In this document: piece after piece, positions 1 through 64,000 of the stretch
How positions within the stretch are numbered: position 1 is the stretch's first letter
Layout of the letters: each line of letters opens with the position of its first letter
Assembly (NCBI GenBank): GCA_964567265.1
Contig: CAZMLK010000001.1
Location: 262,574 to 326,573, forward strand
Source of the DNA: an uncultured Candidatus Saccharibacteria bacterium
Lineage (GTDB): Bacteria > Patescibacteriota > Minisyncoccia > Phycocordibacterales > UBA12088
Direction: 5' to 3'
DNA: 64,000 nt
Notes under the pieces: generated by a model
The model's input: the letters and a program-made list of their open reading frames with translations, nothing else
What the model was told of the DNA's origin: nothing
Databases searched by the model: none
Position numbers and translations under genes: made by a program

Positions 1-110
1 GTTTAAATAATAAAAAGAATAATAATCCTTGTGAGAAGCTATCCGCTGTAGAAGAGTGCAGCAAGCATCGGAAATAACGTACTGAATCGAATTGGCTTCT
101 AGGCTTCTCT

Positions 111-599
111 ATGGCAGAAACTAAAAAAAAAGTACAACTCAAGGTCGGAGACGTATTCGAAATACGTTTATCTGATGGCACCTATGCGTATGGTCAGTAC
201 TACGTACAGGATAAAGGGGGTGATGTCGGAAGGTTCTTTTCTTATAGAGGAAAAGAAAAAATTTCACCTGAAGAGGTCGTAAAATATCCATTGTTATTCC
301 CTCCGGTACATGTGGGGATACGTGCATCACTTAATGATGGAGTATGGGTGGTTGTAGGGAATGTACCAATAACAGATTTTGAAGAGCCCATGTTCCGAAG
401 TGAATTTTCTCTTACCCCGGGAAAGTTTGGAAAGTGGTATATCACACAGGGTGATAAGGTTGAAGAGGTGGGGTATGTGCTCCCAGAAAAATATAAAAAA
501 CTCGAACGCAAAGGCGTTTGGCCAGGTGACTGGGTAGATGAGCGTATTGAGAATGGAGGAAAAATACCAGAAAGATTGAAATGGATGGGCCAGTCCTGA
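111..599 (+). CDS. hypothetical protein, possible immunity protein of a displaced polymorphic-toxin cassette
   Basis: 162-aa ORF with ATG at 111 in an AT-rich block upstream of an orphan Rhs toxin tip. No recognisable catalytic motif. The function is inferred from context only. Confidence 0.45.
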   Translation: MAETKKKVQLKVGDVFEIRLSDGTYAYGQYYVQDKGGDVGRFFSYRGKEKISPEEVVKYPLLFPPVHVGIRASLNDGVWVVVGNVPITDFEEPMFRSEFSLTPGKFGKWYITQGDKVEEVGYVLPEKYKKLERKGVWPGDWVDERIENGGKIPERLKWMGQS

Positions 600-626
600 T
601 TGAAAGCAATAAAATAATAGTACAAT

Positions 627-896
627 ATGGAAATGGAATTTTTCTTGTATTTTTCTACAGAATCTAAAGCAGAGCAGGCGAAAAAAGAAATTCTAAAAGT
701 ATATCCGCAAGCTGTGATTGAAATTAGAAATGCTGCAGAAGGGGATCAGATTCTTTGTCTTACACGATTCACCGTCAATGGAGGTGCTCCAAGTGCGCTG
801 GATGAGATTGATGCGCGCCTTGAAAATATTTCACATCAATTTGGCGGTGACTATGACGGTTACGGTACTTCCCTAGAGGCAAATATTTCGGAATAA
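627..896 (+). CDS. hypothetical small protein, possible orphan immunity gene
   Basis: 89-aa ORF ending in TAA at 894-896, directly abutting the start of GC-rich Rhs-derived sequence at 897. Confidence 0.35.
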   Translation: MEMEFFLYFSTESKAEQAKKEILKVYPQAVIEIRNAAEGDQILCLTRFTVNGGAPSALDEIDARLENISHQFGGDYDGYGTSLEANISE

Positions 897-1026
897 ACCC
901 ACCTCCCAGACCAGTCTCTTCAAGGATGCCGTCACCTCCACCCTCGGCGCAGCGAGCTACGTCATCAGCACGACCACCGGCACGTATACCGACACCTACA
1001 CCGGCGGAGCCTTCCGCGACTGGTGC

Positions 1027-2028
1027 ATGGGCGCAGCCGCCTTCAAGCCGGCAAGCACCACTTCAAGTGCCACAACAACCACCCGCTATCTCCACACCGA
1101 CCACCTCGGCGGAACCCACTTCGTCTCTGATGCCACTGGTGCAGTCATCGAAGCCATCGACTACTACCCGTATGGACAGAATAGGGTTGATACCAAAGTA
1201 GGTACCTACACCGGAGAGAAGCGGAAGTACATTGGAGAAGAGTTTGACAGTGCGACGAATCTCTCGTACCTTAACGCGAGGTATTACAACGGGGCACGGG
1301 GGAACTTCCTGAGTGAGGATCCAGTATTCCTCGGCACTGAACAAAATCTTGAGGATCCTCAGGCTCTCAATTCCTATGCGTATGCGAATGGGAATCCGAT
1401 AACCAAAAGTGACCCTACTGGAAAGAGCTGGCAAACCTTTGGGCAAGGTGCCGCAAGTCCCTTTGTTTACGCTTATAATCATCCCTTACAGACAGCTGGA
1501 GTATTTGCATTGACCACTGTGGCAGTACTGGCAGCGCCTGTTACGGTCGCCGTGATAGGTGCTGCTGCTGGAGGTTATGCAATAGGAACAGCTGGCTTCA
1601 GTGCCTACACCGCTCCAAATGCAGATGCAAGAGATTACTATATTGGGCAGGCTCTCACATTCACTGGACTAACTGCTGTTGGAATCAAGGGGAGTTCCTC
1701 AGTAAGTGCTACAAAGTCAACATCACGGCAAACATCAGGCAGCCCAGATTTTATCGTAGATGTAAACGGACAAGTATTTCCTGTTCCCAAGGGGGCAACA
1801 GGACCAGTACCCGTTATAAATAAAGCTGGTAAGGTTACTGGCAGTGCATTTACTGGTGGTTCAGGCGGTGAAAATGGACAAGTCACTACGATGAGAATTA
1901 TGGATCCCAACTCAAGTAATCCGACTGGATATATAAAATACACAAATGCCAATAAACAAGGGGTGAATCCGAATACGGGAAAGACTGGCACACCTGCTGA
2001 GACGCATTACCCAGCAAACACTAAGTAA
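1027..2028 (+). CDS. orphan Rhs/YD-repeat C-terminal fragment with a variable toxin tip (no N-terminal Rhs body in the window)
   Basis: The translation carries the Rhs core C-terminal signature: TGTYTDTYTGGAF, RYLHTDHLGGTHFVSDATGAVIEAIDYYPYGQ, ARYYNGARGNFLSEDP and DPTGK. A hydrophobic stretch and an unrelated C-terminal domain follow. The frame is open from 877 and sequence homologous to Rhs cores starts at about 897. The first in-frame ATG is at 1027. Confidence 0.75.
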   Translation: MGAAAFKPASTTSSATTTTRYLHTDHLGGTHFVSDATGAVIEAIDYYPYGQNRVDTKVGTYTGEKRKYIGEEFDSATNLSYLNARYYNGARGNFLSEDPVFLGTEQNLEDPQALNSYAYANGNPITKSDPTGKSWQTFGQGAASPFVYAYNHPLQTAGVFALTTVAVLAAPVTVAVIGAAAGGYAIGTAGFSAYTAPNADARDYYIGQALTFTGLTAVGIKGSSSVSATKSTSRQTSGSPDFIVDVNGQVFPVPKGATGPVPVINKAGKVTGSAFTGGSGGENGQVTTMRIMDPNSSNPTGYIKYTNANKQGVNPNTGKTGTPAETHYPANTK

Positions 2029-2033
2029 CACTC

Positions 2034-2378
2034 ATGAATACCTTTGAACATGTCCTTAAGGGGAAAAAAGTAGAAGTTATCAACGATAAGCCAGAAAAAT
2101 ACGAAGACGGAACTGTCGGCAATGATTGGGGTCTGGGTTTCGAGGGAGATTGGGGCTTGGCAATCTATGCCAACAGGGTAATAAAAAATGCCGAGTCGCT
2201 GAAAGATTTCGTTGGTGAAAAACTTACTTCAATCCAAGAAACAGAGAATGCAGTTGTTTTCGACTTCACTCATGAAAAAAAAATAATAATTTCTTTGGAA
2301 GAAAAAGATTGGAACGGCCCGGAGATAATGATGCTACAACGAGATAATCAGATATATGTATGGGGTGTCGGTGAATAG
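2034..2378 (+). CDS. putative cognate immunity protein for the Rhs C-terminal toxin
   Basis: 114-aa acidic ORF starting 6 nt after the toxin stop, which is the typical toxin-immunity arrangement. It is AT-rich like the toxin tip. Confidence 0.55.
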   Translation: MNTFEHVLKGKKVEVINDKPEKYEDGTVGNDWGLGFEGDWGLAIYANRVIKNAESLKDFVGEKLTSIQETENAVVFDFTHEKKIIISLEEKDWNGPEIMMLQRDNQIYVWGVGE

Positions 2379-2447
2379 CCGGTAGCTGTAGTCAGAGATA
2401 CCTCCAATACTCTTTAAAAGGCAGGGCTCAATATTCTCCATATAATT

Positions 2448-2639
2448 ATGAAAAAGATACCAATAACGCTTCTGCCGATCGTTCTAATTTTGATCGTTCT
2501 CCTCCTGTTCACTTTCTACGTGCCGCAGAGCGGGGATTTGATTTCTAGTAAAGGTGACTATTACTTGGGGCAAGCGCTCGGCCTCCTAACAGTGCTTTCA
2601 CTCCTCTTGGATTTTATGAGGTTCCAGAATCGCAAGTAG
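2448..2639 (+). CDS. small membrane protein with two predicted TM helices
   Basis: 63-aa ORF with two hydrophobic segments, located in the AT-rich cassette region. Confidence 0.35.
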   Translation: MKKIPITLLPIVLILIVLLLFTFYVPQSGDLISSKGDYYLGQALGLLTVLSLLLDFMRFQNRK

Positions 2640-2683
2640 AAACCAGCTGTAGTCTGTCGCCGGGGACACATCCATTTGAAACT

Positions 2684-2908
2684 ATGAAAGAAGAAATACT
2701 AATGCCGCTTGATGAAGAGGGAATCACCGTCTATCGACCCGTTTTGGCATTAAGGATTAATGATCACATTTATAAAATTCTTGAAGATACCTTAAATAAC
2801 CAAAATGATGAAGTTTGGGCCTTTAAGCCAGGTGAAGTCGTAGAGGTTGTTGAAAAAGAATTCGAGAATAAAAAATCATTGGTTGCCGTAAATTTGTACA
2901 AAGAATAA
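2684..2908 (+). CDS. hypothetical small protein
   Basis: 74-aa ORF in the cassette region with the same orientation as its neighbours. Confidence 0.35.
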   Translation: MKEEILMPLDEEGITVYRPVLALRINDHIYKILEDTLNNQNDEVWAFKPGEVVEVVEKEFENKKSLVAVNLYKE

Positions 2909-2953
2909 TGTATTTAACGCAAAGTCAGTCGTAATTAAACTGAATTCAATTCT

Positions 2954-3214
2954 ATGAACGACGGAAATAAACTTACACCGGATGAAGCATATAAGGCTAT
3001 GTTTTTCTTTCTAGATCGATGGTGGAAAGAAGGAGGACAGAAAGAAGATAACATTGCAAATATACTCAGTAGTATGTCTCTTTTAGCAGATGGTTCTTCT
3101 GCGGACGGCGCTATGATGCAAGACTGGAAAAATAGTGTCAAAAAGGTTCTCGAGTATCGAGGAAGGGTGGAAACGGGGGAAGAACCATGGATGTTGAATT
3201 TGACTAATAATTAG
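2954..3214 (+). CDS. hypothetical small protein, possible orphan immunity gene
   Basis: 86-aa ORF. GGGGACACRTCCA-like junction motifs flank this gene and the previous one. Confidence 0.4.
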   Translation: MNDGNKLTPDEAYKAMFFFLDRWWKEGGQKEDNIANILSSMSLLADGSSADGAMMQDWKNSVKKVLEYRGRVETGEEPWMLNLTNN

Positions 3215-3382
3215 GTCTTAGAATGGTATTGTCTTGTGGCGGCGTAGGGGAGTAGCGGGGGGACACGTCCAATATTCCTCCAAAATCTGTGGAGTACTAT
3301 TCTCCATCTGTCCGGTAGGGGTGGGACCAACACCACTACTTGCTTTTTTCTGGGCTTGCTGCATAATGTCGCTCATTAAATT

Positions 3383-4258
3383 ATGACCGATTTAAAGCAG
3401 CAAATCCACGAGAATACCCTCCGTGCCTACATATGGATGGCCGCATTAACCACCATCATAGGCGTGCTTGGCACGCTGATTTCCTATTCATTTGATTGGG
3501 GACTCACTGGTACTGGCTCGTTTCTCCTTGTAGCCGGTTTCATCAATTTTCTTGCCTATTTCTTTTCAGATAAGCTCGTCCTTCGTGCAACGGGAGCAAA
3601 GCCTGTTTCTCTGGAACAGGCTCCTGAGCTCTACGAGATTGTCGAGCGGTTGTCACAAAAGGCCGGCATTCCTGTACCTAAAATATATCTCATTGACGAG
3701 CGTGCATTGAATGCGTTTGCCACAGGCAGAGACCAGAAGCATAGCGCGGTGGCAGTCTCAAGAGGTCTTCTTGAGCACATGACTGCAGATGAAGTTGAAG
3801 GAGTCGTCGCCCACGAGCTTTCACACATTCGGAATTACGATATGCGATTTGCAGCCATTGTTTCCGTACTTGTTGGCTTTGCGAGCATCGTAGCTGATCT
3901 GTACTGGTCATCTCGCATGGTCAGTGCAGCCCAGGAAAAAGATCGATCCGGCATACTGGCGATCATCGGACTTGTTCTTGCCGTGGCAACACCACTTACG
4001 GCCATGTTTATCCAGTTGGCAATATCGCGAAAGCGCGAATTCATTGCCGATGCTGCAGGAGCGACATTGACTGAGAATCCTAAAGCGTTGGCCTCGGCAT
4101 TAAAGAAGATTGCGCTTGATGTACGTCTCCCGTCGGGGATCAGTCCTGCTACTGCACATATTTATTTTTCCACCCCGAATAAAGACTCATTCATCGAGCG
4201 GCTGTTCGCAACCCATCCTCCAATCGAAGAACGAATCAATATCCTTGAGTCCAAATAA
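3383..4258 (+). CDS. htpX: HtpX-like M48 zinc metalloprotease
   Basis: Two N-terminal TM helices, a HELSH zinc motif (HEXXH) and a C-terminal ATHPPIEERI region typical of HtpX. A CATAAT-like -10 lies upstream near 3364. Confidence 0.9.
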   Translation: MTDLKQQIHENTLRAYIWMAALTTIIGVLGTLISYSFDWGLTGTGSFLLVAGFINFLAYFFSDKLVLRATGAKPVSLEQAPELYEIVERLSQKAGIPVPKIYLIDERALNAFATGRDQKHSAVAVSRGLLEHMTADEVEGVVAHELSHIRNYDMRFAAIVSVLVGFASIVADLYWSSRMVSAAQEKDRSGILAIIGLVLAVATPLTAMFIQLAISRKREFIADAAGATLTENPKALASALKKIALDVRLPSGISPATAHIYFSTPNKDSFIERLFATHPPIEERINILESK

Positions 4259-4284
4259 TCTAGATTAAAAAATTCAATACGAGC

Positions 4285-4905
4285 ATGTCAGATTCAACTA
4301 CAGCAGAAGCGCCAATAAAGATCGGAAATCACACGCAGGATATCGTGAGGTGTGCTAATTGCAACATGGAAGGAGTTGTCGGCGATTTCTTCACCTATCA
4401 GACGAAGGACGGCTCAGATACCTACCTCTGTTCAGACTGCCGCGTCAAAGCAAATGAGACGCTTGAGGCAGAGAAGAATCAAATCAATATGGTGTATGCG
4501 GCCGGGCTCGGTATCGTTGCAGCGATCGCGGGTGGAATCGCGTGGTACTATGTCACCCTGCTCACGAACATGGAATTCGGATATGCAGCGCTCGGACTCG
4601 GATATCTGGTCGGATATGCAGTATTTATCGGTGCTGGGAAGCGACGCGGACAAAAGTTGCAGATCCTGAGTGTGGTATTGACTTTGCTTAGTATTTTCTG
4701 GGCAGAATACTTCATTTTCAGTCACGGACTCTTCGAATACATGAGCGCGAATCCCTCTCAATTTGATTGGTGGGATGGTGCTAAAATTTGGCTAGATCCG
4801 TGGTCTTCTATCTTCCTCGAAACATTTATCTCTCCAATCAGCGCACTTATTTACGCAATCGGCCTCTACGTAGCGTACACTGTGTGCAAGCCTCAAAAAC
4901 TCTAA
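4285..4905 (+). CDS. zinc-ribbon membrane protein (N-terminal CxxC...CxxC followed by about four TM helices)
   Basis: CANCN...CSDC motif followed by hydrophobic helices. Followed by a strong terminator. Confidence 0.6.
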   Translation: MSDSTTAEAPIKIGNHTQDIVRCANCNMEGVVGDFFTYQTKDGSDTYLCSDCRVKANETLEAEKNQINMVYAAGLGIVAAIAGGIAWYYVTLLTNMEFGYAALGLGYLVGYAVFIGAGKRRGQKLQILSVVLTLLSIFWAEYFIFSHGLFEYMSANPSQFDWWDGAKIWLDPWSSIFLETFISPISALIYAIGLYVAYTVCKPQKL

Positions 4906-4914
4906 AATAGACCC

Positions 4915-4943
4915 AAAAAAACCTCCTATAGGAGGTTTTTTTG
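4915..4943 (+). terminator. rho-independent terminator (ACCTCCTATAGGAGGT stem plus T-run)
   Basis: Perfect palindrome flanked by an A-run and a T-run, so it can act in both directions. Confidence 0.7.
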
Positions 4944-5053
4944 TTGGGGTGTGGTGGAAATGGCGCGTACAGAATCCAAAGTAATCCACAGTTCGGGAAT
5001 ATGTTACACTGTACTTTCTACAGTCATTTATACGCATCACGGAAGCCAACAGC

Positions 5054-5572
5054 ATGAACGATCTCTATACATACACGGTCCCCATCTTCACCAAGATGCT
5101 CGGCGGGCTCGACAACGTGCTTACCAAGGCCGAGGCCTACGCGAATGCCGAAGGCATCGACAGCGAAGTCCTCTTCGACGCGAAGCTCGCGCCGGACATG
5201 TATCCGTTCATCCGGCAGGTCCAGATCGCATGCGACAACGCGAAGGGCGCGACCGCCCGGCTTGGCGGCGTCGAGAATCCGAAGTACGAGGACAATGAGC
5301 GGACCTTCAATGATCTCCATGCGCGCATCGCGAAGACGCTCGAGTTCATCAAGTCGGTACCCGAGTCAGCATTCAAGGATGCGGCGACCCGCGAGGTCAC
5401 GCTTCCGTACTTCCCGGGCAAGTACTTCACTGGCTTCGATTATGCCCGCGAATACGCGCTCCCGAACTTCTTCTTCCATACCACCATCGCGTACGGCATT
5501 CTCAGGAGCAAAGGCGTGCCGCTTGGCAAGCCGGATTATATGAACGGACTCTCGCTTAAGAATATCGGCTAA
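5054..5572 (+). CDS. DUF1993 family protein (DinB/YfiT-like fold)
   Basis: 172 aa. LAPDMYPFIRQVQIACD and the length and sequence pattern match DUF1993. Confidence 0.7.
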   Translation: MNDLYTYTVPIFTKMLGGLDNVLTKAEAYANAEGIDSEVLFDAKLAPDMYPFIRQVQIACDNAKGATARLGGVENPKYEDNERTFNDLHARIAKTLEFIKSVPESAFKDAATREVTLPYFPGKYFTGFDYAREYALPNFFFHTTIAYGILRSKGVPLGKPDYMNGLSLKNIG

Positions 5573-5581
5573 CATTCCCGT

Positions 5582-6502
5582 ATGGCGCTTGCCCTCAAGA
5601 TCGAAAATCTCGAAAAGACCTATGCGAGCGGTACCGTCGCGCTCCGCGGCGTGTCCTTGGATGTTCCTGAAGGAGACTTCTATGCGCTCCTGGGGCCGAA
5701 TGGCGCAGGAAAGACCACCATCATCGGTGTCGTCACCGGACTCGTCACGAAGACGGGTGGAACGGTCTCGGTCTTCGGCGCGGATATCGAGAAGGAGCCG
5801 GAGCTCGCGCGCACCTACATCGGCGTCGTGCCGCAGGAGCTCAACTTCAACATCTTCGAGAAGGTGATCGACGTCGTCATCAACCAGGGCGGCTACTATG
5901 GCATCCCGCGGAAGGTCGCGGCTGCGCGCGCAGAGAAGATCCTCGAAGGGCTCGGACTCTATGACAAGCGCTTCGCGGTCTCGAATACGCTCTCGGGCGG
6001 CATGAAGCGACGGCTCCTCATCGCACGGGCGCTCATCCATGAGCCGAAGTTCCTCGTCCTCGATGAGCCGACGGCGGGCGTCGATGTGGAGCTCCGCCGC
6101 GGCATGTGGGAGTACCTGAAGACGCTGACCGCGAAGGGAACGACCATTCTCCTCACCACGCACTATCTTGAGGAAGCGGAGCAGCTCGCGAAGCGCGTCG
6201 CTATCATCAACAAGGGCGAGATCATCGCTGACGGCACCATGAAGGACGTGCTCGCGAACCTGCACACGGAGACCCTGGTCCTCGAGCTCACGAAGCCGAT
6301 CAACGATGAGATGCTGGGAAGCCTCAAGGAATTCAACGCGAAGCGGGCAGACGACGATACGATCGAGATCGAGATCGACCGCGCTCAGAACGTGAGCGAC
6401 GCGGTCCGCGCGCTCGATCGCTTCGGCATCCCGGTCCGCACCGTGCACGGCAAGTCGGGCCGTCTCGAAGAAGTATTCCTCCGCCTCACCAGCAACAAAT
6501 AA
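5582..6502 (+). CDS. ABC transporter ATP-binding protein (ABC-2 / DrrA-like exporter ATPase)
   Basis: Walker A GPNGAGKTT, signature LSGGMKRRL, Walker B LVLDEPTAGVD. Confidence 0.9.
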   Translation: MALALKIENLEKTYASGTVALRGVSLDVPEGDFYALLGPNGAGKTTIIGVVTGLVTKTGGTVSVFGADIEKEPELARTYIGVVPQELNFNIFEKVIDVVINQGGYYGIPRKVAAARAEKILEGLGLYDKRFAVSNTLSGGMKRRLLIARALIHEPKFLVLDEPTAGVDVELRRGMWEYLKTLTAKGTTILLTTHYLEEAEQLAKRVAIINKGEIIADGTMKDVLANLHTETLVLELTKPINDEMLGSLKEFNAKRADDDTIEIEIDRAQNVSDAVRALDRFGIPVRTVHGKSGRLEEVFLRLTSNK

Positions 6503-6503
6503 T

Positions 6504-7280
6504 ATGGACGCTACACGACTCTGGATTTCTTTCTATACCATCATCCGCAAGGACGCGGTGCGCATCTTCCGCATCTGGCCGCAGACCTTCCTGCCGTCGG
6601 CGATCACCTCGGCGCTCTACTTCCTAATCTTCGGATCGTTCCTGGGGTCGAAGATCGGCGACGTCCACGGCGTGCCGTACATCAATTTCGTGATCCCGGG
6701 CCTCGTGATGCTCGCGGTCGTCACCAACGCGTACTCGAACGTCGCAACCATCGTCTTCCAGGCGAAATTCTTCTCGCGGAACATCGACGAGATCCTCGTC
6801 TCGCCGACCCCGCCGTGGGTCATCATCGCGGGATTCATGACGACGGGCGTCGTGCGCGGTATCGGGGTCGGCGTCGTGGTCCTTCTGGTCTCGATGCTGT
6901 TCGCGCATATCACGATCGCGCATTGGAGCATCGTCCTCCTCTTCCTCATCCTCACGAGCGTCGTCTTCTCGCTCGCGGGCCTCGTGAACGGCATCTATGC
7001 GAAGGGCTTCGACGCGATCACCATCGTGCCGACCTTCGTCCTCACGCCGATGGTGTACTTGGGCGGCGTCTTCTACTCGATCGCGACACTGAGCGGCTTC
7101 TGGCAGGCGATCTCTTTGGCGAATCCGATCTTCTACATCATCAACGGCTTCCGCTATGGCTTCCTCGGCTTCTCCGATATTCCGCTCATGACCAGCGTGT
7201 ACGTCCTCTTTGGCATCGGTGCGGTCCTGGTCGCCATCAACTGGTATCTCATCCGGACGGGTCTTGGTTTGAAGCAGTAA
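6504..7280 (+). CDS. ABC-2 family transporter permease
   Basis: 258 aa with six TM helices. Its start overlaps the ATPase stop. Confidence 0.85.
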   Translation: MDATRLWISFYTIIRKDAVRIFRIWPQTFLPSAITSALYFLIFGSFLGSKIGDVHGVPYINFVIPGLVMLAVVTNAYSNVATIVFQAKFFSRNIDEILVSPTPPWVIIAGFMTTGVVRGIGVGVVVLLVSMLFAHITIAHWSIVLLFLILTSVVFSLAGLVNGIYAKGFDAITIVPTFVLTPMVYLGGVFYSIATLSGFWQAISLANPIFYIINGFRYGFLGFSDIPLMTSVYVLFGIGAVLVAINWYLIRTGLGLKQ

Positions 7281-7285
7281 GATCT

Positions 7286-7795
7286 ATGCGGAAAAAAATC
7301 GTCCGGGTTTCTGATACGATGCAGACAGCCTATTCGTACGAACTCACTGAGCCCGCGGGACAGAACTTCGACAAGCGCTTCCGGCCGGAGCTCACTCCGA
7401 AGGAAATGCTCGCGCTCGGTGTCTTCGGTGGCGTGTATATGCGTGACTGCGTGAAGGAATTTCCGAAGGACTGGTTCAAAGATGCAAAGTTCGCCGAAGG
7501 CGCGCGCGATGTCTCACTCAACTATTTCAAAGTGGACGCGAGCCAGCCCCTTTCCGTCTGGAAAGCAAAGGGGTGGATCTATGCGGACGATCCGCGCGGC
7601 TGGTTCCAGTGGTATTGCCGATACTACATGGGCCGAAGGATTCCAGAAGAAGACGAGCGGCAGATCAAGCGCTGGCGGGCGATGGTGCGCCACATCGCGC
7701 AGATCCGGAATGCGTGCCGCCCTGGAGAAATGCACTGCCACCGCAAGCAGCGGCAGGCGCTCCTCCACTGGGCATATGACAGCAGAAAGGTATAA
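7286..7795 (+). CDS. DUF4385-like protein (conserved GWFQWY motif)
   Basis: ATG at 7286 with the frame continuing to 7795. GWFQWYCRYYMGRR is reminiscent of DUF4385. The long upstream extension 6815.. overlaps the permease and was rejected. Confidence 0.55.
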   Translation: MRKKIVRVSDTMQTAYSYELTEPAGQNFDKRFRPELTPKEMLALGVFGGVYMRDCVKEFPKDWFKDAKFAEGARDVSLNYFKVDASQPLSVWKAKGWIYADDPRGWFQWYCRYYMGRRIPEEDERQIKRWRAMVRHIAQIRNACRPGEMHCHRKQRQALLHWAYDSRKV

Positions 7796-7862
7796 TGCTG
7801 ATACTTTTCCGATCTCATCGGAAATATTTCCCCAGAGTGCGTTGTAGTAACTAAAACCTCGT

Positions 7863-8303
7863 ATGCAGATACATGAACTCGGGCACGTCGTGCTTTATGT
7901 TGCCGACCTCAACATCTCAGCTGATTTTTATAAAAATACACTCGGTTTCAACGAGATCACAAGGAAGCCGGGCATGGCGCTGTTTTCTGCCGGTCGGACA
8001 CACCATGAGATGCTCCTTCTCGAGGTCGGCGGCATCCCGCGCGCCAAGGATTTCCCTGAGCCAGGCCTCTATCACATCGGCTTCAAGATCGGCGACGGGC
8101 CGGAGGCGGCGCGGGTAGCATACCGCGAGCTCAAGGAGGCGGGAGTGCCGATCGTCGGCGCATCCGATCATGGGGTGACCCACAGCATCTACATCATGGA
8201 CCCCGATGGCAACGAGCTCGAGCTCTATGCCGATGTCTCGGATGCCTGGAAGACCGACCCCTTGGCAGTCATGGCTCCTGTGCGGCCCCTCAATCTCGAC
8301 TGA
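7863..8303 (+). CDS. VOC family protein (glyoxalase/bleomycin-resistance/dioxygenase fold)
   Basis: LGHVVLYVADL...FY...LGF N-terminal signature and HIGF...DPDGNELEL C-terminal signature. Confidence 0.8.
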   Translation: MQIHELGHVVLYVADLNISADFYKNTLGFNEITRKPGMALFSAGRTHHEMLLLEVGGIPRAKDFPEPGLYHIGFKIGDGPEAARVAYRELKEAGVPIVGASDHGVTHSIYIMDPDGNELELYADVSDAWKTDPLAVMAPVRPLNLD

Positions 8304-8304
8304 T

Positions 8305-8877
8305 ATGGATGATCTCCGGAAGCGCGTGGGCTTCTTCAAGACGGCGGTCGGCGACCCTGGCGTCGCCGCGATCGCCACGAGCTCGCGATTCGTGATCCGG
8401 AACGTGCTCCGCAGGATGCCTGAGGGCGCGAAGACGATCATCGAATACGGGCCGGGCGAGGGCGTCCTCACGAGGCCGCTCCTTTCGAGGCTTCCCGCCG
8501 ACGGCGTCCTTATTGCCATCGAGTCGAACCACGACTTCGCCGAAAGCCTCCGCAGGATCAATGATCCGCGGCTCCGCGTGCTCGAAGGGAAGGTGGAGGA
8601 CGTCCTCCATGACAAAGCACTCCTCGGCATCGAGTCTGCCGATTTCGTCGCCTCCTCGATCCCGTTCTCGTTCCTGTCTTCCGAGGAGCGTGCCGGGATT
8701 GCCGCAGAGACCGCGCGCATACTCGTGCCCGGGGGCAGGTTCGTCGTCTTCCATCAATACTCGCCGCTGATGCAGCCGGTCCTGAAGCACGGATTCGGGA
8801 AAGTGGATGTCGATTTCGAGTTCCGGAATGTCTTTCCATGCTTCATCATCGAAGGGGTGAAGTATAGAGGAAGGTAG
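8305..8877 (+). CDS. class I SAM-dependent methyltransferase
   Basis: IEYGPGEGVLT motif I. ATG at 8305 follows the VOC stop. Confidence 0.7.
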   Translation: MDDLRKRVGFFKTAVGDPGVAAIATSSRFVIRNVLRRMPEGAKTIIEYGPGEGVLTRPLLSRLPADGVLIAIESNHDFAESLRRINDPRLRVLEGKVEDVLHDKALLGIESADFVASSIPFSFLSSEERAGIAAETARILVPGGRFVVFHQYSPLMQPVLKHGFGKVDVDFEFRNVFPCFIIEGVKYRGR

Positions 8878-8882
8878 GAGAA

Positions 8883-8915
8883 CCCCCGCGCCGCCAAAGG
8901 CGGCGCGGGGGTTTC
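8883..8915 (+). terminator. rho-independent terminator
   Basis: CCCCCGCGCCGCC aaa GGCGGCGCGGGGG followed by TTTCG. Confidence 0.6.
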
Positions 8916-9083
8916 GTGTAAGAATCATGAACGTCGTACGTCACGGCAACTGTAGCTAGAAGAAAGGCAATCTAGGCATGAGCTGGCCCGTCCAGCGTGG
9001 TCAAGACCGCTTTTCTTCCGAAGATGCCCGCCATCCCGGCGAGCATTTTCGAATCTGTTCTTTCACAACTTGGAGATGCGAGA

Positions 9084-10261
9084 TGACTATCCCGACAGAG
9101 CTGCTTGGCAGCAATGCTGGCAGTCCCTTACGGATTGCCATGGTGAGCCAGTTATTCGAGCTCACGCCCCCGAAGAAGTATGGGGGCACCGAGCTCTTTG
9201 TAGCCACGCTCACGCGCACCCTCGTCAATATGGGCCACCATGTCACGCTCTACACCGCCGGCGGCTCGCTGCCGATCGGTTCGACGACGATCTACGCGAC
9301 ACCCGAGCCTCTCTGGATGGAAGGCAAGCCGCTCATCTCGGATTCTGATGCGGCTGAAATCCATGCGGATATGTACCGCACGGTCATCCGTGATGACCGC
9401 TATCGCAAGTATGATGTCATCATTCTCAATGGAGAATGGCATTTCATCGATACGGACCTCGCACGGGATCTGCAATGTGTGAAGCACAAATGCCTCACCG
9501 TCATGCATGGCCCGACGGAGACGTCGGATCGAAGCGACGCGTGGAAAATTGGCGCGTGCGGATGGAATCTCGTTTCCATATCGGATGCGCAGCGCATCGG
9601 CCTCGATGAGTTCGCGGCCAGGTCGAAGAAGGATCTCTCGCCCACCTGGATGGGAACCGTGTATCACGGACTGAATCCTAAGGATTTCCCGGAACCCGTC
9701 TTCGAATCCACCGGCGGACTTGTCTTCCTCGGTCGCATGCACGAGACCAAGGGTGCGCATACGGCAGTCGCGATCGCGAAGAAGGCCGGCATCCCGCTCC
9801 ACATCGCGGCGCGGATCCACGAAGGTCCCGAGGGCGACCACTACCGCGCGCATGTCGAACCCCACGTCGATGGCGTGAGTGTCATCTGCGTCGGGGAGGC
9901 AGACTTCGTGCAGAAGACTGCGCTTCTCCGCAACGCGGACGCGCTCTTGTTCCCGATCGAATGGCCTGAGCCGTTCGGCCTGGTCATGATCGAAGCGATG
10001 GCCTGCGGCTGTCCCGTCATCGGCTATGGGCACGGTTCCGTTCCCGAAGTCGTCGATGAAGGCGTCACCGGATTCGTGGTCAGTTCCATCGAAGAAGCCG
10101 TTGCGGCGATTCCGCGCGCACGTCTCCTCGATCGGAACAACATCCGCCGGCAGTTCAGGGTCCGTTTCTCTGCCACGCAGATGGCTACCCAGTACGTGCG
10201 CATCTTCCGCACGCTTCTCCAAGGAAAAAAAGACGCACCCGCCGCCCGTCTAGCGGCATAA
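9084..10261 (+). CDS. glycosyltransferase family 4 (GT1/GT4 fold)
   Basis: C-terminal EPFGLVMIEAMACGCPVIGY is a GT4 signature. GGAG lies 8 nt upstream of ATG 9084. The ORF is open further upstream to 8978. Confidence 0.85.
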
Positions 10262-10291
10262 CCTCTCCCAGTCGGAGAGGGTATCGAAAAT

Positions 10292-10330
10292 GACGCCCGC
10301 ATGCGAAGCATGCGGGCGTCTTTCTTTTTT
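10292..10330 (+). terminator. rho-independent terminator
   Basis: GACGCCCGCATGC gaa GCATGCGGGCGTC followed by TTTCTTTTTT. Confidence 0.7.
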
Positions 10331-10453
10331 CAATACTCGTGTCCTAATGTGTCATTGTGTAGGGGACAGCCCGCTCTGGCTTCTCCCGTGCCAGAAGTGC
10401 TAGAATAGTCGGACTCCCTGCATTACAATCGTTAATCAATCGAAGACACCACA

Positions 10454-11098
10454 ATGGATACGATGGATACCAAGCCTGAGATTTCGGGTAAGAAGAGCTG
10501 GAAGATGATGTTGAAGGACAAGAAGGTGATGGGCGGGCTTGTGATCGCAGTCGTCATCATCCTGATCGCGCTCCTGTATGTCTTCAAGGCATGCTTCGTT
10601 GCTGCGACCGTGAACGGTTCTCCGATCAGCCGCTGGAGCATCATGAAGGCCGCAGAGAAGCAGGTCGGCGCGCAGATTCTCGAGTCGAAGATCACCGAGA
10701 AGCTCATCAAGACCGAGCTTGCGAAGCAGAAGATTACTGTCGACCAATCTGAAATCGATGCTGAAGTGAAGAAGGTCGAGGACCAGATCACCGCACAGGG
10801 CGGCACGCTCGATCAGGCGCTCGCGCAGCAGGGCATGACCAAGGATCAGTTCATCGACCAGATCAAGGTCCAGAAGGAAGTCGAGAAGCTCCTCATGGAC
10901 AAGGTCGCCGTCTCTGACGAAGACATCACCAAGTACATCGCTGACAACAAGCTCACCGCGCCGGCAGGCATGAGCGCGGACGATATGCGAAAGCAGATCC
11001 GCGACATCATCAAGCAGCAGAAGTTCAGCGCGGCAGCGCAGGAGTGGGTCGCGGGACTCCGCACCAATTCGAAGGTGAATACGTACGTGAAGTTCTAA
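10454..11098 (+). CDS. membrane-anchored SurA N-terminal-domain-like chaperone protein
   Basis: N-terminal TM helix followed by a Lys/Glu-rich coiled domain resembling the SurA_N/PrsA N-terminal region. No PPIase motif is seen. Confidence 0.5.
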   Translation: MDTMDTKPEISGKKSWKMMLKDKKVMGGLVIAVVIILIALLYVFKACFVAATVNGSPISRWSIMKAAEKQVGAQILESKITEKLIKTELAKQKITVDQSEIDAEVKKVEDQITAQGGTLDQALAQQGMTKDQFIDQIKVQKEVEKLLMDKVAVSDEDITKYIADNKLTAPAGMSADDMRKQIRDIIKQQKFSAAAQEWVAGLRTNSKVNTYVKF

Positions 11099-11123
11099 TC
11101 GCAATTTCCGGATAGTCGAGAAA

Positions 11124-11155
11124 CCCCGCGCCTTCGGCGCGGGGTTTCGTTTTCA
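11124..11155 (+). terminator. rho-independent terminator
   Basis: CCCCGCGCC ttcg GGCGCGGGG followed by TTTCGTTTTC. Confidence 0.6.
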
Positions 11156-11254
11156 AGACCAAGCCTCCTGGCCGAAACTTGACAAATAAAATAATTACTC
11201 TATTGTTTTTTGGAAATCCATGTTCCCATTGCAACGTGAAAGGAACCAATCGGC

Positions 11255-11710
11255 ATGAATGAGACCCATGGCGGCAGCTCAGTAGAGATTCGCCGCCTGC
11301 ATCTGGGGGACGCGCATGCATGCTTTGAAAATCTGAGATATCTATATGAGCAGCTTTCCCAGGAACGCGGGTCACTATCGCTCTACCAGCTCCAGCGCGC
11401 CCTCAGCACGGCTTCAACGGTCGTGATGGTCGCTCGAAAGAGCAACATCCTTGTCGGTACCGCCACCATCTGCATTGCGCCCACCATCGGTGGCACGCTG
11501 GCATTCATCGAAGCAGTTGTCGTCGATTCGGATCATCACGGCCACGGGATCGGCAAAAGCCTCATGCTCCGTTTACTGGATCGCGCGAGATCCGAAGGCT
11601 GTACATCCGTCCAGCTGACCTGCCGACCGTCGAGGGAGATTGCGCACAAACTCTACGCGTCACTCGGATTCAAGTGCAGAGAGACTGATCTTTTACGGTT
11701 GATGTTGTAA
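11255..11710 (+). CDS. GNAT family N-acetyltransferase
   Basis: VVVDSDHHGHGIGKSLM acetyl-CoA binding motif. SD AAAGGAAC upstream. Confidence 0.8.
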   Translation: MNETHGGSSVEIRRLHLGDAHACFENLRYLYEQLSQERGSLSLYQLQRALSTASTVVMVARKSNILVGTATICIAPTIGGTLAFIEAVVVDSDHHGHGIGKSLMLRLLDRARSEGCTSVQLTCRPSREIAHKLYASLGFKCRETDLLRLML

Positions 11711-11716
11711 AGAAGT

Positions 11717-11752
11717 GCGCCCCGAGCTGTAAGCTCGGGGCGCTTTCCATTC
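11717..11752. terminator. bidirectional terminator between convergent genes
   Basis: GCGCCCCGAGC tgtaa GCTCGGGGCGC followed by a T-rich tract. Confidence 0.55.
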
Positions 11753-11763
11753 CAATTTCGCAC

Positions 11764-13416
11764 CTAGGAATGCGCCATGTTTGCCTTGATGTCCTCGACC
11801 GTCGCGCCGTATTTCTTGCCCGGATTGAGGATGCCGGCGGGATCGAAGATCTCCTTGGTCTGCCGGAAGAGGTCGTACATCTCCTTGCCGAACATCTGCT
11901 CGAGATAGGGCGTCCGTATGAGGCCATCGTTGTGTTCCGCGGTGATCGAGCCCTTGTACTCGTGCACGAGGTCGTACACCTTGGTATTGAGTTCCATGAT
12001 ATCGATCTTGGTCTGCGGATTCTTGAAGTCCATGAGCGGAATGATGTGGAAATTGCCGTCACCTGCGTGGCCGGCGATGGTGTAGAGGAGCTTGTGCTCG
12101 TCGAGGAGCGCCTGGAGCTTCGGAAGGAATGCGGGCAGATGCTCCGGCTTCACGACGACGTCCTCGATGAACGGCGCGGTCCGCATATTGCGCACATGCT
12201 TCCGAAGCAGATTGAAGCTCTCATGGCGGATGCGCCAATACTTCTCGGCCTCGCTTTGCGAGCGGGCGATGTGAATCTCGTAGCCGAAATGTATGACCTT
12301 TTCCTTGACCTCGACGAGCTGTTTCTTGATCGCAGCATCATCGTCGCCAGCAAATTCAACAAGAAGCATGAGCTTTGGGATCTTGCCGCCGCGGATAATT
12401 TTCCATGCGTCCGGGATGAACTGGAAGCCGAGCCGGACCATGCCGAATGTGCCGATCTGCTTCCAGAAATCGAAAAAGAATTTGACCGCGAGCTTCAAGC
12501 TGTAGTCATCGAAGGTCTCCAAAGTTTCAGGCCCAAAGGGAAGGATCTCGTTCACGATCTCGCTGAGGCGCGTGATGTCCGGCATGAAGACGACGAGGAT
12601 GTTCGACTTCGGATGCGCTGGGACAAGCTTGAAGGTCGCCTCGGTCACGAGCCCAAGCGTGCCTTGGGATCCGACGATCAGCTTGCAGAGGTCGAAAGTC
12701 CCAGTCTTCGGATCGTACACATCCCAGAGGTAGTAGCCGGCGGAATTCTTGGAGACATCGGGCTTCGCTGCCATGATGCGATCCTTGTTCGCCTCAATGA
12801 GCTGCCAGAGCTTCTTGTAGAGCTCGCTCTCTGAGGTGCCCTCAGCAATCTTCGCGTCGAGCTCTGCCTTCATGAGCGGCCGGACGACGTATTCATTGCC
12901 ATCCGTGAAGACGACCTTAAGGCCGGTCACGAAGTCGCGCACCTGTCCGTAGCGGAGGCTCTTCTCGCCGCCCGAATTATTAGAGACGATGCCGCCGATC
13001 GCGCAGAGCTCGCGCGATGCCGGGAAGGTGGGCATCAATGTATTATTCTTCATCGTCGCCTTCTCGAAGTCGCGGTAGTGGAGGCCAGGCTCGGCGGTGC
13101 CGGATTCAGGCGTGACGCTGCCCAAATGATTCATGTACTTGGTGAAGTCCGCGATGATGGACGCGCCGACCGCGCCGCCCGACATGTCGGTGCCGGCAGA
13201 TCGCGCGGTTATGGAAAGCGTCGGGTCTTCTGCTTTGTGTGCAGCCACCCATTTCACCAATGTCTGGACGTCCTTGGAGTGCTTTGGAAAAACGACGACC
13301 TTCGGACGGATCTCGAAAATGCTGGCGTCGCGCGAGTAGGTTGTTAAGGTCTTTTCAGAAGAATCGATATCGCCCTCGAAATCAGGCTTCAGGGAATCGA
13401 ATGAAATGGTGCTCAT
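11764..13416 (-). CDS. FAD-binding oxidoreductase (GlcD / D-lactate dehydrogenase family)
   Basis: FAD_binding_4-like N-terminus with the FAD-linked oxidase C-terminal domain. The start is chosen at MSTISFDS, with ATG at 13416 on the minus strand. Confidence 0.85.
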   Translation of the reverse strand: MSTISFDSLKPDFEGDIDSSEKTLTTYSRDASIFEIRPKVVVFPKHSKDVQTLVKWVAAHKAEDPTLSITARSAGTDMSGGAVGASIIADFTKYMNHLGSVTPESGTAEPGLHYRDFEKATMKNNTLMPTFPASRELCAIGGIVSNNSGGEKSLRYGQVRDFVTGLKVVFTDGNEYVVRPLMKAELDAKIAEGTSESELYKKLWQLIEANKDRIMAAKPDVSKNSAGYYLWDVYDPKTGTFDLCKLIVGSQGTLGLVTEATFKLVPAHPKSNILVVFMPDITRLSEIVNEILPFGPETLETFDDYSLKLAVKFFFDFWKQIGTFGMVRLGFQFIPDAWKIIRGGKIPKLMLLVEFAGDDDAAIKKQLVEVKEKVIHFGYEIHIARSQSEAEKYWRIRHESFNLLRKHVRNMRTAPFIEDVVVKPEHLPAFLPKLQALLDEHKLLYTIAGHAGDGNFHIIPLMDFKNPQTKIDIMELNTKVYDLVHEYKGSITAEHNDGLIRTPYLEQMFGKEMYDLFRQTKEIFDPAGILNPGKKYGATVEDIKANMAHS

Positions 13417-13481
13417 ATATGTAGTGTACCAATGCGTCGTCGGTTCCACCAAACCGCGTAATTTGCTACTCTGGAGGACAT

Positions 13482-15125
13482 ATGACCCAGGATGAAGCAT
13501 TCAGTGTACTCAAGACCGGAGCGAATGCCTTCGTCACGGGCGAGCCTGGATCGGGAAAGACGCATACGATTAACCGCTACATCCGGTATCTCCGCTCGCA
13601 CTCGATCGAGCCCTCAGTCACCGCCTCGACCGGAATCGCCGCGACGCATGTGGGCGGCATGACCATCCATTCCTGGAGTGGTATCAATATCCGGAAGACG
13701 CTCTCGCGCTACGAGCTTGATGCATTGTCCGAAAAGGAATACCTCGTGAAGCGCCTCACAGCGGCGAAGGTGCTCGTGATCGACGAGATCTCGATGTTGG
13801 ATGCGGATACGCTCGATACGGTCGAGCAGGTGTGCCGGACGCTCCGCCGAAAGGCAGAGCCGTTCGGCGGCCTCCAGATCATCTTCGTCGGAGACTTCTT
13901 CCAGCTTCCGCCGGTCGCCCGCATGGGCGAGCCGAAGCCGCGCTTTGCCTTTGAGTCGCGTGCATGGGAAGCCGCGCGGCCGTTCGTCTGCTATCTGACC
14001 GAGCAGCACCGACAAGAAGACGATGTCTTCCTGTCGGTGCTGGCTGAGCTCCGCCGTGGCGAGCCGAGCGACTACTCGCGCGAGCATCTCGCGACGCGCC
14101 GGGTGATGCCCGGAAGTCCCGTTCTTGAAATCCAAACGAAACTCTATACCCACAACGCGGATGTCGATCGGATCAATACCGAGAAGCTCGGACGGCTTGA
14201 GGGGGGCATGCGCACCTTCACGATGGAGCGGCATGGCTCGGGGACCATCGTCGAGAAGCTTGCTCAGACCTGCTTGTCGCCTGAGATCCTGAATTTGAAA
14301 GAGGGGGCGATCGTGATGTGCACCAAGAACAATCCCGAAATGGGATTCGTCAACGGCACGCTCGGCACCGTGATGCGTTTTGAAAAGGAAAGTGGCCGGC
14401 CGGTCATAAAGACGCATGACAAGCGCGAGCTCACGCTCGCGCCAATGGAGTGGACCATCGAGGATAACGGCAAGGTGATCGCGAAGGTGGTCCAGATCCC
14501 GCTTCGCCTCGCCTGGGCAATGACCGTCCACAAGAGCCAGGGCATGTCCCTCGACGCCGCTGTCATCGATCTCTCGAATGCATTTGAATATGGCCAGGGA
14601 TACGTCGCACTCTCGCGCATCCGCACGCTCGACGGCCTCCATCTCCTCGGCATCAATGAGCGCGCGCTCGAAGTGCATCCGCAGATTCTAGAAAAGGATG
14701 CTGACATGCGGAGCTCATCCAAAGATGTTGGCAACGCCTTCGGCAGTATGAGCGCCGTTGAAAAGAAAACGATGGAAGAGAATTTCATCCGTGCGCAGGG
14801 CGGCACGCTTGAGGAAGTGAAAGTCGAGAAGCAGACCGGCGTAACCCGAATCCGAAGCGCCAAGAAGAAGACGCCTGAGGAGCAGGCGAAAAGCGATTCC
14901 TACCAGGCGAAGCTCGCGAAGCTTCGTGAGAAATTCCCGAATGCATTCATGCCCTGGAAGAAGGAAGATGACGAGAAGCTCATCGCGAACTTCGACGGGG
15001 AAGAGTCGGTCCCGAAACTCATCAAGCTCATGGGCCGCCAGCGGGGCTCCATCCGCGCCCGCCTCGTGAAGCATGGCCTCATAGAAGACGACACCGTAGG
15101 AGCAGTCGAAGCGGAGATTTTCTAG
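13482..15125 (+). CDS. PIF1/RecD-family ATP-dependent DNA helicase with a roughly 110-aa C-terminal extension
   Basis: Walker A GEPGSGKTH. VLVIDEISML and PFGGLQIIFVGDFFQLPPV motifs. HKSQGMSLD lies in the C-terminal helicase domain. SD GGAGGA upstream. Confidence 0.8.
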   Translation: MTQDEAFSVLKTGANAFVTGEPGSGKTHTINRYIRYLRSHSIEPSVTASTGIAATHVGGMTIHSWSGINIRKTLSRYELDALSEKEYLVKRLTAAKVLVIDEISMLDADTLDTVEQVCRTLRRKAEPFGGLQIIFVGDFFQLPPVARMGEPKPRFAFESRAWEAARPFVCYLTEQHRQEDDVFLSVLAELRRGEPSDYSREHLATRRVMPGSPVLEIQTKLYTHNADVDRINTEKLGRLEGGMRTFTMERHGSGTIVEKLAQTCLSPEILNLKEGAIVMCTKNNPEMGFVNGTLGTVMRFEKESGRPVIKTHDKRELTLAPMEWTIEDNGKVIAKVVQIPLRLAWAMTVHKSQGMSLDAAVIDLSNAFEYGQGYVALSRIRTLDGLHLLGINERALEVHPQILEKDADMRSSSKDVGNAFGSMSAVEKKTMEENFIRAQGGTLEEVKVEKQTGVTRIRSAKKKTPEEQAKSDSYQAKLAKLREKFPNAFMPWKKEDDEKLIANFDGEESVPKLIKLMGRQRGSIRARLVKHGLIEDDTVGAVEAEIF

Positions 15126-15158
15126 CTTCTGGACAAGGGAATCATTTGCCCATACATA

Positions 15159-15186
15159 TTGACAGTCTGTCAAACGTATGTACTAT
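15159..15186 (+). promoter_or_regulatory. sigma70-like promoter whose -35 lies in a perfect palindrome TTGACAGtCTGTCAA
   Basis: TTGACA -16 nt- TACTAT. A 7-1-7 inverted repeat overlaps the -35 and is a possible operator. Confidence 0.45.
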
Positions 15187-15251
15187 ATGCAGCGGCTCAA
15201 CGCCTCTGGATGGCCATTCCGGCTCTCCTGAAGACGGAGGATCTTTGAATC

Positions 15252-16196
15252 ATGATGAAGTACGGACTCTTCGCTTCGACCGCCCTCAGCCTCGTCGTCG
15301 GCCTCAATCCGGCCGCGATGGCCGATGGGATCGTGGCTCCTGAGCCCATCAGCGCTGTTTCTCCGATGCAGCAGACCGCGGAATACCGCATCTGCACCGG
15401 CAGCACCAAGGGCGCCTACTATCTGAAGGCGTCGGCAATGCAGGGCATCATCAGTAATACGGGCAAGGTCAACGCGGTCGCATATCCGGCCGGCGGCACC
15501 GTCGACTGCCTCCAGAAGATGGGCAATGGCGAGGTCCAGGCGGCCGTGATCCAGATGGACGGGCTTCCCTGGCTCCAGCAGACCAAGTCGCCGCTCTTCA
15601 GCCTCCTCGGCCTCGGCGGGGCGGTCTTGACCGAGGAATTCCTCACATTCTGCAGCAGAGGAGACGGGGCCGAGGATTTCTCCGGCGTCGGCCAGTACGA
15701 CAATTATACGGTCTCGCTTGCCGGCACCGACAAGTCGGGTATCAATCTCGCACTCAACGTCATCGCCTACCAGGACGACGACTACAAGAGCGCGACCTAT
15801 CGGTACGCCGACACGCTCGACAGCGCGCTCCGGGAGGTCTCGAACGGCTTCGCGAACTGCGCGATCGTCGTGCTCGACAGCACGACGCCCTCGCTCAAGG
15901 AGCTCGACGCAACCTACGGCGACTCCGTGCGCCTGGTCGGCACCTGGGACAGCGATTTCCGCGCTCTCAAGTTCGCCAACAAGCAGGTCTACGGCTGGCG
16001 TCCGATTCCCGAGAATCTCCCCGGGATGACACACTTCCTCAGCTGGGAGAACGATGGCGACCATTGGTCGCCGGAGGTGATCGCCGAGCGGGCGGTCCTC
16101 GTCTACCGGAAGGATGCCACCAGCGACGACGTCGTCGCCGCAATGCGGACCGCGATCGACCAGGTCGCGACACTCAAGACTGACGTGCAGGACTAG
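15252..16196 (+). CDS. periplasmic solute-binding protein, TAXI/PhnD-like
   Basis: Signal peptide. CTGSTKGAYY...VNAVAYPAGGTVDC...QMDG pattern resembles TAXI-family receptors. Confidence 0.5.
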   Translation: MMKYGLFASTALSLVVGLNPAAMADGIVAPEPISAVSPMQQTAEYRICTGSTKGAYYLKASAMQGIISNTGKVNAVAYPAGGTVDCLQKMGNGEVQAAVIQMDGLPWLQQTKSPLFSLLGLGGAVLTEEFLTFCSRGDGAEDFSGVGQYDNYTVSLAGTDKSGINLALNVIAYQDDDYKSATYRYADTLDSALREVSNGFANCAIVVLDSTTPSLKELDATYGDSVRLVGTWDSDFRALKFANKQVYGWRPIPENLPGMTHFLSWENDGDHWSPEVIAERAVLVYRKDATSDDVVAAMRTAIDQVATLKTDVQD

Positions 16197-16275
16197 TCCG
16201 GCACTTCGGCCAATCATGGGGGCGGCTTCGGTCGCCCCCATTTCTCTTGGATCACGTCCACAAGGAGAACAGGCA

Positions 16276-16686
16276 ATGTCCAGTAGTGTCAGAGAATGGT
16301 GGAATCGGAAGGTGTTGGTGATTGCATGCGTCGCACTCAACACCATGGGTTTTCTCGTCTTCCTACTTGATGTCTTTGAGGATGCGCTTCCTGAGCTCTG
16401 GATCGACGAGGTCGCAGGGCTCATCGCGACAGTGGTCGCGTTCTTCCTTACACGCGCCATGCGTCAAGGGTACGCGCGGACACGATTCCAGACCGCACGG
16501 CAGTGGGTCATTTCGGGTCTGTTCGCGCTCGCATGGATCATCGATCTTCTCTCGAGGAGCGGCTCCGTCGCTGATGAGCTGTTTCTTGCGCTGGTCGTGT
16601 TCGTCATCATCCCGCTTCTGACGTGGGGGCCGCATCTCTTCCCACGCCTCAAGGTCTTCGCTCCAGTACATTCCCATTTCAAGTAG
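16276..16686 (+). CDS. small membrane protein
   Basis: SD AAGGAGAAC upstream of ATG 16276 and four hydrophobic helices. Confidence 0.5.
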   Translation: MSSSVREWWNRKVLVIACVALNTMGFLVFLLDVFEDALPELWIDEVAGLIATVVAFFLTRAMRQGYARTRFQTARQWVISGLFALAWIIDLLSRSGSVADELFLALVVFVIIPLLTWGPHLFPRLKVFAPVHSHFK

Positions 16687-16698
16687 ATCAGCATCCTT

Positions 16699-16728
16699 TG
16701 GCCGCAATTTTCTGCGGCCAATTTTCTT
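16699..16728 (+). terminator. rho-independent terminator
   Basis: GGCCGCA attttc TGCGGCC followed by AATTTTC. Confidence 0.55.
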
Positions 16729-16836
16729 ATAGAAGAATGTATCCTGTGCTTTACAATTACTTCCTTTGTGTTAGATTTTTCCGAGCCGGCCAATCTTGGC
16801 CTTGGGTCCAGAGGGAGCATTGCCTTGAAAGTAGAT

Positions 16837-17175
16837 ATGGGTACGCACGAGTACGAGCAATGGGTCTTGTCGAATGAGAGGCCACCAACCTGTCGCCAAA
16901 TTCTCACTGAGCGCCGTTTCGGAGTTTTTTGCGAGAGCTGGTGGCTGAATGCCGTACTCGCAGATAAGTTCTCCGCCACCGAAATCAGGGTAGAGCAAGA
17001 CGGCACCTGTATCCTCTACTTCTATCCAAATGGGTTTGGATATTCAGATACCAAGAGAGTTGCATTTGTAGGCCGACTCCGATCCACCGTTGAATCATGG
17101 CTTGGAAGGAAGATTTCAGATGTTCGACTTGCTTCGGAAGCAAAAGCCGCTGCTGTGCTGGATCTGACCGCATAA
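16837..17175 (+). CDS. hypothetical protein
   Basis: ORF in a lower-GC pocket. The ATG at 16837 is preferred over the alternative start at 16768. Confidence 0.3.
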   Translation: MGTHEYEQWVLSNERPPTCRQILTERRFGVFCESWWLNAVLADKFSATEIRVEQDGTCILYFYPNGFGYSDTKRVAFVGRLRSTVESWLGRKISDVRLASEAKAAAVLDLTA

Positions 17176-17200
17176 TGTCATGATTTCAGGCTTTGAAAAA

Positions 17201-17245
17201 CGCGCGCCCGCAAGGACTTCGTCCTTGCGGGCGCGCTATACTTTA
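17201..17245 (+). terminator. GC-rich hairpin terminator
   Basis: CGCGCGCCCGCAAGGAC ttc GTCCTTGCGGGCGCGC. Confidence 0.5.
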
Positions 17246-17383
17246 AAGCCCTGAAATGATTGACAGGACCGGAATACTATAGTACTGTGGCTGCAATTGG
17301 AAATTGGGAATACGAATACCCCTGTCTCCGAGCGGGTATTTAGTGAAAAAGTCCCATTTATATAGTTTAATTCAACGTGTCAT

Positions 17384-18709
17384 ATGGATTCTCACAGTAA
17401 CTCAGGAGGCAGTCATTCAGGGGCAAGTCGCCCACGAAGTGGCGGCTACCAGGGCTCGAAAGGCCCGCGAAGCGGCGCAAGCCGCTCATCGACCCCCCGC
17501 CATGCGGGTGGGTATAAGAGCCGCCCGAATGGAGGCCGCGGAAGCGCACGCCCATCCTACGGAGGCGGCCGTTCCGCGCCTAAGCGCGGCATGCACGGCG
17601 TCTACATCGACCCAGCTCGCCTCATCAACAAGGCAACCGTAATCGAGGAAATCGTCGAATACGTCCCAACACATAACTTCAAGGACTTCCAGGTCCAGGA
17701 GGCGCTCAAGCGCAACATCATCGCGAAGGGATACACGACCCCGACCCCGATCCAGGACAAATCAATCCCGCACGGACTCGAGGGGAAGGACATCATCGGC
17801 ATCGCGAACACCGGCACCGGCAAGACCGCAGCCTTCCTCATTCCGCTCATCAACAAGGTGATGCTGAATCCGAAGGAGCGCGTCCTCGTCATGGTCCCGA
17901 CGCGCGAGCTCGCGGTCCAGATCGAAGATGAATTCCGCGGATTCGCGAAAGGACTCCACATGAGCGCGGTCATCTTGATCGGTGGCGCGAACATCAACCC
18001 ACAGCTCGGCGCACTGAAGCGCCGCCCGAGCCCTGCATTCGTCATCGGCACGCCGGGACGCATCAAGGACGTCATCGAGCGCCGCGCGCTCGACCTCTCT
18101 GGTTTCAATACGCTCGTCCTCGACGAGGCTGACCGCATGCTCGACATGGGCTTCATTCGTGAGATGGAATACCTCGTCGGACTCATGCCGAAGGTTCGCC
18201 AGACCATGTTCTTCTCCGCGACCTTCACCAAGGAAATAGAGGCACTCACGCATGCATTCCTCAAAGAGCCAGTGAAGATCTCAGTGAAGGTGCAGGACAC
18301 CTCTGCAAATGTCGACCAGGACATCGTCCGCGTCGCCGACAAGAGCAAGAAAGTGGACACGCTCCACAACCTGCTTATCCAGCCAGGCTTCAAGAAGGTG
18401 CTTATCTTCGGACGCACCAAGCACGGCGTCGAGAATCTCTCGAAGATGCTCCGCGTGCTCGGCTTCAAGGCTGAGGCGATCCACGGCAACAAGACGCATG
18501 CGAACCGTCAGCGCGCGCTCCAGTCATTCAAGGGCAACCACGTGCAGATCCTCGTCGCGACCGACGTTGCGGCACGCGGACTCGACATCCCTGATGTCAC
18601 GCACGTCATCAACTTCGACATGCCGGCGACCTACGAGGATTATGTCCACCGCATCGGCCGAACTGGCCGCGCTGGGAAGAAGGGGAACGCCATCACGTTC
18701 GTCGACTAA
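17384..18709 (+). CDS. DEAD-box ATP-dependent RNA helicase with a Gly/Arg/Ser-rich N-terminus
   Basis: Q motif, GTGKTAAF, PTRELA, DEAD, SAT and HRIGRTGRAG motifs. A leader of about 140 nt precedes the ATG. Confidence 0.9.
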   Translation: MDSHSNSGGSHSGASRPRSGGYQGSKGPRSGASRSSTPRHAGGYKSRPNGGRGSARPSYGGGRSAPKRGMHGVYIDPARLINKATVIEEIVEYVPTHNFKDFQVQEALKRNIIAKGYTTPTPIQDKSIPHGLEGKDIIGIANTGTGKTAAFLIPLINKVMLNPKERVLVMVPTRELAVQIEDEFRGFAKGLHMSAVILIGGANINPQLGALKRRPSPAFVIGTPGRIKDVIERRALDLSGFNTLVLDEADRMLDMGFIREMEYLVGLMPKVRQTMFFSATFTKEIEALTHAFLKEPVKISVKVQDTSANVDQDIVRVADKSKKVDTLHNLLIQPGFKKVLIFGRTKHGVENLSKMLRVLGFKAEAIHGNKTHANRQRALQSFKGNHVQILVATDVAARGLDIPDVTHVINFDMPATYEDYVHRIGRTGRAGKKGNAITFVD

Positions 18710-18731
18710 GCCTCAATTCAAATACGAAACC

Positions 18732-18764
18732 AAACGGCCGCTCATGCGGCCGTTTGTTGTTTTG
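18732..18764 (+). terminator. rho-independent terminator
   Basis: AAACGGCCGC tcat GCGGCCGTTT followed by GTTGTTTTG. Confidence 0.65.
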
Positions 18765-18795
18765 AGGAGAGTGGAATCACTTGTATGATTCTGGT

Positions 18796-19344
18796 ATGGA
18801 AGAAAAGATTGCAGTATTCGGTGGCGGATGCTTCTGGTGCACGGAGGCGGTATTCAAGTTGCTTCGCGGCGTCGGATCGATCGCGCCTGGATACGCCGGC
18901 GGCCACACCGAGAATCCGACCTATGAGCAGGTCAGTCGGGGCGATACGGGTCACGCGGAAGCGATCCAGATTCACTACAATCCGGCGGAAATTTCCTACA
19001 AGGACCTCCTCACCGTTTTCTTTGTTGCACATGATCCGACGACGTTGAATCGCCAGGGGCCGGACACCGGCACGCAGTACCGTTCAGCGATTTTCTATAC
19101 TGACGAGGAGCAGAAACGTGAGGCGGAAGAGTATATCAAGGAACTCGAAGCATCCGATCCCGGCGGGAAGCCGATCGTGACCGAAGTCGCGCCGCTTACG
19201 AAATTCTACGAGGCGGAAGCGTATCATTTCGATTACGCCGCGCAGAATCCCGACCAGCCGTACATCCAGATCGTCTCGACTCCGAAAGTGGAGAAGGTCC
19301 AGAAGAAGTTCGACAATCTCTTGAAGACCCACGCGAAGCAGTAG
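18796..19344 (+). CDS. msrA: peptide-methionine (S)-S-oxide reductase
   Basis: GGGCFWC active-site motif with overall MsrA similarity. ATG at 18796; the ORF-track start at 18781 is a TTG. Confidence 0.9.
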   Translation: MEEKIAVFGGGCFWCTEAVFKLLRGVGSIAPGYAGGHTENPTYEQVSRGDTGHAEAIQIHYNPAEISYKDLLTVFFVAHDPTTLNRQGPDTGTQYRSAIFYTDEEQKREAEEYIKELEASDPGGKPIVTEVAPLTKFYEAEAYHFDYAAQNPDQPYIQIVSTPKVEKVQKKFDNLLKTHAKQ

Positions 19345-19358
19345 CCTCGTCCTGTTCC

Positions 19359-20738
19359 ATGCTGACACCAAAAACGAATAGAAGGCGTCTCGGCCTCTCC
19401 ATACTCATCCCGCTCATCGGGGTCATTCTGTGCGGGGCGTACGCGACCTACTACGTCTATCATTCGGTGGATGCATCGGTGATGGCGAGCATCCAGGTCC
19501 GCACTGAGACGATCGCAAGCGCGCTCGATGCTGAATCAGTCGAAGCGCTCGCGGGGAACGAGAGCGATCTTGATTCGGAGTGGTATCAGAAGCTGAAGGA
19601 GCGCATGATCGCGATCCATGAGGTCAACAAGGATTCCCGCTTCGTCTACCTCATGGGACGGAACGATGACGGCCGGATCTTCTTCTACGTGGATTCGGAA
19701 GATCCTTCTTCCGAGGATTATTCGCCGCCGGGACAGGTGTATTTCGAGGCGAGCAATGCCCTGAAAGCCGTGTTTACAGACGAGCAGAGCGGCATCGAGG
19801 TCGCGTCCGACCGATGGGGCGACTGGATCTCGGGATTCGCGCCGGTCATCGATCCCGTGAGTGGAAGAGCGGTCGCCGTTGCCGGGATCGACATCGACAT
19901 GCATCAGCATCTTCCGACGCTCCTCGCGTACTCGTCGCTCCCGTTCCTCGCGACCCTGATCCTGCTCCTCATCCTCGCGATCACCTACCAGATCAGGCGG
20001 AGCGAGGAGCGGCGCATCGACGAGCGCGCGGAACTTCTCGCGATCGCATCCCATGAGATCCGCTCGCCCCTTACGGGCATCCGCTGGGCGGCGGACGCGC
20101 TCCTCAACGGCAGCGAGCCGCTTTCTGAAAGCGTCCGGCATCGCGTCGGAAGCGTCTATGAAAGCGCGCTCCTCATCATCGACCGCATCAACAACCTGCT
20201 CGCGGTGAATGCACTTGAAGCGAAGCATCAGAAACTGAAGCTCGGTCCCGTCGCGATCCGTCCGCTCATCGACGATACCATGCACATGCTGAACCTGGTC
20301 GCCGAGCAGAAGGGACTCACTATCGATGTCTCTCCTGCGCTTCGGGCTGATGTGCATGTCCACGGCGATCTCGAGAAGATGCGCACCCTCTTCACTAATC
20401 TCATTTCGAACGCCGTGAAGTACGGGAAACCGGGGACGCCGATTGAGATCGGCTACCGAGAGGAAGCAGGACGGCATATCCTGACCGTCTCGAATAGCGG
20501 TGATGGCATTCCCGAAGAAGATATCCCGTTCATATTCACTGGCTACTACCGTGCGCGCAATGTCGCCGGGCACACTGATGGCACCGGCATGGGACTTTTC
20601 CTCGCGAAGAAGATCGTCGACATGCATAACGGGAAGATCACCGTCGCATCCGTCGAGCATGGAAAAACGACGTTCACGCTCTCGTTCCCGAAGGCGAAAG
20701 GAGATACGAAGCCGGAGCCGGCTTCGACAACTCCATAA
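19359..20738 (+). CDS. sensor histidine kinase (TM - periplasmic domain - TM - HisKA - HATPase_c)
   Basis: H-box HEIRSPLTGI. N, G1 and G2 boxes: NLISNAVKYG, DGIGI, GTGMGL. Confidence 0.85.
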   Translation: MLTPKTNRRRLGLSILIPLIGVILCGAYATYYVYHSVDASVMASIQVRTETIASALDAESVEALAGNESDLDSEWYQKLKERMIAIHEVNKDSRFVYLMGRNDDGRIFFYVDSEDPSSEDYSPPGQVYFEASNALKAVFTDEQSGIEVASDRWGDWISGFAPVIDPVSGRAVAVAGIDIDMHQHLPTLLAYSSLPFLATLILLLILAITYQIRRSEERRIDERAELLAIASHEIRSPLTGIRWAADALLNGSEPLSESVRHRVGSVYESALLIIDRINNLLAVNALEAKHQKLKLGPVAIRPLIDDTMHMLNLVAEQKGLTIDVSPALRADVHVHGDLEKMRTLFTNLISNAVKYGKPGTPIEIGYREEAGRHILTVSNSGDGIPEEDIPFIFTGYYRARNVAGHTDGTGMGLFLAKKIVDMHNGKITVASVEHGKTTFTLSFPKAKGDTKPEPASTTP

Positions 20739-20741
20739 TCG

Positions 20742-21128
20742 TTATTGCGCGGCTCCTGCGAGCGTCTTCTTCACGACCGCGATGATCGAATCGAGCCCGT
20801 GGTCGGACTTGATGAGATAGGTCGTCAGGTCTTCCGCGACCGCTTTCGCGATGTTGGCGGCATCGTCATTATTGCTGAGGATGATCACGGGCACGGCGCT
20901 CGTGATCGGCTCCTTGCGGATCTCGTGAGCCATCTCGATGCCGTCCATGCCGGGAAGGGTGACATCGGTCACGATGATGTCAGGGGTCGCGCTCTTCGCC
21001 ATCGCGATGCCTTCCTCGCCGCTTTTCGCGAGGAGGAGCTCGAAGCCTTCGGTCTTGAATTTCTCTCCGAGCGATTCGGCAAGGAGGGTGTCATCCTCGA
21101 CGAGGAGGACTATGGCGTTCTGGTTCAT
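20742..21128 (-). CDS. single-domain response regulator (CheY-like receiver)
   Basis: LLVEDD...DIIVTDVTLPGMDG...ILSN receiver motifs. Start chosen at MNQNAIV. Convergent with the histidine kinase. Confidence 0.8.
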   Translation of the reverse strand: MNQNAIVLLVEDDTLLAESLGEKFKTEGFELLLAKSGEEGIAMAKSATPDIIVTDVTLPGMDGIEMAHEIRKEPITSAVPVIILSNNDDAANIAKAVAEDLTTYLIKSDHGLDSIIAVVKKTLAGAAQ

Positions 21129-21204
21129 GCCGCTAAGTGTATATGAAACCCGCTCGTTCCCCAATCGAGTTTTCCCACCGCACCCGTTTTCCGTGATTCT
21201 TGGG

Positions 21205-21213
21205 TGGTATACT
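21205..21213 (+). promoter_or_regulatory. extended -10 promoter element TGGTATACT
   Basis: TGnTATACT lies about 17 nt upstream of ATG 21230. Confidence 0.4.
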
Positions 21214-21229
21214 TTAGGGCAACGGACGT

Positions 21230-21952
21230 ATGCGAACCTATCACTCATTCCCGACCGCGCGGTCCCTGCCGCATCTCCTCTCATTCGCCGGCATCCTCCT
21301 CCTGCCGCTCTTCGCGCTCTTCACCTTTTCATACGTCACGAAGACGAGCATCTCCGAACTGGGTGTCGATATCGGGGCATCGGTCGCGCGCATCGTGGTC
21401 GCATTCGCGATCTCGGTAGTCCTCGCGTGGCTCTTCGCTGTCCTCTTCTACCGCGGCCGCCGCGCTGCTTTCGCGCTTCCGGTATTCGATGTTCTCCAAA
21501 GCATCCCGTCCTTCGCGGCGCTTCCGATGGCCATCCTCCTCTTCGGCCCGAGCAATACCACGGTCATCATCTTCCTCGTCCTTGCCATTATCTGGCCGAT
21601 CTTCTTCTCGATCACGAGCTCTCTCAAGTTGGTGCGGCACGACTGGACCGAGGCGGTCGAGATGTCGCGGATCAAGGGCGTCCGCTACCTGACTCACTAC
21701 CTGATTCCCGTGACCATTCCCGGCCTCGTGACGGGTTCGATCATCGGGCTCGGCGAAGGTTGGGAGGCGCTCATCGCGACCGAGATCATCGTCCACTCGA
21801 ACGCCGGACTTGGTGAATTCTTCAATTCAGTCTCTGACAAGCCATTCGTGACTCTCTTCGGCGTCCTGACCTTCCTCATCCTCATTTTCGTGCAGAATAA
21901 GCTCATCTGGCTCCCGCTCCTCGAATGGAGCCATCAGCTGGTCGAAGAATAA
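21230..21952 (+). CDS. ABC transporter permease (NitT/TauT family)
   Basis: Six TM helices with a binding-protein-dependent permease EAA-like loop. Adjacent to an ATPase. Confidence 0.8.
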   Translation: MRTYHSFPTARSLPHLLSFAGILLLPLFALFTFSYVTKTSISELGVDIGASVARIVVAFAISVVLAWLFAVLFYRGRRAAFALPVFDVLQSIPSFAALPMAILLFGPSNTTVIIFLVLAIIWPIFFSITSSLKLVRHDWTEAVEMSRIKGVRYLTHYLIPVTIPGLVTGSIIGLGEGWEALIATEIIVHSNAGLGEFFNSVSDKPFVTLFGVLTFLILIFVQNKLIWLPLLEWSHQLVEE

Positions 21953-21953
21953 T

Positions 21954-22712
21954 ATGGAACACATCCTCGAAATCTCGAATCTCTACAAGCACTTCGGCAA
22001 GGGCCGGAAGAAGAATGCTGAGGCGCTGAAGGACATCACGCTCACGGTCCGCTCCGGGGAATTCTTCGTGCTCCTCGGACCTTCGGGATCAGGGAAGTCG
22101 ACGCTCCTCAGGATCGCCTGCGGGCTCGATACGGCGTCCTCAGGCACCGTGAAATACCCACATCTCCTTGAAAAGGACGACATGAGCTTCGTGTTCCAGC
22201 AATTCGCGCTCCTTCCGTGGCTCACGGTCGGCGAGAACGTAGAGCTCGGCCTCATCGGACGGAATATTCCGGAACAGACCCGCGACATGCTCGTGAAGCG
22301 GGAGCTTGAGGAATTCGGGCTCTCCAAATTCCGTCACTCGCATACGCGGAATCTCTCGGGCGGCATGAAGCAGCGCGTCGGGCTCGCCCGCGCCTTCGTG
22401 ACCGAGCCGAAGCTCATGTTTCTCGATGAGCCGTTCTCTGAGCTCGACTTCTTCACCGCAGAGGATCTGCGCAAGGAACTCCTCCGTCTCTCGCGCGAGC
22501 GCGGCATGACCGTCATTATGGTGAGTCACAATATCCAGGAAGCGGTTGCCCTCGCCGACCGTATCAGCGTCCTCACTTCACGTCCCGGGCAGCTCAAGGA
22601 AGTCATCGAGAACACGCTCCCATACCCGCGCATCCCACGCTCACCAGAATTCTTCGCAATGGAAGATCGTCTTTCGGCGCTTTTGAAGATCCCTGATGAA
22701 TCGAATCATTGA
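21954..22712 (+). CDS. ABC transporter ATP-binding protein (NitT/TauT family)
   Basis: GPSGSGKST, LSGGMKQRV and LDEPFSELD motifs. Confidence 0.9.
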   Translation: MEHILEISNLYKHFGKGRKKNAEALKDITLTVRSGEFFVLLGPSGSGKSTLLRIACGLDTASSGTVKYPHLLEKDDMSFVFQQFALLPWLTVGENVELGLIGRNIPEQTRDMLVKRELEEFGLSKFRHSHTRNLSGGMKQRVGLARAFVTEPKLMFLDEPFSELDFFTAEDLRKELLRLSRERGMTVIMVSHNIQEAVALADRISVLTSRPGQLKEVIENTLPYPRIPRSPEFFAMEDRLSALLKIPDESNH

Positions 22713-22992
22713 AAAAATGAGTCAAAACTCCATCATGCAAATCGTCTTTCTTGTCCTGGGTATCTGGGGAGTGTACCGCGGATTTATGATTACCTACTCA
22801 AAGAAGTATTTTCTCGAGAAAGTTCTGCGAGTTTATGACATAGACAGTGATACTGCTTACGAAAAAATTCCAATATCCACTCGAAAATACCTACGGTATC
22901 GCGGCGGATTGGGAGGCCTCGGCGTAGGAATTATTTTGCTCGGTCTTTTCTGTGTAATGACGTTTATTGATTGTCACGGATTTTGTAAATAA
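22696..22992 (+). CDS. small membrane protein
   Basis: 98-aa ORF, low GC, two TM helices, overlaps the ATPase stop. Confidence 0.3.
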   Translation: MNRIIEKMSQNSIMQIVFLVLGIWGVYRGFMITYSKKYFLEKVLRVYDIDSDTAYEKIPISTRKYLRYRGGLGGLGVGIILLGLFCVMTFIDCHGFCK

Positions 22993-23070
22993 GCAATAAC
23001 TTACACCGTCCCCGACAGTTAGGAACATCTTCATGGCCGCAATTTTTTTCTACAGTCGGAAGTACTAAGA

Positions 23071-23119
23071 AAAAACAAACCACCGCAAAGGCTATGCCTT
23101 TGCGGTGGTTTGTTTTTTT
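23071..23119. terminator. bidirectional terminator (long perfect palindrome with A and T flanks)
   Basis: AAAAAACAAACCACCGCAAAGGC tat GCCTTTGCGGTGGTTTGTTTTTTT. Confidence 0.7.
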
Positions 23120-23132
23120 AAAGTCATTCAGT

Positions 23133-23573
23133 TTAGCGCGGAATTGCAGGGCTCCCTGCACCGCGGAGCTGGATCGATTTCGCGGTGAGGCTACCGTCGG
23201 TGTTGCCGGTGCCCATGACGGTCACTTCTGTGCCCGCCGCGAGATCGGCAAGCGAGCCTGCCGCTGACTTGAGCACTTCGGTCGAGGTCGCGAAGAGCAC
23301 GATCTTGGTGCTGCCGTCCATCATCTTGAGGGTCAGGCTGGTGTCATCCTTCGAGAGGATCGCGCCTGAAGCAAATCCGGTTCCGCGCGCGAAATTGCCC
23401 CGCGCTGCGCCGCCGCGCTGTCCGCCTGGACCGCCCTGGAATGCGCCATTCGCGAAGGCATCCGCGCGGGACGCGCGCGCGTAGCGCATGCCAGCATAAA
23501 ACGAACTGCTTCCAACGACAAGAAGTGCGATCACGAACGGCACCAACAGCTTCGGCTCCATGTATTTTTTCAT
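23133..23573 (-). CDS. secreted protein of unknown function, last gene of the efflux operon
   Basis: Signal peptide followed by a Gly-rich region. Co-oriented and tightly linked with the MacB-like genes. Confidence 0.5.
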   Translation of the reverse strand: MKKYMEPKLLVPFVIALLVVGSSSFYAGMRYARASRADAFANGAFQGGPGGQRGGAARGNFARGTGFASGAILSKDDTSLTLKMMDGSTKIVLFATSTEVLKSAAGSLADLAAGTEVTVMGTGNTDGSLTAKSIQLRGAGSPAIPR

Positions 23574-23603
23574 ACTGTGTTATTTGTGAATGATAATAAT
23601 TTC

Positions 23604-24830
23604 CTACTCGTACCGAAGGGCCTCGATTGGGTTCAAGCTCGCGGCACGCCGCGCCGGATAGTATCCGAATACGATGCCGATCGCGCCCGAGACGCCGAAC
23701 GCGAGTAGGATCGATCCCAAGGACACGCTCGTCTGCACAATTCCCGTCAGATTGACTCCGAAGGCGATCAACCATCCGAGCGCGATGCCGATGCTGCCGC
23801 CGATCAAGGTCAGCGCGACCGCCTCGGTGAGGAACTGCCGGCTGATATCGCTCTTCCGCGCGCCGATCGCCTTCCGGAGCCCGATCTCGCGCGTCCGTTC
23901 GGTCACGGTCGTGAGCATCATGTTCATGATGCCGATGCCGCCGACGACGAGCGAGATGCCCGAGATCGCCGCAAGGAGATAGGTGAGGGTAGAGGTGACG
24001 CTTGATGCGGCCCCGAGGATGTCGTTCTGGTTGAGAACGCTGAAGTCGGCAGCGGTCGCGTCGCTCAGGTGATGCCGTTCGAGGAGAAGTGTGGTGATAT
24101 CCGCCTGCACGGTTGCCATGGTCTCGGATTCCGTCGCCTGGACAGAGATGCTGGTGAGGTACTGGTCGCCCGATAAAAAGCGCTGGGCGCTTTTTGTCGG
24201 GATATAAATGACGTCGTCGGCATTGTTGAAGCCGCTGCCGCCCTTCGAGGCTGTGATGCCGATCACCTTGAATTCCATGCCCTTGATGCGGATGGTCTGC
24301 CCGACCACGTCTTCGGCATTCTCGCCGAAAAGGTCATCGCGAACGGTGGGACCGATGACTGCGACCTTCGACGCTGAATCATTCTGCGTATCTGAAATGA
24401 AGACGCCGTCAGCCACCGTTACATTGCGGATCGTCGCGTAGCCCGGCGTCACGCCGGTGACGCTCGTGTTCGTGTTCGTGCCTTTTGCGGTGACCTGGTA
24501 GCGGCCCGAGACTTCAGAAGAGACCGCCTCGATATTCTGGACGCTCCCGCGGATCGCATCTGCATCTGCAGTTGTCAGCGTCTTCGCGTTACCGCGGCCG
24601 CCGCTCGCGCCGAATCCCTGGGTGCGCGCCGCGCCCGGCGAGATGATGAGCAGGTTCGAACCAAGCGACTCGATGCTCGATGAGATCGAGTTCGAAGCGC
24701 CGGTCCCTATCGAGACCATCGCGATTACTGACGAGATGCCGATGACGATGCCGAGGATGGTCAGGCTCGAGCGCACCTTGTTCGCCGAAAGCGCAGTATA
24801 GGTCTCCTGAAGGGTGTCCTTGTAGGTCAT
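23604..24830 (-). CDS. ABC transporter permease, MacB/FtsX-like
   Basis: N-terminal TM helix, a large periplasmic domain and three C-terminal TM helices (FtsX). Overlaps the ATPase by ATGA. Confidence 0.85.
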   Translation of the reverse strand: MTYKDTLQETYTALSANKVRSSLTILGIVIGISSVIAMVSIGTGASNSISSSIESLGSNLLIISPGAARTQGFGASGGRGNAKTLTTADADAIRGSVQNIEAVSSEVSGRYQVTAKGTNTNTSVTGVTPGYATIRNVTVADGVFISDTQNDSASKVAVIGPTVRDDLFGENAEDVVGQTIRIKGMEFKVIGITASKGGSGFNNADDVIYIPTKSAQRFLSGDQYLTSISVQATESETMATVQADITTLLLERHHLSDATAADFSVLNQNDILGAASSVTSTLTYLLAAISGISLVVGGIGIMNMMLTTVTERTREIGLRKAIGARKSDISRQFLTEAVALTLIGGSIGIALGWLIAFGVNLTGIVQTSVSLGSILLAFGVSGAIGIVFGYYPARRAASLNPIEALRYE

Positions 24831-25546
24831 GATCCGTGTACGTGATGATGCGTTTTCCGGCGCGTATGTGCCTTGGTGTCCGAGACGATCTTCCCATCGC
24901 GGAGCGTGATGATGCGCTTCGCATGCTCCGCGACATCTGCTTCGTGCGTGATGAGGACGACGGTCCGGCCATGCTCCTCGTTGAGGCGCTGGAACGTGCC
25001 AAGCACGATCTCGCCGGTCTTCGTATCGAGGTTTCCTGTCGGCTCGTCGGCGAGGATGAGGGACGGGTCATTCACGAGCGCCCGCGCGATCGCGACGCGC
25101 TGGATCTGGCCGCCCGAGAGTTCGTTGGAGCGATGCATGAAGTGCGATTCCTGGAGTCCGGCGGCCTGGAGCGCCGCGCCCGCGCGGGCCTCGCGCTCTT
25201 CCTCGCCGACGCCTGCATATACCAACGGGAGCATCACGTTCCTGAGGACGGTCGTACGGGGAAGCAGGTTGAATGCCTGGAAGACGAATCCGATCTTGTC
25301 CTTCCGGATATCCGCGAGCGCCTCGTCGTCGAGTGTCGACACATCCTTGTCGTCGAGGGTGTAGGTGCCGGACGTCGGCGTGTCGAGGCAGCCGAGGATA
25401 TGCATCAGCGTCGATTTTCCTGAACCAGACGGTCCCATGATCGCTACGAATTCGCCGTCCTCGATCCGGAAGGAGACGCCGGCGAGCGCCTGGAACGCGT
25501 TCTCTCCGGTGCCATAGGTCTTGGTGATGTCCTGTATCTCGATCAT
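24827..25546 (-). CDS. ABC transporter ATP-binding protein (MacB/LolD-like)
   Basis: GPSGSGKST, LSGGQIQRV and LADEPTGNLD motifs. Start MIEIQDITK at 25546. Confidence 0.9.
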   Translation of the reverse strand: MIEIQDITKTYGTGENAFQALAGVSFRIEDGEFVAIMGPSGSGKSTLMHILGCLDTPTSGTYTLDDKDVSTLDDEALADIRKDKIGFVFQAFNLLPRTTVLRNVMLPLVYAGVGEEEREARAGAALQAAGLQESHFMHRSNELSGGQIQRVAIARALVNDPSLILADEPTGNLDTKTGEIVLGTFQRLNEEHGRTVVLITHEADVAEHAKRIITLRDGKIVSDTKAHTRRKTHHHVHGS

Positions 25547-25547
25547 G

Positions 25548-27350
25548 TTAGAGCCTGATTGCGCCTGGTCCGCCGAATCCGCCTCCACGGTTGCCGCCGG
25601 TTGTCGAAGTAGTCGTCTGCGTCGTCGCGGCACCGGTCGTCGTCTTCGTGACGATCTGCTCATTCTCAGAAAGTCCGCCGAGGATCTCGACATTGGTGTC
25701 ATCAGATATGCCGACGGTGACGGGAACCTGTCTTGGTAACGTTTTTGAGGGGATGCCGCTCGCGTCCCCGGTTTCCGCGAGCGGCGGGTCGAACACGAGC
25801 ACATAGCTCGCGTTGTTCTGCGATTTGACCGCGCTTGAGGGGACCATCAGCACGTCCTGGCGCGTCGCGACCTGGATGGTCGCGTTCACGGTCATGCCGG
25901 ATTTCACGCGCTCATCCTGCGTATCGAGCTTGATCTTCACGCTGTACGACACGACGCCCTGGGTCACCGTACCGACCGTGTCCACTTCAGCGACGCTTCC
26001 GGTCAAGGTCAGGTCATCGAATGCGTCGAAGGTGAGCGTCACTTTGTTGCCGACCTTCACTTTCGCCGCGTCGACTTCGTTGAGCGAGAGCTCAGCGATC
26101 TGCTCGTTCGTGATGAGGGTCGCGATCGCGGTTGATCCGCCCATGTCGCCCGCAAAGCCGTCAACAGAAGTGATCTGCCCGTCGAACGGCGCGCGGAGCG
26201 AATACTTCGCGAGCGTGGTGTACGCATCGGCGAGGGCGTTCTCACGCGCAGCAACGGTGAGCTCTGAACTCCTGATGTCGAGAGAGTCTGCGCCATCCTC
26301 GACGTCTGTAAGCGTCAGCTTCTTCTCAGCAATCGATGTCTTCGCGTTCTCGATCGCGTTCTTGCTGCTTTGGATGGAATTGATGTCCGCGAGAAGCCCG
26401 GTCTCATGGGTCCGCGATTGCGAAAGATAGGTATTCAGGGTCGTGAGCTGGGTCGCCGCTGCCGCGATCGGCGTCTTATTCGCGCGGGTCACCTGGTCCG
26501 AGTAGAACTGGATGAGATTATTCGCGCTCTTGGCGGCAGTCGAGATCGCGGTCGCCGTCTTTGCCGTGCTTGCAAGGAGTGCCTCAGTCGTCGCTTGGTC
26601 GGGAATGGTGCCGACCGCCTTGTATGCAGCGAACGCGGCGTCATATTCCTTTTGTGCGGCAATGTAGTCGTTATATGCGCTGTCCCGATAGGCGGTCGCG
26701 TCAGCGTAGCCTTTGGTCTGGTCGCGATAGAAATCGATGTTCCACTGCACGCCCTTGCTGAGATCGGTCGCGAGCAGCATGTTCTGGAGGCCAGTGATGA
26801 CGGTAGGGAAGTCGAGGAACGCATTGGTCACGTCGGTGTAGCTTTCCTGGTATGTCGTGACGAGCGCATTCTGGTTGGTAGCCAGCGACTGCTCCGCCTG
26901 CGTCAGCGCATTCTGTGCCTGGAGGAGCGTAAGCCCGCTTGCCGGTTCCTTCAATTTCGCGAGAGAGAGCTTCGCGGTCTCGAGATTGTTCTTCGCATCG
27001 CGCACTGCCTTCGATGCGTCCGTCGCGTCGATTTGAGCGATCAGCGTCCCGGCCTTCACCTGCTGGCCGGCTTTGACTCCGACATAGGTGATCTTTCCGG
27101 AAACTTCCGGCTTCAAGTCGATCTGGCGCGAGGTTGAGATCTGCCCCGATCCGGATACGGTCGCGATGATGGTTCCTTTCTCGACATTCGCGAGCACGTA
27201 GCGCGTCTCGCCCGCCGTGCTGGTGATCTTGCCATACGCGTAGTACCCGACCCCGAAGAGGACGAGTAACATGAGCCCGCTCAGGATTTTATGCTTGCCG
27301 ATGAATGCCCTTGATGAAAGGAAAAAACGCGTTCCAAAAAATCTTTTCAT
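25548..27350 (-). CDS. HlyD-family periplasmic adaptor (membrane fusion protein)
   Basis: N-terminal TM helix, biotinyl-lipoyl-like hairpin, long coiled-coil, beta-barrel and a Gly-rich C-terminal tail. Sits 1 nt upstream of the ATPase. Confidence 0.8.
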   Translation of the reverse strand: MKRFFGTRFFLSSRAFIGKHKILSGLMLLVLFGVGYYAYGKITSTAGETRYVLANVEKGTIIATVSGSGQISTSRQIDLKPEVSGKITYVGVKAGQQVKAGTLIAQIDATDASKAVRDAKNNLETAKLSLAKLKEPASGLTLLQAQNALTQAEQSLATNQNALVTTYQESYTDVTNAFLDFPTVITGLQNMLLATDLSKGVQWNIDFYRDQTKGYADATAYRDSAYNDYIAAQKEYDAAFAAYKAVGTIPDQATTEALLASTAKTATAISTAAKSANNLIQFYSDQVTRANKTPIAAAATQLTTLNTYLSQSRTHETGLLADINSIQSSKNAIENAKTSIAEKKLTLTDVEDGADSLDIRSSELTVAARENALADAYTTLAKYSLRAPFDGQITSVDGFAGDMGGSTAIATLITNEQIAELSLNEVDAAKVKVGNKVTLTFDAFDDLTLTGSVAEVDTVGTVTQGVVSYSVKIKLDTQDERVKSGMTVNATIQVATRQDVLMVPSSAVKSQNNASYVLVFDPPLAETGDASGIPSKTLPRQVPVTVGISDDTNVEILGGLSENEQIVTKTTTGAATTQTTTSTTGGNRGGGFGGPGAIRL

Positions 27351-27604
27351 ACTATTGAAAGAGTCAAAAAATGGATTGATAAAGACGGTCCTTGAGATGC
27401 GCTATCAGCTGGGGTGGGGCAGGGTCCAGGATTGCCGGAAAGGATAGCATGGAGCGCTTGGCGGCCAGCGAATCCCCTCATCCCGTTGCATGTACTACAA
27501 CCATGCTCGCCATATATTTCATGAAACCATGGCCGAGGAAGGGGCAGCGACCTCCTCTGCGCTCGGCCAGAAATCACTCTATCCACGTGATACAATGTCG
27601 CCTA

Positions 27605-28222
27605 ATGGCATGGAAGCCCTTCTATAATCTCGCGGTCGAATTCGGGCCGATCTGCGTCTTCCTCTTCACCTACGCGATCTCCGATTTTTATACGGCCGTG
27701 GCTGCCTGCATCGCCGCGACGACGGTCGCGGTACTCCTCGCGGCCATCCGCGACCGCCGGGTCGCGCTCTTCCCGATCATCGGCCTCACGAGCGTGCTCA
27801 TATTCGGCCTCTCGAGCATCGCCGACCGCAACCCCGACCTCTTCATCATCCGCGACACGGTCGCTGATCTTTTCTTTTCCGCGCTCCTCTTCGGCAGCAT
27901 CGCCATCGGGAAGCCGATCCTGAAAACGATGTTCGAAGCCGCCTTCGCGATCACAGACAAGGCGTGGCGGATCCTCACCATCCGGTGGGCGACCTTCTAT
28001 CTGATCCTCGGGATTATGAACGAGCTCGTGCGCCGCATGGCGACCGATGATGCCTGGGTCGACTACAAGTGCGCTGCAGTCATTCTCACCATCCTCTTCG
28101 GCACGTACCAGTTCACGCTTGCCTCACGGAACCGGATCCCGGGAGAGTCAGACTGGCTCGGCCTCCGGATCTCTGATGCTGAGACTGAAATTCCTGCCGA
28201 GGTGCAGGCATCCAGCGTATGA
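27605..28222 (+). CDS. inner-membrane protein, YciB/IspZ-like (septation protein A family)
   Basis: 205 aa with five TM helices. Architecture and spacing resemble YciB. ATG at 27605. Confidence 0.5.
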   Translation: MAWKPFYNLAVEFGPICVFLFTYAISDFYTAVAACIAATTVAVLLAAIRDRRVALFPIIGLTSVLIFGLSSIADRNPDLFIIRDTVADLFFSALLFGSIAIGKPILKTMFEAAFAITDKAWRILTIRWATFYLILGIMNELVRRMATDDAWVDYKCAAVILTILFGTYQFTLASRNRIPGESDWLGLRISDAETEIPAEVQASSV

Positions 28223-29067
28223 CGAATGCGAAGCTGCAAAAAACGCTTGTCGGGCTCGTTCTCCTCATAGTCGGAGCATTTCTTGGCGCGTATCTCGATA
28301 GCAGTACGAAGGAGCCTGTGAATAATCAGATTCCCGAGGAAGAAGCAGAAGTAACTCCGACTTCGACGCCGGAGGCCGTACGAGTAGAGGGAAGACAGGG
28401 TCCATTCTCAGTGGTCCGAGTTGTCGACGGCGATACAGTGACGATTTCCATGAATGGTGTCAATGAAACTACGCGTCTTATCGGCATCAATACGCCGGAG
28501 ACGGTTGATCCACGGAAGGTCGTCGAGTGTTTCGGTGCCGAGGCGTCAGCACGCGCAAAGACGCTTCTTTCCGGCAAAAAAATATACATAGAGCAGGACG
28601 CATCACAGGATACGCGCGATAAGTACGGCCGCCTGCTCGTCTATGTGTTCCTGGAGGACGGAACGAATTTCAACAAGAAGATGATCGAGGACGGATACGC
28701 ATACGAATATACGTATGATCGCCCGTACGCGTACCAGGCAGATTTTAAAGCTGAGGAAAAAACGGCCAGAGATGGAAAGCATGGCCTCTGGGCAGCGGGA
28801 ACCTGTAATGGCCAGAAGTCCGGGAAGTCTGAGACTCCGGTTGCATCCAAAAGCAGCAGCGTAGCTCTGCCAGCAGCCGCACCTGCGCTTTCCGCAGGTG
28901 CGGAAAGCGCAGGTGCCTATTCCTGCAGCGCAAATATCTATAACTGCACCAGCTTCAAGACCCACGCCGAAGCGCAAGCCGCATATGAGGCATGCGGCGG
29001 CCCGGCATCAGACATCCATAAGCTCGACCAGGACGGCGATGGCAACGCCTGCGAGACGCTTCCATAA
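28219..29067 (+). CDS. secreted thermonuclease (SNase-like) with a C-terminal Excalibur calcium-binding domain
   Basis: SNase motifs: VVRVVDGDT, GINTPE, RLLVYVF. C-terminal DQDGDGNACE is the Excalibur signature. An N-terminal TM anchor is present. Confidence 0.85.
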   Translation: MTNAKLQKTLVGLVLLIVGAFLGAYLDSSTKEPVNNQIPEEEAEVTPTSTPEAVRVEGRQGPFSVVRVVDGDTVTISMNGVNETTRLIGINTPETVDPRKVVECFGAEASARAKTLLSGKKIYIEQDASQDTRDKYGRLLVYVFLEDGTNFNKKMIEDGYAYEYTYDRPYAYQADFKAEEKTARDGKHGLWAAGTCNGQKSGKSETPVASKSSSVALPAAAPALSAGAESAGAYSCSANIYNCTSFKTHAEAQAAYEACGGPASDIHKLDQDGDGNACETLP

Positions 29068-29119
29068 ACGTTCTCCACTTCCGCGTTTTCAGATTCAATG
29101 AGAAGATGGCCGTACACCA

Positions 29120-29734
29120 ATGCATACGACGCGTTCTCTTTTGATTCTTCTCGCGATCGCCTTCGTCCTCGGGGGCGCAGTCCTCTTGTGGCAGCGCGAT
29201 CACCGTCCGGCACCGGCAGCTGTCGATACGGTCGTAGATGAAACGCCCGCAGAATCAGTCCTCACGCGCCTCTCGCGTACCACCATCGATGTCCCGGATA
29301 TAAATACGCTCGTGACCCTGACCGATGGCCAGGGCCGATTCCCGATCGCGGACGCGAGCGCGGAAGGTACCGTTTCCCTGAATGATGTCTACGCGGAACG
29401 CCTTGTCGCGGCCGTGGGGACGTCTCCGAAGCGTCACGATGTCCTCGCGATCATTTCCGTGAACAGCGGCGGTACCGGCCATTTCAGCTACCTGATACTT
29501 TTCGAAGATTCCGGCTCGCGGCTTGTCCAGAAATCGTGGCGCTTCCTCGGCGACCGAATCGGCATCGACGGCATCGCCATCCACGAATCCGGAGTTGTCG
29601 CTGAAGACTACACTGCAGCAATATCGATCCGTGAGCGTGCGCCGGGCGAGCCGATGGCCGCCGATCCGACCGTCAAGAAGGTCATCGAGATACCCGTCGT
29701 GAAGGGAGCATTCCCGGTCGAAAAGAAGAAATAG
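29120..29734 (+). CDS. membrane-anchored hypothetical protein
   Basis: 204-aa ORF with an N-terminal TM helix. Confidence 0.5.
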   Translation: MHTTRSLLILLAIAFVLGGAVLLWQRDHRPAPAAVDTVVDETPAESVLTRLSRTTIDVPDINTLVTLTDGQGRFPIADASAEGTVSLNDVYAERLVAAVGTSPKRHDVLAIISVNSGGTGHFSYLILFEDSGSRLVQKSWRFLGDRIGIDGIAIHESGVVAEDYTAAISIRERAPGEPMAADPTVKKVIEIPVVKGAFPVEKKK

Positions 29735-29799
29735 GAAGCGAGAACGACGCACTCTTTTTACATTGGCAAATCTGCCGATACTAGGATAGTCTTACACGC

Positions 29800-30393
29800 G
29801 TGGAACACTTTCTCGCGAACATGCTGCTTTGGTGGCATCCGCTTGGCTATGTCCTCGCGTTCCTCCTCATGATCTTCGAGGGGGATTTGGCGCTGCTTCT
29901 CATCGCCTTCCTTACCCATGAGGGCCTGTTCTCGCTCCCGCTCATGATAATTGCCGTCTATGCCGGTCTCCTTGTTGGTGACAGTATCTGGTACTACATC
30001 GGCGAACACCTCGGAAAGCGCGCCAATGGCCGTTTCGCGAAATGGGTGGAGCATATCGCAGGTCCTTTTGATGAGCGGATCCTCAAGAAGCCGTTCACGA
30101 CGCTCCTCTTTGCGAAATTTACCTACGGATTTCATAGAGCGCTCATCATCCGCTCCGGATGGATCGGCCTCTCATACCGGACCTTTCTTCTCAGCAACAT
30201 CGTCGCGGGCGGGCTCTGGATGCTGATGGTCGGCGCGCTCGGATACGGCACGAGCGCGACCTTCATGTTCCTCCGCGGCTATCTCAAATATGCGGAAATC
30301 GCGCTCCTCGCAGTTGCGATCCTCTACGTCGGCATCCAGCTTGTCGTCCGCCATTACGCGGTCAAGGATATCGAGAAACATGATGGAGCGTGA
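29800..30393 (+). CDS. DedA/TVP38 family membrane protein
   Basis: GDSIWYYIGEHLG DedA motif. GTG at 29800; the first in-frame ATG is at 29821. Confidence 0.8.
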   Translation: MEHFLANMLLWWHPLGYVLAFLLMIFEGDLALLLIAFLTHEGLFSLPLMIIAVYAGLLVGDSIWYYIGEHLGKRANGRFAKWVEHIAGPFDERILKKPFTTLLFAKFTYGFHRALIIRSGWIGLSYRTFLLSNIVAGGLWMLMVGALGYGTSATFMFLRGYLKYAEIALLAVAILYVGIQLVVRHYAVKDIEKHDGA

Positions 30394-30775
30394 TGAATTC
30401 GAAAAGCTGGTCGCCGACGGGTATGCGCTCATCCCTGATAAGTTCCGGGAGGAGATCGCGAACGTGGCGATCCTGATTGAGGATGTCGCATCCCCGAGCG
30501 TCCGGCGCGAGCAGGAGCTCGCGCCGGACGAGACCCTGCTCGGCCTCTACCGTGGCGTGCCGCTCACGGCTCGCGGCAGCGAATACGGGGTCGGCGTCAC
30601 GATGCCAGACACCATCACGCTCTACCAGGCAGCGATCGAGGAGGAGGCAGAAGGGGATCCGGAGCGCATCCGCCAGGTGGTCGCTGATACCATCTGGCAT
30701 GAGTTCGCCCATCATTTCGGGCTCGACGAAGATGCGGTGCGGCGCCGCGAGCGCGAGCGTGGCGTCCGCGACTGA
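30380..30775 (+). CDS. zincin-like metallopeptidase family protein (DUF1025-like)
   Basis: HEFAHHFG HEXXH motif in a protein of about 130 aa. Confidence 0.6.
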   Translation: MMERDEFEKLVADGYALIPDKFREEIANVAILIEDVASPSVRREQELAPDETLLGLYRGVPLTARGSEYGVGVTMPDTITLYQAAIEEEAEGDPERIRQVVADTIWHEFAHHFGLDEDAVRRRERERGVRD

Positions 30776-30797
30776 AGTGGTATAATCCAAAGCACCT

Positions 30798-31421
30798 ATG
30801 AACAAGAACCGGCTCGAATTCCTCTCCGATGGCGTCTTCGCGATCGTGATGACCTTGATCACGATCGAGATCGGCTTTGCAGCTGATTTTCATGCCACTA
30901 CCGACGCGGAGCTCTGGCATGCCCTCCGGGAGATCCTGCCGCTCTTCGTCGCCTACTTCGTCAGCTTCAACGTGCTCGCGATGTTCTGGATCTCGCACAA
31001 CTTCTTCTTCCATTCGCTCACCAAGAACATCAACCGGGGGCTCGTCATCATCAACTTCATCTATCTCTCCTTCATCGCGCTCATCCCGTTCTTCACGAAG
31101 CTGGTCGGCGAGTACTCGACGTCCCAGCTCGCGGTCCAGCTCTATGGCCTCGATGTCCTCGCCATCGGCATCATGACCTCCGTCGCGTACGCATACGCAC
31201 GCTATTCTGACGAGATCGAGACCCACGACCTCGGCTCCCGCATCCAGAAGCAGGGCTTCATACGGAGGGCGATCACCCCTTTTTTCACCATCCTCGGCAT
31301 TGTTGCGGCTTTCTACAACATCCCGCTGGCTCTCTTCTTCTACGCGTTCCCGGTCGTCTTCAACACGGTTCCAGGCACTCTGAACGCGCTCGAGCGCTTG
31401 TTCGGCTTCGAGCTCAAGTGA
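30798..31421 (+). CDS. TMEM175/DUF1211 family potassium channel-like membrane protein
   Basis: RLEFLSDGVFAIVMTL signature with six TM helices. Confidence 0.85.
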   Translation: MNKNRLEFLSDGVFAIVMTLITIEIGFAADFHATTDAELWHALREILPLFVAYFVSFNVLAMFWISHNFFFHSLTKNINRGLVIINFIYLSFIALIPFFTKLVGEYSTSQLAVQLYGLDVLAIGIMTSVAYAYARYSDEIETHDLGSRIQKQGFIRRAITPFFTILGIVAAFYNIPLALFFYAFPVVFNTVPGTLNALERLFGFELK

Positions 31422-31584
31422 TTTTTTGAAAAGTCGTGTAAGAAGTGCGGCCGGCTGCCGTCCCCGGATATACAGCCGCATTTCATATGATTACCCTCAC
31501 CACAGCGTTGATACTTTATCTTGTGCAGACCGTACGGAAGCGGCGGGCTCTGTAATGCACGACCGAGGGGAATCCGACGACTAC

Positions 31585-31620
31585 AAAACCGCTGCTCCCG
31601 AATGGGAGCAGCGGTTTTTG
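31585..31620 (+). terminator. rho-independent terminator
   Basis: CCGCTGCTCCC gaat GGGAGCAGCGG followed by TTTTTG. Confidence 0.65.
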
Positions 31621-31681
31621 CAATCCCTTGGTCCCTCAGTCCCCGTGCACTTTCAATTCGATGGAGTTATAGTATGGCCAT

Positions 31682-32020
31682 ATGAGTACACGGACGGCGA
31701 CGCTCATCGTGCTTGGAGCGCTGATCCTCGGGGGAGCGCTCTACCATGATCGCAAGAAGGTCGCGGCGCTGCCTCCGGAGAACCCTCCCGTTTCTCATAT
31801 GATGCCGGAACCCGTGACCCCCGTCCCGATGGATTCGGAAGACGCGATCACGGTGCCCGAGTCTCCAGGCGCCGGAAGCTGTCTCTCGACCTGTAGCAGG
31901 CAGAACTCGACCGCAGAGGCCTACCAATCCTGCCTCATGCTCTGCAAGAAGGGGGTGCCGGTCATCCAGACAGGGACTTCCAAGAAAGGAAATCTTCCGC
32001 CGGCGACTCAAGTGTTTTAA
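31682..32020 (+). CDS. small secreted Cys-containing protein
   Basis: Signal/TM segment followed by CLSTC and CLMLC pairs. Located upstream of a DsbA-like gene. Confidence 0.45.
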   Translation: MSTRTATLIVLGALILGGALYHDRKKVAALPPENPPVSHMMPEPVTPVPMDSEDAITVPESPGAGSCLSTCSRQNSTAEAYQSCLMLCKKGVPVIQTGTSKKGNLPPATQVF

Positions 32021-32050
32021 CATCGTCATTAACTCGTAACTCGGCTGTAT

Positions 32051-32740
32051 ATGAAATCATATTCGAAACTGTTCGTGATCGGCGGCGTCCTCCTCGTGGG
32101 GGCAGGACTCATGATGTACTTCGGCAATCGCGGCATTCCAGGGACCAGTACAACGAATACCGGCACGCTTGAAGTCACTGCTGCTGACTGGACGCGCGGC
32201 GGCACCGAGACGGCGCCCGCCACACTCGTCGAATATGGCGACTTCCAGTGCCCGGCATGCGGAGCCTACTATCCGCTCGTAAAGCAGCTGGAAGCAGACT
32301 TCGGGCCGTCTGTACGCATGGTGTTCCGCCACATGCCGCTCTGGGATCTCCATCCAAATGCGCTTCCGGCAGGGCTTGCTGCTGAAGCAGCCGGAAAGCA
32401 GGGTAAGTTCTGGGAGATGGCCGACATGCTCTATGAGAAGCAGAAGGACTGGTCAACGCTCCCAAGCGCGAAGGCAACCTTCGAGACCTACGCGGAGACG
32501 CTGGGGCTCGACAAGGCGAAGTTCACTGCCGATATGGAAGACAAGGCGCTTCTCGAGAAGATTCAGAACAGTCGCAAGGAAGGCGTACAGCGCGGCGTAC
32601 AGGGAACGCCGACCTTCTACCTGAACGGCAAGAAGCTTGAGAATCCTCAGAGCTACGAGGCATTCAAAGGACTTGTGACTGCAGAAATTGCGAAGAATCC
32701 GAACGGCGCGGCCCCGGTCGCGACGACGACGCTTCCGTAA
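32051..32740 (+). CDS. DsbA-family thiol:disulfide oxidoreductase
   Basis: CPAC active site within a thioredoxin fold. N-terminal membrane anchor. Confidence 0.85.
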   Translation: MKSYSKLFVIGGVLLVGAGLMMYFGNRGIPGTSTTNTGTLEVTAADWTRGGTETAPATLVEYGDFQCPACGAYYPLVKQLEADFGPSVRMVFRHMPLWDLHPNALPAGLAAEAAGKQGKFWEMADMLYEKQKDWSTLPSAKATFETYAETLGLDKAKFTADMEDKALLEKIQNSRKEGVQRGVQGTPTFYLNGKKLENPQSYEAFKGLVTAEIAKNPNGAAPVATTTLP

Positions 32741-32748
32741 GGAGTGTC

Positions 32749-32780
32749 AAAAAGCCGCCGGCTCACGCCGGCGGCTTTTT
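32749..32780 (+). terminator. rho-independent terminator
   Basis: AAAAAGCCGCCGGC tcac GCCGGCGGCTTTTT. Confidence 0.7.
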
Positions 32781-32817
32781 GATTACCTCAATCCCGGAAT
32801 GCTATACTTGGCCGCAT

Positions 32818-33828
32818 ATGAAAATTGCATTCTTCAAATGTCTCCCGTGGGAGCGGGGAAAGCTCGAAGCGGCGCTTGGTGGTGGCAATACGCTCACTTT
32901 TTTTGATTCAGTCCTCACTGCCGCCACTGTCCCGCCTGAGACCGGCTTCGATGCCATCTCGGTGTTCGTCGATTCAGCGGTCACGAAAGACGTGCTCGAG
33001 AAATTCCCGAACCTGAAACTGATCGCGACCCGCTCGACTGGTTTTGATCATATTGATACCACCTACTGCAAGGCAAAGGGAATCGCGGTTTCGACCGTTC
33101 CTTCCTATGGAGAGAACACGGTTGCGGAACACGCCTTCGGCCTTCTCCTCGCGCTCTCAAAGCGGATCTATGACGGCTTCGAGCAGGTCCGCATGCACGG
33201 AGATTTCAATCCGAACGCGCTCGAAGGATTCGATCTCCTCGGGAAGACCATCGGCGTCCTCGGGACCGGCCGTATCGGCCGCCATACCATCCAGATCGCG
33301 AACGGTTTCGGCATGAAGGTCATTGCGTATGATCCCTATCCGAACCAGGAACTCCCCGCAAAACTCAATTTTGAATATCGAGCGTCCGTTGACGAGATCC
33401 TCGCGGAGAGCGATGTCGTGACCATCCACGTGCCGTACACCAAGGAAACGCACCACCTCATCAACCGGAACAACATCATGAAGATGAAACAGGGAGCGGT
33501 CCTCATCAACACGAGCCGGGGGGCGATTGTTGAGACCTTGGCACTTGTCGAATGCCTCAAATCCAAGCATCTCGGCGGCGCAGGCCTCGATGTGCTCGAA
33601 GAGGAGAGCATGATCAAGGACGAGCTCGATTTCCTTGCCGAAGCCAATATGGACGGCCACGACCTCAAGACCGTGCTCGCGAACCATGTCCTCATCGATC
33701 TCCCGAACGTCGTCATCACGCCACATAGCGCCTTCAATACGAAGGAGGCCCTGGGGCGCATCCTCCAGACTACGCTTGAGAACATCCAGGCATTCGCGGC
33801 AGGGAAGCCAGCGAATCTCGTCCCCTAG
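32818..33828 (+). CDS. D-isomer-specific 2-hydroxyacid dehydrogenase (D-lactate / phosphoglycerate dehydrogenase family)
   Basis: NAD-binding GVLGTGRIGR. Catalytic residues in NTSRG...ALVE...GAGLDV...H region. Start MKIAFF. Confidence 0.9.
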   Translation: MKIAFFKCLPWERGKLEAALGGGNTLTFFDSVLTAATVPPETGFDAISVFVDSAVTKDVLEKFPNLKLIATRSTGFDHIDTTYCKAKGIAVSTVPSYGENTVAEHAFGLLLALSKRIYDGFEQVRMHGDFNPNALEGFDLLGKTIGVLGTGRIGRHTIQIANGFGMKVIAYDPYPNQELPAKLNFEYRASVDEILAESDVVTIHVPYTKETHHLINRNNIMKMKQGAVLINTSRGAIVETLALVECLKSKHLGGAGLDVLEEESMIKDELDFLAEANMDGHDLKTVLANHVLIDLPNVVITPHSAFNTKEALGRILQTTLENIQAFAAGKPANLVP

Positions 33829-33851
33829 GGTAGTAAAAAACTAAGAAGAAA

Positions 33852-34070
33852 ATGATGGTTTTTTTGAATTGGCTATTTGTTCAGGGATATTGGCAACCAG
33901 TATCAGCGATAATTCTTGGTTGTTTGCCCTACCTCTGGGTTATTCGAAAACGTGGATTCAATCGTCAAGGAGTCACCCTTCTGGATTCCTATTTGCTCAT
34001 GTACGGCGGACTCCTCATTCTTCTTGGAATTATGTATTTGGACGCCTACTTCGATCCACAAAATTGGTAG
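33852..34070 (+). CDS. small membrane protein
   Basis: 72-aa ORF in low GC with two TM helices. Confidence 0.3.
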   Translation: MMVFLNWLFVQGYWQPVSAIILGCLPYLWVIRKRGFNRQGVTLLDSYLLMYGGLLILLGIMYLDAYFDPQNW

Positions 34071-34170
34071 GTTAATTTGACGTCGAGACGACTAGACGGA
34101 CACTTGCGCTATTTAAAAACATGTGGTATGGTTTTGAAAGTTAGATTCCACAGCCTTGGAGGCTATCCAC

Positions 34171-34611
34171 ATGGCTCGGCCAAAGACCGATACCAGCCTT
34201 GCGAACCTCTGGATCCTGTTTAATACAGCTGGCTGGGTGACTGCATACGTCGTCAGCCGATATCACCGCGGTTCAACCCTGTCGTTCGTCGCGATCCCCA
34301 TGTACAAGGGTAGAAGGAGTCTCGACGCCGCACACGCGGTTCTTGTGCGCCCATTCGGCAAGAGTGGAAAGTTCAGGATCCAGCCACTCGAAATACCACT
34401 GCAGGTGAAGGAATCGAAACGTGTGCATGGTCCCGTGAATGATGCGCTTTCGCACCCCAATGTCACCTACTGGGGCAAGCCCTTCAACATGCTGCCGAAC
34501 GGCTCGGCACGCGACCGCAACAAGGCACGTGCTTGGCACTTTTTCCTCAACGATTCCGAGTGGTGCCGAATCGGCCGTGAGTACGGCCCCTTCGATGAGC
34601 CGCCCAAATAG
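34171..34611 (+). CDS. hypothetical protein
   Basis: GGAGG lies 8 nt upstream of ATG 34171. The ORF-track start at 34156 is a TTG. Confidence 0.45.
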   Translation: MARPKTDTSLANLWILFNTAGWVTAYVVSRYHRGSTLSFVAIPMYKGRRSLDAAHAVLVRPFGKSGKFRIQPLEIPLQVKESKRVHGPVNDALSHPNVTYWGKPFNMLPNGSARDRNKARAWHFFLNDSEWCRIGREYGPFDEPPK

Positions 34612-34633
34612 TACGTTACCGACATAAATTTAC

Positions 34634-34668
34634 AACGGCCCCAAGGGGCCGTTGTTTTCTTTTATTTC
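34634..34668 (+). terminator. rho-independent terminator
   Basis: AACGGCCCC aa GGGGCCGTT followed by GTTTTCTTTTATTT. Confidence 0.6.
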
Positions 34669-34701
34669 GGTTAAGCGCTGCTTCCGCGTTATGCTGAATG
34701 C

Positions 34702-35679
34702 GTGAATGCACGTACACTCGCGCTCTTCGCCGTATCTTTCGGTGTGGTCGCCATAATCGTTGGATTCCCATTCTTCGTACTCGGTCCGGGGTCCGTATTC
34801 TCGCTGCCACAACTTCGGAAGCCTGAGCCGGAAGCAGTCACCGTCATCTTTACGGGTGACGTGATGCTCGACCGCCAGATCAGGCTCCGCGGACTCCAGT
34901 TCGGGTATGATTCGCTGCTCGCCAATCTTGTGCCGCTTTTCAAATCAGCGGATGCGGTCCTCGTGAATCTCGAGGGGCCGATCACATCGACCTCGTCGGT
35001 GAGTGTCGGCACGATACCCGGTTCGGCTCTCAACTACTCGTTTACGTTTGCGACCGAGACTGCGCCGTTCCTTGCGCGCACGGGCATCACCTATGCATCT
35101 CTCGGCAACAACCACATCCTCAATCAAGGCTGGCAAGGACTCGCGGAGACTGAGGAGCATCTCGCCAATGCAGGAATCCGGTACTTCGGCGTGCCGGGGA
35201 GTGAAAATAGGCGGAGCGTGCTCTTCGAGAAGGACGGCATCCGCATCATATTTGTGAATCACAATGAATTCTGGCGGCCGAATGCGACCACAACGCTCCG
35301 AGCGGTCGCCGAAGCCAAGCGGAATGCGGACTTCGTTGTGATGTACGCACACTGGGGCAATGAGTACGAAAAAGAACCGCGCGAGGACCAGCGGCAGCTC
35401 GCGGAGGCGGCAGTCGCCGCAGGAGCGGATCTGGTCATCGGCTCGCATCCGCATGTGGTGCAGTCACACGAGCTTTTCCGTGGCGTGCCTATCTACTATT
35501 CGCTCGGCAATTTCGTCTTCGACCAGTACTGGAACAAGGAGGTGTCTTGCGGCCTCGTGCTCCGCATTTCTTTCCAGAAAGCGCGGCTCCTCCAGGTGGA
35601 AGAAGTGCCAGTCTCGCTCCACAAGAAGACCGGAGCGACCACGCTTGGGTGTGATCCAGAGCTCGCTCCGGGAGCATAG
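34702..35679 (+). CDS. CapA family protein (poly-gamma-glutamate synthesis-type metallophosphatase)
   Basis: GDVMLDR, NLEGP, GNNH, YAHWGNEY, GSHPHVVQ and YSLGNFVFDQ motifs. The apparent start is a GTG. Confidence 0.85.
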   Translation: MNARTLALFAVSFGVVAIIVGFPFFVLGPGSVFSLPQLRKPEPEAVTVIFTGDVMLDRQIRLRGLQFGYDSLLANLVPLFKSADAVLVNLEGPITSTSSVSVGTIPGSALNYSFTFATETAPFLARTGITYASLGNNHILNQGWQGLAETEEHLANAGIRYFGVPGSENRRSVLFEKDGIRIIFVNHNEFWRPNATTTLRAVAEAKRNADFVVMYAHWGNEYEKEPREDQRQLAEAAVAAGADLVIGSHPHVVQSHELFRGVPIYYSLGNFVFDQYWNKEVSCGLVLRISFQKARLLQVEEVPVSLHKKTGATTLGCDPELAPGA

Positions 35680-36034
35680 CGAAGGAGCGTATTTCGGAGC
35701 AGAAAAATTTTCCTCATGAAACTGTATTTTGTAAAGTAGGTCGCAAACGGGCCCGAAACTGCGGGCCCGTTTAGGAGGCAATTTGACATGCGCTTTGAAA
35801 AATTCTGCAGGGTAAAATTGGGGCTGTTATCCACACCCAGACCCAACTTTTAGAGATACAATACTCCTACAACCATCCCGATTCTGGAAACGGTTCGTGG
35901 CGAAGACCGTACGTTCTTGGATAAATAACAGACATGAGAGGCGTTCGATGCACGAAAAGGCATTGAGGCCGGGAGTCCCGTCGCCGATATTTCAAAATTC
36001 GCTTATCAACGGTGATTAACTGGTGGGAGACAAT

Positions 36035-38953
36035 ATGAGCATCACAATCACAAAGCGTGACGGCACGCGAGAACTATTCGACGCCGATAAGATCAACCAG
36101 TCTATCGCGCGCGCATGCGAAGGCCTTCCTGAGAAGGAGTCTTTGGTGATGCAGATCGCCTCAGAGACGCGCCTCACGATGTACGACGGCATGACGACGG
36201 AAGAGATGGATCGCGCCACCATCGACGCAGCTGTCCAGAACATCAAGGACGATCCTGCCTTCGACAAGGCCGCGACACGCCTTCTCCTCAAGACCATCTA
36301 CCGTCGCGCGCTCGGCGACTTCACCACGCACGAGGAGCTGAAGCGCCTCTACCGCGAGCAGTTCGTCGCCTATATCGAGAAGGGAGTCGCGCTCTCGCTC
36401 CTCGACAGCCGCCTCCAGAGCACCTACGACCTCGTCCGCATGGCCGAAGCCATCAATCCGGAACGCGACGAGCTCTTTACGTACACGGGCCTCGATACGC
36501 TCCTCAAGCGCTATTCGATCCGCGAGCACGGCGAGAAGCCGCTCGAGCCGCCGCAGTACGTCTTCATGCGCATCGCGATGGGCCTCGCGCTCAATGAATC
36601 CAATCCGAACGATTGGGCAATCCGCTTCTATGAGAAGATGTCGAAGCACGAGTACATCGCGGGCGGCTCGACCAACATCGGCGCCGGAACCACGAAGCCG
36701 AAGCTCTCGAACTGCTTCCTCATCGACATGCAGGACGACATGGAGAACATCTCCAAGTGCGTCGCCGACACGCTCTTGATTTCCAAGGCGACGGGCGGCA
36801 TCGGCATGACGGTCACCCGCATGCGCGCGAACGGCTCGCCGCTAGGCGCGTCGAACTCGGTCTCATCCGGTCCCGTCCCATTCCTCCACATCATCGACTC
36901 CTGCATCCATGCGATCGTGCGCGGCGGCAAGAAGAAGGGCGCCCTCTGCTTCTACATGGAGCCATGGCACCTCGATATCGATGACTTTTTGAACTTGAAG
37001 CAGAACGCGGGCGATGACTATCGCCGTACCCGGACCGCGAATACCGCCGTCTACATTCCCGACGAATTCATGCGCCGCGTCCGCGATGACGAGATGTGGT
37101 ATCTCTTCGACCCGAAGGAGACCTATGATCTCGTGGATCTCTATGGCGCCGCATTCGCGAAGCGCTACGCGACCTACGCGCAGATGGCAGAAGCGGGGCA
37201 TCTCCGCCTCTGGAAGAAGCTCCCGGCTGCTGAATTGTGGCGGAAGATCGTCGTATCCCTCCAGACCACCTCGCATCCGTGGATCACTTGGAAGGACACT
37301 ATCAACCTCCGCGCCCTCAACAACAATACCGGCACCATCAACGGATCGAACCTCTGCACCGAGATCACGCTCCCGCATGACCGCAACAACACGGCCGTCT
37401 GCAACCTCATCTCGCTCAACCTCGCGCGCCACATCCGGAACGGCGCCATCGAATGGCAGAAGCTCGAGCAAAGCGTGCGCCTCGGCATCCGCCAGCTCGA
37501 CAACCTGATCGACATCAACGTGCTCCCGATCCCGGAGGCCGTGAAGTCGGACAGCGAGAACCGCGCGATCGGCATGGGGGTCATGGGCGTCGCCGATGCG
37601 CTCGAGCAGCTCGCGCTTCCGTACGACTCCGAAGGTGCATACGATTTCGTCGACCGCATCATGGAGTTCGTGAGCTATATGGCGATCGATGAATCGACCC
37701 GCCTTGCCGAAGAGCGCGGCAACTACGCGAATTTCGAAGGTTCAGGCTGGTCGAAGGGAATGGTCCCGGTTGATACCGTCGGCCTCCTCGAGCTCGATCG
37801 CGGCCTTCCGGTCACCGTCAATAAGGCGAGCGCGCACCGCGGACTCGACTGGAACGTCCTCCGCGAGAAGGTGAAGAAGGGCATGCGGAACGCGACTCTG
37901 CTCGCGATCGCGCCGAACGCGAACATCGGCCTCGTCGCCGGAACGTCTCCGGGCATCGATCCGCGCTTCACGCAGATGTTCAGCCGCAGCAAGTACTCGG
38001 GGAAGTACATGGAAGTGAACCCGAACCTCGTGCACGCGCTCCGCGCGCGCGGCCTCTGGGAGAAGGTGCGTGACCGTATCCTCGAGGAGCATGGCGAGCT
38101 CACCAACATCGATGAGATCCCCGATGACATCAAGGCCGTCTACAAGACCTCGTTCATCCTTCCTGCGAACGCATTCATCGAGGTCGCTGCGCGCGCGCAG
38201 AAGTGGGTGGACCAGGCGATCAGCCGCAACATGTACCTCGCGACCCGCGACACCGACGAGACGATGAACATCTACATGAATGCATGGGAGAAGGGCTTGA
38301 AGACCACCTACTACCTCCACATGAAGCCGCGCCACACCGCCGAGCAGAGCACGGTCAAGGTCAACAAGTCGGTCCTTGTCGGCAAGAAGGGCTTCGGCGT
38401 CCTTACGGAGAACGAGAATGGAGATGTGCTCTCGCCGGTCGGATTCGCGCAGGTCTCTCTCGAGATGCCGGTCGCAGCGGGACGCGGTGAGATGAACGAA
38501 TCAACTGCGCCTGAACCGGAGCCCATGGCACCACCCGTCCCGACGATCCCGCAGCCGACTCCGCTTCCGGAAATCCCGATGCAGCCGAAAGGCCCAGCAC
38601 CGGTGACGCCGAACGCAGCAGGATTCGGCGCAGTCACACGCACGCCGGAGCGTCCGCTCATGAGCGTCGAGGATGCGATGTCGTTCCCGCTCGAACAGAA
38701 GAACGTGGTGACGGATGCAAAGAAAGGATTCGGCGCAGTCGCGACCGCGCCAATCGCTCCGATTGCCGCAGTCCCGCATTCATTCAATCCGCCACAGGCT
38801 TCGTATACGCCGCCGCAGCCCCGCGCAGAGACGCAGTCATTCAGCCAGCCGCAGGTCCGGCCCCAGACTCAGGTACGACAGCCGATCCAGGATCGCAATA
38901 CCGATGACCTGGTTGATCCGAATGAACTGAATGTTTGCGACTCTTGTCAGTAG
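36035..38953 (+). CDS. nrdA: ribonucleoside-diphosphate reductase alpha subunit, class Ia, with a long Pro/Gln-rich C-terminal extension
   Basis: N-terminal ATP-cone, catalytic NLCTEI, and a C-terminal CDSCQ redox tail. GGGAG SD upstream of ATG 36035. Confidence 0.95.
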   Translation: MSITITKRDGTRELFDADKINQSIARACEGLPEKESLVMQIASETRLTMYDGMTTEEMDRATIDAAVQNIKDDPAFDKAATRLLLKTIYRRALGDFTTHEELKRLYREQFVAYIEKGVALSLLDSRLQSTYDLVRMAEAINPERDELFTYTGLDTLLKRYSIREHGEKPLEPPQYVFMRIAMGLALNESNPNDWAIRFYEKMSKHEYIAGGSTNIGAGTTKPKLSNCFLIDMQDDMENISKCVADTLLISKATGGIGMTVTRMRANGSPLGASNSVSSGPVPFLHIIDSCIHAIVRGGKKKGALCFYMEPWHLDIDDFLNLKQNAGDDYRRTRTANTAVYIPDEFMRRVRDDEMWYLFDPKETYDLVDLYGAAFAKRYATYAQMAEAGHLRLWKKLPAAELWRKIVVSLQTTSHPWITWKDTINLRALNNNTGTINGSNLCTEITLPHDRNNTAVCNLISLNLARHIRNGAIEWQKLEQSVRLGIRQLDNLIDINVLPIPEAVKSDSENRAIGMGVMGVADALEQLALPYDSEGAYDFVDRIMEFVSYMAIDESTRLAEERGNYANFEGSGWSKGMVPVDTVGLLELDRGLPVTVNKASAHRGLDWNVLREKVKKGMRNATLLAIAPNANIGLVAGTSPGIDPRFTQMFSRSKYSGKYMEVNPNLVHALRARGLWEKVRDRILEEHGELTNIDEIPDDIKAVYKTSFILPANAFIEVAARAQKWVDQAISRNMYLATRDTDETMNIYMNAWEKGLKTTYYLHMKPRHTAEQSTVKVNKSVLVGKKGFGVLTENENGDVLSPVGFAQVSLEMPVAAGRGEMNESTAPEPEPMAPPVPTIPQPTPLPEIPMQPKGPAPVTPNAAGFGAVTRTPERPLMSVEDAMSFPLEQKNVVTDAKKGFGAVATAPIAPIAAVPHSFNPPQASYTPPQPRAETQSFSQPQVRPQTQVRQPIQDRNTDDLVDPNELNVCDSCQ

Positions 38954-38992
38954 CGATTCAAATAAGAAAACTACCAATTAATCCAAAGGCTT

Positions 38993-40012
38993 ATGATCCT
39001 CGGAAAACCACGTGAGAAAGACATGTCGCTCCGGCCCATCCAGTACCAGTGGGCGTACGACCTGTACAACCAGGCGGTCGCGAACACTTGGTTCCCGCAC
39101 GAGATCGCGCTCGGCGAGGATCTCCGCGACTGGGAGACCATGACCGAGGATGAGCGCTACGCAGTGACCTTCCTCCTCAGCTTCTTCAATCCGGCTGAGC
39201 TCATTGTGAACCGCTCGCTCGCGCTCGGCCTCTATCCATATCTCCGCGCGCCAGAGACGCACATCTACCTCGCGAAGCAGATGTGGGAGGAAGCGAATCA
39301 TGCGGTCGCCTTCGAATACGTGCTTGAAACATTTCCCGTCGACCGCGAGAAGGTGTTCAACCAGCACGCAGAAATCCCGTCGATGATGGCGAAGGAAGCA
39401 TTCCTCCACAAATATTTGGAGCGGATGACGGATCTCAATCTCGACATCACCAGCGTCGCAGGCAAGCAGGACTTCGTACGCAACCTCGTCGCCTACAACA
39501 TCGTGATGGAAGGCATCTGGTTCTATTCCGGCTTCATGGTCGCGCTCTCGTTCCGCCAGCGGAACCAGCTCCGCAACTTCGGCTCGATGGTTGACTGGGT
39601 GCTCCGCGATGAATCCCTGCACCTCAAGTTCGGCATCAACATCGTCCTCACCGTCCTTGAAGAGAATCCGGAGATCGTGACGCAGGAATTCGCGAACGAG
39701 ATCCAGCAGATCATCATCGAGGGCGTGCAGATCGAATCGAACTACAACCGCGATCTCTTCCCGCGCGGCATCCTCGGACTCAACGCAGACTACGTGAACC
39801 AGTACGTGCAGTATGTCGCCGACCGCCGCCTCGAGGAGCTCGGCTTCCAGCCGCACTTCAAGGTCACGAACCCGGCGAAGTGGATGTCGACCGCGACGGA
39901 CGTCCTCGAGCTCGTGAACTTCTTCGAGTCGCAAAACACCAGCTACGAAGTCGATGTCCGCGCCCACAAGGCAAGCGACGCGGCCGAAAAGGAGCCGGTA
40001 TCAGCGGAGTAG
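38993..40012 (+). CDS. nrdB: ribonucleoside-diphosphate reductase beta subunit, class Ia
   Basis: Ferritin-like di-iron ligands (EANHAVAFEY ... EGIWFYSGF) and the radical-site region. Confidence 0.95.
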   Translation: MILGKPREKDMSLRPIQYQWAYDLYNQAVANTWFPHEIALGEDLRDWETMTEDERYAVTFLLSFFNPAELIVNRSLALGLYPYLRAPETHIYLAKQMWEEANHAVAFEYVLETFPVDREKVFNQHAEIPSMMAKEAFLHKYLERMTDLNLDITSVAGKQDFVRNLVAYNIVMEGIWFYSGFMVALSFRQRNQLRNFGSMVDWVLRDESLHLKFGINIVLTVLEENPEIVTQEFANEIQQIIIEGVQIESNYNRDLFPRGILGLNADYVNQYVQYVADRRLEELGFQPHFKVTNPAKWMSTATDVLELVNFFESQNTSYEVDVRAHKASDAAEKEPVSAE

Positions 40013-40035
40013 TGGAGGTACGTATTTAAAAAAAT

Positions 40036-40070
40036 GAAAAACCCCCGAAATATGTCTTTCGGGGGCTTGT
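40036..40070. terminator. bidirectional terminator
   Basis: CCCCCGAAA tatgtc TTTCGGGGG with an A-run on the left and T-rich sequence on the right. Confidence 0.65.
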
Positions 40071-40073
40071 CGC

Positions 40074-40385
40074 TTATTGACCGCCGTTGGGGCCGGTCGC
40101 TGGTTTTTTTGGAAAATGAACTGATGGGGGGTACGGGTACCCAGCCTCGCGCGGGTCTACTCGTTCAATTGAGCCGTGACTTCTATCCGTGGACGGATTG
40201 ATGTCCGCGATGTACAGGAAGCGAGGTGCTCCCTCTAGTTCGACCAGGCGCTCACTAGAAGTGAAGATGTAGCCGGCCGGCGCTCTCCGCTTCGAAACAA
40301 TACGACCTCTTCGTTCGCGGATGCCGCCATTCGTTATGTAGACAAGATCTCCGATGCAGAAGCGACGCGTGCTCGCAGTTTTCAT
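40074..40385 (-). CDS. hypothetical protein
   Basis: 103-aa ORF followed on the minus strand by the terminator. Poor SD spacing lowers confidence. Confidence 0.3.
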   Translation of the reverse strand: MKTASTRRFCIGDLVYITNGGIRERRGRIVSKRRAPAGYIFTSSERLVELEGAPRFLYIADINPSTDRSHGSIERVDPREAGYPYPPSVHFPKKPATGPNGGQ

Positions 40386-40456
40386 TCCTTAGATCCTCAC
40401 CTGGTTCCAAAGAAAACCGTACGTGAGATTCCACCGAGTGTCAAAGGAAATGAGAA

Positions 40457-40479
40457 GGGCCCGCGCGAAGCGCGGGCCC
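40457..40479 (-). terminator. GC hairpin terminator of small-membrane-protein paralog A (repeat copy 1)
   Basis: GGGCCCGCGC gaa GCGCGGGCCC lies 21 nt after the stop of paralog A. The same hairpin recurs at 40844. Confidence 0.55.
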
Positions 40480-40499
40480 GGTTACGCTGATGCAATGCG

Positions 40500-40760
40500 T
40501 CAGTAGTGTCGATGTGTGCGAGCGTCATGGTTCCGATGAGCAAGACAGTCGATGGCCCATGCAAGTGCGCCGATGAGCGCGGTAACAATGAGGCAGAAGA
40601 TGATGAGCGGGCTGTATGCTGACAGCCACCAGGCGAAGTCTCTCTCGGGTATTCCAAGAAGAAACGCAGTGACAGGTTCCGCTGTCATGGTCTCCGCTAG
40701 ATGAAGGCCGAAGATAATGACGAATCCGACGAAGATGAGCCGCCAAAGTGCTCCGATCAT
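40500..40760 (-). CDS. small two-TM membrane protein, paralog A of a tandem pair
   Basis: 87 aa starting at MIGALWRLIF. The GIPERDF motif is shared with paralog B. SD AGGGGG upstream. Confidence 0.55.
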   Translation of the reverse strand: MIGALWRLIFVGFVIIFGLHLAETMTAEPVTAFLLGIPERDFAWWLSAYSPLIIFCLIVTALIGALAWAIDCLAHRNHDARTHRHY

Positions 40761-40793
40761 TCCGTGCCCCCTTAGTTGGTACGAACTTCGACC

Positions 40794-40822
40794 ATATAAC
40801 CATATATACGAGTATATGTCAA
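40794..40822 (-). promoter_or_regulatory. sigma70-type promoter of paralog A (TTGACA-17-TTATAT on the minus strand)
   Basis: Same architecture and spacing as the promoter at 41192-41220. Confidence 0.55.
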
Positions 40823-40843
40823 TGGTTTGGCATGTAGGAAAAT

Positions 40844-40864
40844 GGCCCGCGCGAAGCGCGGGCC
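40844..40864 (-). terminator. GC hairpin terminator of paralog B (repeat copy 2)
   Basis: GGCCCGCGC gaa GCGCGGGCC lies 16 nt after the stop of paralog B, followed by TTTTCC on the minus strand. Confidence 0.55.
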
Positions 40865-40879
40865 GGAGGCTGAATGAGC

Positions 40880-41158
40880 TCATTTGTTCCGAGACCTGTC
40901 GATATTGCGGACGCGGTCCATGAGTTGCTCATACTGGTTAATACGGTCGAAACCCCACGCGACGATGCCGATGATTCCGACCAGTGCGAACACGAGGAAA
41001 CTGAGCGAGCCGTATTCATACTGCCAATCGTAGAAGTCCCTCTCAGAGATTCTCAGTATGAATGGGGTCAAAGGCACTGTAGTCATAATCTCCGCCAAGT
41101 ACAGACCGACGATGGGCGTGAGTACAATCAGAATGAAACGCCAGATGAATCCGAGCAT
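40880..41158 (-). CDS. small two-TM membrane protein, paralog B of a tandem pair
   Basis: 92 aa with two TM helices, a RISERDF motif and a charged C-terminal tail. SD AAGGA is 8 nt upstream. Confidence 0.55.
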   Translation of the reverse strand: MLGFIWRFILIVLTPIVGLYLAEIMTTVPLTPFILRISERDFYDWQYEYGSLSFLVFALVGIIGIVAWGFDRINQYEQLMDRVRNIDRSRNK

Positions 41159-41191
41159 TTCTCTATCCTTCCGGTTGCTATAACTTTGGCA

Positions 41192-41220
41192 ATATAACCA
41201 TAGATAAAACGTACTGTCAA
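41192..41220 (-). promoter_or_regulatory. sigma70-type promoter of paralog B (TTGACA-17-TTATAT on the minus strand)
   Basis: -35 at 41215-41220 and -10 at 41192-41197 read on the minus strand. Confidence 0.55.
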
Positions 41221-41293
41221 TTTTTTTGTGGGTACCGCATGGCGCTACCCATTCGGAATCTAAAATGCGCAGCTTTGTGCTAAGGTGTCATGG

Positions 41294-42466
41294 ATGACCG
41301 AATTCTCATACGAAATACTGAAGCGAAAAGGTAATGCCCGTGCAGGCATCATTCATACCCCGCATGGCGATATCGAGACGCCGGCTTTCGTCGCGGTCGG
41401 CACCAAGGGCACGGTGAAGGCGCTCACGCCCGAGATGCTGGAGTCCCTCGGCTCCCAGATCATCCTTTCGAATACCTACCATCTCTACCTCCAGCCGGGC
41501 GATGAGACCGTCCGTGACGCGGGCGGTCTCCATAAATTCGCCAACTGGGACAAGCCGTTCATGACGGATTCTGGTGGCTTCCAGGTATTCTCGCTCGGCG
41601 CTGCCTACGGGAAGCAGCTCACCAAGATCGCGAAGGAGGCGATTCCGGATGAATCGAGCACGCCTGCAATCTACGACGAGGATATCGCGACACAGCACGG
41701 CCAGCTCGCGATTATCGATGAAGAGGGTGTCACCTTTACCTCGCACATCAATGGCAGCCTCCATCGCTTCACGCCGGAGCGCTCGATCGAGATCCAGCAT
41801 AATCTCGGAGCAGACATCATCGTCGCATTCGACGAATGCACGTCGGCAACGGCTTCGAAGGACTATCAGCATGAAGCGATGGATCGCACGCATCGGTGGG
41901 CAGAACGCTCCTGGAAAGCGCACAAGCAGAATCTGGATGCGTCCCGAAAGCAGGCGCTCTTTGGTGTCGTCCAAGGCGGACGATTCGAAGATCTCCGGCG
42001 TGAAAGTGCAAAGGCAATTGCCGACATGCCATTTGATGGATTCTGCATCGGCGGTTCATATGTGAAGGAAGACCTCGACACCGCCGTCGGCTGGGTATGC
42101 GAGGAATTGCCTGAAGACCGCCCACGTCATCTCCTTGGTATCGGTGAGCCGTCGGACCTCGTCTCAGGAATCGCGAAAGGTGTCGACATGTTCGACTGCG
42201 TCGCGCCGACGCGCATAGGCAGGAATGGCTGCGTGTACTCCAAAGCAGGGAAGTTAAATCTTTTGAATGCAAAATTTGTCCGCGACTTCGGTCCGCTGGA
42301 CGAAGGGTGCAGCTGCTACGCCTGCCGGAACTACTCCCGCGCGTACATCGCGCATCTTTTCCGCGCAGACGAGATGCTCGCAGCCGTCCTCGCCAGCATC
42401 CACAACATCCATTTCATCGTGAACCTCGTCAAAGCAGAGCGCGAGAAGATATTGATGATGAGATAG
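41294..42466 (+). CDS. tgt: queuine tRNA-ribosyltransferase (tRNA-guanine transglycosylase)
   Basis: ARAGIIHTPHGDIETPAFVAVGT, DCVAPTR and CSCYAC zinc-site motifs. ATG at 41294 with SD AAGGTG. Confidence 0.95.
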   Translation: MTEFSYEILKRKGNARAGIIHTPHGDIETPAFVAVGTKGTVKALTPEMLESLGSQIILSNTYHLYLQPGDETVRDAGGLHKFANWDKPFMTDSGGFQVFSLGAAYGKQLTKIAKEAIPDESSTPAIYDEDIATQHGQLAIIDEEGVTFTSHINGSLHRFTPERSIEIQHNLGADIIVAFDECTSATASKDYQHEAMDRTHRWAERSWKAHKQNLDASRKQALFGVVQGGRFEDLRRESAKAIADMPFDGFCIGGSYVKEDLDTAVGWVCEELPEDRPRHLLGIGEPSDLVSGIAKGVDMFDCVAPTRIGRNGCVYSKAGKLNLLNAKFVRDFGPLDEGCSCYACRNYSRAYIAHLFRADEMLAAVLASIHNIHFIVNLVKAEREKILMMR

Positions 42467-42530
42467 CTTTTCGGAGGAGCTTCTCGAAGCATACCCTCTC
42501 ACTATCCACAGTTTTCTGTTCTAATGCCAT

Positions 42531-42558
42531 TTGCAACATTCGCGCACAGCGGTAGAAT
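42531..42558 (+). promoter_or_regulatory. sigma70-like promoter TTGCAA-16-TAGAAT
   Basis: Lies upstream of a structured non-coding segment. Confidence 0.45.
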
Positions 42559-42564
42559 GATATG

Positions 42565-42736
42565 GCTGAAGCGTGGATTGGTTTTATGAGCAATCATTAT
42601 TAGAAGTAGGGGCTCTTATCTTGATTGCGAAGTATCAGGGGTAAAACCTTAAATGCTTCAGCAAAACATTGCGGTATCGGTCTTCTAACGATGACTTGTG
42701 CCTTGATGCTTCGCAATCAGTACGAGAGCCTTTTTA
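42565..42736 (+). ncRNA. candidate structured small RNA (promoter plus long imperfect hairpin plus T-run), family unknown
   Basis: 5' arm 42609-42640 pairs with 3' arm 42701-42730, including GATTGCGAAGyATCA on both arms. An outer GGCTCT/AGAGCC pair closes the stem, followed by TTTTT. No convincing ORF. Confidence 0.3.
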
Positions 42737-43111
42737 ATTCCTCCTCAAAGTTCCCATGAGGGGGCGTTAGAAATAGTAGGGCACCCCCCCCTGTACCCTC
42801 GAATGTTGCACGTTACGCGACTGCATCATGGGAAAATATTTTCTCAGGTGTTTCCCGGGTGAGAACGGCACGGTTTGCTGTGAACATCCAAATGGCAGCT
42901 GGATTTGCTTTCCAGCTGGAAATGCAAAAGACCCGTCAAACGACGAGTCTCTCGCATAAGTCTGGCGACTTCACAACGCTCCCTACGGGGAGCTTTGTGT
43001 TTTTATTTTACCCTGCTTCGCATGAAGCAGAGATGTGCACTTTACCGTATTTGGGGATAGCTACGCAAATCAATTTTGTCTACCTGTCTTTATGGAATAG
43101 GTACCAAAATG

Positions 43112-43140
43112 TTGACTGATTAGCTAAATACTTGTATAAC
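43112..43140 (+). promoter_or_regulatory. sigma70-like promoter TTGACT-17-TATAAC
   Basis: About 35 nt upstream of the GGAGG SD and ATG 43176. Confidence 0.5.
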
Positions 43141-43175
43141 CCCTATAGCACAATTTCGTGCGCGGAGGTTATTCG

Positions 43176-43736
43176 ATGCCAAGAGGAAAAAAAGCCACTG
43201 GGGCGGATGCGAACAAGCAAGGCACTGCAGTAATAGGCAACGGGGCGCCGAGGCCAAGACGGCCGAGAGTTAATCCAGAAACCGCAGTATTGCCGCTTGT
43301 AAATGTTCCTGCACGCGACACGGTCGATGAGATCCCGGCCGATTCCGTGGTTGCGGAGGAAAATCCAGATTTCACAGCGGGCGAACGAGACGGTCTCGTC
43401 GAAAGGGTGGAGCTGCTCTCGAGTGAACTGGTAGGGCGCGACAGCACTATCGAAACCCTGCGTGCGGAAATTGCCACACTCAAGATGGAGAATGCATCTT
43501 TTCGAGAAGAAGGTACCACCGGCGGAATCCAGTTCGCAGTCCTGAAGACCGCTGCTCTGATGCTCCTATTTCCGAACGGCATCTCAAAAAAAAGAGCGGG
43601 TGAGCTGAGACAGGCGTACATTCATGCTCCCAAAAGTATGGCGAGCAAGGAGGTCTTAGCAGCAATCATCTGGCTCATCAGAGAGGCATACGAACAGGAG
43701 TTGCTGGAGGAATTTCCAGAAGCCGGACACGTGTGA
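43176..43736 (+). CDS. hypothetical protein with a basic N-terminus and a coiled-coil
   Basis: GGAGG lies 7 nt upstream of ATG 43176. Low GC. No recognisable domain. Confidence 0.55.
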   Translation: MPRGKKATGADANKQGTAVIGNGAPRPRRPRVNPETAVLPLVNVPARDTVDEIPADSVVAEENPDFTAGERDGLVERVELLSSELVGRDSTIETLRAEIATLKMENASFREEGTTGGIQFAVLKTAALMLLFPNGISKKRAGELRQAYIHAPKSMASKEVLAAIIWLIREAYEQELLEEFPEAGHV

Positions 43737-43752
43737 CATCCTGAATCACTGC

Positions 43753-43792
43753 GGCCGACACGAACCATATGGTTCGTGTCGGCCTTTTTTAT
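43753..43792 (+). terminator. rho-independent terminator
   Basis: GGCCGACACGAACC atat GGTTCGTGTCGGCC followed by TTTTTT. Confidence 0.75.
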
Positions 43793-43799
43793 TTGACAG

Positions 43800-44231
43800 A
43801 TGCAGTCATACCGCGTATGCAAAGGAAGGAATCGTTTCACTTGTCGTGGATGGACTGGAATCGATATGCCGAAGAGAAGGAATGATCCTGATGAGGATCT
43901 CGCCCGTGAAGTACGGATGTCAGGACTCCCTGATGAGATCATTGAGATCCTCGTCTCAATCCTCAAGTTGACGAGAGGATTTACAAGGCCGGCACGGCGA
44001 AAGATCGAAAAGCCATGGGACACGCATACTGTGAAAGCGTTCATCGCATTCCGCAAACGCCTTTCCGCGAAATATCCAAATCTCACCCTCCTTCCGTTCT
44101 ACGTGAAGCGGCCGAAGAAAAGCGTATGGCATTGTGCCTGGCTTACCAAGCGGACCGGGCCGGGAAGAAAGCATCCGTACGCTGCAAGCAGTTCATTTGC
44201 TTCGAATGAACGTTCACAGGCGGCGAGTTAG
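43800..44231 (+). CDS. hypothetical protein (basic)
   Basis: 143-aa ORF. The start is uncertain, with an alternative ATG at 43866. Confidence 0.4.
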   Translation: MQSYRVCKGRNRFTCRGWTGIDMPKRRNDPDEDLAREVRMSGLPDEIIEILVSILKLTRGFTRPARRKIEKPWDTHTVKAFIAFRKRLSAKYPNLTLLPFYVKRPKKSVWHCAWLTKRTGPGRKHPYAASSSFASNERSQAAS

Positions 44232-44255
44232 CAAACGAGGACACGAAGGAGGGGC

Positions 44256-44286
44256 GAAGCCGGCGCGTGAGCGCCGGCTTTTTCTA
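44256..44286. terminator. bidirectional terminator
   Basis: AGCCGGCGC gtga GCGCCGGCT followed by TTTTTC. It lies between convergent genes. Confidence 0.6.
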
Positions 44287-45297
44287 TTTCTGAAGCGAGA
44301 AGTGGCGGAGCGCGCGGTACATTTCAATCACGGAGCCACCAAATGTTGTCTCATGATAAGGGAGACCTTCCGCCTCACAGAACCGCTTTACTATCTTCTG
44401 CGCTTTTCCGAGGTTCGGCCGGGGCAAGTATGAGAATAGATGGTGCTCGATCTGGTAGTTGAGGCCGCCGAGCGCGAGGTCGGTAAGAGGTGATGCATAG
44501 ATATTGCGCGTGCAGATGATCTGCGTCCGATAGGTGACCTTCTCGTCTGCCCCAAGCACCTCCTCACCCTTGTGGTTCGGCGCGAACGAGAACCCCGCAT
44601 ATGCGCCGGCGACGAGCATGGTCACGATGAGGAACGCGATGCCGAGCCAGATTCCCAAGCTCGCGAAGATGATCCAGAAGAGGAAAACGAAATGAATCCC
44701 CATGAGTGCAAGCTCGAAAAGACGGATGGGGCGGAACAAGGTCACCCATGAAAGCGGAATGCTTTTGAGGACGTAATTGAAGTACGCAAGCGGCATGAAC
44801 AGGAAGAAGTACCAGTGCTGGTGCGGCAGGACGTACTTCCGGTACCATGGGCCGCGCGTCGCAAGCTGCTCAGCGGTGAACACAAGCGGGAGATCGATAT
44901 CCGGATCCTCGCCGATCTTATTCGTGTTCTTATGGTGCTCGTTATGGCCGGTGTACCAGAAATCGAGGCTGATGCCGAGACCGAGCGCGTACACGAGCGA
45001 TCCCACCCAGGTATCGGCAGTCTGCGACGAGAACACTTGGTGGTGCGCGATATCGTGCCCGAGGAAGCCGAGTTGCATGAAGGTGATGCCGAGAAACACC
45101 GCATTCAGGAGCTGGACGATGACATTATCGACCAGTGCGATGCAGACAAAGGAAAGTAGAAGGCAGGTGAGCACGACCACGGTGTAAAGGAAATAGAATC
45201 CCGGCCGCTTCCTGAAGAGGTTCGCCTGCTCAAGATCAGCCTTGAGACGGAGATAGGGCTCCATCGATACCGTCGTCGTGTGTGAAGGAGCATTCAT
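44284..45297 (-). CDS. membrane fatty acid desaturase (three histidine boxes)
   Basis: HDIAHH, HNEHH and HQIEHHLF histidine boxes. Start at MNAPSH is uncertain; the ORF is open to 45333. Confidence 0.85.
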   Translation of the reverse strand: MNAPSHTTTVSMEPYLRLKADLEQANLFRKRPGFYFLYTVVVLTCLLLSFVCIALVDNVIVQLLNAVFLGITFMQLGFLGHDIAHHQVFSSQTADTWVGSLVYALGLGISLDFWYTGHNEHHKNTNKIGEDPDIDLPLVFTAEQLATRGPWYRKYVLPHQHWYFFLFMPLAYFNYVLKSIPLSWVTLFRPIRLFELALMGIHFVFLFWIIFASLGIWLGIAFLIVTMLVAGAYAGFSFAPNHKGEEVLGADEKVTYRTQIICTRNIYASPLTDLALGGLNYQIEHHLFSYLPRPNLGKAQKIVKRFCEAEGLPYHETTFGGSVIEMYRALRHFSLQK

Positions 45298-45397
45298 TGC
45301 GCACCAAGTATACAGGTTTAGGGAACGATGCACTATTATTCATGAGGAAATCCGGTCACGCGCCCCTTGCGGACTTTTTTGCTATAGTGAGCACGAA

Positions 45398-47443
45398 ATG
45401 GCAGGATTCAAACTCAAATCAAAATTCGAGCCGGCAGGTGATCAGCCGAAAGCAATCGAAGGCTTGGTGAAAGGCCTTGAAAAAGGAATGGAACACCAGA
45501 CCTTGCTTGGCGTGACCGGTTCTGGGAAGACGTTCACCATCGCGAACGTGATCGAGAAGCTGCAGAAGCCGACCTTGGTAATCGCGCACAATAAGACGCT
45601 GGCGGCGCAGCTGGCGCAGGAATACACGGAGTTCTTCCCGGATGCCGCCGTGCACTACTTCGTTTCGTACTATGACTACTACCAGCCGGAGGCCTATGTG
45701 GCGGTATCTGATACCTATATAGAGAAGGAGGCGCAGATCAACGAGGAGATCGACCGGCTTCGCCATGCGGCCACCCAGGCGCTTCTGACGCGGAAGGATG
45801 TGATCGTGGTCGCATCCGTCTCCTGCATCTATGGACTCGGAAGCCCGGTCCAGTACGAGAAGGTCCATATAAAGGTGGAGAAGGGAGCGGCGCTTTCTCG
45901 CGCCGAGCTCCTTCGGAAGCTCGTGGGGGTCTATTTCACGCGCACGACCGCGGATATCCTCCCGGGCACGTTCCGCGCACGCGGCAACATGATCGAGATC
46001 ATGCCGACGTCGGAGCGGGTCATCTTCCGCATCGAGTTCTCGGCCGATGTCGTCACCGGTATCTCCAAAATAGACCCGCTCACGCGCGCGATCACCGAAA
46101 CGCCCGATTCCTTCTTCCTCTTCCCGGCAAAGCACTATGTGACGCCGGAGGATGAGCGCGGCCGCGCGATCGCGGATATCCGCATCGAGCTCAAGGATCA
46201 ATTGAAAAAATTCGAAGCCGAAGGGAAGATCATCGAAGCGGAGCGCTTGAAGCGCCGTACGAGCTACGATCTCGCGCTTATCAAGGAAGTGGGCTACTGC
46301 AACGGCATCGAGAACTATTCGCGCCATTTCGACGGACGCGCTCCCGGCGAGCCGCCCTATACGCTCCTCGACTACTTCCCGCACACGAAAGACGGCAGGG
46401 CGGACTTCCTGACCGTCATCGATGAGTCGCATGTCACGATCTCGCAGATCGGCGGCATGTATGCCGGCGATCGCTCCCGGAAGACCACGCTCGTGGACTA
46501 TGGATTCCGCCTTCCCTCGGCAATCGACAACCGCCCGCTCAATTTCGATGAATTCTACGCGCGCGTAGGGCAGCGCATCTACACATCCGCGACGCCGGGT
46601 AATTACGAGCGCGAGCACTCCGAGCAGGTCGTCGAGCAGATCATCCGCCCGACCGGACTTCTCGATCCTGAGATCGTGCTCCGTCCCGTGACGGAAGCAG
46701 GCGCATACAAAGGCCAGGTTGCTGACTTCATGGCTGAGACTGCTGCTGCGGTGACGCATGGCGGCCGTGTGCTCGTGACCACACTCACCAAGAAGATGGC
46801 GGAAGACTTCAGCGAATACCTGAAGGAAAAGGGCATCAAATCGGAATATCTCCATAGCGATGTCGAGACTTTGGACCGCATCACGACCTTGACCGAGTTC
46901 CGCAAGGGCACCTTCGATGTGCTCGTTGGCGTGAACCTCCTCCGTGAAGGCCTCGATCTTCCTGAAGTCGAGCTCGTCGGCATCTTCGATGCGGACAAGG
47001 AAGGCTTTCTCCGCTCTGAGACCTCGCTCATCCAGACCATGGGCCGTGCCGCGCGTAATATCGACGGCCGCGTGATCCTCTACGCGGATACCATGACCAA
47101 CTCGCTCACGAAAGCGATCGACGAGACCAATCGCCGCCGCAAGATCCAAGCGGATTACAACCAGAAGCACGGCATCACGCCGCAGTCGATCAAGAAGACC
47201 ATCAGCGACATCACCGAGCTCCTCCAGAGCGAACGCAAGAAGACAGCGCAGGCGCTCCTCGCAATCGAGCAGGATGCGTTCAAGGGAGATGCCGAGGCAT
47301 TCATCCGAGAGAAGAAGCTCCAGATGCAGGAAGCAGTGAAGCTGCTCGACTTCGAAACCGCGGCCGTCCTTCGTGATGAGATCGCCGTACTCGAGGGCGG
47401 AGACGCGAAGCCGAAAAAGAGCGGCACCTATCGGCGTCGGTAG
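45398..47443 (+). CDS. uvrB: excinuclease ABC subunit B
   Basis: GVTGSGKTF Walker A, helicase motifs and a C-terminal UVR domain. ATG at 45398. Confidence 0.95.
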   Translation: MAGFKLKSKFEPAGDQPKAIEGLVKGLEKGMEHQTLLGVTGSGKTFTIANVIEKLQKPTLVIAHNKTLAAQLAQEYTEFFPDAAVHYFVSYYDYYQPEAYVAVSDTYIEKEAQINEEIDRLRHAATQALLTRKDVIVVASVSCIYGLGSPVQYEKVHIKVEKGAALSRAELLRKLVGVYFTRTTADILPGTFRARGNMIEIMPTSERVIFRIEFSADVVTGISKIDPLTRAITETPDSFFLFPAKHYVTPEDERGRAIADIRIELKDQLKKFEAEGKIIEAERLKRRTSYDLALIKEVGYCNGIENYSRHFDGRAPGEPPYTLLDYFPHTKDGRADFLTVIDESHVTISQIGGMYAGDRSRKTTLVDYGFRLPSAIDNRPLNFDEFYARVGQRIYTSATPGNYEREHSEQVVEQIIRPTGLLDPEIVLRPVTEAGAYKGQVADFMAETAAAVTHGGRVLVTTLTKKMAEDFSEYLKEKGIKSEYLHSDVETLDRITTLTEFRKGTFDVLVGVNLLREGLDLPEVELVGIFDADKEGFLRSETSLIQTMGRAARNIDGRVILYADTMTNSLTKAIDETNRRRKIQADYNQKHGITPQSIKKTISDITELLQSERKKTAQALLAIEQDAFKGDAEAFIREKKLQMQEAVKLLDFETAAVLRDEIAVLEGGDAKPKKSGTYRRR

Positions 47444-47523
47444 GAGACACTGTCCACACCTAAGAGAAGAGGGTGGAGCAAAGGGCTATATACTGGTCCT
47501 ATACTCGTCAATAATCTTTTCAT

Positions 47524-48732
47524 ATGCTTAAAGCGGGAGTCGGCGTAAGTAACGGCAGTGATGCATTTCAAGTAGGTACGGAAGCAGCAACAGAAGCGCT
47601 CAAGCATGCCGACGGAGGCGACGTCAAAATCGCATTCGTGTTCGCCTCGGTCCAGTACGATCAGGAGCAGGTCTTGCGGGGCGTCGAAAGCGTCTTCCCC
47701 GGGGCGCATGTCGTCGGCGCATCGACTGCTGGAGAAATCTCGACAGCGGGTCCTTCGAAGCAGAGCGGCGTGACGGTCATGGCAGTGAGGGCCGACCAGA
47801 TCAAGATGTTCGTCGGTACGGGCACCGGCATCAAGGATAATCCGCATGCGGTCGGCGTTTCCGCAGCAGAACAGGTCAAGAAGGCCGCCGCAGGCGAGGA
47901 GCTCAAATTCGGCATCATGTTCGCGGACGGGCTTTCCGGGAATGGCTCGGAAGTCCTTCGCGGAATCCTTCAAGTGCTCGGCTCGCATTTCCCGGTCGTC
48001 GGCGGTTCTGCCGCTGACGACGCGCGGTACAAGCAGACATTCCAATACCACGGGGGTTCCGTGCTCACGGATTCCGTCGTCTTCATCGGCTTCTCCGGTC
48101 CCGTGGAATTCTCGTTCGGAGTGAATCACGGCTGGGTGCCGGTCGGACTTCCGAAGCGCGTCACGAAGGCAGAGGGTGCGATTCTGAAAGAGATCGATGG
48201 ACAGCCTGCGCTCAGGTTGTACGAGGATTATCTCGGCGTCGAAGAGATGGAGCGCATGAAAGAGAAGACGCTTGGAGATCTCGCGCTCTCGTACCCGCTC
48301 GGCATCAAGCAGGAAGGCATGGATGAACTCCTCCTCCGCGCTCCGTTCTACGTGAATACCGACGGATCTATCGTTTGCGGCGCTGAGGTGCCGGAGGGTG
48401 TCGAGGTCCGCCTGATGGTCGGCAGCAAGGAGGAAGCGATCACAGCTGCGGCCACTGCAGCGACGCACGCACAGACGCAGCTCGCGGGGGCGGCTGACCT
48501 GGCGCTCATATTCAGCTGCCATGTCCGCGACAAGCTTTTCGCCAATCGGGAGAAGGGCAAGGAGGAGATCGACGCGATCCAGAAGGTCATCGGCACCGAG
48601 GTTCCGCTTGCAGGATTCTATACCTACGCAGAACAGGCGCCGATCGGCGGCGAGTCTCGAAATGTCGAGAAGTGTAACCCGTCATTCCACAATGAAACAG
48701 TCGTCATCTGCCTTCTCAGGGAACAAGTGTAG
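47524..48732 (+). CDS. FIST domain protein (FIST_N plus FIST_C, stand-alone)
   Basis: Layout and sequence pattern FVFASVQYD...GASTAGEI...GGSAADD...FSCHVRDKLF resemble FIST sensory domains. The overlapping antisense ORF 47428-48522 was rejected. Confidence 0.65.
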   Translation: MLKAGVGVSNGSDAFQVGTEAATEALKHADGGDVKIAFVFASVQYDQEQVLRGVESVFPGAHVVGASTAGEISTAGPSKQSGVTVMAVRADQIKMFVGTGTGIKDNPHAVGVSAAEQVKKAAAGEELKFGIMFADGLSGNGSEVLRGILQVLGSHFPVVGGSAADDARYKQTFQYHGGSVLTDSVVFIGFSGPVEFSFGVNHGWVPVGLPKRVTKAEGAILKEIDGQPALRLYEDYLGVEEMERMKEKTLGDLALSYPLGIKQEGMDELLLRAPFYVNTDGSIVCGAEVPEGVEVRLMVGSKEEAITAAATAATHAQTQLAGAADLALIFSCHVRDKLFANREKGKEEIDAIQKVIGTEVPLAGFYTYAEQAPIGGESRNVEKCNPSFHNETVVICLLREQV

Positions 48733-48753
48733 GTCTGCGCTCATTGCTAATCA

Positions 48754-50022
48754 TTGCCAATAGGAACACCGCGTATGCAACAGGGATATAGCCGCATGCA
48801 AGAGCTGGTACTCGCATCTGCGCTTACCACGCTGGTTTTAGTCGGATTCCTTACCTTGAGCGGTCTCGGGGTTCCTTTTTTCAAAAATGCAGATTCGTCA
48901 CCATCGGTCGGTGTCTATTTGAGCGTGCCGATGCAGCTTTCGACGGGAAAAGAAATCGCAAATGGCGCAACCCTCGCGTTCGAAGAGCGAGGATACAAGG
49001 CAGGTACCGCGGACGTCCAGCTCCTGGTGAATGATGATGGTGATGAGACGGGCAACTGGACCACTGAAAAGGAGGATGGCATCGCGAGGAGCGCAGCCGC
49101 GAACCCGAAGGTCGTCGCCTATCTCGGTACCTTCAACAGCGGCGCCGCGAAAGTCAGCATGCCGATCCTGAATGAGGCCGGCATCGTGCAGGTGAGTCCG
49201 GGAAATACCTGGCCAGGGCTCACGAAACCAGGATTCCTTCCGGGAGAGCCGGGCATCTTCTATCCGACCGGCGTCCGGCACTATTTCCGCGTGAGCCCGA
49301 CCGATGATCTCCAGGGTCCTGCAGGCGCCCTGTGGGCGAAGAATCTCGGATTCAAGACCGTGTTCATCATCGATGATAACGACGTATATGGGAAAGGGAT
49401 CGCAGATCTTTTCCAGGATAGCGCGAAGGTGCTCGGGCTTTCAGTTCTCGACCACATGCACTTCGATCCCATGGCGGCAAACCAGCAGGAACTGATTGAT
49501 GCTGCGGTAACCAAGGCGCTCGCGCTGAAGCCTGATGTCATTTATTACGGAGGAACGACTCCAAACGGCGCACCGGAATTCATCGCGAAGCTGCGCCAGG
49601 CCAGCTCGACCGCCGCTTTCATGGGTCCTGACGGCATCCTCGAGCAGGATTTCATCGACCGTACCGGCAACGACTATGCAGAAGGTGTGTATGCGACCAC
49701 GGTGGGCGCGCCGCCCCTTGCTGTCGATACTCCACGGGCCCGTGCCTTTAGCGAAGCCTATCAGAAGCGTTTCAGCACACAGGCAGGGGTTTTTGCCGCA
49801 TTCGGTTATGAAGGTGCAGAAATAATCCTCGATGCGATTCAGCGTGCACCGGAGAAAACGCGCGCCGCCGTCTTGCAGGAAGTACGGGCGACCAAGAATA
49901 TCGCAGGCCTCTTCGGACCGCGTGCCTTCGATCAAAATGGCGATACCACGCTCACCCTCCTGTCCGGAAATGTCGTGCACGGCGGCCGATTTGAATTCGT
50001 AACGAAACTCCTCGTTCCATAA
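48754..50022 (+). CDS. periplasmic binding protein, LivK/LivJ (branched-chain amino acid) family
   Basis: N-terminal TM/signal segment and a type I periplasmic binding fold (Peripla_BP_6-like). The start could also be 48775 or 48796. Confidence 0.8.
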   Translation: MPIGTPRMQQGYSRMQELVLASALTTLVLVGFLTLSGLGVPFFKNADSSPSVGVYLSVPMQLSTGKEIANGATLAFEERGYKAGTADVQLLVNDDGDETGNWTTEKEDGIARSAAANPKVVAYLGTFNSGAAKVSMPILNEAGIVQVSPGNTWPGLTKPGFLPGEPGIFYPTGVRHYFRVSPTDDLQGPAGALWAKNLGFKTVFIIDDNDVYGKGIADLFQDSAKVLGLSVLDHMHFDPMAANQQELIDAAVTKALALKPDVIYYGGTTPNGAPEFIAKLRQASSTAAFMGPDGILEQDFIDRTGNDYAEGVYATTVGAPPLAVDTPRARAFSEAYQKRFSTQAGVFAAFGYEGAEIILDAIQRAPEKTRAAVLQEVRATKNIAGLFGPRAFDQNGDTTLTLLSGNVVHGGRFEFVTKLLVP

Positions 50023-50025
50023 CCT

Positions 50026-51936
50026 ATGCCGACTGAAGATCAGAAAGTAATACCGCTCCGGCGGCGCCTATCGTTCCAGCTCGGCGTCCCGTTCGTGGCG
50101 TTCATCATGCTGGTCTTCGCGACTGTACTCGCGGGATCATACATCTCGATCCAATTCGATGAGGCGACCATCGCCGGCCAGCCGCGCCGCCTCAGCGAGG
50201 GTGCTGCGAACGAGATCGTCTATTTCTTCAGGAGCCTGGAGGGTAGTCTCAAGGTCGTCGCTGAGAGTACTTCGCCGACGCTTGCAATTTCCCCGATCGA
50301 AGAGACGTATGTCCGGAACCTTCTGCGCGAGAACCCTACCATACTCGAGGTCATTTTCTTCAATGCAAACGGCGAGCGCGTCAGCCGCATCGCGGGACCC
50401 ACCATTCCTGATGTGCTCGAGAAGAATGCTTCGGACACCGATGACGCCGATGTCATGGATGATGCGCATTCTGGGGAGGAGCGCTTCTTGAAGCCGATCC
50501 CGTCAATCTATGACACATCGATCGTGCACTGGATTTTCCCCATTCGAGATCAGCAAGGCGTCGCGAAAGGCTCGCTCCGCGCCACCGTCGATCTCTCGGG
50601 ACTGTGGAGCATCCTCGCGAAATACCGCGAACGCAACGTTGCGACATTGTTCATCGCTGACGACGAAGGTTCCATCATCGTCTCGAACACCAAGCTTCCG
50701 GAATCGGCCTATGAAGAAAGCACCCGTGCACAGATTCGTGCCCGCATGCAGTCGAAATCGGAGACCACGGCGTACCAGGGGATCCTCGGAGGTGATGTCG
50801 TCGGGTTCATAACGCCGATCGCACCCACTGACTGGAGCGTGGTCGCGGAAGTGCCGACGAACAGCTTCGCGGACCGCCGCGCGCATACGACGACGACGAT
50901 CGTCGGCGTGTTCGCAGCCCTCATCGTCCTCCTAGTGTATGAGCTCTACGCCGTACGGAATATGCTTCTCAGGCCTCTTGATGTCCTCAGCCGTACAATT
51001 TCAGAACTCGCAAACGGCAATTATAAGGCGGAGGCGCGCGTCGGCGTCGACAATGAGTTCAAGTCGCTCTCGCTCGTACTCAATGGCATGGCGCGGAACG
51101 TCGATAAGGCGACTTCAAGCATTGTCGTCCGGCTCCAGGAGCTGCTCGGGGAACAGGATCGGAGCTCCAAGCTCTTGATTCGTCGCGACCTCGAGCTGGT
51201 GAAGGCGAATGAGAAGCTGCGCCTTCTTGATGATGCGAAGTCTGAGTTCGTCTCTGTAGCCGCGCATCAGCTCCGGACGCCGCTCTCAGCCGTCAAATGG
51301 GCGCTCCACATGCTCCTGGGTGGAGACCTCGGCGCGCTCGAGCTCCGCCAGAAGGAAGTCCTTTTGAAGGCCGCGCAGAGCAATGACCGCATGATCAAGC
51401 TCGTGAATGACCTCCTCAATGTGGACCATATAGAGAGCGGTAAATCCGAGTACCTGTTCGTGCCCCTCCAGGCGTCCGATCTCATCGGGAGCGTCCTTGC
51501 CGAGCTCCGGCCGATCGCCGAGCAGCGCAGCATCCTTCTTAATTTCGACTCAGGGAGCGCGGTCTCCGGCGAAGTCCTTGGCGATCGCGACAAGCTTCGG
51601 GGCGTATTCCAGAATTTGATAGAGAATGCGATCAAATATACACTGAAGGGAGGTACCGTCACGGTGAATCTCTTCGAGGAAGAAAATCTCGTCCGCGTCT
51701 CTGTCGCGGACAGCGGCATCGGTATCCCTGCGAGCGACCAGCCGAAAGTATTCGGCAAGTTCTTCCGGAGCAAGAACGCTATCAAGATCGCTACAGATGG
51801 CACCGGTCTCGGCCTTTTCATCGTAAAGGAAATTATCAGCCAGCATCACGGCAAGATTTGGTTCGAAAGCATGGAAGGCGTCGGCACGACGTTCCACGTC
51901 TCGCTTCCGAAGCTTGTCCAAAAGCCGAACGCGTAA
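50026..51936 (+). CDS. sensor histidine kinase with a periplasmic Cache-like domain and HAMP
   Basis: TM - roughly 250-aa periplasmic domain - TM - HAMP - HisKA (H-box HQLRTPLSAV) - HATPase_c (N, G1 and G2 boxes). Confidence 0.85.
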   Translation: MPTEDQKVIPLRRRLSFQLGVPFVAFIMLVFATVLAGSYISIQFDEATIAGQPRRLSEGAANEIVYFFRSLEGSLKVVAESTSPTLAISPIEETYVRNLLRENPTILEVIFFNANGERVSRIAGPTIPDVLEKNASDTDDADVMDDAHSGEERFLKPIPSIYDTSIVHWIFPIRDQQGVAKGSLRATVDLSGLWSILAKYRERNVATLFIADDEGSIIVSNTKLPESAYEESTRAQIRARMQSKSETTAYQGILGGDVVGFITPIAPTDWSVVAEVPTNSFADRRAHTTTTIVGVFAALIVLLVYELYAVRNMLLRPLDVLSRTISELANGNYKAEARVGVDNEFKSLSLVLNGMARNVDKATSSIVVRLQELLGEQDRSSKLLIRRDLELVKANEKLRLLDDAKSEFVSVAAHQLRTPLSAVKWALHMLLGGDLGALELRQKEVLLKAAQSNDRMIKLVNDLLNVDHIESGKSEYLFVPLQASDLIGSVLAELRPIAEQRSILLNFDSGSAVSGEVLGDRDKLRGVFQNLIENAIKYTLKGGTVTVNLFEEENLVRVSVADSGIGIPASDQPKVFGKFFRSKNAIKIATDGTGLGLFIVKEIISQHHGKIWFESMEGVGTTFHVSLPKLVQKPNA

Positions 51937-51953
51937 GCGGAACAATATATTTC

Positions 51954-52778
51954 ATGGAGCCCCAGAAAAAGACAACCATACTCGTCGTCGAGGACAATGA
52001 CCTTCTCGGGGATATTATCGTGACCAAGCTGACTGGAAGCGGATACGCCGTCTCGATTGCACGCACAGGGCCTGATGCGCTGAAGCGTATCCAGGAAGAA
52101 GGCTTCGACCTCATCCTTCTCGATATCGTCCTCCCCATGATGAGCGGCTACGAGATCCTGGAGCATATGCGTACGGATCCGCGCACCAAAGGCATCCCGG
52201 TCATCATCATTTCGAATTCAGGCCAGCCCGTCGAGCTTGAGCGCTTGAAGGCGCTCGGCGTGAAGGATTACCTGATCAAGGCGGATTTTACCCCTGAGGA
52301 GGTCCTTGGTAAGATCCGCGCGCTCATGGGCGAACCATCGGGCGCGCTCTCCTGGCCGCCTGGGTTCTCGATCCTCCTCGTCGAGGACGATCCTTTCCTC
52401 AAAGAGCTTCTCGGCCGCAAGCTCGGCAGCGAGGTCAAATTGTTTTATGCGGGCGACGGCGAGGAGGCGGTCCGCATCATCGAGGAAAGCCACCCTGATC
52501 TCATACTCCTCGACATCCTCCTTCCGGGCATCGATGGATTCGAAGTCCTGCGCCGGACGCACATGAACGAGAAGAACAAGGATATCATCGTGATCGTACT
52601 CTCCAACTTCAACCAGGCATACGACATTAAGAAGGCCGAAGAGCTCGGCGCGGATGACTATCTCGTGAAATCGAACTTCACCGTCGATGAAATCCTGACG
52701 AAGGTGCGTGAGCATGTCGCTCGCCGCTATCAGGCAAGCACCGCCGCATCGCAGAATACCAAACTCGTCGCAGGGTAG
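51954..52778 (+). CDS. response regulator with two tandem receiver domains and no output domain
   Basis: Two receiver domains, each showing the characteristic Asp and Lys motifs (ILVVEDND...LILLDIVLP; ILLVEDDP...LILLDILLPGIDG). Confidence 0.8.
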   Translation: MEPQKKTTILVVEDNDLLGDIIVTKLTGSGYAVSIARTGPDALKRIQEEGFDLILLDIVLPMMSGYEILEHMRTDPRTKGIPVIIISNSGQPVELERLKALGVKDYLIKADFTPEEVLGKIRALMGEPSGALSWPPGFSILLVEDDPFLKELLGRKLGSEVKLFYAGDGEEAVRIIEESHPDLILLDILLPGIDGFEVLRRTHMNEKNKDIIVIVLSNFNQAYDIKKAEELGADDYLVKSNFTVDEILTKVREHVARRYQASTAASQNTKLVAG

Positions 52779-52846
52779 CGCCCGCAGCCGCACATTGCTA
52801 TACTCGGTGTATACCCCCTCTATGAACAGAGCGGGGATACATTCAT

Positions 52847-55444
52847 ATGCAGGACAAAATCGTCGTCAAAGGCGCGAAAACTCACAATCTCAAGAACGTC
52901 ACGGTAGAAATGCCGCGGAACAAGATGATCGTGATGACCGGGCTCTCTGGATCAGGGAAGTCGTCGTTGGCATTCGACACCATTTTCGCGGAAGGACAGC
53001 GCCGCTACGTCGAATCGCTCTCCGCGTACGCGCGACAGTTCCTTAACCAGATGCAGAAGCCCGATGTCGAGGAGATTACCGGCCTCTCGCCGGCGATCTC
53101 GATCGATCAGAAGAGCCGCTCCAACAACCCGCGCTCGACGGTCGCGACCATCACTGAGATCTACGACTACCTCCGCATCCTCTACGCTCGCGTCGGCAAG
53201 GCATACTGCCTCCAATGCGGCCATGAGATCGTGAAGCTCTCGAACGAGGAAATGATCAAGATCGCCGAGAAGATCGTCTCCGAAGGCAATTTCACGGGCG
53301 ACAAGAAGAAAGTCCTCGGCGTCGAATATACGGACGCGAAGCTGCGCATCTACGCGCCTCTGATCGTTGGCCGGAAGGGCGAGTACTACCAACTCCTCTA
53401 TGATCTGCTCGGCAAGGGATATGAGCGCGCGAAGATCGACGGCGAGGTCATGAACCTCCGCGAGAAGATCGAGCTCGACCGTAACAAGCGCCACGACATC
53501 GACATCCTCGTCGATGAGATTTTCGTAAGCGAATTCACGGAAAACGCGAAGAACGCGCGGGAGCGCCTCTCGGAAGGCCTCGAGCTCGCGCTTGAGGAGG
53601 GAAGCGGGCTCGTCCGGCTTGAGGGGCCGGATGGCGTCGTGAAGACATTGTCTGCGAAATTCATCTGTCCGATAGACGGCTCGTCGTTCGTGGAGATCGA
53701 GCCGCGCCTTTTCTCCTTCAATTCACCATATGGCGCTTGCCCGGAATGTAACGGGCTTGGCACGGTTGGTTTTTTCAACATGGACGTCTGTCCGGTGTGC
53801 GAAGGCAAGCGCCTCCGCCCCGAAGCCTTGAACGTCTTTATCGGCGGCGACAATCCGAACAGGGGCGGCAAGGGCATCAATATCGTCGACTACACCTCTC
53901 TCTCGATCAAAGATGCGATGGACACCATCCTGGGGCTCAAGCTCACGAAGAAGGAGCAGGAAATCTCTGGTGTCGTGCTGAAGGAAATCATGAATCGTCT
54001 CCAATTCATGATCAACGTGGGCATCGAGTACCTGACCCTCGACCGTCGCGCGAACACCCTCTCGGGTGGTGAGGCGCAGCGCATCCGCTTGGCTTCGCAG
54101 CTCGGCAGCGGCCTCGTCGGCGCCCTTTATGTCCTCGACGAACCGACCATCGGACTTCACCAGCGCGACAATGACCGCCTCATCCAGACGCTTCTCAAGC
54201 TCCGCGATCTCGGCAACACCATCATCGTTGTCGAGCACGATGAAGACACAATCTACGCGGGCGACTATCTCATTGATATCGGCCCCGGGGCGGGCGTCCA
54301 CGGCGGGGAGATCGTCGTTGCTGACTATCTTGAAAAACTCCTGACCGCAAAGAAAAATGTGTCAGGCTCGCGCACGCTCGCGTATCTCCGCGGCGAGAAA
54401 TCGATCCCGATTCCTTCTGAGCGCCGAAGCGATGACCGCGGCATGCTCCGCATCCGGAACGGGAACGCCTTCAACATTAAGAACCTCGACGTGGATATCC
54501 CGCTCGGGCGGCTGATTACGGTCACTGGCGTTTCTGGCTCCGGAAAATCGACATTCCTCTACGAGATCCTCGACAAGAATCTCCGTGCGCGGCTCGAGAA
54601 GAAGTACCGCACGAACGATCTCTATAACGTCTCTTCGTTCACGGGCACCGAATACGTCTCCCGTGTAGTCCTTATCGACCAGTCCGCGATCGGCCGCACG
54701 CCTCGTTCGAATCCTGCTACCTATACTGGCGCCTTCACTTATATCCGCGAGCTCTTCGCGGAAACATCAGAAGCGCGCGTCCGCGGCTGGAAGCCGAGCC
54801 GGTTCTCGTTCAACGTGAAAGGCGGACGCTGCGAGGCGTGCCAGGGAAACGGCGAGATCGCCGTCGAGATGCACTTCCTCCCGACCGTCTATGTGACCTG
54901 CGATGTCTGCAACGGCAAGCGCTTTATGAAAGAGACGCTCGAAGTGCGCTTCAATAAGAAGAATATCTACGAAGTCCTCAACATGACCGTCGAGGAAGCA
55001 ATGAGCTTCTTCAAGGAGATCCCGCAGATTTCAGATCGTCTGAATACGCTTATGGATGTGGGCCTCGGGTATCTCACGCTCGGCCAGAGCGCGACGACGC
55101 TCTCGGGCGGCGAGGCGCAGCGCGTGAAGATCTCTTCTGAGCTCTATCGCCCGCATGTGCAGAAGACCATCTACCTCCTCGATGAGCCGACGGTCGGGCT
55201 CCACTACGACGATGTGCAGAAGCTCATCGATATCCTCCAGGAGCTCGTGAATCGCGGCAATACGGTCGCCGTGATCGAGCACAACATGGACGTGATCAAG
55301 AATGCGGATTTCATCGTCGATATCGGTCCTGAGGGGGGAGTCGGTGGCGGCAACATCGTTGCCAAGGGGACTCCGGAGGAAGTCGCGAGGACCAAGGGCT
55401 CGCACACCGGCCACTATCTCAAGAAAGTACTGGCAAAAAATTAG
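52847..55444 (+). CDS. uvrA: excinuclease ABC subunit A
   Basis: Two ABC ATPase modules ([18 protein letters not shown]), LSGGEAQR signatures and zinc-finger Cys clusters. Confidence 0.95.
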
Positions 55445-55504
55445 GACGCGATTGACAATTCGACTCTGAATCGTACTATCATCTCCAGACAATGGTGCAC
55501 TGGA

Positions 55505-55888
55505 GTGCTGGAAATGAGACAGTTGGTTGCTCGAGCGAGGCGTGCTGTTCGGGGAGAATGGAATTCCTACGTTGAAGCCAGGCAAAGCCTCAAGCTCCAT
55601 TACTTCCTTCGGGAAGGGAAGATGCTGCGTACCTGGCAGTTATTCATTTTCAAAGGTCTCAAGGAACTTTTCCGCCAATGCTACGGCCGCGCGGATTGGC
55701 GATTCTTGGCGATCCAAGCCGTCGCTTTCTTGTGGATCCTGTGCGCACCGCTCTTTGAGGGAATTAGAATGACCTTCAATGATTTTGTTTTCGGGGGAAT
55801 GTTCGTATTTTTGGGAATCTATGTGATCATGCCGGTCATGCTCGTCCTCCTGGCATCACTCTTCCACAAGCCCGCACGTCGCTCCTGA
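55505..55888 (+). CDS. hypothetical membrane protein
   Basis: 127-aa ORF with a C-terminal pair of TM helices, followed by a terminator. Confidence 0.4.
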   Translation: MLEMRQLVARARRAVRGEWNSYVEARQSLKLHYFLREGKMLRTWQLFIFKGLKELFRQCYGRADWRFLAIQAVAFLWILCAPLFEGIRMTFNDFVFGGMFVFLGIYVIMPVMLVLLASLFHKPARRS

Positions 55889-55895
55889 CGAACTG

Positions 55896-55934
55896 CCCCT
55901 TCCTGCACTGAATGCGGGAAGGGGATTTGCTTTT
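55896..55934 (+). terminator. rho-independent terminator
   Basis: CCCCTTCC tgcactgaatgc GGGAAGGGG followed by ATTTGCTTTT. Confidence 0.6.
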
Positions 55935-55976
55935 GAATACGTACTTGCGGAATAGGTGGTTTGTGGGCAGGAGGCC

Positions 55977-55985
55977 TGGTATACT
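55977..55985 (+). promoter_or_regulatory. extended -10 promoter element TGGTATACT
   Basis: About 45 nt upstream of ATG 56032, with a strong AGGAGG SD at 56018-56023. Confidence 0.45.
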
Positions 55986-56031
55986 AAGGGCTTAGACCTC
56001 TCCACCCAGCTTTCCGTAGGAGGAAATCGGA

Positions 56032-56316
56032 ATGGCCGAACAAAAACCTGCGCTCATGATGAATGGGCACAGCGTCGCATTCATGTGGGCTGTGGTCGCA
56101 CCGATGCGCTTGCGACGCGCCACGGATGCGCCGAATGAATCGACATACCAGTTCATACTACGCGTGCTCGAGAAGCCAGACACCATCTCTTCCACTGCAG
56201 ATCTGCGTGTTTTTTGTGAATGGGTACTTGAATGCCAAGCCCGGCTTACGGACTGGGAGCGGTGGCACTTGCACGACTTGTTCCCCTCACTGTCCTGGCT
56301 CGCACTCGCTGCGTGA
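56032..56316 (+). CDS. hypothetical protein
   Basis: AGGAGG SD 8 nt upstream. 94 aa with no recognisable domain. Confidence 0.4.
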   Translation: MAEQKPALMMNGHSVAFMWAVVAPMRLRRATDAPNESTYQFILRVLEKPDTISSTADLRVFCEWVLECQARLTDWERWHLHDLFPSLSWLALAA

Positions 56317-56430
56317 ATCCGACCTTGGCGCCCTCGCGGGCGCCATCTCTTTTATCGCTCTTGCACAGAATCCATTTCGGGCGTTCACTATGTAGCGAAC
56401 AAGGGCCTTTTTCGGACTCGGAGAAGTCCT

Positions 56431-56658
56431 ATGCAAGCTCGCGACACGATTATCATGCAAGCGACCAGTACATTGTTTGTATGCGGATTACAGGAAGCCC
56501 GTCTGGCTGAATTCGCTGCAGAAGTCACGAGGTGTCTGCGCTCCTATCCGCAAAAACAGGCGCTCGAGATCCATCGGAATTTGCCGGATATGCTCGCAGA
56601 ACACATCCCGGTGAAAAGCATCCTCAACGGAAACAGCCGGCACTGCGTCGGCCACTGA
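56431..56658 (+). CDS. hypothetical small protein
   Basis: 75-aa ORF with weak signals. Confidence 0.25.
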   Translation: MQARDTIIMQATSTLFVCGLQEARLAEFAAEVTRCLRSYPQKQALEIHRNLPDMLAEHIPVKSILNGNSRHCVGH

Positions 56659-56751
56659 ACATAAGAGATCTGATGGCGTTCCGGATTCGGGGAGCGCCAT
56701 CTTTGTGTATGGATTTCGCATCGGTTCCCATTCTGGTACCATTGGCCACGT

Positions 56752-57993
56752 ATGGAGAAAGCACATCTGGTAAAACGGAAGCTCCCAGACACGCCCGGCG
56801 TGTATTTTTTCCTGGGTCCGCGTAAGAAGATCCTGTACATCGGCAAGGCGACATCGCTCCGCTCGCGCGTGCGGAGCTATTTCGACGCGGATATCGCGGC
56901 CAAGCGGAGCCCGCTCATCGCCCAGATGGTTGCGGAGGCAAAGACCATCGACTTCCGGAAGACCGACTCTGTCCTCGAAGCGCTGATTCTTGAAGCAAAT
57001 CTGATCACGCATTGGAAACCCGCCTACAACACAGACGGCAAGGACGACAAGAGCTTTAATTATGTAGTGATCACGAACGAGGAGATCCCGCGCGTTCTTA
57101 TGGTCCGCGCGCATGAGCTCTATCAGACGTATGAGGAGAGCGAGCTCAAGCGAGTGTTCGGGCCGTTCCCGCATGCAGCGCAGCTCAAGGAAGCCCTCCA
57201 TCTCGTGCGGAAGATCTTCCCGTTCTTCGACACCAAGAAGCCAGTCCTCGCGAACATGACGCCGCACGAGGCAGGGAAGATCCGCTTCAACCAGCAGATC
57301 GGCGTGTACCCGAGCATGCTGTCTTCTGATGAATATGCGCGTTCAATCCGCCACATCATTCTTCTGTTCGAAGGGAAGAAGCCGCTCCTCGTTCGAGAGC
57401 TGAAGAAGGAAATGAAACTCGCTGCCTCGGAGCAGCGCTTCGAAGATGCAGAACGCGCGAAACGCCAGATGTTCGCGCTCACGCATCTTCGTGATATCGC
57501 CCTCATCAAGGAAGACATGGCGGCCGGCCCTGGGGATTTCAGGATCGAGGCATATGACATCGCGCATCTGGGCGGCAAGGCGATGACGGGCGTCATGGTC
57601 GTGGTCGAGGACGGAGTCGCAAAGAAATCAGACTACCGCAAATTTAAGGTTCGCACAGTGGCAGCCTCGAATGACACGAAGGCGCTCAAGGAAGTGATTG
57701 AGCGGCGCCTCGGACACTCAGAATGGCCGCTTCCGAACCTCATAGTCGTTGATGGGGGCCAGGCGCAGATCAACGCTGCAGAATCAGTGCTCGCCACCTT
57801 CGGCTACATGATCCCGGTCACGAGCGTGGTCAAGGATGACAAGCACCGCGCCCGCGACATCATGGGCGACCAGCTCCATCGAAAGCTCCGGGAAAAGGAG
57901 ATCCTTCTCGCCAACGCAGAGGCGCATCGCTTCGCGATCGCCTATCACCGCCTCACAGGACGCCGAGCGCTCATCAGGCCCTCGAACGGATAA
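56752..57993 (+). CDS. uvrC: excinuclease ABC subunit C, short form lacking the C-terminal HhH domain
   Basis: GIY-YIG motifs (PGVYFFLGPRKKILYIGKATSLRSRVRSY), a UVR-like helix (RFEDAERAKRQ) and the UvrC RNase H-like endonuclease domain (AYDIAHLGG...LIVVDGGQAQ). Confidence 0.85.
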   Translation: MEKAHLVKRKLPDTPGVYFFLGPRKKILYIGKATSLRSRVRSYFDADIAAKRSPLIAQMVAEAKTIDFRKTDSVLEALILEANLITHWKPAYNTDGKDDKSFNYVVITNEEIPRVLMVRAHELYQTYEESELKRVFGPFPHAAQLKEALHLVRKIFPFFDTKKPVLANMTPHEAGKIRFNQQIGVYPSMLSSDEYARSIRHIILLFEGKKPLLVRELKKEMKLAASEQRFEDAERAKRQMFALTHLRDIALIKEDMAAGPGDFRIEAYDIAHLGGKAMTGVMVVVEDGVAKKSDYRKFKVRTVAASNDTKALKEVIERRLGHSEWPLPNLIVVDGGQAQINAAESVLATFGYMIPVTSVVKDDKHRARDIMGDQLHRKLREKEILLANAEAHRFAIAYHRLTGRRALIRPSNG

Positions 57994-58030
57994 AAACTGT
58001 GGACAGCCTTGGGTGGTATACTGGTCGCAT

Positions 58031-58999
58031 ATGCAGAAGAAGCGCATCGGCGTCCTACGTGGAGGGCCATCCAGCGAATACGAGGTCTCCCTGAAGACGG
58101 GTGCGAGCATTTTGAAGCATCTTCCGAGCGAACGATACGAGGGGAAGGATATCCTCATCGACCGATCCGGAGTGTGGCACTTGCGCGGACTCCCGATTGA
58201 GCCCCGGCGTGCGCTCAGCCAGGTGGATGTCGTCATCAACGGACTGCATGGTACGTACGGCGAGGATGGGACGGTGCAGAAGATCCTCCAGATGCACAAT
58301 GTGCCCTATACGGGTTCCGATGCGCTCTCTTCCGGTATCGCGATGAATAAGGTGATGACCAAGACCCGTGCCGCGGCAGCGGGGCTCAAGCTCGCAAACC
58401 AGATCGTGCTCTCGATGCCTCGAGATGAAGAGGTCTCGCTTTCGGATGTCTACAAGATGCTCTCGCCGCCGATCGTCATCAAGCCCGCCGATGGCGGCTC
58501 ATCGGTCGGCACCATGGTTGCGCGGACATTCGATCAATTTTTGGTGGGCGTTCCCGCGGCATTCGCGCATTCGAACACCGTACTCCTAGAGGAATTTGTG
58601 TTCGGAAAGGAGGCCACCTGTGGGGTCATTGATGATTTCCGCGGTGAGGAAATTTACGCACTCCCGCCAATCGAGATTCGCCCCCCGAAGGACAGACCGT
58701 TTTTTGACTATGACGCTAAGTACACCGGCGTGACGCAAGAAATCTGCCCGGGCAATTTCACCGCATCCGAAAAGCGTGCGATTGAAGAGGCTGCGAAAGC
58801 GATCCATCGCGAAATCGGCCTCCGACACTATTCGCGCTCTGACTTCATTGTCTCGAAGAAGGGGATTTACTTCCTTGAGGTGAATACGCTGCCGGGCATG
58901 ACTTCGGAATCCCTCCTCCCGAAAGCTTTGGCAGCAGTGGGGTGCAGCTACCCGGACTTCCTTGATCACCTGGTCGGTCTTGCGGAACGTACGCATTGA
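58031..58999 (+). CDS. ddl: D-alanine--D-alanine ligase
   Basis: IGVLRGGPSSEYEVSL, HGTYGEDGTVQ and EVNTLPGMT motifs. Confidence 0.9.
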   Translation: MQKKRIGVLRGGPSSEYEVSLKTGASILKHLPSERYEGKDILIDRSGVWHLRGLPIEPRRALSQVDVVINGLHGTYGEDGTVQKILQMHNVPYTGSDALSSGIAMNKVMTKTRAAAAGLKLANQIVLSMPRDEEVSLSDVYKMLSPPIVIKPADGGSSVGTMVARTFDQFLVGVPAAFAHSNTVLLEEFVFGKEATCGVIDDFRGEEIYALPPIEIRPPKDRPFFDYDAKYTGVTQEICPGNFTASEKRAIEEAAKAIHREIGLRHYSRSDFIVSKKGIYFLEVNTLPGMTSESLLPKALAAVGCSYPDFLDHLVGLAERTH

Positions 59000-59062
59000 C
59001 TCCCGTCCTAAGGCGTGTTTTGATAATAGCAGCAAGTTCAAGCTCATTACGGGGTTTATACG

Positions 59063-59596
59063 ATGACGGTTCAGGATCTCGAAGCAGTTGCCTTTTCGGA
59101 TAGAACACGACGCATCCTTTTGTCTCACCTGCGAAATGCATTCCCGCGCATTAATCGAGCGGATATCGAGGACGTGGTCCAAGAGACGCTCATTACAGCA
59201 CACGCAAATCTTCACCGGTACGATCCGGAGCGTAGTCCCTTTCTCGGATGGCTCCATGTGATTGCAGACTCGCGAGCTATCGATCACCTTCGGAAATGCA
59301 GGACCATTACGCTTCACAATGATTGCATTGCGGAACACCGTACTCCTGAGCGAGCCGTTTGCGGGCGTGAGATGCTCCAAAAGATATTCCAAGCATTCGA
59401 TCCTGCACCTGGCCGGCCTTGCTTTAAGAATGGTGAACGTTACCGAATATTCCTTGTCCTTCGCGCGATGGGAGTCAAGGAATCGGAAATGCAAAGACGA
59501 TTTTCAGTTCCGCCGGGGACGCTGAAGTCTATACGTCGTCTCGCAATGCATGCAGCACTGTATCGATTGGAGCAGCTACAGGGCGAAGCCTTGTAA
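59063..59596 (+). CDS. ECF-subfamily RNA polymerase sigma factor
   Basis: Region 2 (DIEDVVQETLITAHANLHRYDP...FLGWLHVIADSRAIDHLRK) and region 4 HTH. Confidence 0.8.
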   Translation: MTVQDLEAVAFSDRTRRILLSHLRNAFPRINRADIEDVVQETLITAHANLHRYDPERSPFLGWLHVIADSRAIDHLRKCRTITLHNDCIAEHRTPERAVCGREMLQKIFQAFDPAPGRPCFKNGERYRIFLVLRAMGVKESEMQRRFSVPPGTLKSIRRLAMHAALYRLEQLQGEAL

Positions 59597-59599
59597 GCA

Positions 59600-59634
59600 G
59601 CCGGCCACCCCCAGGTGGCCGGCATTTTCTTTCC
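59600..59634 (+). terminator. rho-independent terminator
   Basis: GCCGGCCAC cccccag GTGGCCGGC followed by ATTTTCTTTCCC. Confidence 0.65.
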
Positions 59635-59664
59635 CAAAACTACAAACAGCGGTAGAGTACGTGC

Positions 59665-60009
59665 ATGTCAGAACTTGCCAAAAAACACTGCGAAGCGTGC
59701 GAAAAAAAAGGGACGCCGCTGGCGCTCCCTGCTGCCGAGGAATTCCACAAAGAGGTGTCTCTGTGGCACCTCGCCGAGGACGCATCTAAGATCGAGCGGA
59801 CCTTCCATTTCGGCGATTTCGAGGAAGCGATGGAATTTGTGAACGCGGTCGCGGAGCTGGCGGAAACAGAGGGCCATCATCCTGATTTCTTCATTTCCTG
59901 GAACAAGGTCCGGCTCACCCTTTCCACTCACTCCATCAAGGGGCTGTCCGAAAACGACTTCATTCTGGCCGCGAAAATCGACGAAATCCTTCCCCCGCCA
60001 GAACTTTAA
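59665..60009 (+). CDS. 4a-hydroxytetrahydrobiopterin dehydratase (pterin-4-alpha-carbinolamine dehydratase)
   Basis: EGHHPDF signature with the length and pattern of PCD/DCoH. Confidence 0.85.
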   Translation: MSELAKKHCEACEKKGTPLALPAAEEFHKEVSLWHLAEDASKIERTFHFGDFEEAMEFVNAVAELAETEGHHPDFFISWNKVRLTLSTHSIKGLSENDFILAAKIDEILPPPEL

Positions 60010-60051
60010 AATTCTGGGAAGGTATGGTATTCTCTCGAAGTCCGCAGATAC

Positions 60052-60124
60052 GGGCCCGTAGCTTAGTTGGTAGAGCACCTCATTTGCAATGAGGGGGTCA
60101 GGAGTTCGAATCTCCTCGGGTCCA
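60052..60124 (+). tRNA. tRNA-Ala (anticodon UGC)
   Basis: Cloverleaf folded by hand. Acceptor stem GGGCCCG/CGGGUCC with a G3:U70 wobble pair, D-arm GCUU..GAGC, anticodon loop UUUGCAA, T-arm AGGAG-UUCGAAU-CUCCU and discriminator A73. CCA is not encoded. Confidence 0.9.
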
Positions 60125-60126
60125 CA

Positions 60127-60167
60127 AAATACAAAAGCCCTGCCACTTTGGCAGGGCTTTTGTATTT
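60127..60167. terminator. 19-bp perfect-stem hairpin terminator, bidirectional
   Basis: AAATACAAAAGCCCTGCCA ctt TGGCAGGGCTTTTGTATTT. Inner stem of a larger 89-nt palindrome. Confidence 0.7.
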
Positions 60168-60378
60168 CAGTGAATGACCCGAGGAGATTCGAAAGCCGGA
60201 AAACAATGCTCCCGGGGAGCAGTGTTTGAGGCGGGGTCGCGAACACTGAGCAACTCGTGAGCGAAAATGCGCTCGTCAGGATGTTCCAATCACCAATAAG
60301 AACATTTCCTGGAGAAAGCCAAGATGGTAGCATATCTACTATACGTTTTTTATAAGTCGATTTTTCAAATTTTGAAGC

Positions 60379-61788
60379 ATGTCAACATCACACACCCTGA
60401 AGGCACTCGCATTCGGGATTACACTGCTCGCGTTCGCTCCTATCTCTTACGCGGCATTTGATACCGATCTCCAGTTTGGCGCAAAGGGCGCTGAGACAGT
60501 TGAGCTCCAAAAAGTACTGATTAGTCAAGGATATCTGAACGGGACTGCGACCGGTAATTTCCTTTCGTTGACAAAACAGGCAGTTATCAAATTCCAGAAA
60601 GCGTCGAATGTTCCGGGAACGGGCTATGTAGGCCCGCTGACTCGTGCGAAGCTTAGACTTCTAGTCGGAACCCCTGTTACATCAACTCCAATCATTGCGA
60701 CAACAACGATCGCTGTTCCTGCAGTGCCAGCTCCAAGTGTTTCAACTCCCCAAGTGCCGGCAATTCCATTTTACGTTGCGAAAACTATCTGGGAGTTTTC
60801 CGATAACACGAGCCCGTTCCAACTTCCGGCCACGAATACTCCCCCCGCTTCAAATTTCGTAGACCCAGCACTTTTTACAGAGAAGCAAATAGATCCACGT
60901 GCGATCGTGCTTGTGCGGTGCCTGTATGTGCCTGACTACTCCAAAACGAGTTACAAGGGAAGTACCGAACCCCAAGTGTTTTCAGGTACGGGCGTCGTCG
61001 TTTCGCCGGAAGGGCATATTCTCTCGGCTGGCCATATCTTGAATGGTGCAGTGCTGCTTGAAGAGTCGGGCTCGAATGTCACTTGGACAAGAAAGGGGTG
61101 CGACATTGCGCCAACATCTTCCTCACTAACCCCTATAGACCCATCTGCTGGTGTTTCAAATAAAACACACTTCGATCCTGTGGAAATCGTCTTCGAACCT
61201 TCCGCAACGGAGTTCAATGTCATCAAGGTGACTGATCCAGACAGCCCCGGAAAGACAATAACGCTTGGAGGAGGTGCCGATCTTGATTTCGCCCTCCTGC
61301 AGGTGAAGGGTCTCAATCTTCCGTATGCGCCCCTTGCGTCAAAATTGCTTTCTCTGAAGCCTGGCGAAAAAACAATAGGGCTTGGATACCCTGGAGTTGC
61401 CGGTAACCCATATGGGTTGGAGCGTATCGACGGACAGTTTGATGGATATATCTGGTCAGAATATTCCACATGTGTAGGGAAGATGATCGTTGAGCGCTGT
61501 GGAGTCAGTTACCAGACAAAACGCTATAAGAATGAGTACAAGAAGCTCTACGGCGTCCAGACTGAACTCGGCAAACATACGAGTTACTTCCGCGGCGGTT
61601 TCTCAGGCGGACCATTGTTCTATAAAGGAAATGTTATCGGCATCATTACATTCGGACGCGAAAATTCCTACACCAATCTGTATGATCTCTCAACGGTCGG
61701 ACTCTGGAACTGGGTGGTCGCGCTTTCATCCAACGAGATCGTGACGACATTGAGGATGCACGGAATCAATCTCGCAACGGTTCCATAG
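60379..61788 (+). CDS. secreted trypsin-like (S1) serine peptidase with an N-terminal peptidoglycan-binding domain
   Basis: Signal peptide. PG_binding_1-like repeat (ETVELQKVLISQGYL...KFQKASNV). His region LSAGHIL, GGFSGGPLF serine motif. Low GC. Confidence 0.7.
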   Translation: MSTSHTLKALAFGITLLAFAPISYAAFDTDLQFGAKGAETVELQKVLISQGYLNGTATGNFLSLTKQAVIKFQKASNVPGTGYVGPLTRAKLRLLVGTPVTSTPIIATTTIAVPAVPAPSVSTPQVPAIPFYVAKTIWEFSDNTSPFQLPATNTPPASNFVDPALFTEKQIDPRAIVLVRCLYVPDYSKTSYKGSTEPQVFSGTGVVVSPEGHILSAGHILNGAVLLEESGSNVTWTRKGCDIAPTSSSLTPIDPSAGVSNKTHFDPVEIVFEPSATEFNVIKVTDPDSPGKTITLGGGADLDFALLQVKGLNLPYAPLASKLLSLKPGEKTIGLGYPGVAGNPYGLERIDGQFDGYIWSEYSTCVGKMIVERCGVSYQTKRYKNEYKKLYGVQTELGKHTSYFRGGFSGGPLFYKGNVIGIITFGRENSYTNLYDLSTVGLWNWVVALSSNEIVTTLRMHGINLATVP

Positions 61789-61914
61789 AGCCTACGATCA
61801 ATGCTCGAGCAGAGTAATGTTGTCCGCGTTCTTCCTTGCCACGCGCATGATTTCGTGTTTTATTTCCGCTAGACCAATGGCGCATTCCGCGCCATATGAG
61901 TGGAGTTGCTTGTC

Positions 61915-63630
61915 ATGATGTCCGAAAACGCCCGCTATCTCTACGAAGTGCTGTTTGCTGGATTTGATTTCCGTCCACCACATCCGAATAGGTCGCTTCC
62001 GGAAGTGGTTCGGGATGCAACCGAAGCGGTTGAGAAGCATCTGAAGAATTCTCCACTGCTCCGTGCCTATCTAGAAACCGTTCCAAAAGGGCCGGGTACC
62101 GATTGTCCCGATTCACCGCTTGATGAGCTTGTCTACTATGTAGCCACTCAGAAAGGCTGGGTCGACAAGAAGGATCCGTATCTGAATCTCAGATTCCTCG
62201 CACGCTTCGTGCTTCCGGTCTTCGAGATGGAACGCCATGTGGTCGAGCGTGCTATTCACGGTCTTCGAGCGATCACTGAACAGCAGGAACTACTCTTTCT
62301 AGACTGCATTCTGCACGCGCGAGCCGTCGATCGGCTTTGGCAGCGCTGGTTCGAGAAGGTGGCTGCACCGTTCCAATCGCTCGACAAGGAGGGGCAAGAA
62401 CGGCAGAAAAAGAAGCTGGGGAATATCCTTCCACCATATGACTATACGGCTTTTGAGATTGATCCTTTTGGAGATATCCAGAATCGCCGTCCATGGGCAA
62501 AGGCATTCCCGAAGGAGATTGCGGCAATTGACGCGTCACTCCGCGAGCTTGAAGAAACGGAAGATCAGTATCTTGCCGAATACTTCCGAGCCCTTCGCCT
62601 GGCATACACCTGCGACCGCATCGAAAATCTGGAAGAACGCTGGGCAGAGGTAGACCGCGCGTGGGTACTGATTCCATCTGACAGCGAGATCATCCCTGTC
62701 CATGGCATGGAAAGCGCGTACGGTCATGCGTTCTGCGTCAGTCCGGAGTTCAGGCTCGAGTTCCGAACTCCGGATTCCATACGTGAGATCGAGCTCCAAC
62801 GAAAAGCTGCCGTAGAGCATGCAGACAAGATTCTCGGGCTCAGCAACGCGCTCATACTTGAGGCATCAAAAAAACTGCGGCGAATCGATGTCAGCGTCTT
62901 CACCCCCGGTATTCGTGCCGGCAGTTGCATCGATTTCCGGTATGCGGGCCAGGCGGTTCCAAATCGCCAGGCAGTGCTTCTGATCGGCGGCAAGATATTC
63001 GTCGATCAGAGCGATCCGGCGCGTGTTGCAGAGCGATATCAGACCTTGATTCTGCGTCACTGCGCTCCTCATACTGCCGCTCAAATCGCACCGCTCCTCA
63101 CGCGCGAAATGCAGATCATGGGTACGATCACTCATGAGTTCGCACATCCGATCGGAAGGACAAGCGCAAGCGACGAGATGCTTGGGCATACCGTCGTCTT
63201 CCAGCTCGAGGAAGGGAAGGCGACACTCGGCGGCATTTGCGCTGAGGAGTATGCCGATCCGTCTCCGGAACATCGCCTCCAGCTTGTCGCCAATGCTGTC
63301 GGTCGGATGCTCAGGTTCATGCAGCATTCTGAAATTACGAATCCGACCATTGCTCCCTATGTCCGGGAGAATCTCGTGACGGCGACGACGCTCTATGATG
63401 CGGGAATCTTGTCACTCTCCAAGCAGGGTTTGGAGATTGATATCGGGATGGCCAGCAGTCCGTATTGGTTCCAGAATCTCCGCGTTTTCTACGGAGATTT
63501 GGTCGCTGCATATGAGTCAAAGGATGCAGCGGCAATTGCATCCATGACCACTCTGTATGCCAATCCGGATGATCCGCAAATAGTCGAACTTATCGAGTGG
63601 GTAAACCGCGAGCTTCCGGCCGCAGCATAA
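61915..63630 (+). CDS. large hypothetical protein with an HEXXH motif (ITHEFAHPIG), unknown family
   Basis: 571 aa from ATG 61915; the ORF-track start at 61900 is a GTG. No recognisable family; possibly a zinc peptidase-like protein. Confidence 0.6.
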   Translation: MMSENARYLYEVLFAGFDFRPPHPNRSLPEVVRDATEAVEKHLKNSPLLRAYLETVPKGPGTDCPDSPLDELVYYVATQKGWVDKKDPYLNLRFLARFVLPVFEMERHVVERAIHGLRAITEQQELLFLDCILHARAVDRLWQRWFEKVAAPFQSLDKEGQERQKKKLGNILPPYDYTAFEIDPFGDIQNRRPWAKAFPKEIAAIDASLRELEETEDQYLAEYFRALRLAYTCDRIENLEERWAEVDRAWVLIPSDSEIIPVHGMESAYGHAFCVSPEFRLEFRTPDSIREIELQRKAAVEHADKILGLSNALILEASKKLRRIDVSVFTPGIRAGSCIDFRYAGQAVPNRQAVLLIGGKIFVDQSDPARVAERYQTLILRHCAPHTAAQIAPLLTREMQIMGTITHEFAHPIGRTSASDEMLGHTVVFQLEEGKATLGGICAEEYADPSPEHRLQLVANAVGRMLRFMQHSEITNPTIAPYVRENLVTATTLYDAGILSLSKQGLEIDIGMASSPYWFQNLRVFYGDLVAAYESKDAAAIASMTTLYANPDDPQIVELIEWVNRELPAAA

Positions 63631-63653
63631 AAAATCATCACTAGTAATTTCGA

Positions 63654-63680
63654 AGCGGCCCGAGGGCCGCTTTCTTTTTT
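63654..63680 (+). terminator. rho-independent terminator
   Basis: AGCGGCCC gag GGGCCGCT followed by TTCTTTTTT. Confidence 0.7.
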
Positions 63681-63779
63681 ACCCTTACACAGAAGGCTAT
63701 TTTGGAGCCTCGATTTTCAGATTTTGCGTGTGTGGAATGCGCTCGCGCCAGGCGGCATATTTGGTACAGTTAGAACATA

Positions 63780-64000
63780 TGCACATTCAGAAAAACAAAG
63801 GAGCGTCCCGGCGACTCTCGCTCCCCGTCGCATTTATTTTCAGCGCGCTGATCGTTTCATTCGCTTCCAATCAGAGCGCATCCGCAGAGACAAGCACTTC
63901 CACACCACCGGACCCGTACACCTCGGCGGGCGTCGAGGTGCGCGTACGAGAGTACTTCAAGGATATCCCTGTCATGATTCCGATCGCGAAATGCGAATCC
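63780..64000 (+). CDS. secreted protein, 5' partial at the window edge (possible transglycosylase-like IAKCES motif)
   Basis: ATG at 63780 with a signal peptide. The frame is open to the end of the window. Confidence 0.4.

Follow-up and report, generated by a model that had tools for sequence, protein, structure and literature searches.

Orphan rhs-CT/rhsI modules, as described in Enterobacteriaceae (Poole et al. 2011, PMC3150448; Koskiniemi et al. 2014, PMC3967940), consist of a truncated Rhs core without a start, a DPxG motif, a variable tip, and an adjoining immunity gene, and they follow a further rhs end in the same orientation, with a GC-rich core and AT-rich tips. Two other solved systems bear on the locus described here: the Tc-toxin BC-type/Rhs cocoons TcdB2-TccC3 and YenC2 (PDB 6h6e, 4igl), and the nuclease PT7 with its immunity protein PIM7 (PDB 8owu). 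The hallmark of the PT7-PIM7 pair is a Mg2+-dependent nuclease activity that is blocked by the immunity protein. PT7 degrades DNA, and rRNA in vitro (bioRxiv 10.1101/2021.10.19.465003; 10.64898/2026.07.31.742022), and mutations of D37, H47, and H73 each fully abolished its toxicity (Nachmias et al., bioRxiv 10.1101/2021.10.19.465003).

Here, we describe a locus at the beginning of a 64-kb stretch of DNA (the window, to which all coordinates refer) that shares all the above features of the enterobacterial orphan modules, although its host is not an enterobacterium. We consider it likely that the region from about 897 to 2378 represents an orphan cassette of an Rhs C-terminal toxin with its immunity gene, located in a same-strand array behind another Rhs C-terminus. 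Its core is similar in length to the homology between main and orphan cores in Salmonella LT2 (529 bp here versus 522 bp; PMC3967940), whereas the identity between the core ends of the two copies is lower (70% versus 95%). No T6SS, PAAR, or VgrG context was visible within the window.

Layout and composition of the array

The array consists of the following features:

1-10, + strand: end of a 138-aa ORF (last codons and stop) that starts upstream of the window (771-1187 of metagenome contig L001)
111-599, + strand: Imm26-family immunity gene (PF15428) without an adjoining toxin (orphan immunity)
627-896, + strand: RraB-family small acidic protein of 89 aa (PF06877), whose stop abuts the core fragment
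897-1425, + strand: 5'-truncated, GC-rich Rhs core fragment (TIGR03696), ending in SDPTGK (1408-1425)
1426-1743, + strand: hydrophobic, Gly/Ala-rich pre-toxin linker (GRAVY +0.36), without a Pfam family
1744-2028, + strand: basic, mostly beta toxin domain of 92 aa, with a predicted distant PT7-like nuclease fold
2034-2378, + strand: predicted cognate immunity gene (product of 114 aa, pI 4.7; predicted fold PIM7-like)
2448-2639, + strand: hydrophobic small ORF (membrane ORF) of 63 aa, GRAVY +0.90, GC3 0.60
2684-2908, + strand: acidic small ORF of 74 aa, pI 4.6, GC3 0.32, called on contig L013
2954-3214, + strand: acidic small ORF of 86 aa, pI 4.7, called on contigs L013 and L014

All the ORFs that a sequence-only reading of this DNA had listed are found on the + strand at the same coordinates in the ORF list, and the Rhs core with a variable tip that it had proposed is borne out as a core at 897-1425, a tip at 1426-2028, and an acidic ORF at 2034-2378. 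The tip and this ORF are indeed adjacent, but the gap between them measures 5 nt (2029-2033) and not the 6 nt given there. The claimed contrast between an AT-rich block and a GC-richer backbone was confirmed by both GC and GC3: GC amounts to 0.40-0.44 over 1-900, 0.55 over 800-1400, and 0.37-0.45 over 1600-3200, as compared to 0.55-0.64 in the backbone beyond ~5000. Likewise, GC3 is 0.65 in the core and 0.29-0.39 in the tips and small ORFs (with 2448-2639 as the exception), versus 0.75-0.83 in the backbone genes. The AT-rich block ends with the ORF at 2954-3214, after which the backbone starts with HtpX at 3383. A terminator-like hairpin lies 3' of this last ORF (3320-3337), although the number of such sites did not exceed the chance expectation.

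The same reading had recognised no family for the small proteins, which does not apply to two of them. The ORF at 111-599 (GC3 0.36) matched PF15428 Imm26 with E 7.5e-11 and 42.7 bits against a cut-off of 23.3, and the ORF at 627-896 (pI 4.4, GC3 0.29) matched PF06877 RraB with E 2.3e-10 and 41.4 bits, again against a cut-off of 23.3. Because the latter stayed below the cut-off of the NCBIfam RraB equivalog (13.6 bits versus 82), we refer to it as RraB-like and not as an RraB orthologue; judged by its context, it is probably a further orphan immunity gene. For the other small ORFs, the claim stands. The ORF at 2448-2639 yielded no significant family in Pfam or NCBIfam and is absent from the gene calls on the Logan contigs, and those at 2684-2908 and 2954-3214, likewise without a Pfam or NCBIfam family, are candidate orphan immunity genes.

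The truncated Rhs core and its upstream copy

The core fragment is, as judged from profile and motif matches, a true Rhs core end. The Rhs profile comparison suggested by the sequence-only reading turned out positive, as the NCBIfam model of the RHS repeat-associated core (TIGR03696) matched at 1162-1423 with E 1.8e-17 and 63.6 bits, well above its cut-off of 32.5. In phmmer searches, the fragment aligned with TccC3, YenC2, and further Rhs cocoons of solved structure, at their C-terminal end. The alignment extends over the C-terminal plug of TccC3 and YenC2, including both catalytic Asp motifs of the autoprotease (LSEDP and SDPTGK, with LSSDP and LLDPDG as the counterparts in TccC3); unlike these cocoons, however, the fragment comprises no more than the final 176 residues. 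The Pfam models of the RHS and YD repeats (PF05593, PF25023) found no match in 880-2025 at E<=1, which leaves the terminal core domain only, as one would expect after truncation. Its initial 60 residues, without YD repeats, matched a single other protein (P0023).

The reading frame to which 1027-2028 belongs stays open as far 5' as 880, and the stop of the preceding ORF (894-896) lies in a different frame. Over its 1149 nt (880-2028), this frame contains neither stops nor frameshifts, and there is no in-frame ATG, GTG, or TTG between 880 and 1026. A direct reading of the residues that follow M1027 did not reveal an apparent signal peptide for export.

A second Rhs core end became visible on the Logan metagenome contig L001, of which 1178-2105 is identical to 1-928 of the window and which reaches 1177 nt further upstream. 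This additional part contains a core end, a different tip of the Tox-REase-7 family (PF15649, E 5.3e-13), and a small ORF, i.e., the acidic 138-aa ORF (pI 5.4, without a Pfam family) that ends at 10 in the window and is, solely by its position directly 3' of the tip, the presumed cognate immunity gene. The second core copy sits 1.3 kb upstream of the window core on the same strand. Comparing the two core ends, we found 82% protein identity over the last 74 residues, followed by complete divergence; at the nucleotide level, identity to the upstream copy is 70-74% up to 1425 (70% over 1233-1425) and falls to a random level of 31% thereafter, right behind the DPxG motif. The main rhs gene that the sequence-only reading had placed upstream is thus supported insofar as another rhs copy does exist there, visible no further 5' than its last 74 core residues, and this copy may itself be an orphan.

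The breakpoints of the metagenome contigs provide a further view of the shared core. In two Logan samples, contigs break exactly at the 30-mers 899-928 and 1203-1232, each of which is common to two paths in the k=31 assembly graph. L001 stops at 928, after 30 nt of the core, and shares exactly 30 nt (1203-1232) with L013/L014 before diverging from them. From this, we infer that the 274 nt between the two junction 30-mers are common to both copies as well, and the core fragment is presumed to be a substrate for recombination with the upstream rhs copy.

Similar arrangements occur in other genomes. The nearest core relatives were found in metagenome genomes of the Patescibacteria and Saccharibacteria type, including a Saccharibacteria MAG in which a 1993-aa SpvB + TcdB_mid + RHS protein with a related core is followed by a small ORF. 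Contig L004, from another organism, contains five cassettes whose cores show nested 5' truncations, and the Leptospira noguchii plasmid NZ_CP092115.1 carries RHS-core genes in a row with a small ORF after each. A search with the core as the query returned only proteins of <=308 aa, at a best identity of 58%; it is an unreliable negative because the window's own 333-aa protein was missed too.

These features suggest how the cassette may work. In place, it would be silent. Homologous recombination over the common core (up to ~334 bp, 899-1232) could fuse it to the upstream rhs gene, whereby the DNA between the copies would be deleted unless the event took place on a duplicated copy; comparable recombination has been demonstrated for Salmonella LT2 (PMC3967940). 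Within the Rhs shell, the fused tip would subsequently be cut between SDPTGK and SW and then be delivered to a neighboring cell, where the small basic domain would act as a nuclease, while in sibling cells the acidic immunity protein would block its active site. The immunity genes that stand without a toxin (Imm26, RraB-like, and perhaps those within 2684-3214) would guard against the toxins of neighbors.

The linker, the toxin domain, and its partner

The tip consists of two parts. Because the linker (1426-1743) recurs at 71% identity in protein P0002, where it is fused to another, HNH-like tip, it is a separable module, possibly with a role in membrane insertion or translocation. The 92-aa toxin domain behind it has no Pfam or NCBIfam family. 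We found about 20 relatives of this domain with a homologous ORF 3' of each, the ORF homology being significant in L010, L011, and L015. This co-occurrence of toxin domain and downstream ORF across unrelated lineages points to 2034-2378 as the putative cognate immunity gene of the toxin at 1744-2028. The pI values are 9.4 (basic) for the domain and 4.7 (acidic) for the ORF. Conserved residues of the domain include R59 (1894-1896), D62 (1903-1905), and H96 (2005-2007; numbering on window 1720-2025). At the D62 position, 16 of the 21 family members have Asp and the remaining 5 have Asn, while H96 is nearly invariant.

Related toxins are encoded on Leptospira plasmids, and on the L. noguchii plasmid mentioned above the genes are likewise part of a row of RHS-core cassettes. 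The protein WP_225741441.1 on NZ_CP043878.1 carries the same toxin domain (~61% identity), followed 3' by a 107-aa ORF homologous to the immunity gene of the window (E 7e-9), but has another linker ahead of the domain. These proteins are annotated as 'polymorphic toxin type 10 domain-containing'. Their Ntox10 (PF15520) match, however, is confined to model positions 1-85 and lies in the linker, upstream of the toxin domain, and Ntox10 did not match the window tip even with its linker included.

The predicted folds of toxin and immunity protein each matched, independently, the same entry, PDB 8owu, i.e., PT7 with PIM7. At the level of profiles, neither the toxin profile, nor the single toxin sequence, nor the immunity profile yielded similarity to the 8owu chains at E<=10. 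Short motifs nevertheless correspond, as compared with PT7 fragments that were decoded from mutagenesis primers and not with a full alignment: TIRMRI-D37-PP, LYDEN, and DA-H73-IP in PT7 pair with TTMRIM-D62-P, KY(E/T)N, and ET-H96-YP in the window family. The elements MRI-D-P, Y-x-E-N, and H-x-P are thus common to both, with a D-to-H spacing of 36 in PT7 and 34 in the window family. By these primer-decoded fragments, D37 of PT7 would correspond to D62 and H73 to H96, and H47 has no counterpart. D62 and H96 are candidate catalytic residues. As in PT7(Bc)-PIM7(Bc), a small basic domain at the C-terminus makes up the toxin, and its partner is an acidic immunity protein of ~115 aa. The systems differ in size (78 aa in PT7 versus 92 aa here) and in what they are fused to, namely LXG (T7SS) domains in Firmicutes for PT7 versus an Rhs core plus hydrophobic linker here.

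Taken together, the structure predictions suggest a toxin that is distantly related to the recently described PT7 nuclease and has so far gone unannotated. Its chemistry may differ from that of PT7 because H47 is missing and the D37 equivalent is Asn in 5 of the 21 members. The idea of a new toxin and immunity pair therefore holds in part: it is supported by the lack of a Pfam or NCBIfam model, and weakened by the fold match of both partners to the solved PT7-PIM7 complex and by the common D37 and H73 motifs. A more far-reaching proposal, which we put forward tentatively and with considerable doubt, is that the toxin and its partner of 100-120 aa constitute a sequence family of their own, as yet undescribed, in a superfamily of PT7-like nucleases. 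Its active site would be altered (H47 lost, a set of R/Y/N/Q/H residues conserved), and its carriers would include Leptospira plasmids as well as, in uncultured lineages, Rhs cores, hydrophobic linkers, and signal-peptide proteins. In this host, with core relatives of the Patescibacteria and Saccharibacteria type, Rhs or Tc-type cocoon toxins with arrays of exchangeable cassettes would then serve ultra-small bacteria as a weapon.

Competing readings and significance

Expression in place could do without recombination: the 333-aa ORF from ATG 1027 to 2028 would be transcribed from an internal promoter and act, with 2034-2378, as a TA-like pair or as a stand-alone toxin. Salmonella orphan Rhs elements have been described as type II TA-like modules (PMC7043789), 1027-2028 does have an ATG and is called as a 333-aa protein by the NCBI annotation, and relatives of the core and toxin are often short (100-335 aa), some of them with a signal peptide (P0012, P0013, P0015, P0016, P0022). 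We nevertheless regard this scenario as unlikely. The conserved GC-rich core coding continues, open and start-less, for 130 nt 5' of the ATG, which itself falls within a motif common to P0023 (W.M....FKPA), and the resulting product would have neither a signal peptide nor a delivery domain. Moreover, a promoter scan found no more sites than in shuffled sequence and none on the + strand upstream of 1027, and a free orphan product was undetected in Salmonella LT2 (PMC3967940). The missing ribosome-binding site is uninformative here, since Shine-Dalgarno sequences are absent in this organism even ahead of HtpX. It is similarly improbable, in our estimate markedly so, that the cassette is a decaying relic, i.e., a displaced former tip kept only for the protection that its immunity gene affords against neighbors with this toxin, its own toxin part never being reused. 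Toxin loss does happen in the array, since the Imm26 and RraB-like genes stand without toxins, and over its final 193 nt the core is down to 70% identity with the upstream copy, so that the usable homology is shorter. Yet the 1149-nt frame is undamaged, all invariant and near-invariant residues of the toxin family are retained in the window copy, and the two core copies still have exact 30-mers in common.

A separate question concerns the activity of the toxin. If its likeness to PT7 went no further than the fold, it might not be a nuclease and might have another activity, such as that of an RNase that needs no metal or of a toxin acting on membranes. We think this possible, if rather doubtful, given that toxin and immunity protein each lead to the one PT7-PIM7 entry, that two of the three residues whose mutation abolishes PT7 toxicity (D37, H73) lie in common motifs at matching spacing, and that a basic toxin is paired with an acidic immunity protein as in PT7-PIM7.

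The layout of the array is a well-studied way to store and swap toxin tips, and hence establishes no new principle. It does document Rhs cassette arrays in poorly known Patescibacteria-related lineages, in which the delivery routes are not understood. It also shows that part of the Pfam Ntox10 model captures a linker and not a toxin. Overall, a toxin-immunity family that is blank in current profile libraries, and that also occurs on plasmids of pathogenic Leptospira, gains a name (PT7-like) and a testable activity.

Coding content and composition of the array

All seven plus-strand ORFs that the sequence-only reading had placed within positions 1-3300 of the window were found at the same coordinates by our ORF listing:

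111-599, + strand, small ORF (Imm26)
627-896, + strand, small ORF (RraB family)
1027-2028, + strand, end of an Rhs core with its tip
2034-2378, + strand, immunity ORF
2448-2639, + strand, small ORF
2684-2908, + strand, small ORF
2954-3214, + strand, small ORF

The same reading had recognised no family for the small proteins. This did not stand for the first two ORFs, which scored above the Pfam gathering score as Imm26 (111-599, E 7.5e-11) and as a member of the RraB family (627-896, E 2.3e-10), but it did stand for the three ORFs in 2448-3214, for which Pfam and NCBIfam searches returned no family. One of the three codes for a hydrophobic peptide of 63 aa, and the products of the other two are acidic (pI 4.6-4.7). 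Because ORFs 111-599 and 627-896 have no neighbouring toxin, we read them as orphan immunity genes, a role that for the RraB-like ORF we infer.

The frame of 1027-2028 is open already from position 880, just ahead of the TAA (894-896) of ORF 627-896, which is read in another frame, and this open stretch contains no in-frame ATG, GTG or TTG ahead of 1027. GC content is ~0.40-0.44 over 1-900, 0.55 over 800-1400 and 0.37-0.45 from there to 3200, and it attains 0.55-0.64 only past about 5000. The mosaic is clearer in third-position GC (GC3) than in plain GC: GC3 is 0.65 in the core fragment, 0.29-0.39 in both parts of the tip and in the small ORFs (the 63-aa membrane ORF, at 0.60, being the exception), and 0.75-0.83 in backbone genes such as those for the RNR alpha subunit, UvrA and UvrB. 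The first two genes past the array, HtpX (3383-4258, GC3 0.48) and a gene for a 206-aa zinc-ribbon-like membrane protein (4285-4905), are intermediate in GC (0.45-0.51) and backbone composition returns only near 5000, so the low-GC island may reach past the cassette array. Within 1-3500, promoter and terminator scans gave nothing above chance and a repeat scan found no flanking repeats; the 64-kb window holds a single tRNA. Two other ORFs, a RecD2/TraA-like helicase (13482-15125) and a CiaB-like protein (61900-63630; family NF033805 of invasion proteins, E 5e-22, a score that does not reach the family cut-off), have no apparent relation to the Rhs finding.

The Rhs core fragment and its upstream copy

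The translation of 880-2025 matched TIGR03696 (RHS repeat-associated core, NCBIfam) above the cut-off, at 1162-1423 (E 1.8e-17), and a Pfam search of this translation returned no YD-repeat model. When compared with PDB sequences by phmmer, residues 61-176 of the fragment aligned with the C-terminal ends of several T6SS Rhs cocoons as well as of TccC3 and YenC2, with both autoprotease Asp motifs in the alignment (LSEDP and SDPTGK in the window, LSSDP and LLDPDG in TccC3). What is present amounts to no more than the final 176 residues of a core, and we therefore regard it as a fragment rather than a gene; the 64-kb window contains no further core copy. The first 60 residues (898-1080, TSQTSLFKDAVTSTLGAASYVISTTTGTYTDTYTGGAFRDWCMGAAAFKPA) lack YD repeats and are conserved only with the database protein P0023 (58% identity), with no match in the Saccharibacteria cores or in those of the metagenome contig L004. 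In this lineage, a different domain may directly precede the Rhs core.

An upstream rhs copy with the same core end had been predicted, and a 2105-nt Logan metagenome contig (L001), recovered by exact-protein look-up with ORF 111-599, carries one. Positions 1178-2105 of this contig are identical to window 1-928, while its first 763 nt code for another Rhs core end, TYTGEKRKYIGEEFDASTNLSYLNARYYNGARGNFLSEDPVF...NGNPVNLKDPSGE, followed by a different tip, Tox-REase-7 (Pfam, E 5.3e-13), and then by a 138-aa ORF with its stop codon at window 8-10. Over 1233-1425, protein identity between the two core ends is 82% and nucleotide identity 70%; past the DPxG motif the identity is only 31%, i.e., random.

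With the Imm26 protein and the immunity protein as queries, only short Logan contigs were recovered, broken at the repeat. L001 covers the first 30 nt of the GC-rich fragment and stops at window 928. Two contigs from two runs that carry the immunity ORF (L013 and L014) both start exactly at window 1203; their first 30 nt, and no more, coincide with the start of L001. A two-copy repeat is expected to leave such break points at its borders in a 31-mer assembly graph, which places each of the 30-mers 899-928 and 1203-1232 in two contexts. Most simply, the repeat spans 899-1232 (334 bp), of which we infer the interior.

The toxin domain and its immunity partner

Behind SDPTGK lies a hydrophobic Gly/Ala-rich linker (1426-1743). 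The tip is modular: the database protein P0002 has a linker 71% identical to it, followed by an unrelated, HNH-like domain. The last 92 residues (1744-2025) are common to 20 proteins at 52-71% identity, where the toxin domain follows an Rhs core, a Gly-zipper-like linker or a signal peptide, and ten Leptospira plasmids also carry it (~61% identity). Searched against Pfam and NCBIfam, the domain itself gave no match. The Leptospira homologues are annotated as 'polymorphic toxin type 10', and the Ntox10 model (193 positions) matches them only over positions 1-85, that is, over the linker and not the shared domain, as seen on the plasmids NZ_CP043878.1 (L015 3704-4309) and NZ_CP092115.1 (L016 2927-6192). 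The first half of Ntox10 seems to describe a common pre-toxin linker rather than a toxin, and annotations of this type can therefore mislead. An identical partial Ntox10 match occurs in proteins with differing C-terminal domains. We also considered the published, Leptospira-specific PT8 family for these homologues and rejected it, as its primer-decoded motifs (AHY-D70-GYGRLKART-D80-YNA, PDT-H94-YSKYKYENG, C-terminus TPGEYK) are unlike this domain, with a likeness limited to a KYEN-like stretch.

The ORF right after the toxin homologue is a homologue of window 2034-2378 on the contigs L010, L011 and L015 (E 7e-9, 5e-11 and 7e-9), and on L008 the downstream ORF aligns with it weakly. A word-based search found one immunity homologue; it took an exhaustive HMMER search to recover 16 cluster representatives among 1.84 billion proteins. 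None of the 18 members scanned, the window copy included, reached any Pfam gathering score.

The AlphaFold models are confident (toxin, pLDDT 88; immunity protein, pLDDT 92.8), and both match the same PDB entry, 8owu, the PT7 nuclease with its PIM7 immunity protein, and chance is an unlikely cause of both predicted partners reaching one entry independently. PT7 is a 78-aa Mg2+-dependent nuclease of new fold that degrades DNA, and its toxicity is fully lost in D37A and H73A (bioRxiv 10.1101/2021.10.19.465003); a later preprint reports that it degrades rRNA too (10.64898/2026.07.31.742022). Parts of the PT7 sequence, rather than a full one, were decoded from mutagenesis primers in the supplement, and we compared ...TIRMRI-D37-PPDKVTKYD-H47-VHLYDEN...KSPDA-H73-IPYKM with ...TTMRIM-D62-P...GYIKY(E/T)N...ET-H96-YP of the window family. 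Three motifs are colinear, with a D-to-H spacing of 36 in PT7 and 34 in the window, whereas H47 has no counterpart in the window family, and in 5 of 21 relatives Asn replaces the Asp equivalent to D37. Neither partner shows a sequence-level link to solved structures, and profile searches made no connection to PT7-PIM7. Because of the common fold entry and colinear motifs, yet also the lost H47, the Asn variants and the missing profile link, we call the window domain a predicted, distant PT7-like toxin and consider a nuclease activity probable; a non-nuclease activity is less well supported.

Related arrays and the orphan-cassette reading

A search for related loci among genome and metagenome contigs gave relatives with 52% and 75% core identity. 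The latter, L004, has a core 75% identical to the upstream copy and carries five tandem core-plus-tip cassettes, in which the cores begin at different 5' points (nested truncations of the same core) and small ORFs follow each. Along 1300-11200 of this contig (Ga0209515_10001184; genome ~38% GC), two multi-pass membrane proteins as well as small ORFs lie between the cassettes. On a Leptospira noguchii plasmid, RHS-core genes and small ORFs take turns in a comparable row. How a main gene of this type can look is illustrated by a Saccharibacteria MAG (L002), in which a full-length protein of 1993 aa combines SpvB, FG-GAP, TcdB_mid and RHS repeats with a related core (49-52% identity); a small ORF comes after it. 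On L011 (1-4966; GCA_011392945.1, WUUC01149009.1), the ORF of a 3041-aa protein, which matches PQQ/beta-propeller and PKD and faintly RHS_repeat, overlaps at its end by 4 nt with a separate 321-aa ORF (P0013). The latter joins a signal-peptide-like N-terminus to an Rhs core and the PT7-like toxin; this looks like a split Rhs with core plus toxin as its own gene.

A protein search with the window core gave 82 database matches (P0023-P0104), many of metagenome origin and named 'RHS repeat-associated protein', and each was 308 aa or shorter, a ceiling that is uninformative on full-length Rhs proteins and no evidence of their absence. Two explanations offer themselves, a large excess of orphan fragments over full-length genes in these lineages or a separate class of short core-plus-toxin proteins; the restriction to short matches may also be a search artefact, because the window's own protein was not returned.

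The cassette would be silent where it stands; recombination over the common core would fuse it to the upstream rhs gene, the fused protein would cleave itself at the DPxG motif and its tip would then be delivered, while the acidic immunity protein would shield siblings. In Salmonella LT2, such recombination was demonstrated by experiment, via 522 bp of 95% identity (PMC3967940). Expression in place from ATG 1027, without recombination, is less well supported, although Salmonella orphans are reported to act as TA-like modules (PMC7043789). On L004, some cassettes may be expressed in place, since two of them begin with the same MQT(K/I)VK... start. That the cassette is a decaying relic is likewise the less well supported reading. 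The orphan-cassette interpretation proposed from the sequence proved essentially right and the finding real, and the arrangement is a further example of a well-known one. The pair had been called possibly new, which holds as to its lack of annotation and not as to its kinship: this toxin-immunity family, blank in the profile libraries, can be tied to PT7-PIM7.

Follow-up and report, generated by a model that had tools for sequence, protein, structure and literature searches.

A probable orphan Rhs toxin/immunity cassette of a Patescibacteria bacterium, likely to be switchable by recombination of a homology handle

In orphan cdiA-CT/cdiI modules and in effector-displacement immunity arrays, e.g. 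that of the Vibrio cholerae T6SS, displaced toxin ends and immunity genes lie downstream of the active gene, each with a conserved stub. The locus described here shares with these systems a displaced toxin end that has kept a conserved stub and an immunity gene. The carriers differ: they are CdiA or VgrG-linked effectors in those arrays and a member of the Rhs/YD shell family here, and no similarity to CdiA was found in the fragment. Among Rhs/YD proteins, the WapA-like proteins of Gram-positive bacteria are exported through Sec. In Salmonella Typhimurium LT2, recombination between main and orphan rhs sequences, which fuses the main gene to the orphan tip, has been shown experimentally (Koskiniemi et al. 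2014, PMC3967940).

We analyzed a stretch of 64,000 nucleotides (64 kb; hereafter the window) of a Patescibacteria (Paceibacteria-type) genome. Positions 898-2378 of the window are likely to represent an orphan Rhs toxin/immunity cassette that is silent as a toxin and can be switched on by recombination of its homology handle. Direct support exists for the anatomy and the composition of the locus, for its paralogue upstream, for the forks seen in independent assemblies, for the intact tip and for the conserved toxin/immunity pairing. As in the rhs-main/rhs-CT-orphan arrangement of Salmonella LT2 (PMC3967940), a second rhs copy precedes the fragment on the same strand. The fragment has retained a portion of the conserved coding region, is devoid of signals for translation initiation and export, and has an immunity gene of its own behind it. 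In Salmonella, homology to the main gene allows a deletion that fuses this gene to the orphan tip, and the same would apply here. The two loci differ in their host, which here belongs to the Patescibacteria, with a contig of ~0.62 Mb and no evidence of a type VI secretion system. They differ also in the three other small genes that lie between the two rhs copies here (a 138-aa ORF, an Imm26 gene and an RraB-like ORF). Furthermore, recombination was observed in Salmonella, whereas here it is predicted and the main gene is presumed. The layout, through which toxin tips can be exchanged by recombination, is already known, and the locus is an ordinary example of it in an unusual host. Its value is that of a clean, coordinate-level example of Rhs tip storage and probable exchange, in which a host-like handle, an identity that decays step by step, and a foreign tip accompanied by its immunity gene can all be seen.

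Composition and reading frame of the rhs fragment

The original prediction placed a sharp compositional junction at nt 897, with GC-rich sequence following directly on the TAA at 894-896. Both statements were borne out by a sliding-window analysis, in which the GC content of 100-nt windows increased from 0.43 (801-900) to 0.61 (901-1000) and 0.66 (951-1050); across nt 897/898 it steps from ~0.40 to 0.60-0.66. Calculated with 250-nt flanks, the difference at nt 897 is +0.224, and steps of at least this size are found at two places in the 64 kb, 842-897 and 23174-23182 (0.016% of positions). Since the GC content of the whole window is ~57% and positions 1-5050 form a low-GC island (40-50% GC), the "GC-rich" stretch is host-like DNA lying inside foreign-like DNA. 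A step is likewise present at third codon positions (GC3). GC3 is 0.289 in the ORF at 627-896 and 0.739 in 898-1232, reaching 0.87-0.93 in the first 160 nt of the latter. Housekeeping genes of the window (RNR, UvrA, UvrB, ABC) have a GC3 of 0.73-0.83, and the genes flanking 898-1232 one of 0.29-0.39. The peptide encoded after the junction is rich in Thr, Ala and Gly, and amino-acid bias was considered as a cause of the GC rise. This explanation was ruled out by GC3: the shift is strongest at third codon positions (0.29 to 0.87-0.93) and, as it affects synonymous sites, amino-acid composition does not explain it.

A return to AT-rich sequence after about nt 1250 had also been proposed. The return is real, but it is gradual and has no sharp edge at 1250. 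GC3 remains at ~0.9 up to ~1060 and at 0.5-0.8 up to ~1320, and then is ~0.33; it amounts to 0.508 in 1234-1422 and to 0.34 and 0.31 in the tip. A single GC3 change-point is best placed at 1312-1336, after ...SEDPV near 1326. Codon usage is host-like in the 5' part and foreign-like in the tip, in agreement with the proposed fusion of a host-type 5' part to an acquired tip.

Frame 1 is open from 877 to 2028. As stated in the original prediction it contains no ATG before 1027, and no GTG or TTG occurs in 877-1026 either, so that the ATG at 1027-1029 (+ strand) is the first possible start codon. Codons 877-897 of this frame are the out-of-frame 3' end of the ORF at 627-896 and have no Rhs homology. 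The TAA closing that ORF lies 2 nt before the handle. The left junction between foreign-like DNA and host-like rhs sequence is thereby placed at 897-898 (+ strand), where GC and GC3 step up; an independent contig, described below, ends at 928, 30 nt after 898. Position 897/898 is the point at which the rhs reading frame is truncated. Because the frame is cut at 898, immediately behind the TAA of a small gene to which it is unrelated, the fragment lacks a start codon as well as an export signal and a shell. When the junction was searched for an insertion footprint, neither direct nor inverted short repeats exceeded chance level.

The rhs sequence begins with 334 bp of host-like coding sequence (899-1232, + strand; GC3 0.74), which we call the homology handle and which is delimited by its GC3, by contig end points and by alignment to an Rhs protein of a relative. 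This protein (locus L004) is a full-length Rhs protein of 2434 aa from Saccharibacteria. The handle aligns with its C-terminal region, where ...TNRTSLYKDKVTSTLGAASY... corresponds to ...TSQTSLFKDAVTSTLGAASY... in the window. Three parts make up the handle: the last portion of a lineage-specific inserted domain, a linker rich in Thr and Ser, and the first portion of the Rhs-associated core (RYLHTDHLGG...DYYPYG...). Positions 899-1060 match the end of a ~190-aa domain without Pfam match, which is sited just before the core in full-length relatives and of which only the last ~55 codons are present in the window. The GC-rich part had been described as the end of the conserved core. An Rhs core is indeed present, but the first ~55 codons belong to the domain inserted in front of it.

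The identification as an Rhs C-terminal fragment was confirmed by a match to the Rhs-associated core domain at 1162-1422 (+ strand; NCBIfam TIGR03696.1, E 1.9e-17, 63.6 bits versus a cut-off of 32.5), corresponding to residues 96-182 of the frame starting at 877. The core ends with PITKSDPTG (1396-1422, read from the sequence), an example of the PxxxxDPxG motif by which Rhs cores are set off from their toxin tips. Compared with the PxxxxDPxGL type of this motif, the sequence PITKSDPTG-K (1396-1425) has K instead of L as its final residue; homologues read DPTGQ, DPSGL or DPDGR at this place. A Pfam scan of the frame revealed no YD-repeat family at E<=0.1, although a precomputed domain table assigns PF25023 to the called product (P0001). 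The long YD-repeat shell and an N-terminal export/delivery domain are absent from the frame and Rhs homology begins only at 899; the sequence is therefore a fragment and not a full-length Rhs gene.

Gene callers start a product of 333 aa at the ATG at 1027, and this product is recorded as a called gene (P0001). It might accordingly be an independent small gene, translated on its own from this ATG into a functional stand-alone toxin, a reading that we regard as very improbable. The tip homologues of Pseudomonas are indeed separate ORFs of ~316 aa, but these have a signal-peptide-like segment and are found 24 nt after an RHS-repeat gene, whereas no signal-like segment follows Met-1027. In addition, in-frame Rhs homology and host codon usage extend 43 codons upstream of the ATG, to 899, and Met-1027 pairs with an internal Met in the L004 protein and in P0003. 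From these alignments, Met-1027 is most likely an internal Met codon. A sigma-70 consensus scan detected no promoter-like site upstream on the + strand; the count equalled the expectation from shuffled sequence, which makes this a weak test. Moreover, no delivery route is known for such a toxin without shell and N-terminal domains. The absence of a ribosome-binding site before the ATG was dropped as an argument for silence, since most genes of the window lack a Shine-Dalgarno motif; its absence is equally uninformative about an independent gene. The 333-aa gene call probably covers an orphan fragment only in part, which may serve as a lesson for annotation.

The fragment was predicted to have no start of its own, and no start codon is present upstream of the conserved sequence. 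The accompanying statement, that it would be expressed only after recombination, is an analogy with Salmonella (PMC3967940). With start codon, export signal and shell all missing, the orphan cassette would be silent as a toxin, and its immunity gene would still be able to protect the cell.

The upstream paralogue and the probable direct repeat

Searches with blastn and tblastn identified no second rhs sequence inside the 64-kb window. A paralogous rhs core, the existence of which had been made a check of the original prediction, is nevertheless present 2,379 bp upstream, just outside the window. It is carried by L001, an independent contig of 2,105 nt from two sequencing runs, which is 100% identical to positions 1-928 of the window and extends 1,177 nt further upstream. 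L001 opens with a second core end (TYTGEKRKYIGEEFD...NARYYNGARGNFLSEDPVF...DPSGE), which continues into a different tip, a Tox-REase-7 nuclease domain (E 3.2e-13). Both core ends lie on the same strand, at a distance of 2,379 bp. Between them follow, in this order, the Tox-REase-7 tip, a 138-aa ORF, an Imm26-family immunity gene and an RraB-like ORF. The Imm26 gene (111-599, + strand) encodes 162 aa (PF15428, E 7.5e-11, 42.7 bits versus a cut-off of 23.3), has a GC3 of 0.356 and is without an adjacent toxin of its own. The RraB-like small ORF (627-896, + strand; 89 aa) matches PF06877 (E 2.3e-10); judged by its position it is possibly another orphan immunity gene, and the literature searched contained no paper on RraB-like proteins as immunity proteins.

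Comparison of the two rhs copies yielded 100% nucleotide identity over 1203-1232. It drops to 82% over a diverged yet conserved core segment (1233-1326, + strand; GC3 0.6-0.8), to 59% over a variable core end (1327-1422, + strand; GC3 down to ~0.4) and to 26%, i.e. to the random level, beyond. The codon differences in 1233-1326 are mostly silent (12 synonymous, 2 non-synonymous). The transition from conserved to variable sequence is thus stepwise, with exact identity ending at 1232/1233, strongly conserved coding at ~1326 and the motif at 1422. Position 897 had been proposed as the recombination boundary. The junction there is real, but it is the left (truncation) end of the handle and not the boundary between conserved and variable sequence, and any crossover would fall inside 899-1232 and not at 897/898.

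The extent of the handle is marked by contig end points. L001 and the contigs carrying the orphan copy, L002 and L003, all start at the equivalent of 1203, have 30 nt in common and then fork at 1233, and L001 ends at 928, i.e. at 898 + 30. In assemblies with k = 31, such starts, a fork and such an end are expected around a sequence that occurs in two contexts. The 334 bp at 899-1232 are therefore taken to be an exact direct repeat shared with the upstream copy, of which the 30 nt at 1203-1232 were aligned directly. The other copy of the repeat would sit just before L001, and a full-length rhs body would precede the Tox-REase-7 tip. The second context of the repeat could also belong to another strain in the same samples. 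The protein of the upstream copy was absent from the protein collection searched, and an exact scan of the metagenome collection with the handle DNA gave no match.

In assembly graphs, positions 899-1232 behave like a repeat, and repeats are places at which metagenome-assembled genomes may be joined wrongly. Nevertheless, it is scarcely credible that the junction is an artefact, be it an assembly chimera at this repeat or a GC rise produced by a Thr/Ala/Gly-rich peptide. L001, an independent assembly from two samples, spans 897/898 with 100% identity, and no linear arrangement other than the order seen in the window accommodates all four arms of the graph. The GC shift has its maximum at third codon positions, as described above.

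RecA-type recombination between the two 334-bp copies of the repeat would lead to the loss of the 2,379 bp between them, comprising the Tox-REase-7 tip, the 138-aa ORF, the Imm26 gene and the RraB-like gene. The Rhs body upstream would thereby be joined in frame to the orphan tip, consisting of a membrane module and a PT7-DNase-fold-like domain, and the deployed toxin would be switched by the fusion. The fragment is presumably silent in its present position, and such switching presumably takes place. The stepwise decay of identity and the mostly synonymous differences in 1233-1326 suggest that the tip probably brought some core sequence of its donor with it. Afterwards, 899-1232 would either have arisen by duplication from the resident gene or have been homogenised to match it.

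The toxin tip and its probable immunity gene

The tip occupies positions 1423-2025 and consists of two modules. Module 1 (1423-1740, + strand) is a hydrophobic, Gly/Ala-rich segment, predicted to be a membrane segment, with a linker. The same module is found in P0002 and P0015, which have different C-termini, and an AF2 model of it displays two helices at low confidence. Module 2 (1741-2028 including the stop codon, + strand) is a C-terminal toxin domain of ~95 aa that belongs to an uncurated family. This family comprises 488 cluster representatives at E<=1e-3, in which the domain is always C-terminal. The proteins range from ~70 to 2877 aa in length, a dozen of them exceeding 1,400 aa, and full-length carriers of the tip family elsewhere have 1,485-2,877 aa with the domain at the C-terminus. 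In sequence searches the tip matched neither Pfam nor PDB entries. The fold of module 2 resembles that of the polymorphic-toxin DNase PT7(Bc) (PDB 8owu, 10.1101/2021.10.19.465003), but the match exists at the fold level only, with 17-20% identity and no sequence-level similarity. From this structural resemblance, a DNase activity of the tip may be taken as a lead only.

An ORF of 114 aa (2034-2378, + strand) begins 5 nt past the toxin stop codon. It has no Pfam match, but exhibits 25-29% identity (pairwise E ~1e-7) to ORFs located directly 3' of homologous tips, on an ENA scaffold (L159) and in Pseudomonas (L161). This similarity is weak but specific, and makes the ORF the probable cognate immunity gene. 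Homologous tip/immunity pairs are thereby found in two other phyla-level contexts. The cassette thus draws attention to an uncurated toxin domain family and to its immunity family.

The same anatomy could result if the cassette were an inert relic, an rhs end displaced by a newer tip, the toxin part of which is never reused. Only the immunity gene would then matter, as a protection against neighbours that deploy this toxin. The missing start codon and export signal fit such a relic, and so do the toxin-less orphan immunity genes that adjoin it (Imm26 and the RraB-like ORF). We nevertheless consider it unlikely. The rhs frame is free of stop codons over 1,131 nt despite the AT-rich third positions of the tip, which also retains each of the 23 residues that are invariant in its toxin family. 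Moreover, the handle is apparently identical to the neighbouring copy, which points to recent duplication or gene conversion and not to decay. Relatives provide a further argument for a relic: orphan fragments are very common among them, and some are further truncated or degraded, with 17-43 codons past the core in L025, L038 and L073.

Related arrangements in Patescibacteria

A switchable orphan cassette, the reading preferred here, can be compared with the arrangement of rhs genes in related genomes. In a protein scan of GTDB genomes and metagenomes, the nearest relatives of the core end were 56-58% identical and mostly from Patescibacteria; at this identity, the species itself was not among them. 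Of the copies at the 75 GTDB loci, 40 were full-length, with 800 or more open codons upstream, and 50 were short. Among the short copies, 13 of 50 have a full-length copy on the same strand less than 10 kb upstream, and 14 of 50 are without a start codon upstream of the core; similar counts were obtained for the metagenome loci. Orphan handles closely resemble the respective main genes, with identities of 99.6%, 96.9% and 95.8% in L042, 95.9% in L039 and 100% over 104 bp in L044. In L042, the identity between main gene and orphan stops right after ...SQDP(V), which is homologous to ...SEDPV near 1326 in the window. The window cassette is a typical member of an arrangement that is common in its Patescibacteria relatives, and no description of Rhs orphan arrays in Patescibacteria was found in the literature searched.

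The 2434-aa relative at L004 indicates what a complete gene may look like. Its signal-peptide-like N-terminus is followed by an SpvB domain (PF03534, E 1.2e-16), YD repeats, the core and, at the C-terminus, a tip, an architecture that resembles fused TcB/TcC proteins of Tc toxins. By analogy with WapA, relatives of this type may be exported through Sec. They differ from TcB/TcC and WapA-like proteins in the extra ~190-aa domain (without Pfam match) just before the core.

A broader proposal is put forward tentatively, as a possibility we would give somewhat less than an even chance: ultra-small Patescibacteria, here with a contig of ~0.62 Mb, may maintain TcB/TcC-like Rhs arsenals that are switchable by recombination. 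These would consist of a main gene and start-less orphans with near-identical handles of 100-390 bp. The toxin/immunity cassettes would be common with Proteobacteria and would include the widespread, uncurated PT7-DNase-fold-like family. The toxins would be delivered with no type VI system involved, and hosts or competing epibionts are possible targets. Patescibacteria have minimal genomes and their antagonism toolkit is barely described; if switching occurs in this group, it bears on how episymbionts compete or attack. The assignment of the host to the Patescibacteria is based on the UvrB protein encoded in the window, which has its best named matches, 70-72% identical, in Kaiserbacteria, Paceibacterota and Adlerbacteria.

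Extent and right edge of the low-GC island

The content of the low-GC island goes beyond the toxin and immunity genes. Third-codon-position GC (GC3) was 0.48-0.53 for the genes encoding an HtpX-like M48 peptidase (3383-4258) and a zinc-ribbon/membrane protein (4285-4905), compared to 0.73-0.83 for host genes. Since GC3 stays below host level across 3383-4905, the island extends from outside the window to ~5050. Directly 3' of the zinc-ribbon/membrane ORF lies a perfect palindrome of 15+15 nt (4914-4943; CAAAAAAACCTCCTA followed by TAGGAGGTTTTTTTG), which looks like a bidirectional terminator. The end point of the independent assembly contig L003 coincides exactly with this palindrome, and GC3 is back at host level from 5054, ~100 nt further on.

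Small ORFs and gene calls

Between the immunity gene of the orphan Rhs cassette and htpX, three small low-GC ORFs of 63, 74 and 86 aa are located within 2448-3214. A family match was found for none of them, and they may represent further orphan immunity genes. For the RraB-like 89-aa product (627-896), the protein collection searched contains a record from the independent assembly only and none from the NCBI contig. Both assemblies supplied protein records for the neighboring Imm26 and 138-aa products. The absence of the RraB-like product among the NCBI-contig proteins suggests that its gene may be called differently on the source record. Most genes of the window, clear housekeeping genes among them, lack a Shine-Dalgarno-like motif in the 25 nt that precede the start codon.

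A second sharp GC dip of the 64 kb window was observed at 22640-23180, where GC falls by 0.20 at 22639 and rises by 0.23 at 23179. Within the dip lie non-coding sequence and an ORF (22696-22992) whose 98-aa product has two hydrophobic segments.

Full-length and split Rhs relatives

The full-length Saccharibacteria Rhs relative (2434 aa; L004, 3872-11176) carries an SpvB domain, FG-GAP-like repeats and YD repeats. Immediately before its Rhs core an extra domain of ~190 aa is inserted, which had no match in Pfam; the protein P0014 contains two copies of a similar domain.

In the Pseudomonas loci L160 and L161 (positions 966-4951) the tip homologues are encoded by ORFs of their own, 316 aa long, whose N-terminus resembles a signal peptide. 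An RHS-repeat gene (738-1003 aa) ends 24 nt before the start of each, which is a split Rhs arrangement. The ENA scaffold L159 has the same layout, with 1538 aa followed by 473 aa.

Follow-up and report, generated by a model that had tools for sequence, protein, structure and literature searches.

At positions 1027 to 2028 of the DNA stretch analysed here, an open reading frame appears to end in the tip of an Rhs toxin, which raises the questions of whether a complete toxin is encoded at this locus and what its tip might do. The stretch, referred to below as the window, comprises 64,000 nucleotides of a contig from an uncultured Candidatus Saccharibacteria bacterium; all features described lie on its plus strand. 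The ORF (frame 1) encodes 333 amino acids from its first ATG, and its frame is open only from position 877, directly after another gene, which gives 333-383 amino acids in all. Its first recognizable part is the C-terminal end of an Rhs core (1087-1425; YLHTDHLGG ... ARYYNG ... SEDP ... SDPTGK), which matches the TIGR03696 (Rhs_assc_core) profile over positions 1-75 of 76 with an E value of 1.8e-17 and 63.6 bits (cutoff 32.5). The motifs ARYYNG, SEDPVF and SDPTGK are all present, and the demarcation/cleavage motif DPTGK occupies positions 1411-1425, i.e., residues 129-133 of the ORF. The ARYY, DP and DPxG elements presumably supply the Arg, Asp and Asp of the C-terminal aspartyl autoprotease known from Tc and Rhs structures, and cleavage is predicted.

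A toxin tip following the demarcation motif of an Rhs core is thus present, as a sequence-only reading of the stretch had proposed. What that reading missed is that the gene is only a fragment, with neither a YD-repeat shell nor a secretion signal. The ORF retains just the last ~110 amino acids of the Rhs core; no RHS_repeat or other Pfam match was found in the 371-amino-acid open frame, and a search for a signal peptide or other secretion signal was negative. The repeat shell and the N-terminal trafficking domain of a complete Rhs/YD-repeat toxin are, therefore, both missing. [quoted passage not shown]

The C-terminal domain, all-beta and basic, belongs to an unannotated family. The 195 residues that follow DPTGK match nothing in Pfam or NCBIfam, even at E <= 1, and so the domain is indeed unclassified, as had been claimed; the sequence quoted for it is also there, but the size of about 110 amino acids originally given for it exceeds that of the conserved domain. 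There are 22 close relatives, and among 1.84 billion cluster representatives, 715 relatives were found at E <= 1e-3. The family is spread over many phyla and also occur on Leptospira plasmids. In 159 of 160 proteins, the domain lies at the extreme C-terminus, followed by a tail of at most 23 amino acids, and the carriers include RHS, SpvB/TcdB+RHS, DUF6443, PT-HINT, TPS+Fil_haemagg and DUF6531 architectures. The occurrence of the same C-terminal domain in varied trafficking and repeat architectures is a hallmark of polymorphic toxins (Zhang et al. 2012). Conserved in the family are Arg54, Tyr66, Lys68, Tyr69, Asn71, Gln75, Thr84 and His91, together with a GGxGGxNG loop, and all family-invariant residues are retained in the ORF of the window.

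The second hallmark, a co-varying immunity gene immediately downstream (Zhang et al. 2012), was found as well. The ORF at 2034-2378, which begins 6 nt downstream of the toxin stop codon, codes for an acidic (pI 4.7), cytoplasmic protein of 114 amino acids, and genes of the same family directly follow the toxin in 40 of 41 complete loci, confirming its earlier designation as the cognate immunity gene. These downstream ORFs are 100-122 amino acids long and start between -10 and +15 nt from the toxin stop; the family has an invariant Glu in a GPE(A/I)M motif. Median pI values are 9.4 for the toxin family and 4.6 for the immunity family. No signal peptide was found on the immunity protein, which argues for a cytoplasmic toxin target. 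No Pfam or NCBIfam family could be assigned to it above threshold, and its structure model, built from two sequences, reached a pLDDT of 52, too poor to use. When the tip, immunity and neighbouring ORFs were compared with Pfam and NCBIfam, the tip and the immunity protein remained unassigned, sub-threshold DUF6188 matches being the only ones obtained.

PDB sequence searches with the toxin and immunity profiles came back empty, and a search of BFVD viral folds gave no meaningful match. In a structural search, the sole neighbour of note for the toxin domain was a DNase, and the domain appears distantly PT7-like. PT7(Bc), known in complex with PIM7 (PDB 8owu), is a Mg-dependent DNase polymorphic toxin from Bacillus cereus whose immunity protein puts an Asp into the catalytic pocket; its mutants H73A, D37A and H47A are scored +++ in the primer table of the same study (bioRxiv 10.1101/2021.10.19.465003). 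The motif TMRIMDP of the toxin domain pairs with IRMRIDPP of PT7, a K-Y is common to both, and so is H-[FYI]-P five residues before the end; divergent family members have G.TV..KDP.AHIPL where PT7 has NGNIVDRKSPDAHIPY. PT7 His73 aligns with the near-invariant His91, and PT7 Asp37 corresponds to Met56/Asp57. At position 57, 65% of the family have D and 30% have N; no acidic residue is invariant, and the catalytic pair His47/His49 sits in a PT7 insertion that has no counterpart in the family. We therefore conclude that the PT7-type metal site is not conserved.

The domain has neither PT7 profile similarity nor the full Asp37/His47/His49/His73 pocket. In the profile comparisons, hhalign gave P = 0.03-0.06, which is not significant and rests largely on 7-9 confident columns at the end, and hmmsearch was insignificant in both directions (best score 9.4 bits). 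With the PT7 link at P = 0.03 and the His pair missing, no confident profile match to a characterized toxin family was found. PIM7, found downstream of a PT7 homologue, is unrelated to the immunity family (hhalign P = 0.053). The two toxins differ in further respects: the family described here has ~20 extra N-terminal residues and the GGxGGxNG loop, it is basic, in contrast to the near-neutral PT7 (pI 6.2), and it occurs mostly in Gram-negative phyla on Rhs, CdiA or Tc carriers, whereas most PT7 proteins come from Firmicutes, either stand-alone or on LXG carriers.

Our best guess for the C-terminal domain is a nuclease-type toxin that would act in the cytoplasm. Alternatively, a PT7-like scaffold could carry an activity other than that of a DNase, for example that of an RNase working without metal, of an enzyme that modifies nucleotides or NAD, or of an inhibitor that binds tightly to some essential and conserved target. 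The conserved Arg, two Tyr, Asn, Gln, Thr and single His with the Gly-rich loop, lacking both an invariant acidic residue and a His pair, are consistent with this when set against the Asp/His metal pocket of PT7; so are the difference between the immunity family and PIM7 and the range of Tc-like, CdiA and Rhs carriers, for which it is enough that bacteria and eukaryotes share the target. Arguing against it, the one notable structural neighbour is a DNase, His91 aligns with a PT7 residue that was among those mutated, toxins directed at nucleic acid typically show the pairing seen here, basic toxin and acidic immunity protein, and no fold or profile match to an RNase, ADP-ribosyltransferase or deaminase was obtained. 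We consider such an activity possible but somewhat unlikely.

Two named families were compared and rejected. Tox-REHH/STox_30 (bioRxiv 10.64898/2026.09.22.753552) is longer and requires R46/H52/E53/H102/H121, while the family described here has one conserved His. For the Leptospira-specific PT8, from the PT7 paper (bioRxiv 10.1101/2021.10.19.465003), the primer-derived peptides mismatch. A third family, Ntox10 (PF15520), does not match the window at E <= 1. A Leptospira plasmid protein with the toxin domain does have an Ntox10 match, to profile positions 1-85 of 193, located in the N-terminal linker upstream of the toxin domain; its RefSeq name is 'polymorphic toxin type 10 domain-containing protein'. 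At least one RefSeq member of the toxin family is, thus, misnamed after its linker.

The neighbourhood of the ORF is an array of immunity genes. The window opens with the 24 last codons of a gene that starts before it (3-77; the frame-3 translation ends in LNNKKNNNPCEKLSAVEECSKHRK and a stop codon). It could be the tail of the main toxin gene lying upstream, 24 residues being too few to identify it. Next come an Imm26-family immunity gene (111-599; Pfam PF15428, E 7.5e-11, above cutoff; GC 0.42) and a small RraB-like ORF (627-896; Pfam PF06877, E 2.3e-10; GC 0.40), which is probably a further immunity-type gene of the array. On the other side, an orphan immunity-type gene encoding 74 amino acids lies at 2684-2908 (GC 0.34); one homologue of it directly follows a different toxin tip in metagenome locus L051, and another belongs to the array of locus L010. 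GC content is 0.34-0.45 in the cassettes, 0.556, i.e., host-like, in the Rhs core part, and 0.567 in the remaining window, so that the array is AT-rich and adjoins DNA of host GC. Two Logan contigs end at window position ~1203, within the Rhs core part. A scan for promoters and terminators returned signals at chance level only, and no recognizable Shine-Dalgarno sequence precedes the ATG at 1027.

Given that Rhs shell and secretion signal are both missing and that it lies within an AT-rich immunity array, the ORF looks like an orphan rhs-CT cassette, probably silent, rather than a complete toxin. The orphan rhs-CT/immunity cassettes of E. coli, Salmonella, Dickeya and Serratia (Zhang et al. 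2012, PMC3482391) likewise have an Rhs core ending in DPxG and a variable C-terminal tip, an immunity gene immediately 3' followed by an array of more immunity genes, and an AT-rich tip on a core of host GC. Unlike in those cassettes, just the last ~110 core residues are present here, the main rhs gene lies outside the window, and the tip and immunity families are absent from the catalogued Pfam toxin and Imm families. Counter to the orphan reading, relatives of similar length in other genomes bear signal peptides of their own.

A fragment of this kind might also be inert, a decaying product of recombination that is neither expressed nor re-used, in which case the surrounding immunity genes alone would matter, as acquired protection. 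The missing shell, secretion signal, ribosome-binding site and promoter would fit such a relic, as would the stand-alone immunity-type genes on all sides. Yet the frame is intact over 383 codons, no invariant toxin residue has been lost, the cleavage-motif context and the pre-toxin module are undamaged, and the cognate immunity gene has been kept at the canonical 6-nt spacing. We hold decay to be unlikely and favour an orphan cassette.

The pre-toxin module consists of SWQTFGQGAASPFVYAYNHPLQT, a hydrophobic stretch and then NADARDYYIGQALTFTGLTAVGIKG. The hydrophobic string, AGVFALTTVAVLAAPVTVAVIGAAAGGYAIGTAGF, is 35 residues long (1495-1599, frame 1), is rich in Gly and Ala, and starts 23 residues past DPTGK. 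Its Kyte-Doolittle mean over 19 residues reaches 2.39 and is at least 1.6, approximately the threshold for transmembrane segments, over residues 154-186. The hydrophobic pre-domain noted from the letters alone is, therefore, borne out, and, as judged by homologues of both, neither it nor the C-terminal domain is a chance feature. No Pfam match at E <= 1, including PT-TG (PF14449) and PT-HINT (PF07591), was found in residues 134-236 or in window positions 1441-2025. The module is 67% identical (E 3e-43) to the corresponding part of protein P0003, which has a different tip, and the similarity stops at residue 224. A metagenome scan with the single sequence as query gave no match, while an alignment of two sequences retrieved six loci (L051 to L056) with 56-72% identity, in which the module stands behind real Rhs (YD) repeats and is followed by no fewer than four additional, unrelated tips.

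Together with P0003, the module is thus paired with at least five other toxin tips. The hydrophobic segment had been taken to suggest either a translocation module or a membrane-targeting toxin, and this recurrence favours the former over the latter. Only 28% of toxin-family members have a transmembrane-grade segment before the toxin domain, and so a module of this kind is not a strict requirement for the toxin. A role in entry or translocation fits, by analogy with the CdiA-CT toxins, which combine an entry domain with a toxin domain (PMC11630599). Like the N-terminal cytoplasm-entry domains of CdiA-CT toxins (PMC11630599), the module is located between the cleavage/demarcation motif, which it directly follows, and the toxin domain, is shared by proteins whose toxin domains differ, and accompanies toxins with cytoplasmic immunity proteins. 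Unlike them, it is found in Rhs rather than CdiA proteins and has a transmembrane-grade stretch; the two are not related in sequence, so that the likeness is one of position and modularity, a functional analogy only, with no receptor protein known.

Downstream of the immunity gene, a two-helix membrane protein of 63 amino acids (2448-2639) resembles the pre-toxin module over 51 columns (hhalign P 2.6e-5), with a GDYYLGQ motif common to both. Homologues were found behind the immunity gene in just two loci, L053 and L054, both of which have the same pre-toxin module and other tips; L051, L052 and L056 have none, with 1.4-2.7 kb of downstream sequence present. That the tip carries two warheads, the pre-toxin module being itself a membrane-depolarizing toxin of the glycine-zipper or ionophore type with the 63-amino-acid protein as its membrane immunity, while the product of 2034-2378 neutralizes the C-terminal domain, would agree with this resemblance and co-occurrence, with the small-xxx-small spacing of the transmembrane-grade segment, and with the precedents of the Rhs effector Tse5, which has a pore-forming C-terminal domain (PMC11630599), and of EsxX, a toxin of the glycine-zipper type that has a separate immunity family for each compartment (PMC12744356), but it is very improbable given the three loci that lack the small protein, the additional toxin domain, next to an immunity-like gene of its own, behind every copy of the module, a single ~35-residue hydrophobic stretch in place of a multi-helix bundle, and the inflation by composition of hhalign scores between hydrophobic segments. 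Tse5 and the other glycine-zipper depolarizing toxins share with the ORF a Gly/Ala-rich hydrophobic segment, in an Rhs C-terminal region; here, unlike there, a separate soluble toxin domain and its own soluble immunity protein follow.

We consider it fairly probable that the locus carries a displaced ('orphan') Rhs C-terminal cassette, composed of a core end, an entry module and a nuclease-type toxin, followed by the immunity gene. The retained core end (~110 residues) would provide the Arg/Asp/Asp autoproteolysis context together with the DPTGK cleavage motif; in orphan cassettes, such a core stretch supplies the homologous sequence by which they recombine into a full-length rhs gene. The pre-toxin module may insert into the inner membrane of the target and help the toxin domain across, in the manner of a CdiA-CT cytoplasm-entry domain. 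In the target cytoplasm, the toxin domain, a putative remote structural relative of PT7, would most likely cut or modify nucleic acid by means of Arg54, Tyr66, Lys68, Tyr69, Asn71, Gln75, Thr84 and His91. The acidic protein of 114 amino acids would shield the producer, its invariant Glu probably plugging the basic active face of the toxin.

Viewed as a kind of system, the cassette is ordinary; its toxin and immunity families are uncharacterized. A bolder interpretation, which we regard as distinctly unlikely, is that the two families form an undescribed phylum-spanning pair in which a PT7 scaffold with a metal-independent active site (Arg/Tyr/Tyr/Asn/Gln/Thr/His and the Gly-rich loop) has a new activity, and that the pre-toxin module and its look-alike at 2448-2639 are the first defined inner-membrane entry device of Rhs toxins or else a second warhead, aimed at the membrane and provided with membrane immunity of its own.

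The way in which Rhs toxins get through the inner membrane of the target cell is an open question in the field, and the pre-toxin module, swappable and placed as a CdiA entry domain is, provides a concrete object for addressing it. The toxin and immunity families are large: the 715 toxin clusters span many phyla, use Rhs, CdiA and Tc-like proteins as carriers, and extend to plasmids of pathogenic Leptospira. Both families are without a Pfam or NCBIfam name, and defining them would improve annotation. Comparison with PT7 could reveal how different active sites can be built on a single small scaffold.

The window ORF (plus strand, frame 1, 333 aa) runs from an ATG at 1027 to a stop codon at 2026-2028, in a reading frame that is open from 877. 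Its first third matches TIGR03696 (Rhs repeat-associated core) with an E value of 1.8e-17, over the curated cutoff, and carries the motifs YLHTDHLGG (1087-1113), ARYYNG, SEDP and SDPTGK, with DPTGK located at 1411-1425. No YD/RHS repeats, PAAR or other trafficking domain were found in the ORF, no signal peptide is present at its N-terminus (MGAAAFKPASTTSS...), and no Shine-Dalgarno sequence precedes its ATG. Two long ORFs in other frames, 926-1201 (+) and 1063-1482 (-), overlap the GC-rich core part; their translations are rich in Pro, Ala and Ser, and they look like high-GC frame artefacts, not genes.

The sequence-only reading had described a hydrophobic stretch of roughly 40 residues and an unclassified C-terminal domain of roughly 110 aa after DPTGK. 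Both quoted sequences were found and the observation was confirmed: the stretch, which is indeed of membrane-helix grade (Kyte-Doolittle 19-residue mean of up to 2.39, the usual threshold being ~1.6), comprises 35 residues (1495-1599), and the conserved unit of the C-terminal domain is 97 aa long (1735-2025) instead of ~110 aa. The domain is also unclassified as claimed, since neither Pfam nor NCBIfam gave a match in the 195 residues past DPTGK, even at E ≤ 1.

The related protein P0003 is 67% identical to the window protein from the Rhs core end to residue 224, and the C-terminal domains beyond this point differ. A two-sequence profile retrieved the same pre-toxin module (1426-1698 in the window) from six metagenome loci at 56-72% identity; in two of them, L051 and L053, it sits behind long genuine YD repeats and a DPxG motif. 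The tips that follow the module in the six loci are of at least four different kinds, and none of them matches the toxin HMM. As can be seen from the alignment, the module consists of a conserved head (SW.TFGQG.ASPFVYAY.HP.QT), a Gly/Ala hydrophobic stretch and a strongly conserved polar tail ((N/D)AD.RDYY(I/L)GQG..T..LT..GIKG). Judged from these sequences, the hydrophobic pre-domain is an independent module. It is similar to the CdiA-CT cytoplasm-entry domains (PMC11630599) in position, right after the cleavage motif, and in modularity, one module being combined with many toxins. Because of these similarities, taken together with a cytoplasmic immunity protein, it is best read as a putative membrane-insertion or entry module. 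A transmembrane-grade segment, often of unrelated sequence, is found within 150 residues ahead of the toxin domain in 39 of 137 family members (28%); such segments are thus common but not obligatory in the toxin family.

A word-indexed search with the toxin domain retrieved 22 relatives. Run against 1.84 billion 50%-identity representatives, a profile of 20 trimmed domains (A1) matched 715 clusters at E ≤ 1e-3, and 106 of these reached E ≤ 1e-30. The position of the domain is strictly C-terminal, its end being at most 23 residues from the C-terminus in 159 of the 160 proteins examined, and its carriers are varied: proteins with RHS repeats, Tc-toxin-like proteins (SpvB + TcdB_toxin_midN + RHS), Rhs types with DUF6443/DUF6531, PT-HINT proteins and CdiA-like proteins (TPS + Fil_haemagg). 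Toxin-domain loci occur in Proteobacteria (Stenotrophomonas, Pseudomonas, Cupriavidus, Paraburkholderia, Variovorax and Shewanella), in Bacteroidota, Verrucomicrobiota, Planctomycetota, Omnitrophota, Patescibacteria and other phyla, and on plasmids of Leptospira interrogans, L. kirschneri and L. noguchii. Polar positions conserved over a diverse set of 151 members are, in domain numbering, Arg54 (99%), Tyr66 (97%), Tyr69 (97%), Asn71 (97%), Gln75 (99%), Thr84 (96%) and His91 (~98% of ungapped sequences). A GGxGGxNG loop is present, and no acidic residue is invariant across these members, position 57 being D in 65% and N in 30%. By these sequence criteria, the C-terminal domain represents a polymorphic-toxin family that is large and has no name.

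As identities of the domain, Tox-REHH and PT8 were considered and do not fit. The L. interrogans plasmid NZ_CP043878.1 (3704-4635) carries the toxin domain and the same immunity family, and RefSeq names the toxin ‘polymorphic toxin type 10 domain-containing protein’. The name stems from positions 1-85 of the Ntox10 profile, which match the N-terminal linker only, and it is a misnomer for this toxin domain.

An ORF of 100-122 aa begins -10 to +15 nt from the toxin stop codon in almost all of 47 genome loci. A jackhmmer search seeded with the 114-aa window ORF at 2034-2378 (+), the first gene downstream of the toxin gene, united 41 of these post-toxin ORFs in one family. With the HMM of this family, a member was found directly after the toxin in 40 of the 41 loci with an intact toxin domain and sufficient downstream sequence; L014 is the sole exception, and L022 is cut by a contig end. 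The same pairing is present on the Leptospira plasmids. In Pseudomonas fragariae (L015), two tandem immunity-family genes (10307-10624 and 10726-11190) follow one toxin. Toxin and immunity families are co-conserved and complementary in charge: median pI and net charge are 4.6 and -7 for the acidic immunity family, and 9.4 and +3 for the basic toxin domain. A single residue is invariant in the immunity family, the Glu within its C-terminal GPE(A)M motif. Neither a Pfam match above cutoff nor a PDB relative was detected for the immunity family, and its lack of a signal peptide indicates that the target of the toxin is cytoplasmic.

For comparison, we used PT7(Bc) in complex with its immunity protein PIM7 (PDB 8owu). 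PT7 is reported to have a ‘novel fold’ and to be a DNase that cuts non-specifically, depends on Mg and is sensitive to EDTA; it is toxic to bacteria and yeast, and its catalytic pocket is reached by PIM7 Asp17 (bioRxiv 10.1101/2021.10.19.465003). PT7 peptides were rebuilt from mutagenesis primers listed in the paper's supplement, and the full chain was then read from PDB via an X-padded query. By eye, ..TIRMRID37PP.., ..TK44Y45.. and ..SPDAH73IPYKM* of PT7 correspond to ..TTMR54IMD57P.., ..IK68Y69.. and ..PAETH91YPANTK* of the window toxin domain; a divergent family member, P0162 (TGKTVSNKDPAAHIPL), is closer still to PT7 (NGNIVDRKSPDAHIPY). The link is statistically weak, with hhalign P values of 0.03-0.06, only the last 7-9 columns aligned confidently and hmmsearch insignificant in both directions, and in the extended alignment PT7 His47 and His49 fall in an insertion missing from the toxin family. 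For these reasons, the domain is probably a distant PT7 relative whose active site has been remodelled, and we do not place it in the PT7 family itself. No relation is detectable between the immunity family and PIM7. In Bacillus cereus (L057, 1-2299), a stand-alone PT7 homologue with PIM7 directly follows the gene of a 2,532-aa non-ribosomal peptide synthetase, not an LXG gene.

Since the only structural neighbour is PT7, the essential His is aligned and a basic surface faces an acidic inhibitor, the toxin domain may attack nucleic acid; antibacterial (CdiA, Rhs) and Tc-like carriers alike also call for a universal target. We put the chance that the domain is a nuclease of any kind at about even, and that it is specifically a DNase somewhat below this. 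Some other activity on the same scaffold as PT7 is the less likely alternative.

The surroundings of the nuclease candidate are those of an immunity-gene array. On the upstream side of the toxin fragment, the final 24 codons of an ORF entering from beyond the window start (3-77) are followed by back-to-back genes for an Imm26-family immunity protein (111-599, +) and a small RraB-like protein (627-896, +). Imm26 has been tied to Tox-URI1 toxins and polyimmunity loci (Zhang et al. 2012, PMC3482391), and the ORF tail may be the end of the toxin matching the Imm26-family gene. Downstream, ORF74 (2684-2908, +; 74 aa) has homologues in L051, where the gene immediately follows a different Rhs tip, and in the L010 array, and is therefore probably an orphan immunity gene. 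ORF86 (2954-3214, +; 86 aa), further downstream, matches no Pfam family, and none of the fetched loci contains a relative. Between the immunity gene and ORF74, a 63-aa membrane protein with two hydrophobic helices is encoded (2448-2639, +), whose centre, GDLISSKGDYYLGQAL, resembles RDYYIGQAL of the pre-toxin module (hhalign P 2.6e-5). Homologues of this protein are encoded behind the immunity gene in L053 and L054, and not in L051, L052 or L056; possible explanations are a membrane immunity factor, a relic copy of the pre-toxin module and lineage synteny. The sole Rfam match in the window is a single tRNA gene (60052-60124, +).

The GC content is 0.34-0.45 in the toxin/immunity cassettes, as against 0.556 for the Rhs-core part (897-1425) and 0.567 for the other 59 kb (5000-64000), a mosaic that fits horizontally moving tips joined to a resident core. 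For the same organism, two independent short-read assemblies (L001 and L002) both break at ~1203, inside the core part, which suggests that the genome holds another copy of this sequence, and with it at least one further rhs gene. In E. coli and Salmonella, orphan rhs-CT/immunity modules lie downstream of the main rhs gene and keep a core stretch for recombination. The fragment, the immunity array and the GC mosaic are consistent with this pattern, and the window ORF is a candidate orphan. As a caution to this reading, some relatives of similar length (P0012, P0013 and P0022) begin with a signal peptide of their own, placed immediately ahead of the core tail, whereas the window ORF has none; in L010, L015 and L031, proteins of this type stand in tandem arrays behind a large YD protein. 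In these loci (7688-12913, 5571-10306 and 270-10300, respectively), one to three genes for ~330-490-aa proteins follow the large YD-repeat gene; those of L010 and L031 share an N-terminal stretch and the Rhs core tail and differ in their tips, and the leader is signal-peptide-like in L010 and L015. The layout points either to mini-Rhs toxins that are secreted independently or to orphan arrays with a retained leader.

At the system level, the locus is an Rhs polymorphic toxin cassette of the standard kind. Its toxin domain, immunity family and pre-toxin module are absent from Pfam (2025 copy) and NCBIfam (2026), and we found no paper describing them. The more novel readings, of a PT7 scaffold remodelled for a new activity and of an Rhs entry device, the latter possibly paired with its 63-aa look-alike, seem rather improbable. 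In the main reading, the cassette would be a silent spare that becomes active when it recombines into a full rhs gene. Once the toxin has been delivered and cleaved at DPTGK, the pre-toxin module would engage the inner membrane and help the toxin to cross it, and the immunity protein may block the active face of the toxin via its invariant Glu, much as Asp17 serves PIM7.

Follow-up and report, generated by a model that had tools for sequence, protein, structure and literature searches.

A lineage-restricted orphan family of small predicted membrane proteins in tandem promoter-ORF-terminator units between nrdB and tgt

The nrdB-tgt interval in the window (the whole stretch of DNA that was analyzed, 64 kb in length) contains two diverged copies, A and B, of a small two-TM membrane-protein gene, both on the minus strand and collinear. 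Their predicted products are small integral membrane proteins of a family restricted to this lineage, and each is encoded by an apparently autonomous monocistronic unit composed of a predicted sigma-70-type promoter close to consensus, a short leader whose SD is exposed, the ORF, and a GC hairpin terminator. Compared to a sister species, the slot between nrdB and tgt is hypervariable, changing much faster than its surroundings, a property absent from the earlier sequence-only reading of this DNA. The features of the locus are as follows.

41191–41220, minus strand: predicted promoter of unit B, a pattern match (-35 TTGACA, 41215–41220; TGG, 41198–41200)
41192–41197, minus strand: -10 of unit B as TTATAT (17-nt spacer), or 41191–41196 as TATATT (18-nt spacer)
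41159–41190, minus strand: leader of unit B (SD GGAAGGA, 41166–41172); RNA fold no better than shuffles (z, +0.5)
40880–41158, minus strand: CDS of paralogue B (P0001), 92 aa; predicted two-TM hairpin, loop motif ISERDFYDW, mixed-charge tail
40837–40864, minus strand: hairpin of unit B, GGCCCGCGC-ttc-GCGCGGGCC with an ATTTTCC tail (-22.4 kcal/mol; z, -3.4)
40794–40822, minus strand: predicted promoter of unit A, a pattern match (-35 TTGACA, 40817–40822; TGG, 40800–40802)
40794–40799, minus strand: -10 of unit A as TTATAT (17-nt spacer), or TATATG (18-nt spacer)
40761–40793, minus strand: leader of unit A (SD AAGGGGG, 40767–40773); RNA unstructured (z, +0.2)
40500–40760, minus strand: CDS of paralogue A (P0002), 86 aa; predicted two-TM hairpin, loop motif IPERDFAWW, His/Arg-rich tail
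40457–40479, minus strand: hairpin of unit A, 10-bp GC stem with a TTC loop (-27.5 kcal/mol; z, -4.7)
40416–40444, minus strand: predicted promoter of P0003, TTGACA-17-TACGGT; the -35 and a TACG.T -10 are kept in the sister species
40074–40385, minus strand: P0003, 103 aa, conserved orphan with a KOW-like N-terminal motif; 85% amino acid identity to the sister species
40039–40068, minus strand: terminator-like hairpin after P0003, between P0003 and the convergent nrdB

Unit B (40837–41220, minus strand) and unit A (40457–40822, minus strand) share the same make-up, in which TTGACA-N14-TGGTTATAT is followed by a leader of ~27 nt with an SD, the two-TM ORF, and the hairpin GGCCCGCGCttcGCGCGGGCC. 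The homology between the units is collinear across the -35, -10, CDS, and hairpin, and this genome retains each copy intact, in agreement with the proposal of the sequence-only reading that a whole promoter-ORF-terminator unit was duplicated in tandem long ago; the leader length and SD that it assigned to both units were likewise recovered. The intergenic gaps (119–126 nt) are taken up by terminator and promoter. The 64 kb contain exactly two occurrences of the promoter pattern (41192–41220 and 40794–40822, both minus strand; chance expectation, 0.04). A 17-nt spacer with a -10 of TTATAT, as first described, is present in both units, but the sigma-70 consensus is more closely matched by an alternative register with an 18-nt spacer and a -10 of TATATT or TATATG, and in this register the B promoter matches 11 of 12 consensus positions, the top score in the window. 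The promoters of B, A, and the sister-species gene (P0004) have ATTGACA and TATGGTTATAT blocks in common but differ in spacer and leader, and both the 15-nt block TATATATGGTTATAT and ATTGACA are identical in the promoters of A and P0004. That the -35 and extended -10 are kept between paralogues and species, and the spacer and leader are not, was counted as support for the predicted promoters being functional.

The 21-mer GGCCCGCGCttcGCGCGGGCC has exactly two copies in the window (40458–40478 and 40844–40864; 0 expected), identical at 21 of 21 positions; the sequence-only reading had called the hairpins nearly identical. Both hairpins were flagged as terminator-like, with folds of -22 to -27 kcal/mol at z values from -3.4 to -4.7. 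Neither has a T-tail on the plus-strand side, and they start 15 and 21 nt past the stop codons, which corrects only the lower value of the 16–21 nt previously given. A REP family was ruled out, with only two copies in 64 kb even when 3 mismatches were allowed and with different hairpin sequences in the sister species, as was an integron cassette or attC site, given the perfect 9–10 bp GC stem, the 3-nt loop and subsequent T-rich tail, and the separate promoter of each ORF. A search of Rfam returned no match. The explanation favored below does not account for two hairpins that agree at all 21 positions.

The surroundings offer little context. The neighbors are nrdA, nrdB, P0003, tgt, and orphan ORFs, of which nrdAB, tgt, and P0003 are each predicted to be transcribed separately and are uninformative on function; no rRNA was found within the 64-kb window, and NCBIfam matches in the window were far under equivalog cut-offs. 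P0003, a third monocistronic small gene of the same block that was overlooked in the earlier reading, adjoins the membrane-protein family in both genomes, and its AF2 model (pLDDT, 40) was too low in confidence to use. The block had also been described as low in GC, a weak claim given a GC of 0.519 compared to a window mean of 0.559 ± 0.043 (15.5% of same-size windows equal or lower), and at 1 SD under the mean a horizontally acquired low-GC island was ruled out.

Proteins A and B are 38% identical across 78 residues (E, 6e-19), inside the 35–40% expected from the sequence-only reading, which had given the correct length for B and one residue too many for A (87 aa). Two TM helices were again predicted, with two 19-residue hydrophobic windows by hydropathy (Kyte-Doolittle, 2.1–2.8; approximately residues 1–22 and 52–70), and the AF2 model of A (pLDDT, 74) has helices at residues 2–25, 30–35, and 39–85, forming a helical hairpin. 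The motif (I/G)(P/S)ERDF described between the helices is found in both paralogues; with the third member included it becomes (P/S)ERD(F/V)xxW. Residues invariant in A, B, and P0004 (36–47% identical) are E23, P29, T31, E39-R40-D41, and W45 in the loop, and TM2 has a small-residue face made up of G64..A67-W68..D71. The N-termini of the three members (MIGALWR, MLGFIWR, and MLRFIAL) contain one Met each. The segment upstream of A (40761–40883), raised earlier as possibly untranslated, appears to be so: this in-frame extension spans the terminator and promoter, the equivalent frame in the sister species opens just 13 codons upstream and has no similarity, and the gene caller start is the ATG at 40760, after the AAGGGGG SD. 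Between A and B, pN is 0.37 and pS is 0.72, and across all three pairs pN is 0.35–0.42 compared to a pS of 0.65–0.74, values that derive from three short, saturated sequences in two lineages; differences by codon position follow the order 3 > 1 > 2. As pN is well under pS, A and B are real coding genes, and the substitution pattern shows that purifying selection acts on the two ORFs.

In the sister species, P0004 occupies the same nrdB-tgt slot between flanking proteins that are 97–99% identical, and the neighbors, including P0003, share 85–99% amino acid identity between the two genomes; P0004 and A are 46% identical. The slot there contains this one family member and an unrelated 52-aa single-TM ORF (no family match in PHROGs or PADLOC), from which it follows that the slot turns over quickly. 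No nucleotide homology to the sister species was detected across 40424–41256 except for two short patches. Synonymous divergence is greater for A and P0004 (pS, 0.65) than for nrdB (0.32) or P0003 (0.38), indicating that the copies are old lineages that were sorted or exchanged between genomes and not simple orthologues. The two patches and the per-segment identities hint, through a weak signal, that P0004 is a mosaic with a B-like 5′ part and an A-like 3′ part. The 52-aa ORF was also considered as a truncated B (TM2 and tail, with AW and DRVR in common) and rejected, as the local alignment was not significant (shuffle p, 0.03–0.35).

An exhaustive HMMER profile search of 1.84 billion representatives recovered only three sequences, namely A, B, and a relative of 90 aa (P0004), and a search of 5.8 billion clusters returned self matches only. 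No family match was found for A or B in Pfam, NCBIfam, PHROGs, PADLOC, PDB (sequence and Foldseek), or BFVD (Foldseek; nothing at E < 1), and the best PHROGs matches were of unknown function or annotated ‘membrane protein’ (E ≥ 0.0038), consistent with the family being uncharacterized, as had been suggested. JGI metagenomes, IMG/VR, and GenBank phages contained no family member. P0003 used as an anchor for further related genomes returned only the two known lineages, and nothing in the JGI metagenomes. Two candidate matches were rejected: locus L002 in GTDB (a Patescibacteria MAG), where the nonapeptide ISERDFYDW occurs by chance within a 446-aa protein that is no relative, and the helix C-cd-D region of cytochrome b (profile E, 0.02), a match of the strength that hydrophobic composition would give.

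The best explanation, with a rough probability of 0.45 and thus tentative, is that A and B are non-lytic membrane proteins of hairpin form, expressed constitutively and acting via a conserved acidic outer loop. The proteins would adopt an N-in/C-in topology (TM1, ~2–22; TM2, ~52–70), such that an acidic loop of ~28 residues bearing the invariant residues would be extracytoplasmic and a basic tail of 15–22 residues would be cytoplasmic. They would be produced abundantly and constitutively, would have no lytic action, and may bind a further component of the envelope by way of the TM2 face and the conserved outer loop, making them more similar to small membrane-protein modulators or protective (immunity/exclusion-type) proteins than to holins or toxins. 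Non-toxic constitutive expression is proposed because the B promoter has the top score in the window, the leaders are unstructured, and the opposite-strand matches are weak and non-equivalent; a standard promoter scan of the plus strand found none, and a relaxed scan found only 8/12 matches, which fall in AT-rich codons at sites that are not equivalent. Known modulators such as MgrB, SafA, AcrZ, and MgtS are mostly under 50–65 aa with one TM, are usually induced by the very system that they control, and act by binding a larger membrane protein. The likeness to this class would be functional and not one of homology, in that A and B share with it a short length, a place in the membrane, restriction to a lineage, fast evolution, and stand-alone genes, whereas they differ in size (86–92 aa), in having two TMs, constitutive-looking promoters, and tandem duplicates, and in lacking sequence similarity. 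Counter to this explanation, pore-forming small toxins would also be compatible with a small hydrophobic protein under a near-consensus promoter, tandem repeats, a narrow range, and a conserved Trp with charged residues after the TM helix.

Membership in the holins, type I toxins, CrgA, or immunity cassettes was considered for the family, and each fails on the features tested. A sharper form of the best explanation, judged unlikely, is that diversifying or balancing selection acts on A and B as protective determinants, either for orphan immunity to a membrane-acting bacteriocin/toxin or for phage exclusion, with the loop blocking the attacker. Divergence that is very deep compared to the flanks (with pS above that of the neighbors), a slot that differs in copy number and content between the sister species, small multi-TM proteins with a conserved outer loop, and expression that is predicted to be constitutive are all in keeping with such a role, and polymorphic-toxin machinery occurs elsewhere in the window (an RHS core-domain ORF, 1027–2028). 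However, there is no adjacent bacteriocin, toxin, or export gene (no bacteriocin structural gene or dedicated exporter within ~10 kb on either side), PADLOC and PHROGs gave no match, and the family ratio of 0.2–0.3, from two lineages, points to purifying and not positive selection.

It is distinctly unlikely that A and B serve a conserved membrane complex, whether for respiration, transport, or division, as housekeeping accessory subunits that were duplicated by chance. Predicted strong, constitutive expression and purifying selection on the proteins would suit such subunits, as would the weak cytochrome b profile match, although its strength is what hydrophobic composition would give. Accessory subunits of conserved complexes usually track the conservation of their partners, though, and here 46% identity is set against 97–99% for the neighbors, copy number varies between sister species, and no relatives occur beyond the lineage among the 1.84 billion representatives. 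The actinobacterial cell-division protein CrgA (PF06781) is a conserved, single-copy two-TM protein of ~90 aa with a cytoplasmic N-terminal segment of ~30 residues. A and B resemble it in size and in their predicted two-TM N-in/C-in hairpin, but have no match to its Pfam model at E ≤ 1, lack the N-terminal segment, and reside in a hypervariable slot.

The sequence-only reading had described the proteins as holin-like or toxin-like, and the corresponding possibility, that they are oversized type I-like or pinholin-like pore-forming toxins that depolarize the membrane once translated, is considered improbable. Class II holins and pinholins (for example, S21 of phage 21) have two TMs, an N-in/C-in topology, and a charged cytoplasmic C-terminal tail. 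A and B are alike in size range and in predicted topology (from hydropathy, AF2, and the acidic loop/basic tail), with a basic C-tail and a TM2 small-residue face that could aid oligomerization, though this combination is common to many unrelated proteins. They differ in that no holin family was matched in Pfam (E ≤ 1) or PHROGs, no endolysin, spanin, phage, or prophage genes occur nearby (the lack of an adjacent lysin having been recorded from the start), and the dual-start motif is absent in all three family members. A true holin under a near-consensus constitutive-type promoter would be lethal.

With respect to type I toxins, tandem small hydrophobic ORFs in one intergenic slot and a narrow distribution are shared with A and B, as is a conserved Trp at the TM2 end followed by charged residues, a criterion for pore-forming small toxins (PMC2887945). 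Tandem toxin-antitoxin loci of this type include ldr/rdl, ibs/sib, and zorO/orzO (PMC2887945, PMC3919570), which likewise consist of tandem monocistronic small hydrophobic genes of narrow range in one intergenic region, with similarity that reaches past the CDS and a Trp and charged cluster after the TM helix. In PMC2887945 and PMC11264685, however, type I toxins are under 60–70 aa with one TM, limits that the family members (86, 92, and 90 aa; two TMs) exceed. A long structured 5′ UTR, a further type I trait, is absent in A and B (~33 nt from -10 to ATG), the leaders of ~27 nt being unstructured with a free SD. No antisense or divergent sRNA gene was detected in the promoter scans or in Rfam: promoter-like sites on the opposite strand are weak and non-equivalent, and the hairpins lack a plus-strand T-tail. 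The 119–126 nt gaps, being full, would leave no space for a divergent sRNA gene.

That the ORFs are not functional proteins, with the promoter and hairpin elements producing short non-coding RNAs or the ORFs being decaying relics, is highly improbable despite regulatory blocks and hairpins that are better conserved than the CDS and a family absent from all databases searched, as pN is well under pS in 3 of 3 comparisons, codon positions vary in the order 3 > 1 > 2, Rfam gave no match, and all three reading frames are unbroken, are alike in length, and come with an SD, a pair of hydrophobic helices, and the invariant charged or aromatic loop residues.

Under a speculative and doubtful extension, the nrdB-tgt slot would be a hypervariable cassette site whose ancient, highly diverged alleles encode a new family of envelope proteins with strong expression. 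Balancing selection would keep these alleles as a new form of phage or inter-strain-toxin exclusion or immunity, with the promoter and terminator modules as recombination boundaries. Under such an arrangement, the hairpins could be identical because the terminator modules serve as the boundaries of cassette exchange.

A and B thus represent a well-documented orphan family, and the non-lytic envelope role favored here is a functional proposal drawn from sequence features. If expressed as predicted, they would offer a clean natural case of a sequence family present in only two lineages among ~15 billion proteins, of a promoter-ORF-terminator module copied whole, and of a small-protein locus evolving far faster than its housekeeping neighbors. 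For a poorly sampled lineage, the promoter and terminator parts, which are compact and consensus-like, could serve as defined expression modules, and fast-evolving small-protein loci of this kind tend to house lineage-specific envelope functions, such as protection, recognition, or regulation.

The minus strand of 40200–41500 holds two collinear units, B and A, encoding paralogous two-TM proteins (P0001 and P0002, respectively), with an orphan gene, P0003, directly after them. As P0003 has its own promoter and hairpin, the interval between nrdB and tgt is a slot of three monocistronic small genes.

Features of the nrdB–tgt interval and its flanking genes (window coordinates, strand)
41285–42466, plus: tgt, divergent from the slot genes
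41215–41220, minus: −35 of B, TTGACA, then a variable stretch of 14 nt
41192–41200, minus: −10 block of B, TGGTTATAT
~33 nt from −10 to ATG, minus: leader of B, with SD GGAAGGA
40880–41158, minus: CDS of B, 92 aa
40844–40864, minus: hairpin of B, GGCCCGCGC-ttc-GCGCGGGCC, 15 nt past the CDS, then ATTTTCC
40817–40822, minus: −35 of A
40794–40802, minus: −10 block of A, TGGTTATAT
between −10 and CDS, minus: leader of A, with SD AAGGGGG
40500–40760, minus: CDS of A, 86 aa
40458–40478, minus: hairpin of A, same 21-mer as B, 21 nt past the CDS, within a 10-bp stem (40457–40479)
40416–40444, minus: promoter of P0003, TTGACA-17-TACGGT
40074–40385, minus: P0003, 103 aa, third gene
40039–40068, minus: terminator-like hairpin of P0003
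38993–40012, plus: nrdB, convergent with the slot genes

The sequence-only reading had described two minus-strand units of like architecture, and this stands with minor corrections: B has the predicted 92 aa and A has 86 rather than 87, the hairpin offset of 21 nt holds for A with the other being 15 rather than 16 nt, and the low GC, noted relative to the neighbours, is a dip of only 1 SD below the window mean. In a DNA alignment, homology between the units spans −35, −10, CDS, and hairpin, with the promoter spacer, leader, and stop-to-hairpin stretch diverged, which supports the view that a whole transcription unit was duplicated long ago.

A and B align at 38% identity over 78 residues (E = 6e-19), within the ~35–40% given in the sequence-only reading. 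Pairwise comparisons (Nei-Gojobori counts) of A, B, and P0004, the third family member, from a sister species, gave pN below pS for A/B (0.37, 0.72), A/P0004 (0.35, 0.65), and B/P0004 (0.42, 0.74), and differences fell in the order 3 > 1 > 2 by codon position in all three pairs, the signature of translated, constrained sequence. All three are real proteins under coding constraint. Invariant columns (M1, R7, I9, I16, G18, L19, A22, E23, P29, T31, E39, R40, D41, W45, L52, G64, A67, W68, D71, R84) mark the outer end of TM1, a loop motif, (P/S)ERD(F/V)xxW, and, where TM2 ends on the inner side, a face of small residues, Trp, and Asp; a conserved inter-TM (I/G)(P/S)ERDF motif had been noted, the F of which is not invariant. 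A and B each have two strongly hydrophobic 19-residue windows (residues ~1–22 and ~52–70), and AlphaFold2, given the three-sequence alignment, returned a helical hairpin (helices 2–25, 30–35, 39–85; mean pLDDT 74). The acidic loop, the basic or mixed C-terminal tail, and one Arg near the N-terminus predict, by the positive-inside rule, an N-in/C-in topology, and no AXA-type signal-peptidase site was seen after TM1 on reading the sequence. An in-frame upstream extension of A (ATG at 40883, overlapping the TGA of B) runs through terminator and promoter and is not matched in the sister species; this segment is therefore untranslated, a point that the sequence-only reading had wanted tested.

P0004 lies on three identical Logan contigs (SRR31757426, SRR31757429, SRR31757430) from a sister species syntenic with the window over at least 18 kb (amino acid identity: NrdA, 98%; NrdB, 99%; TGT, 98%; UvrB, 98%; P0003, 85%; flanking-gene dS, 0.3 to 1.07). 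The order there is tgt, a 52-aa ORF and hairpin, P0004 (promoter TTGACA-N14-TGGTTATAT) and hairpin, the P0003 orthologue, and nrdB. The 52-aa single-TM ORF (9715–9873 of the sister-species locus L003, plus strand), with its own hairpin terminator, occupies the position of B; its similarity to the TM2 and tail of the family (AW..DRVR) is not significant. Sensitive blastn of 40424–41256 against the sister species found no nucleotide homology outside two patches, a 34-nt stretch encoding the C-terminal end of A and one of 78 nt joining the promoter, leader, and start of B to those of P0004. Slot copy number and content thus differ between sister species, showing fast turnover. P0004 is closer to A (46% identity) than to B (36%). 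Synonymous divergence of A/P0004 (pS 0.65 ± 0.06) exceeds that of adjacent nrdB (0.32) and P0003 (0.38), such that A and P0004 are not orthologues in the simple sense; either the copies of an ancestral array were sorted differently, or recombination has swapped alleles. As B is about equidistant from A and P0004, the duplication is older than the species split.

Elsewhere in the window, sister-species homology jumps from 42462 to 43106, and the ~640 bp just downstream of tgt (42463–43105; GC 0.45), absent from the sister species and without an Rfam match, contain:
42530–42558, plus: promoter-like site
42828–42959, plus: Cys-rich 43-aa ORF
42978–42993, plus: terminator-like hairpin
Beyond it, two orphan ORFs lacking a Pfam match (43158–44231, plus; 72% and 64% identical to their counterparts; dN/dS 0.42 and 0.24; neighbours 92–98% identical) make up another patch of fast evolution, across tgt from the slot. 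P0003, an orphan conserved in both lineages and recorded only from Logan, not NCBI, has an N-terminal IGDLVYITNGG..RGRIV resembling a KOW motif (weak S4e/L24 matches, E 0.1–0.9) and an unusable AF2 model (pLDDT 40). The class Ia NrdA (36023–38953, plus) combines an ATP-cone with a low-complexity stretch of ~220 aa that is rich in Pro/Gln, contains repeated KKGFG(V/A) motifs, and precedes the terminal CDSCQ. The first 5 kb (1–5000) are low in GC (0.40–0.50) and include an ORF (1027–2028, plus) for a protein with an RHS repeat-associated core domain. It is probably the tip of a polymorphic toxin, either truncated by the window edge or encoded as a separate gene, and an HtpX-like protease gene follows it. 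A UvrC-like ORF (56752–57993, plus) of only 413 aa, whose match to the UvrC model is split in two, may be shortened or internally deleted. Scores of many housekeeping proteins in the window fall well short of the NCBIfam equivalog cut-offs, as would fit a lineage that branches deeply and is poorly sampled.

The 29-nt promoter pattern has exactly two matches in 64 kb (0.04 expected), as does the hairpin 21-mer (0 expected). In the 17-nt spacer register, the TATGgTTATAT block fits the TRTGn extended −10 form; read instead with an 18-nt spacer and TATATT, the promoter of B matches at 11/12 positions, the best sigma-70-like site in a window with only five at ≥10/12. Both hairpins were flagged terminator-like (B, −22.4 kcal/mol, z −3.4; A, −27.5 kcal/mol, z −4.7), and for the leaders, folding is no stronger than in shuffled controls. 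Strong constitutive transcription ending at the hairpins would be expected. The A/P0004 junction, from upstream terminator tail to promoter, is clearly homologous (common TTTTCCT, AAC.ATTGACA, TATATATGGTTATAT), as is the P0003 promoter between species; promoters kept where adjacent non-coding bases are not argues that the predicted promoters function. The two window hairpins are identical at 21/21 positions beside CDS with saturated synonymous sites. Sister-species hairpins at equivalent positions (GGGCCGC-tcac-GCGGCCC and CGGCCCGCAC-gaga-GTGCAGGCCG) differ from the window pair and from one another, with changes including a compensatory pair. Since selection on structure only would permit such drift, identity within the genome would suggest either gene conversion over a short tract, between palindromes that lie 386 bp from each other, or a role that depends on the sequence itself.

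Taken with the inferred topology and expression, the architecture, paralogy, coding constraint, restricted distribution, and slot turnover point to A, B, and P0004 as putative abundant, non-lytic membrane hairpins, which would bind another envelope component through the acidic/aromatic outer loop and the small-residue face of TM2. They may modulate a membrane complex or act as protective immunity or exclusion-type proteins; the protective role is favoured by how deeply the alleles have diverged and by the difference in copy number, against which no toxin, bacteriocin, or phage gene adjoins A or B. The earlier suggestion of a holin-like or toxin-like protein was not supported. Pore-forming toxins, type I-like or pinholin-like, are improbable: tandem copies, a narrow distribution, and a TM helix followed by a Trp and charged cluster agree with what Fozo et al. 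(PMC2887945) searched for, but the proteins have two TMs and exceed the size limit of that search (<70 aa) and the <60 aa given as typical of type I toxins by PMC11264685. Further, the leaders are short and unstructured, the intergenic gaps (119–126 nt) are wholly taken up by terminator and promoter, and promoter-like matches on the opposite strand, from which an antisense RNA might still be made, are only weak and fall at non-equivalent positions. A holin is likewise not supported, as of the defining features tested only predicted topology and charged tail fit: no Pfam or PHROGs holin model matches, A, B, and P0004 have no dual start, no lysis cassette or prophage surrounds A/B (in line with the lysin noted as missing), and a lethal protein would not be compatible with a near-consensus promoter and a free SD.

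A Logan contig from SRR16481186 matches the window at 100% identity, and an NCBI contig (621,860 bp) is also on record as a source of the A and B proteins. Queried against 5.8 billion 90%-identity clusters, A and B matched only themselves; no significant match was found in Pfam, NCBIfam, PHROGs, PADLOC, PDB by sequence, or Foldseek (PDB, BFVD), and nothing credible by tblastn against GenBank phages. Pattern scans and tblastn of GTDB species representatives, JGI metagenomes, and IMG/VR yielded zero true relatives, the sole GTDB match being rejected as a chance nonapeptide. HMMER scoring of an A+B profile over the full set of 1.84 billion representatives at 50% identity returned only A, B, and P0004 (90 aa, E = 1e-12). 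The uncharacterised membrane-protein family proposed earlier is supported. In sequence terms the family is new, and it is almost confined to a single lineage that has been poorly sampled; as a lineage-specific, fast-evolving small membrane protein, it is a familiar kind of object.
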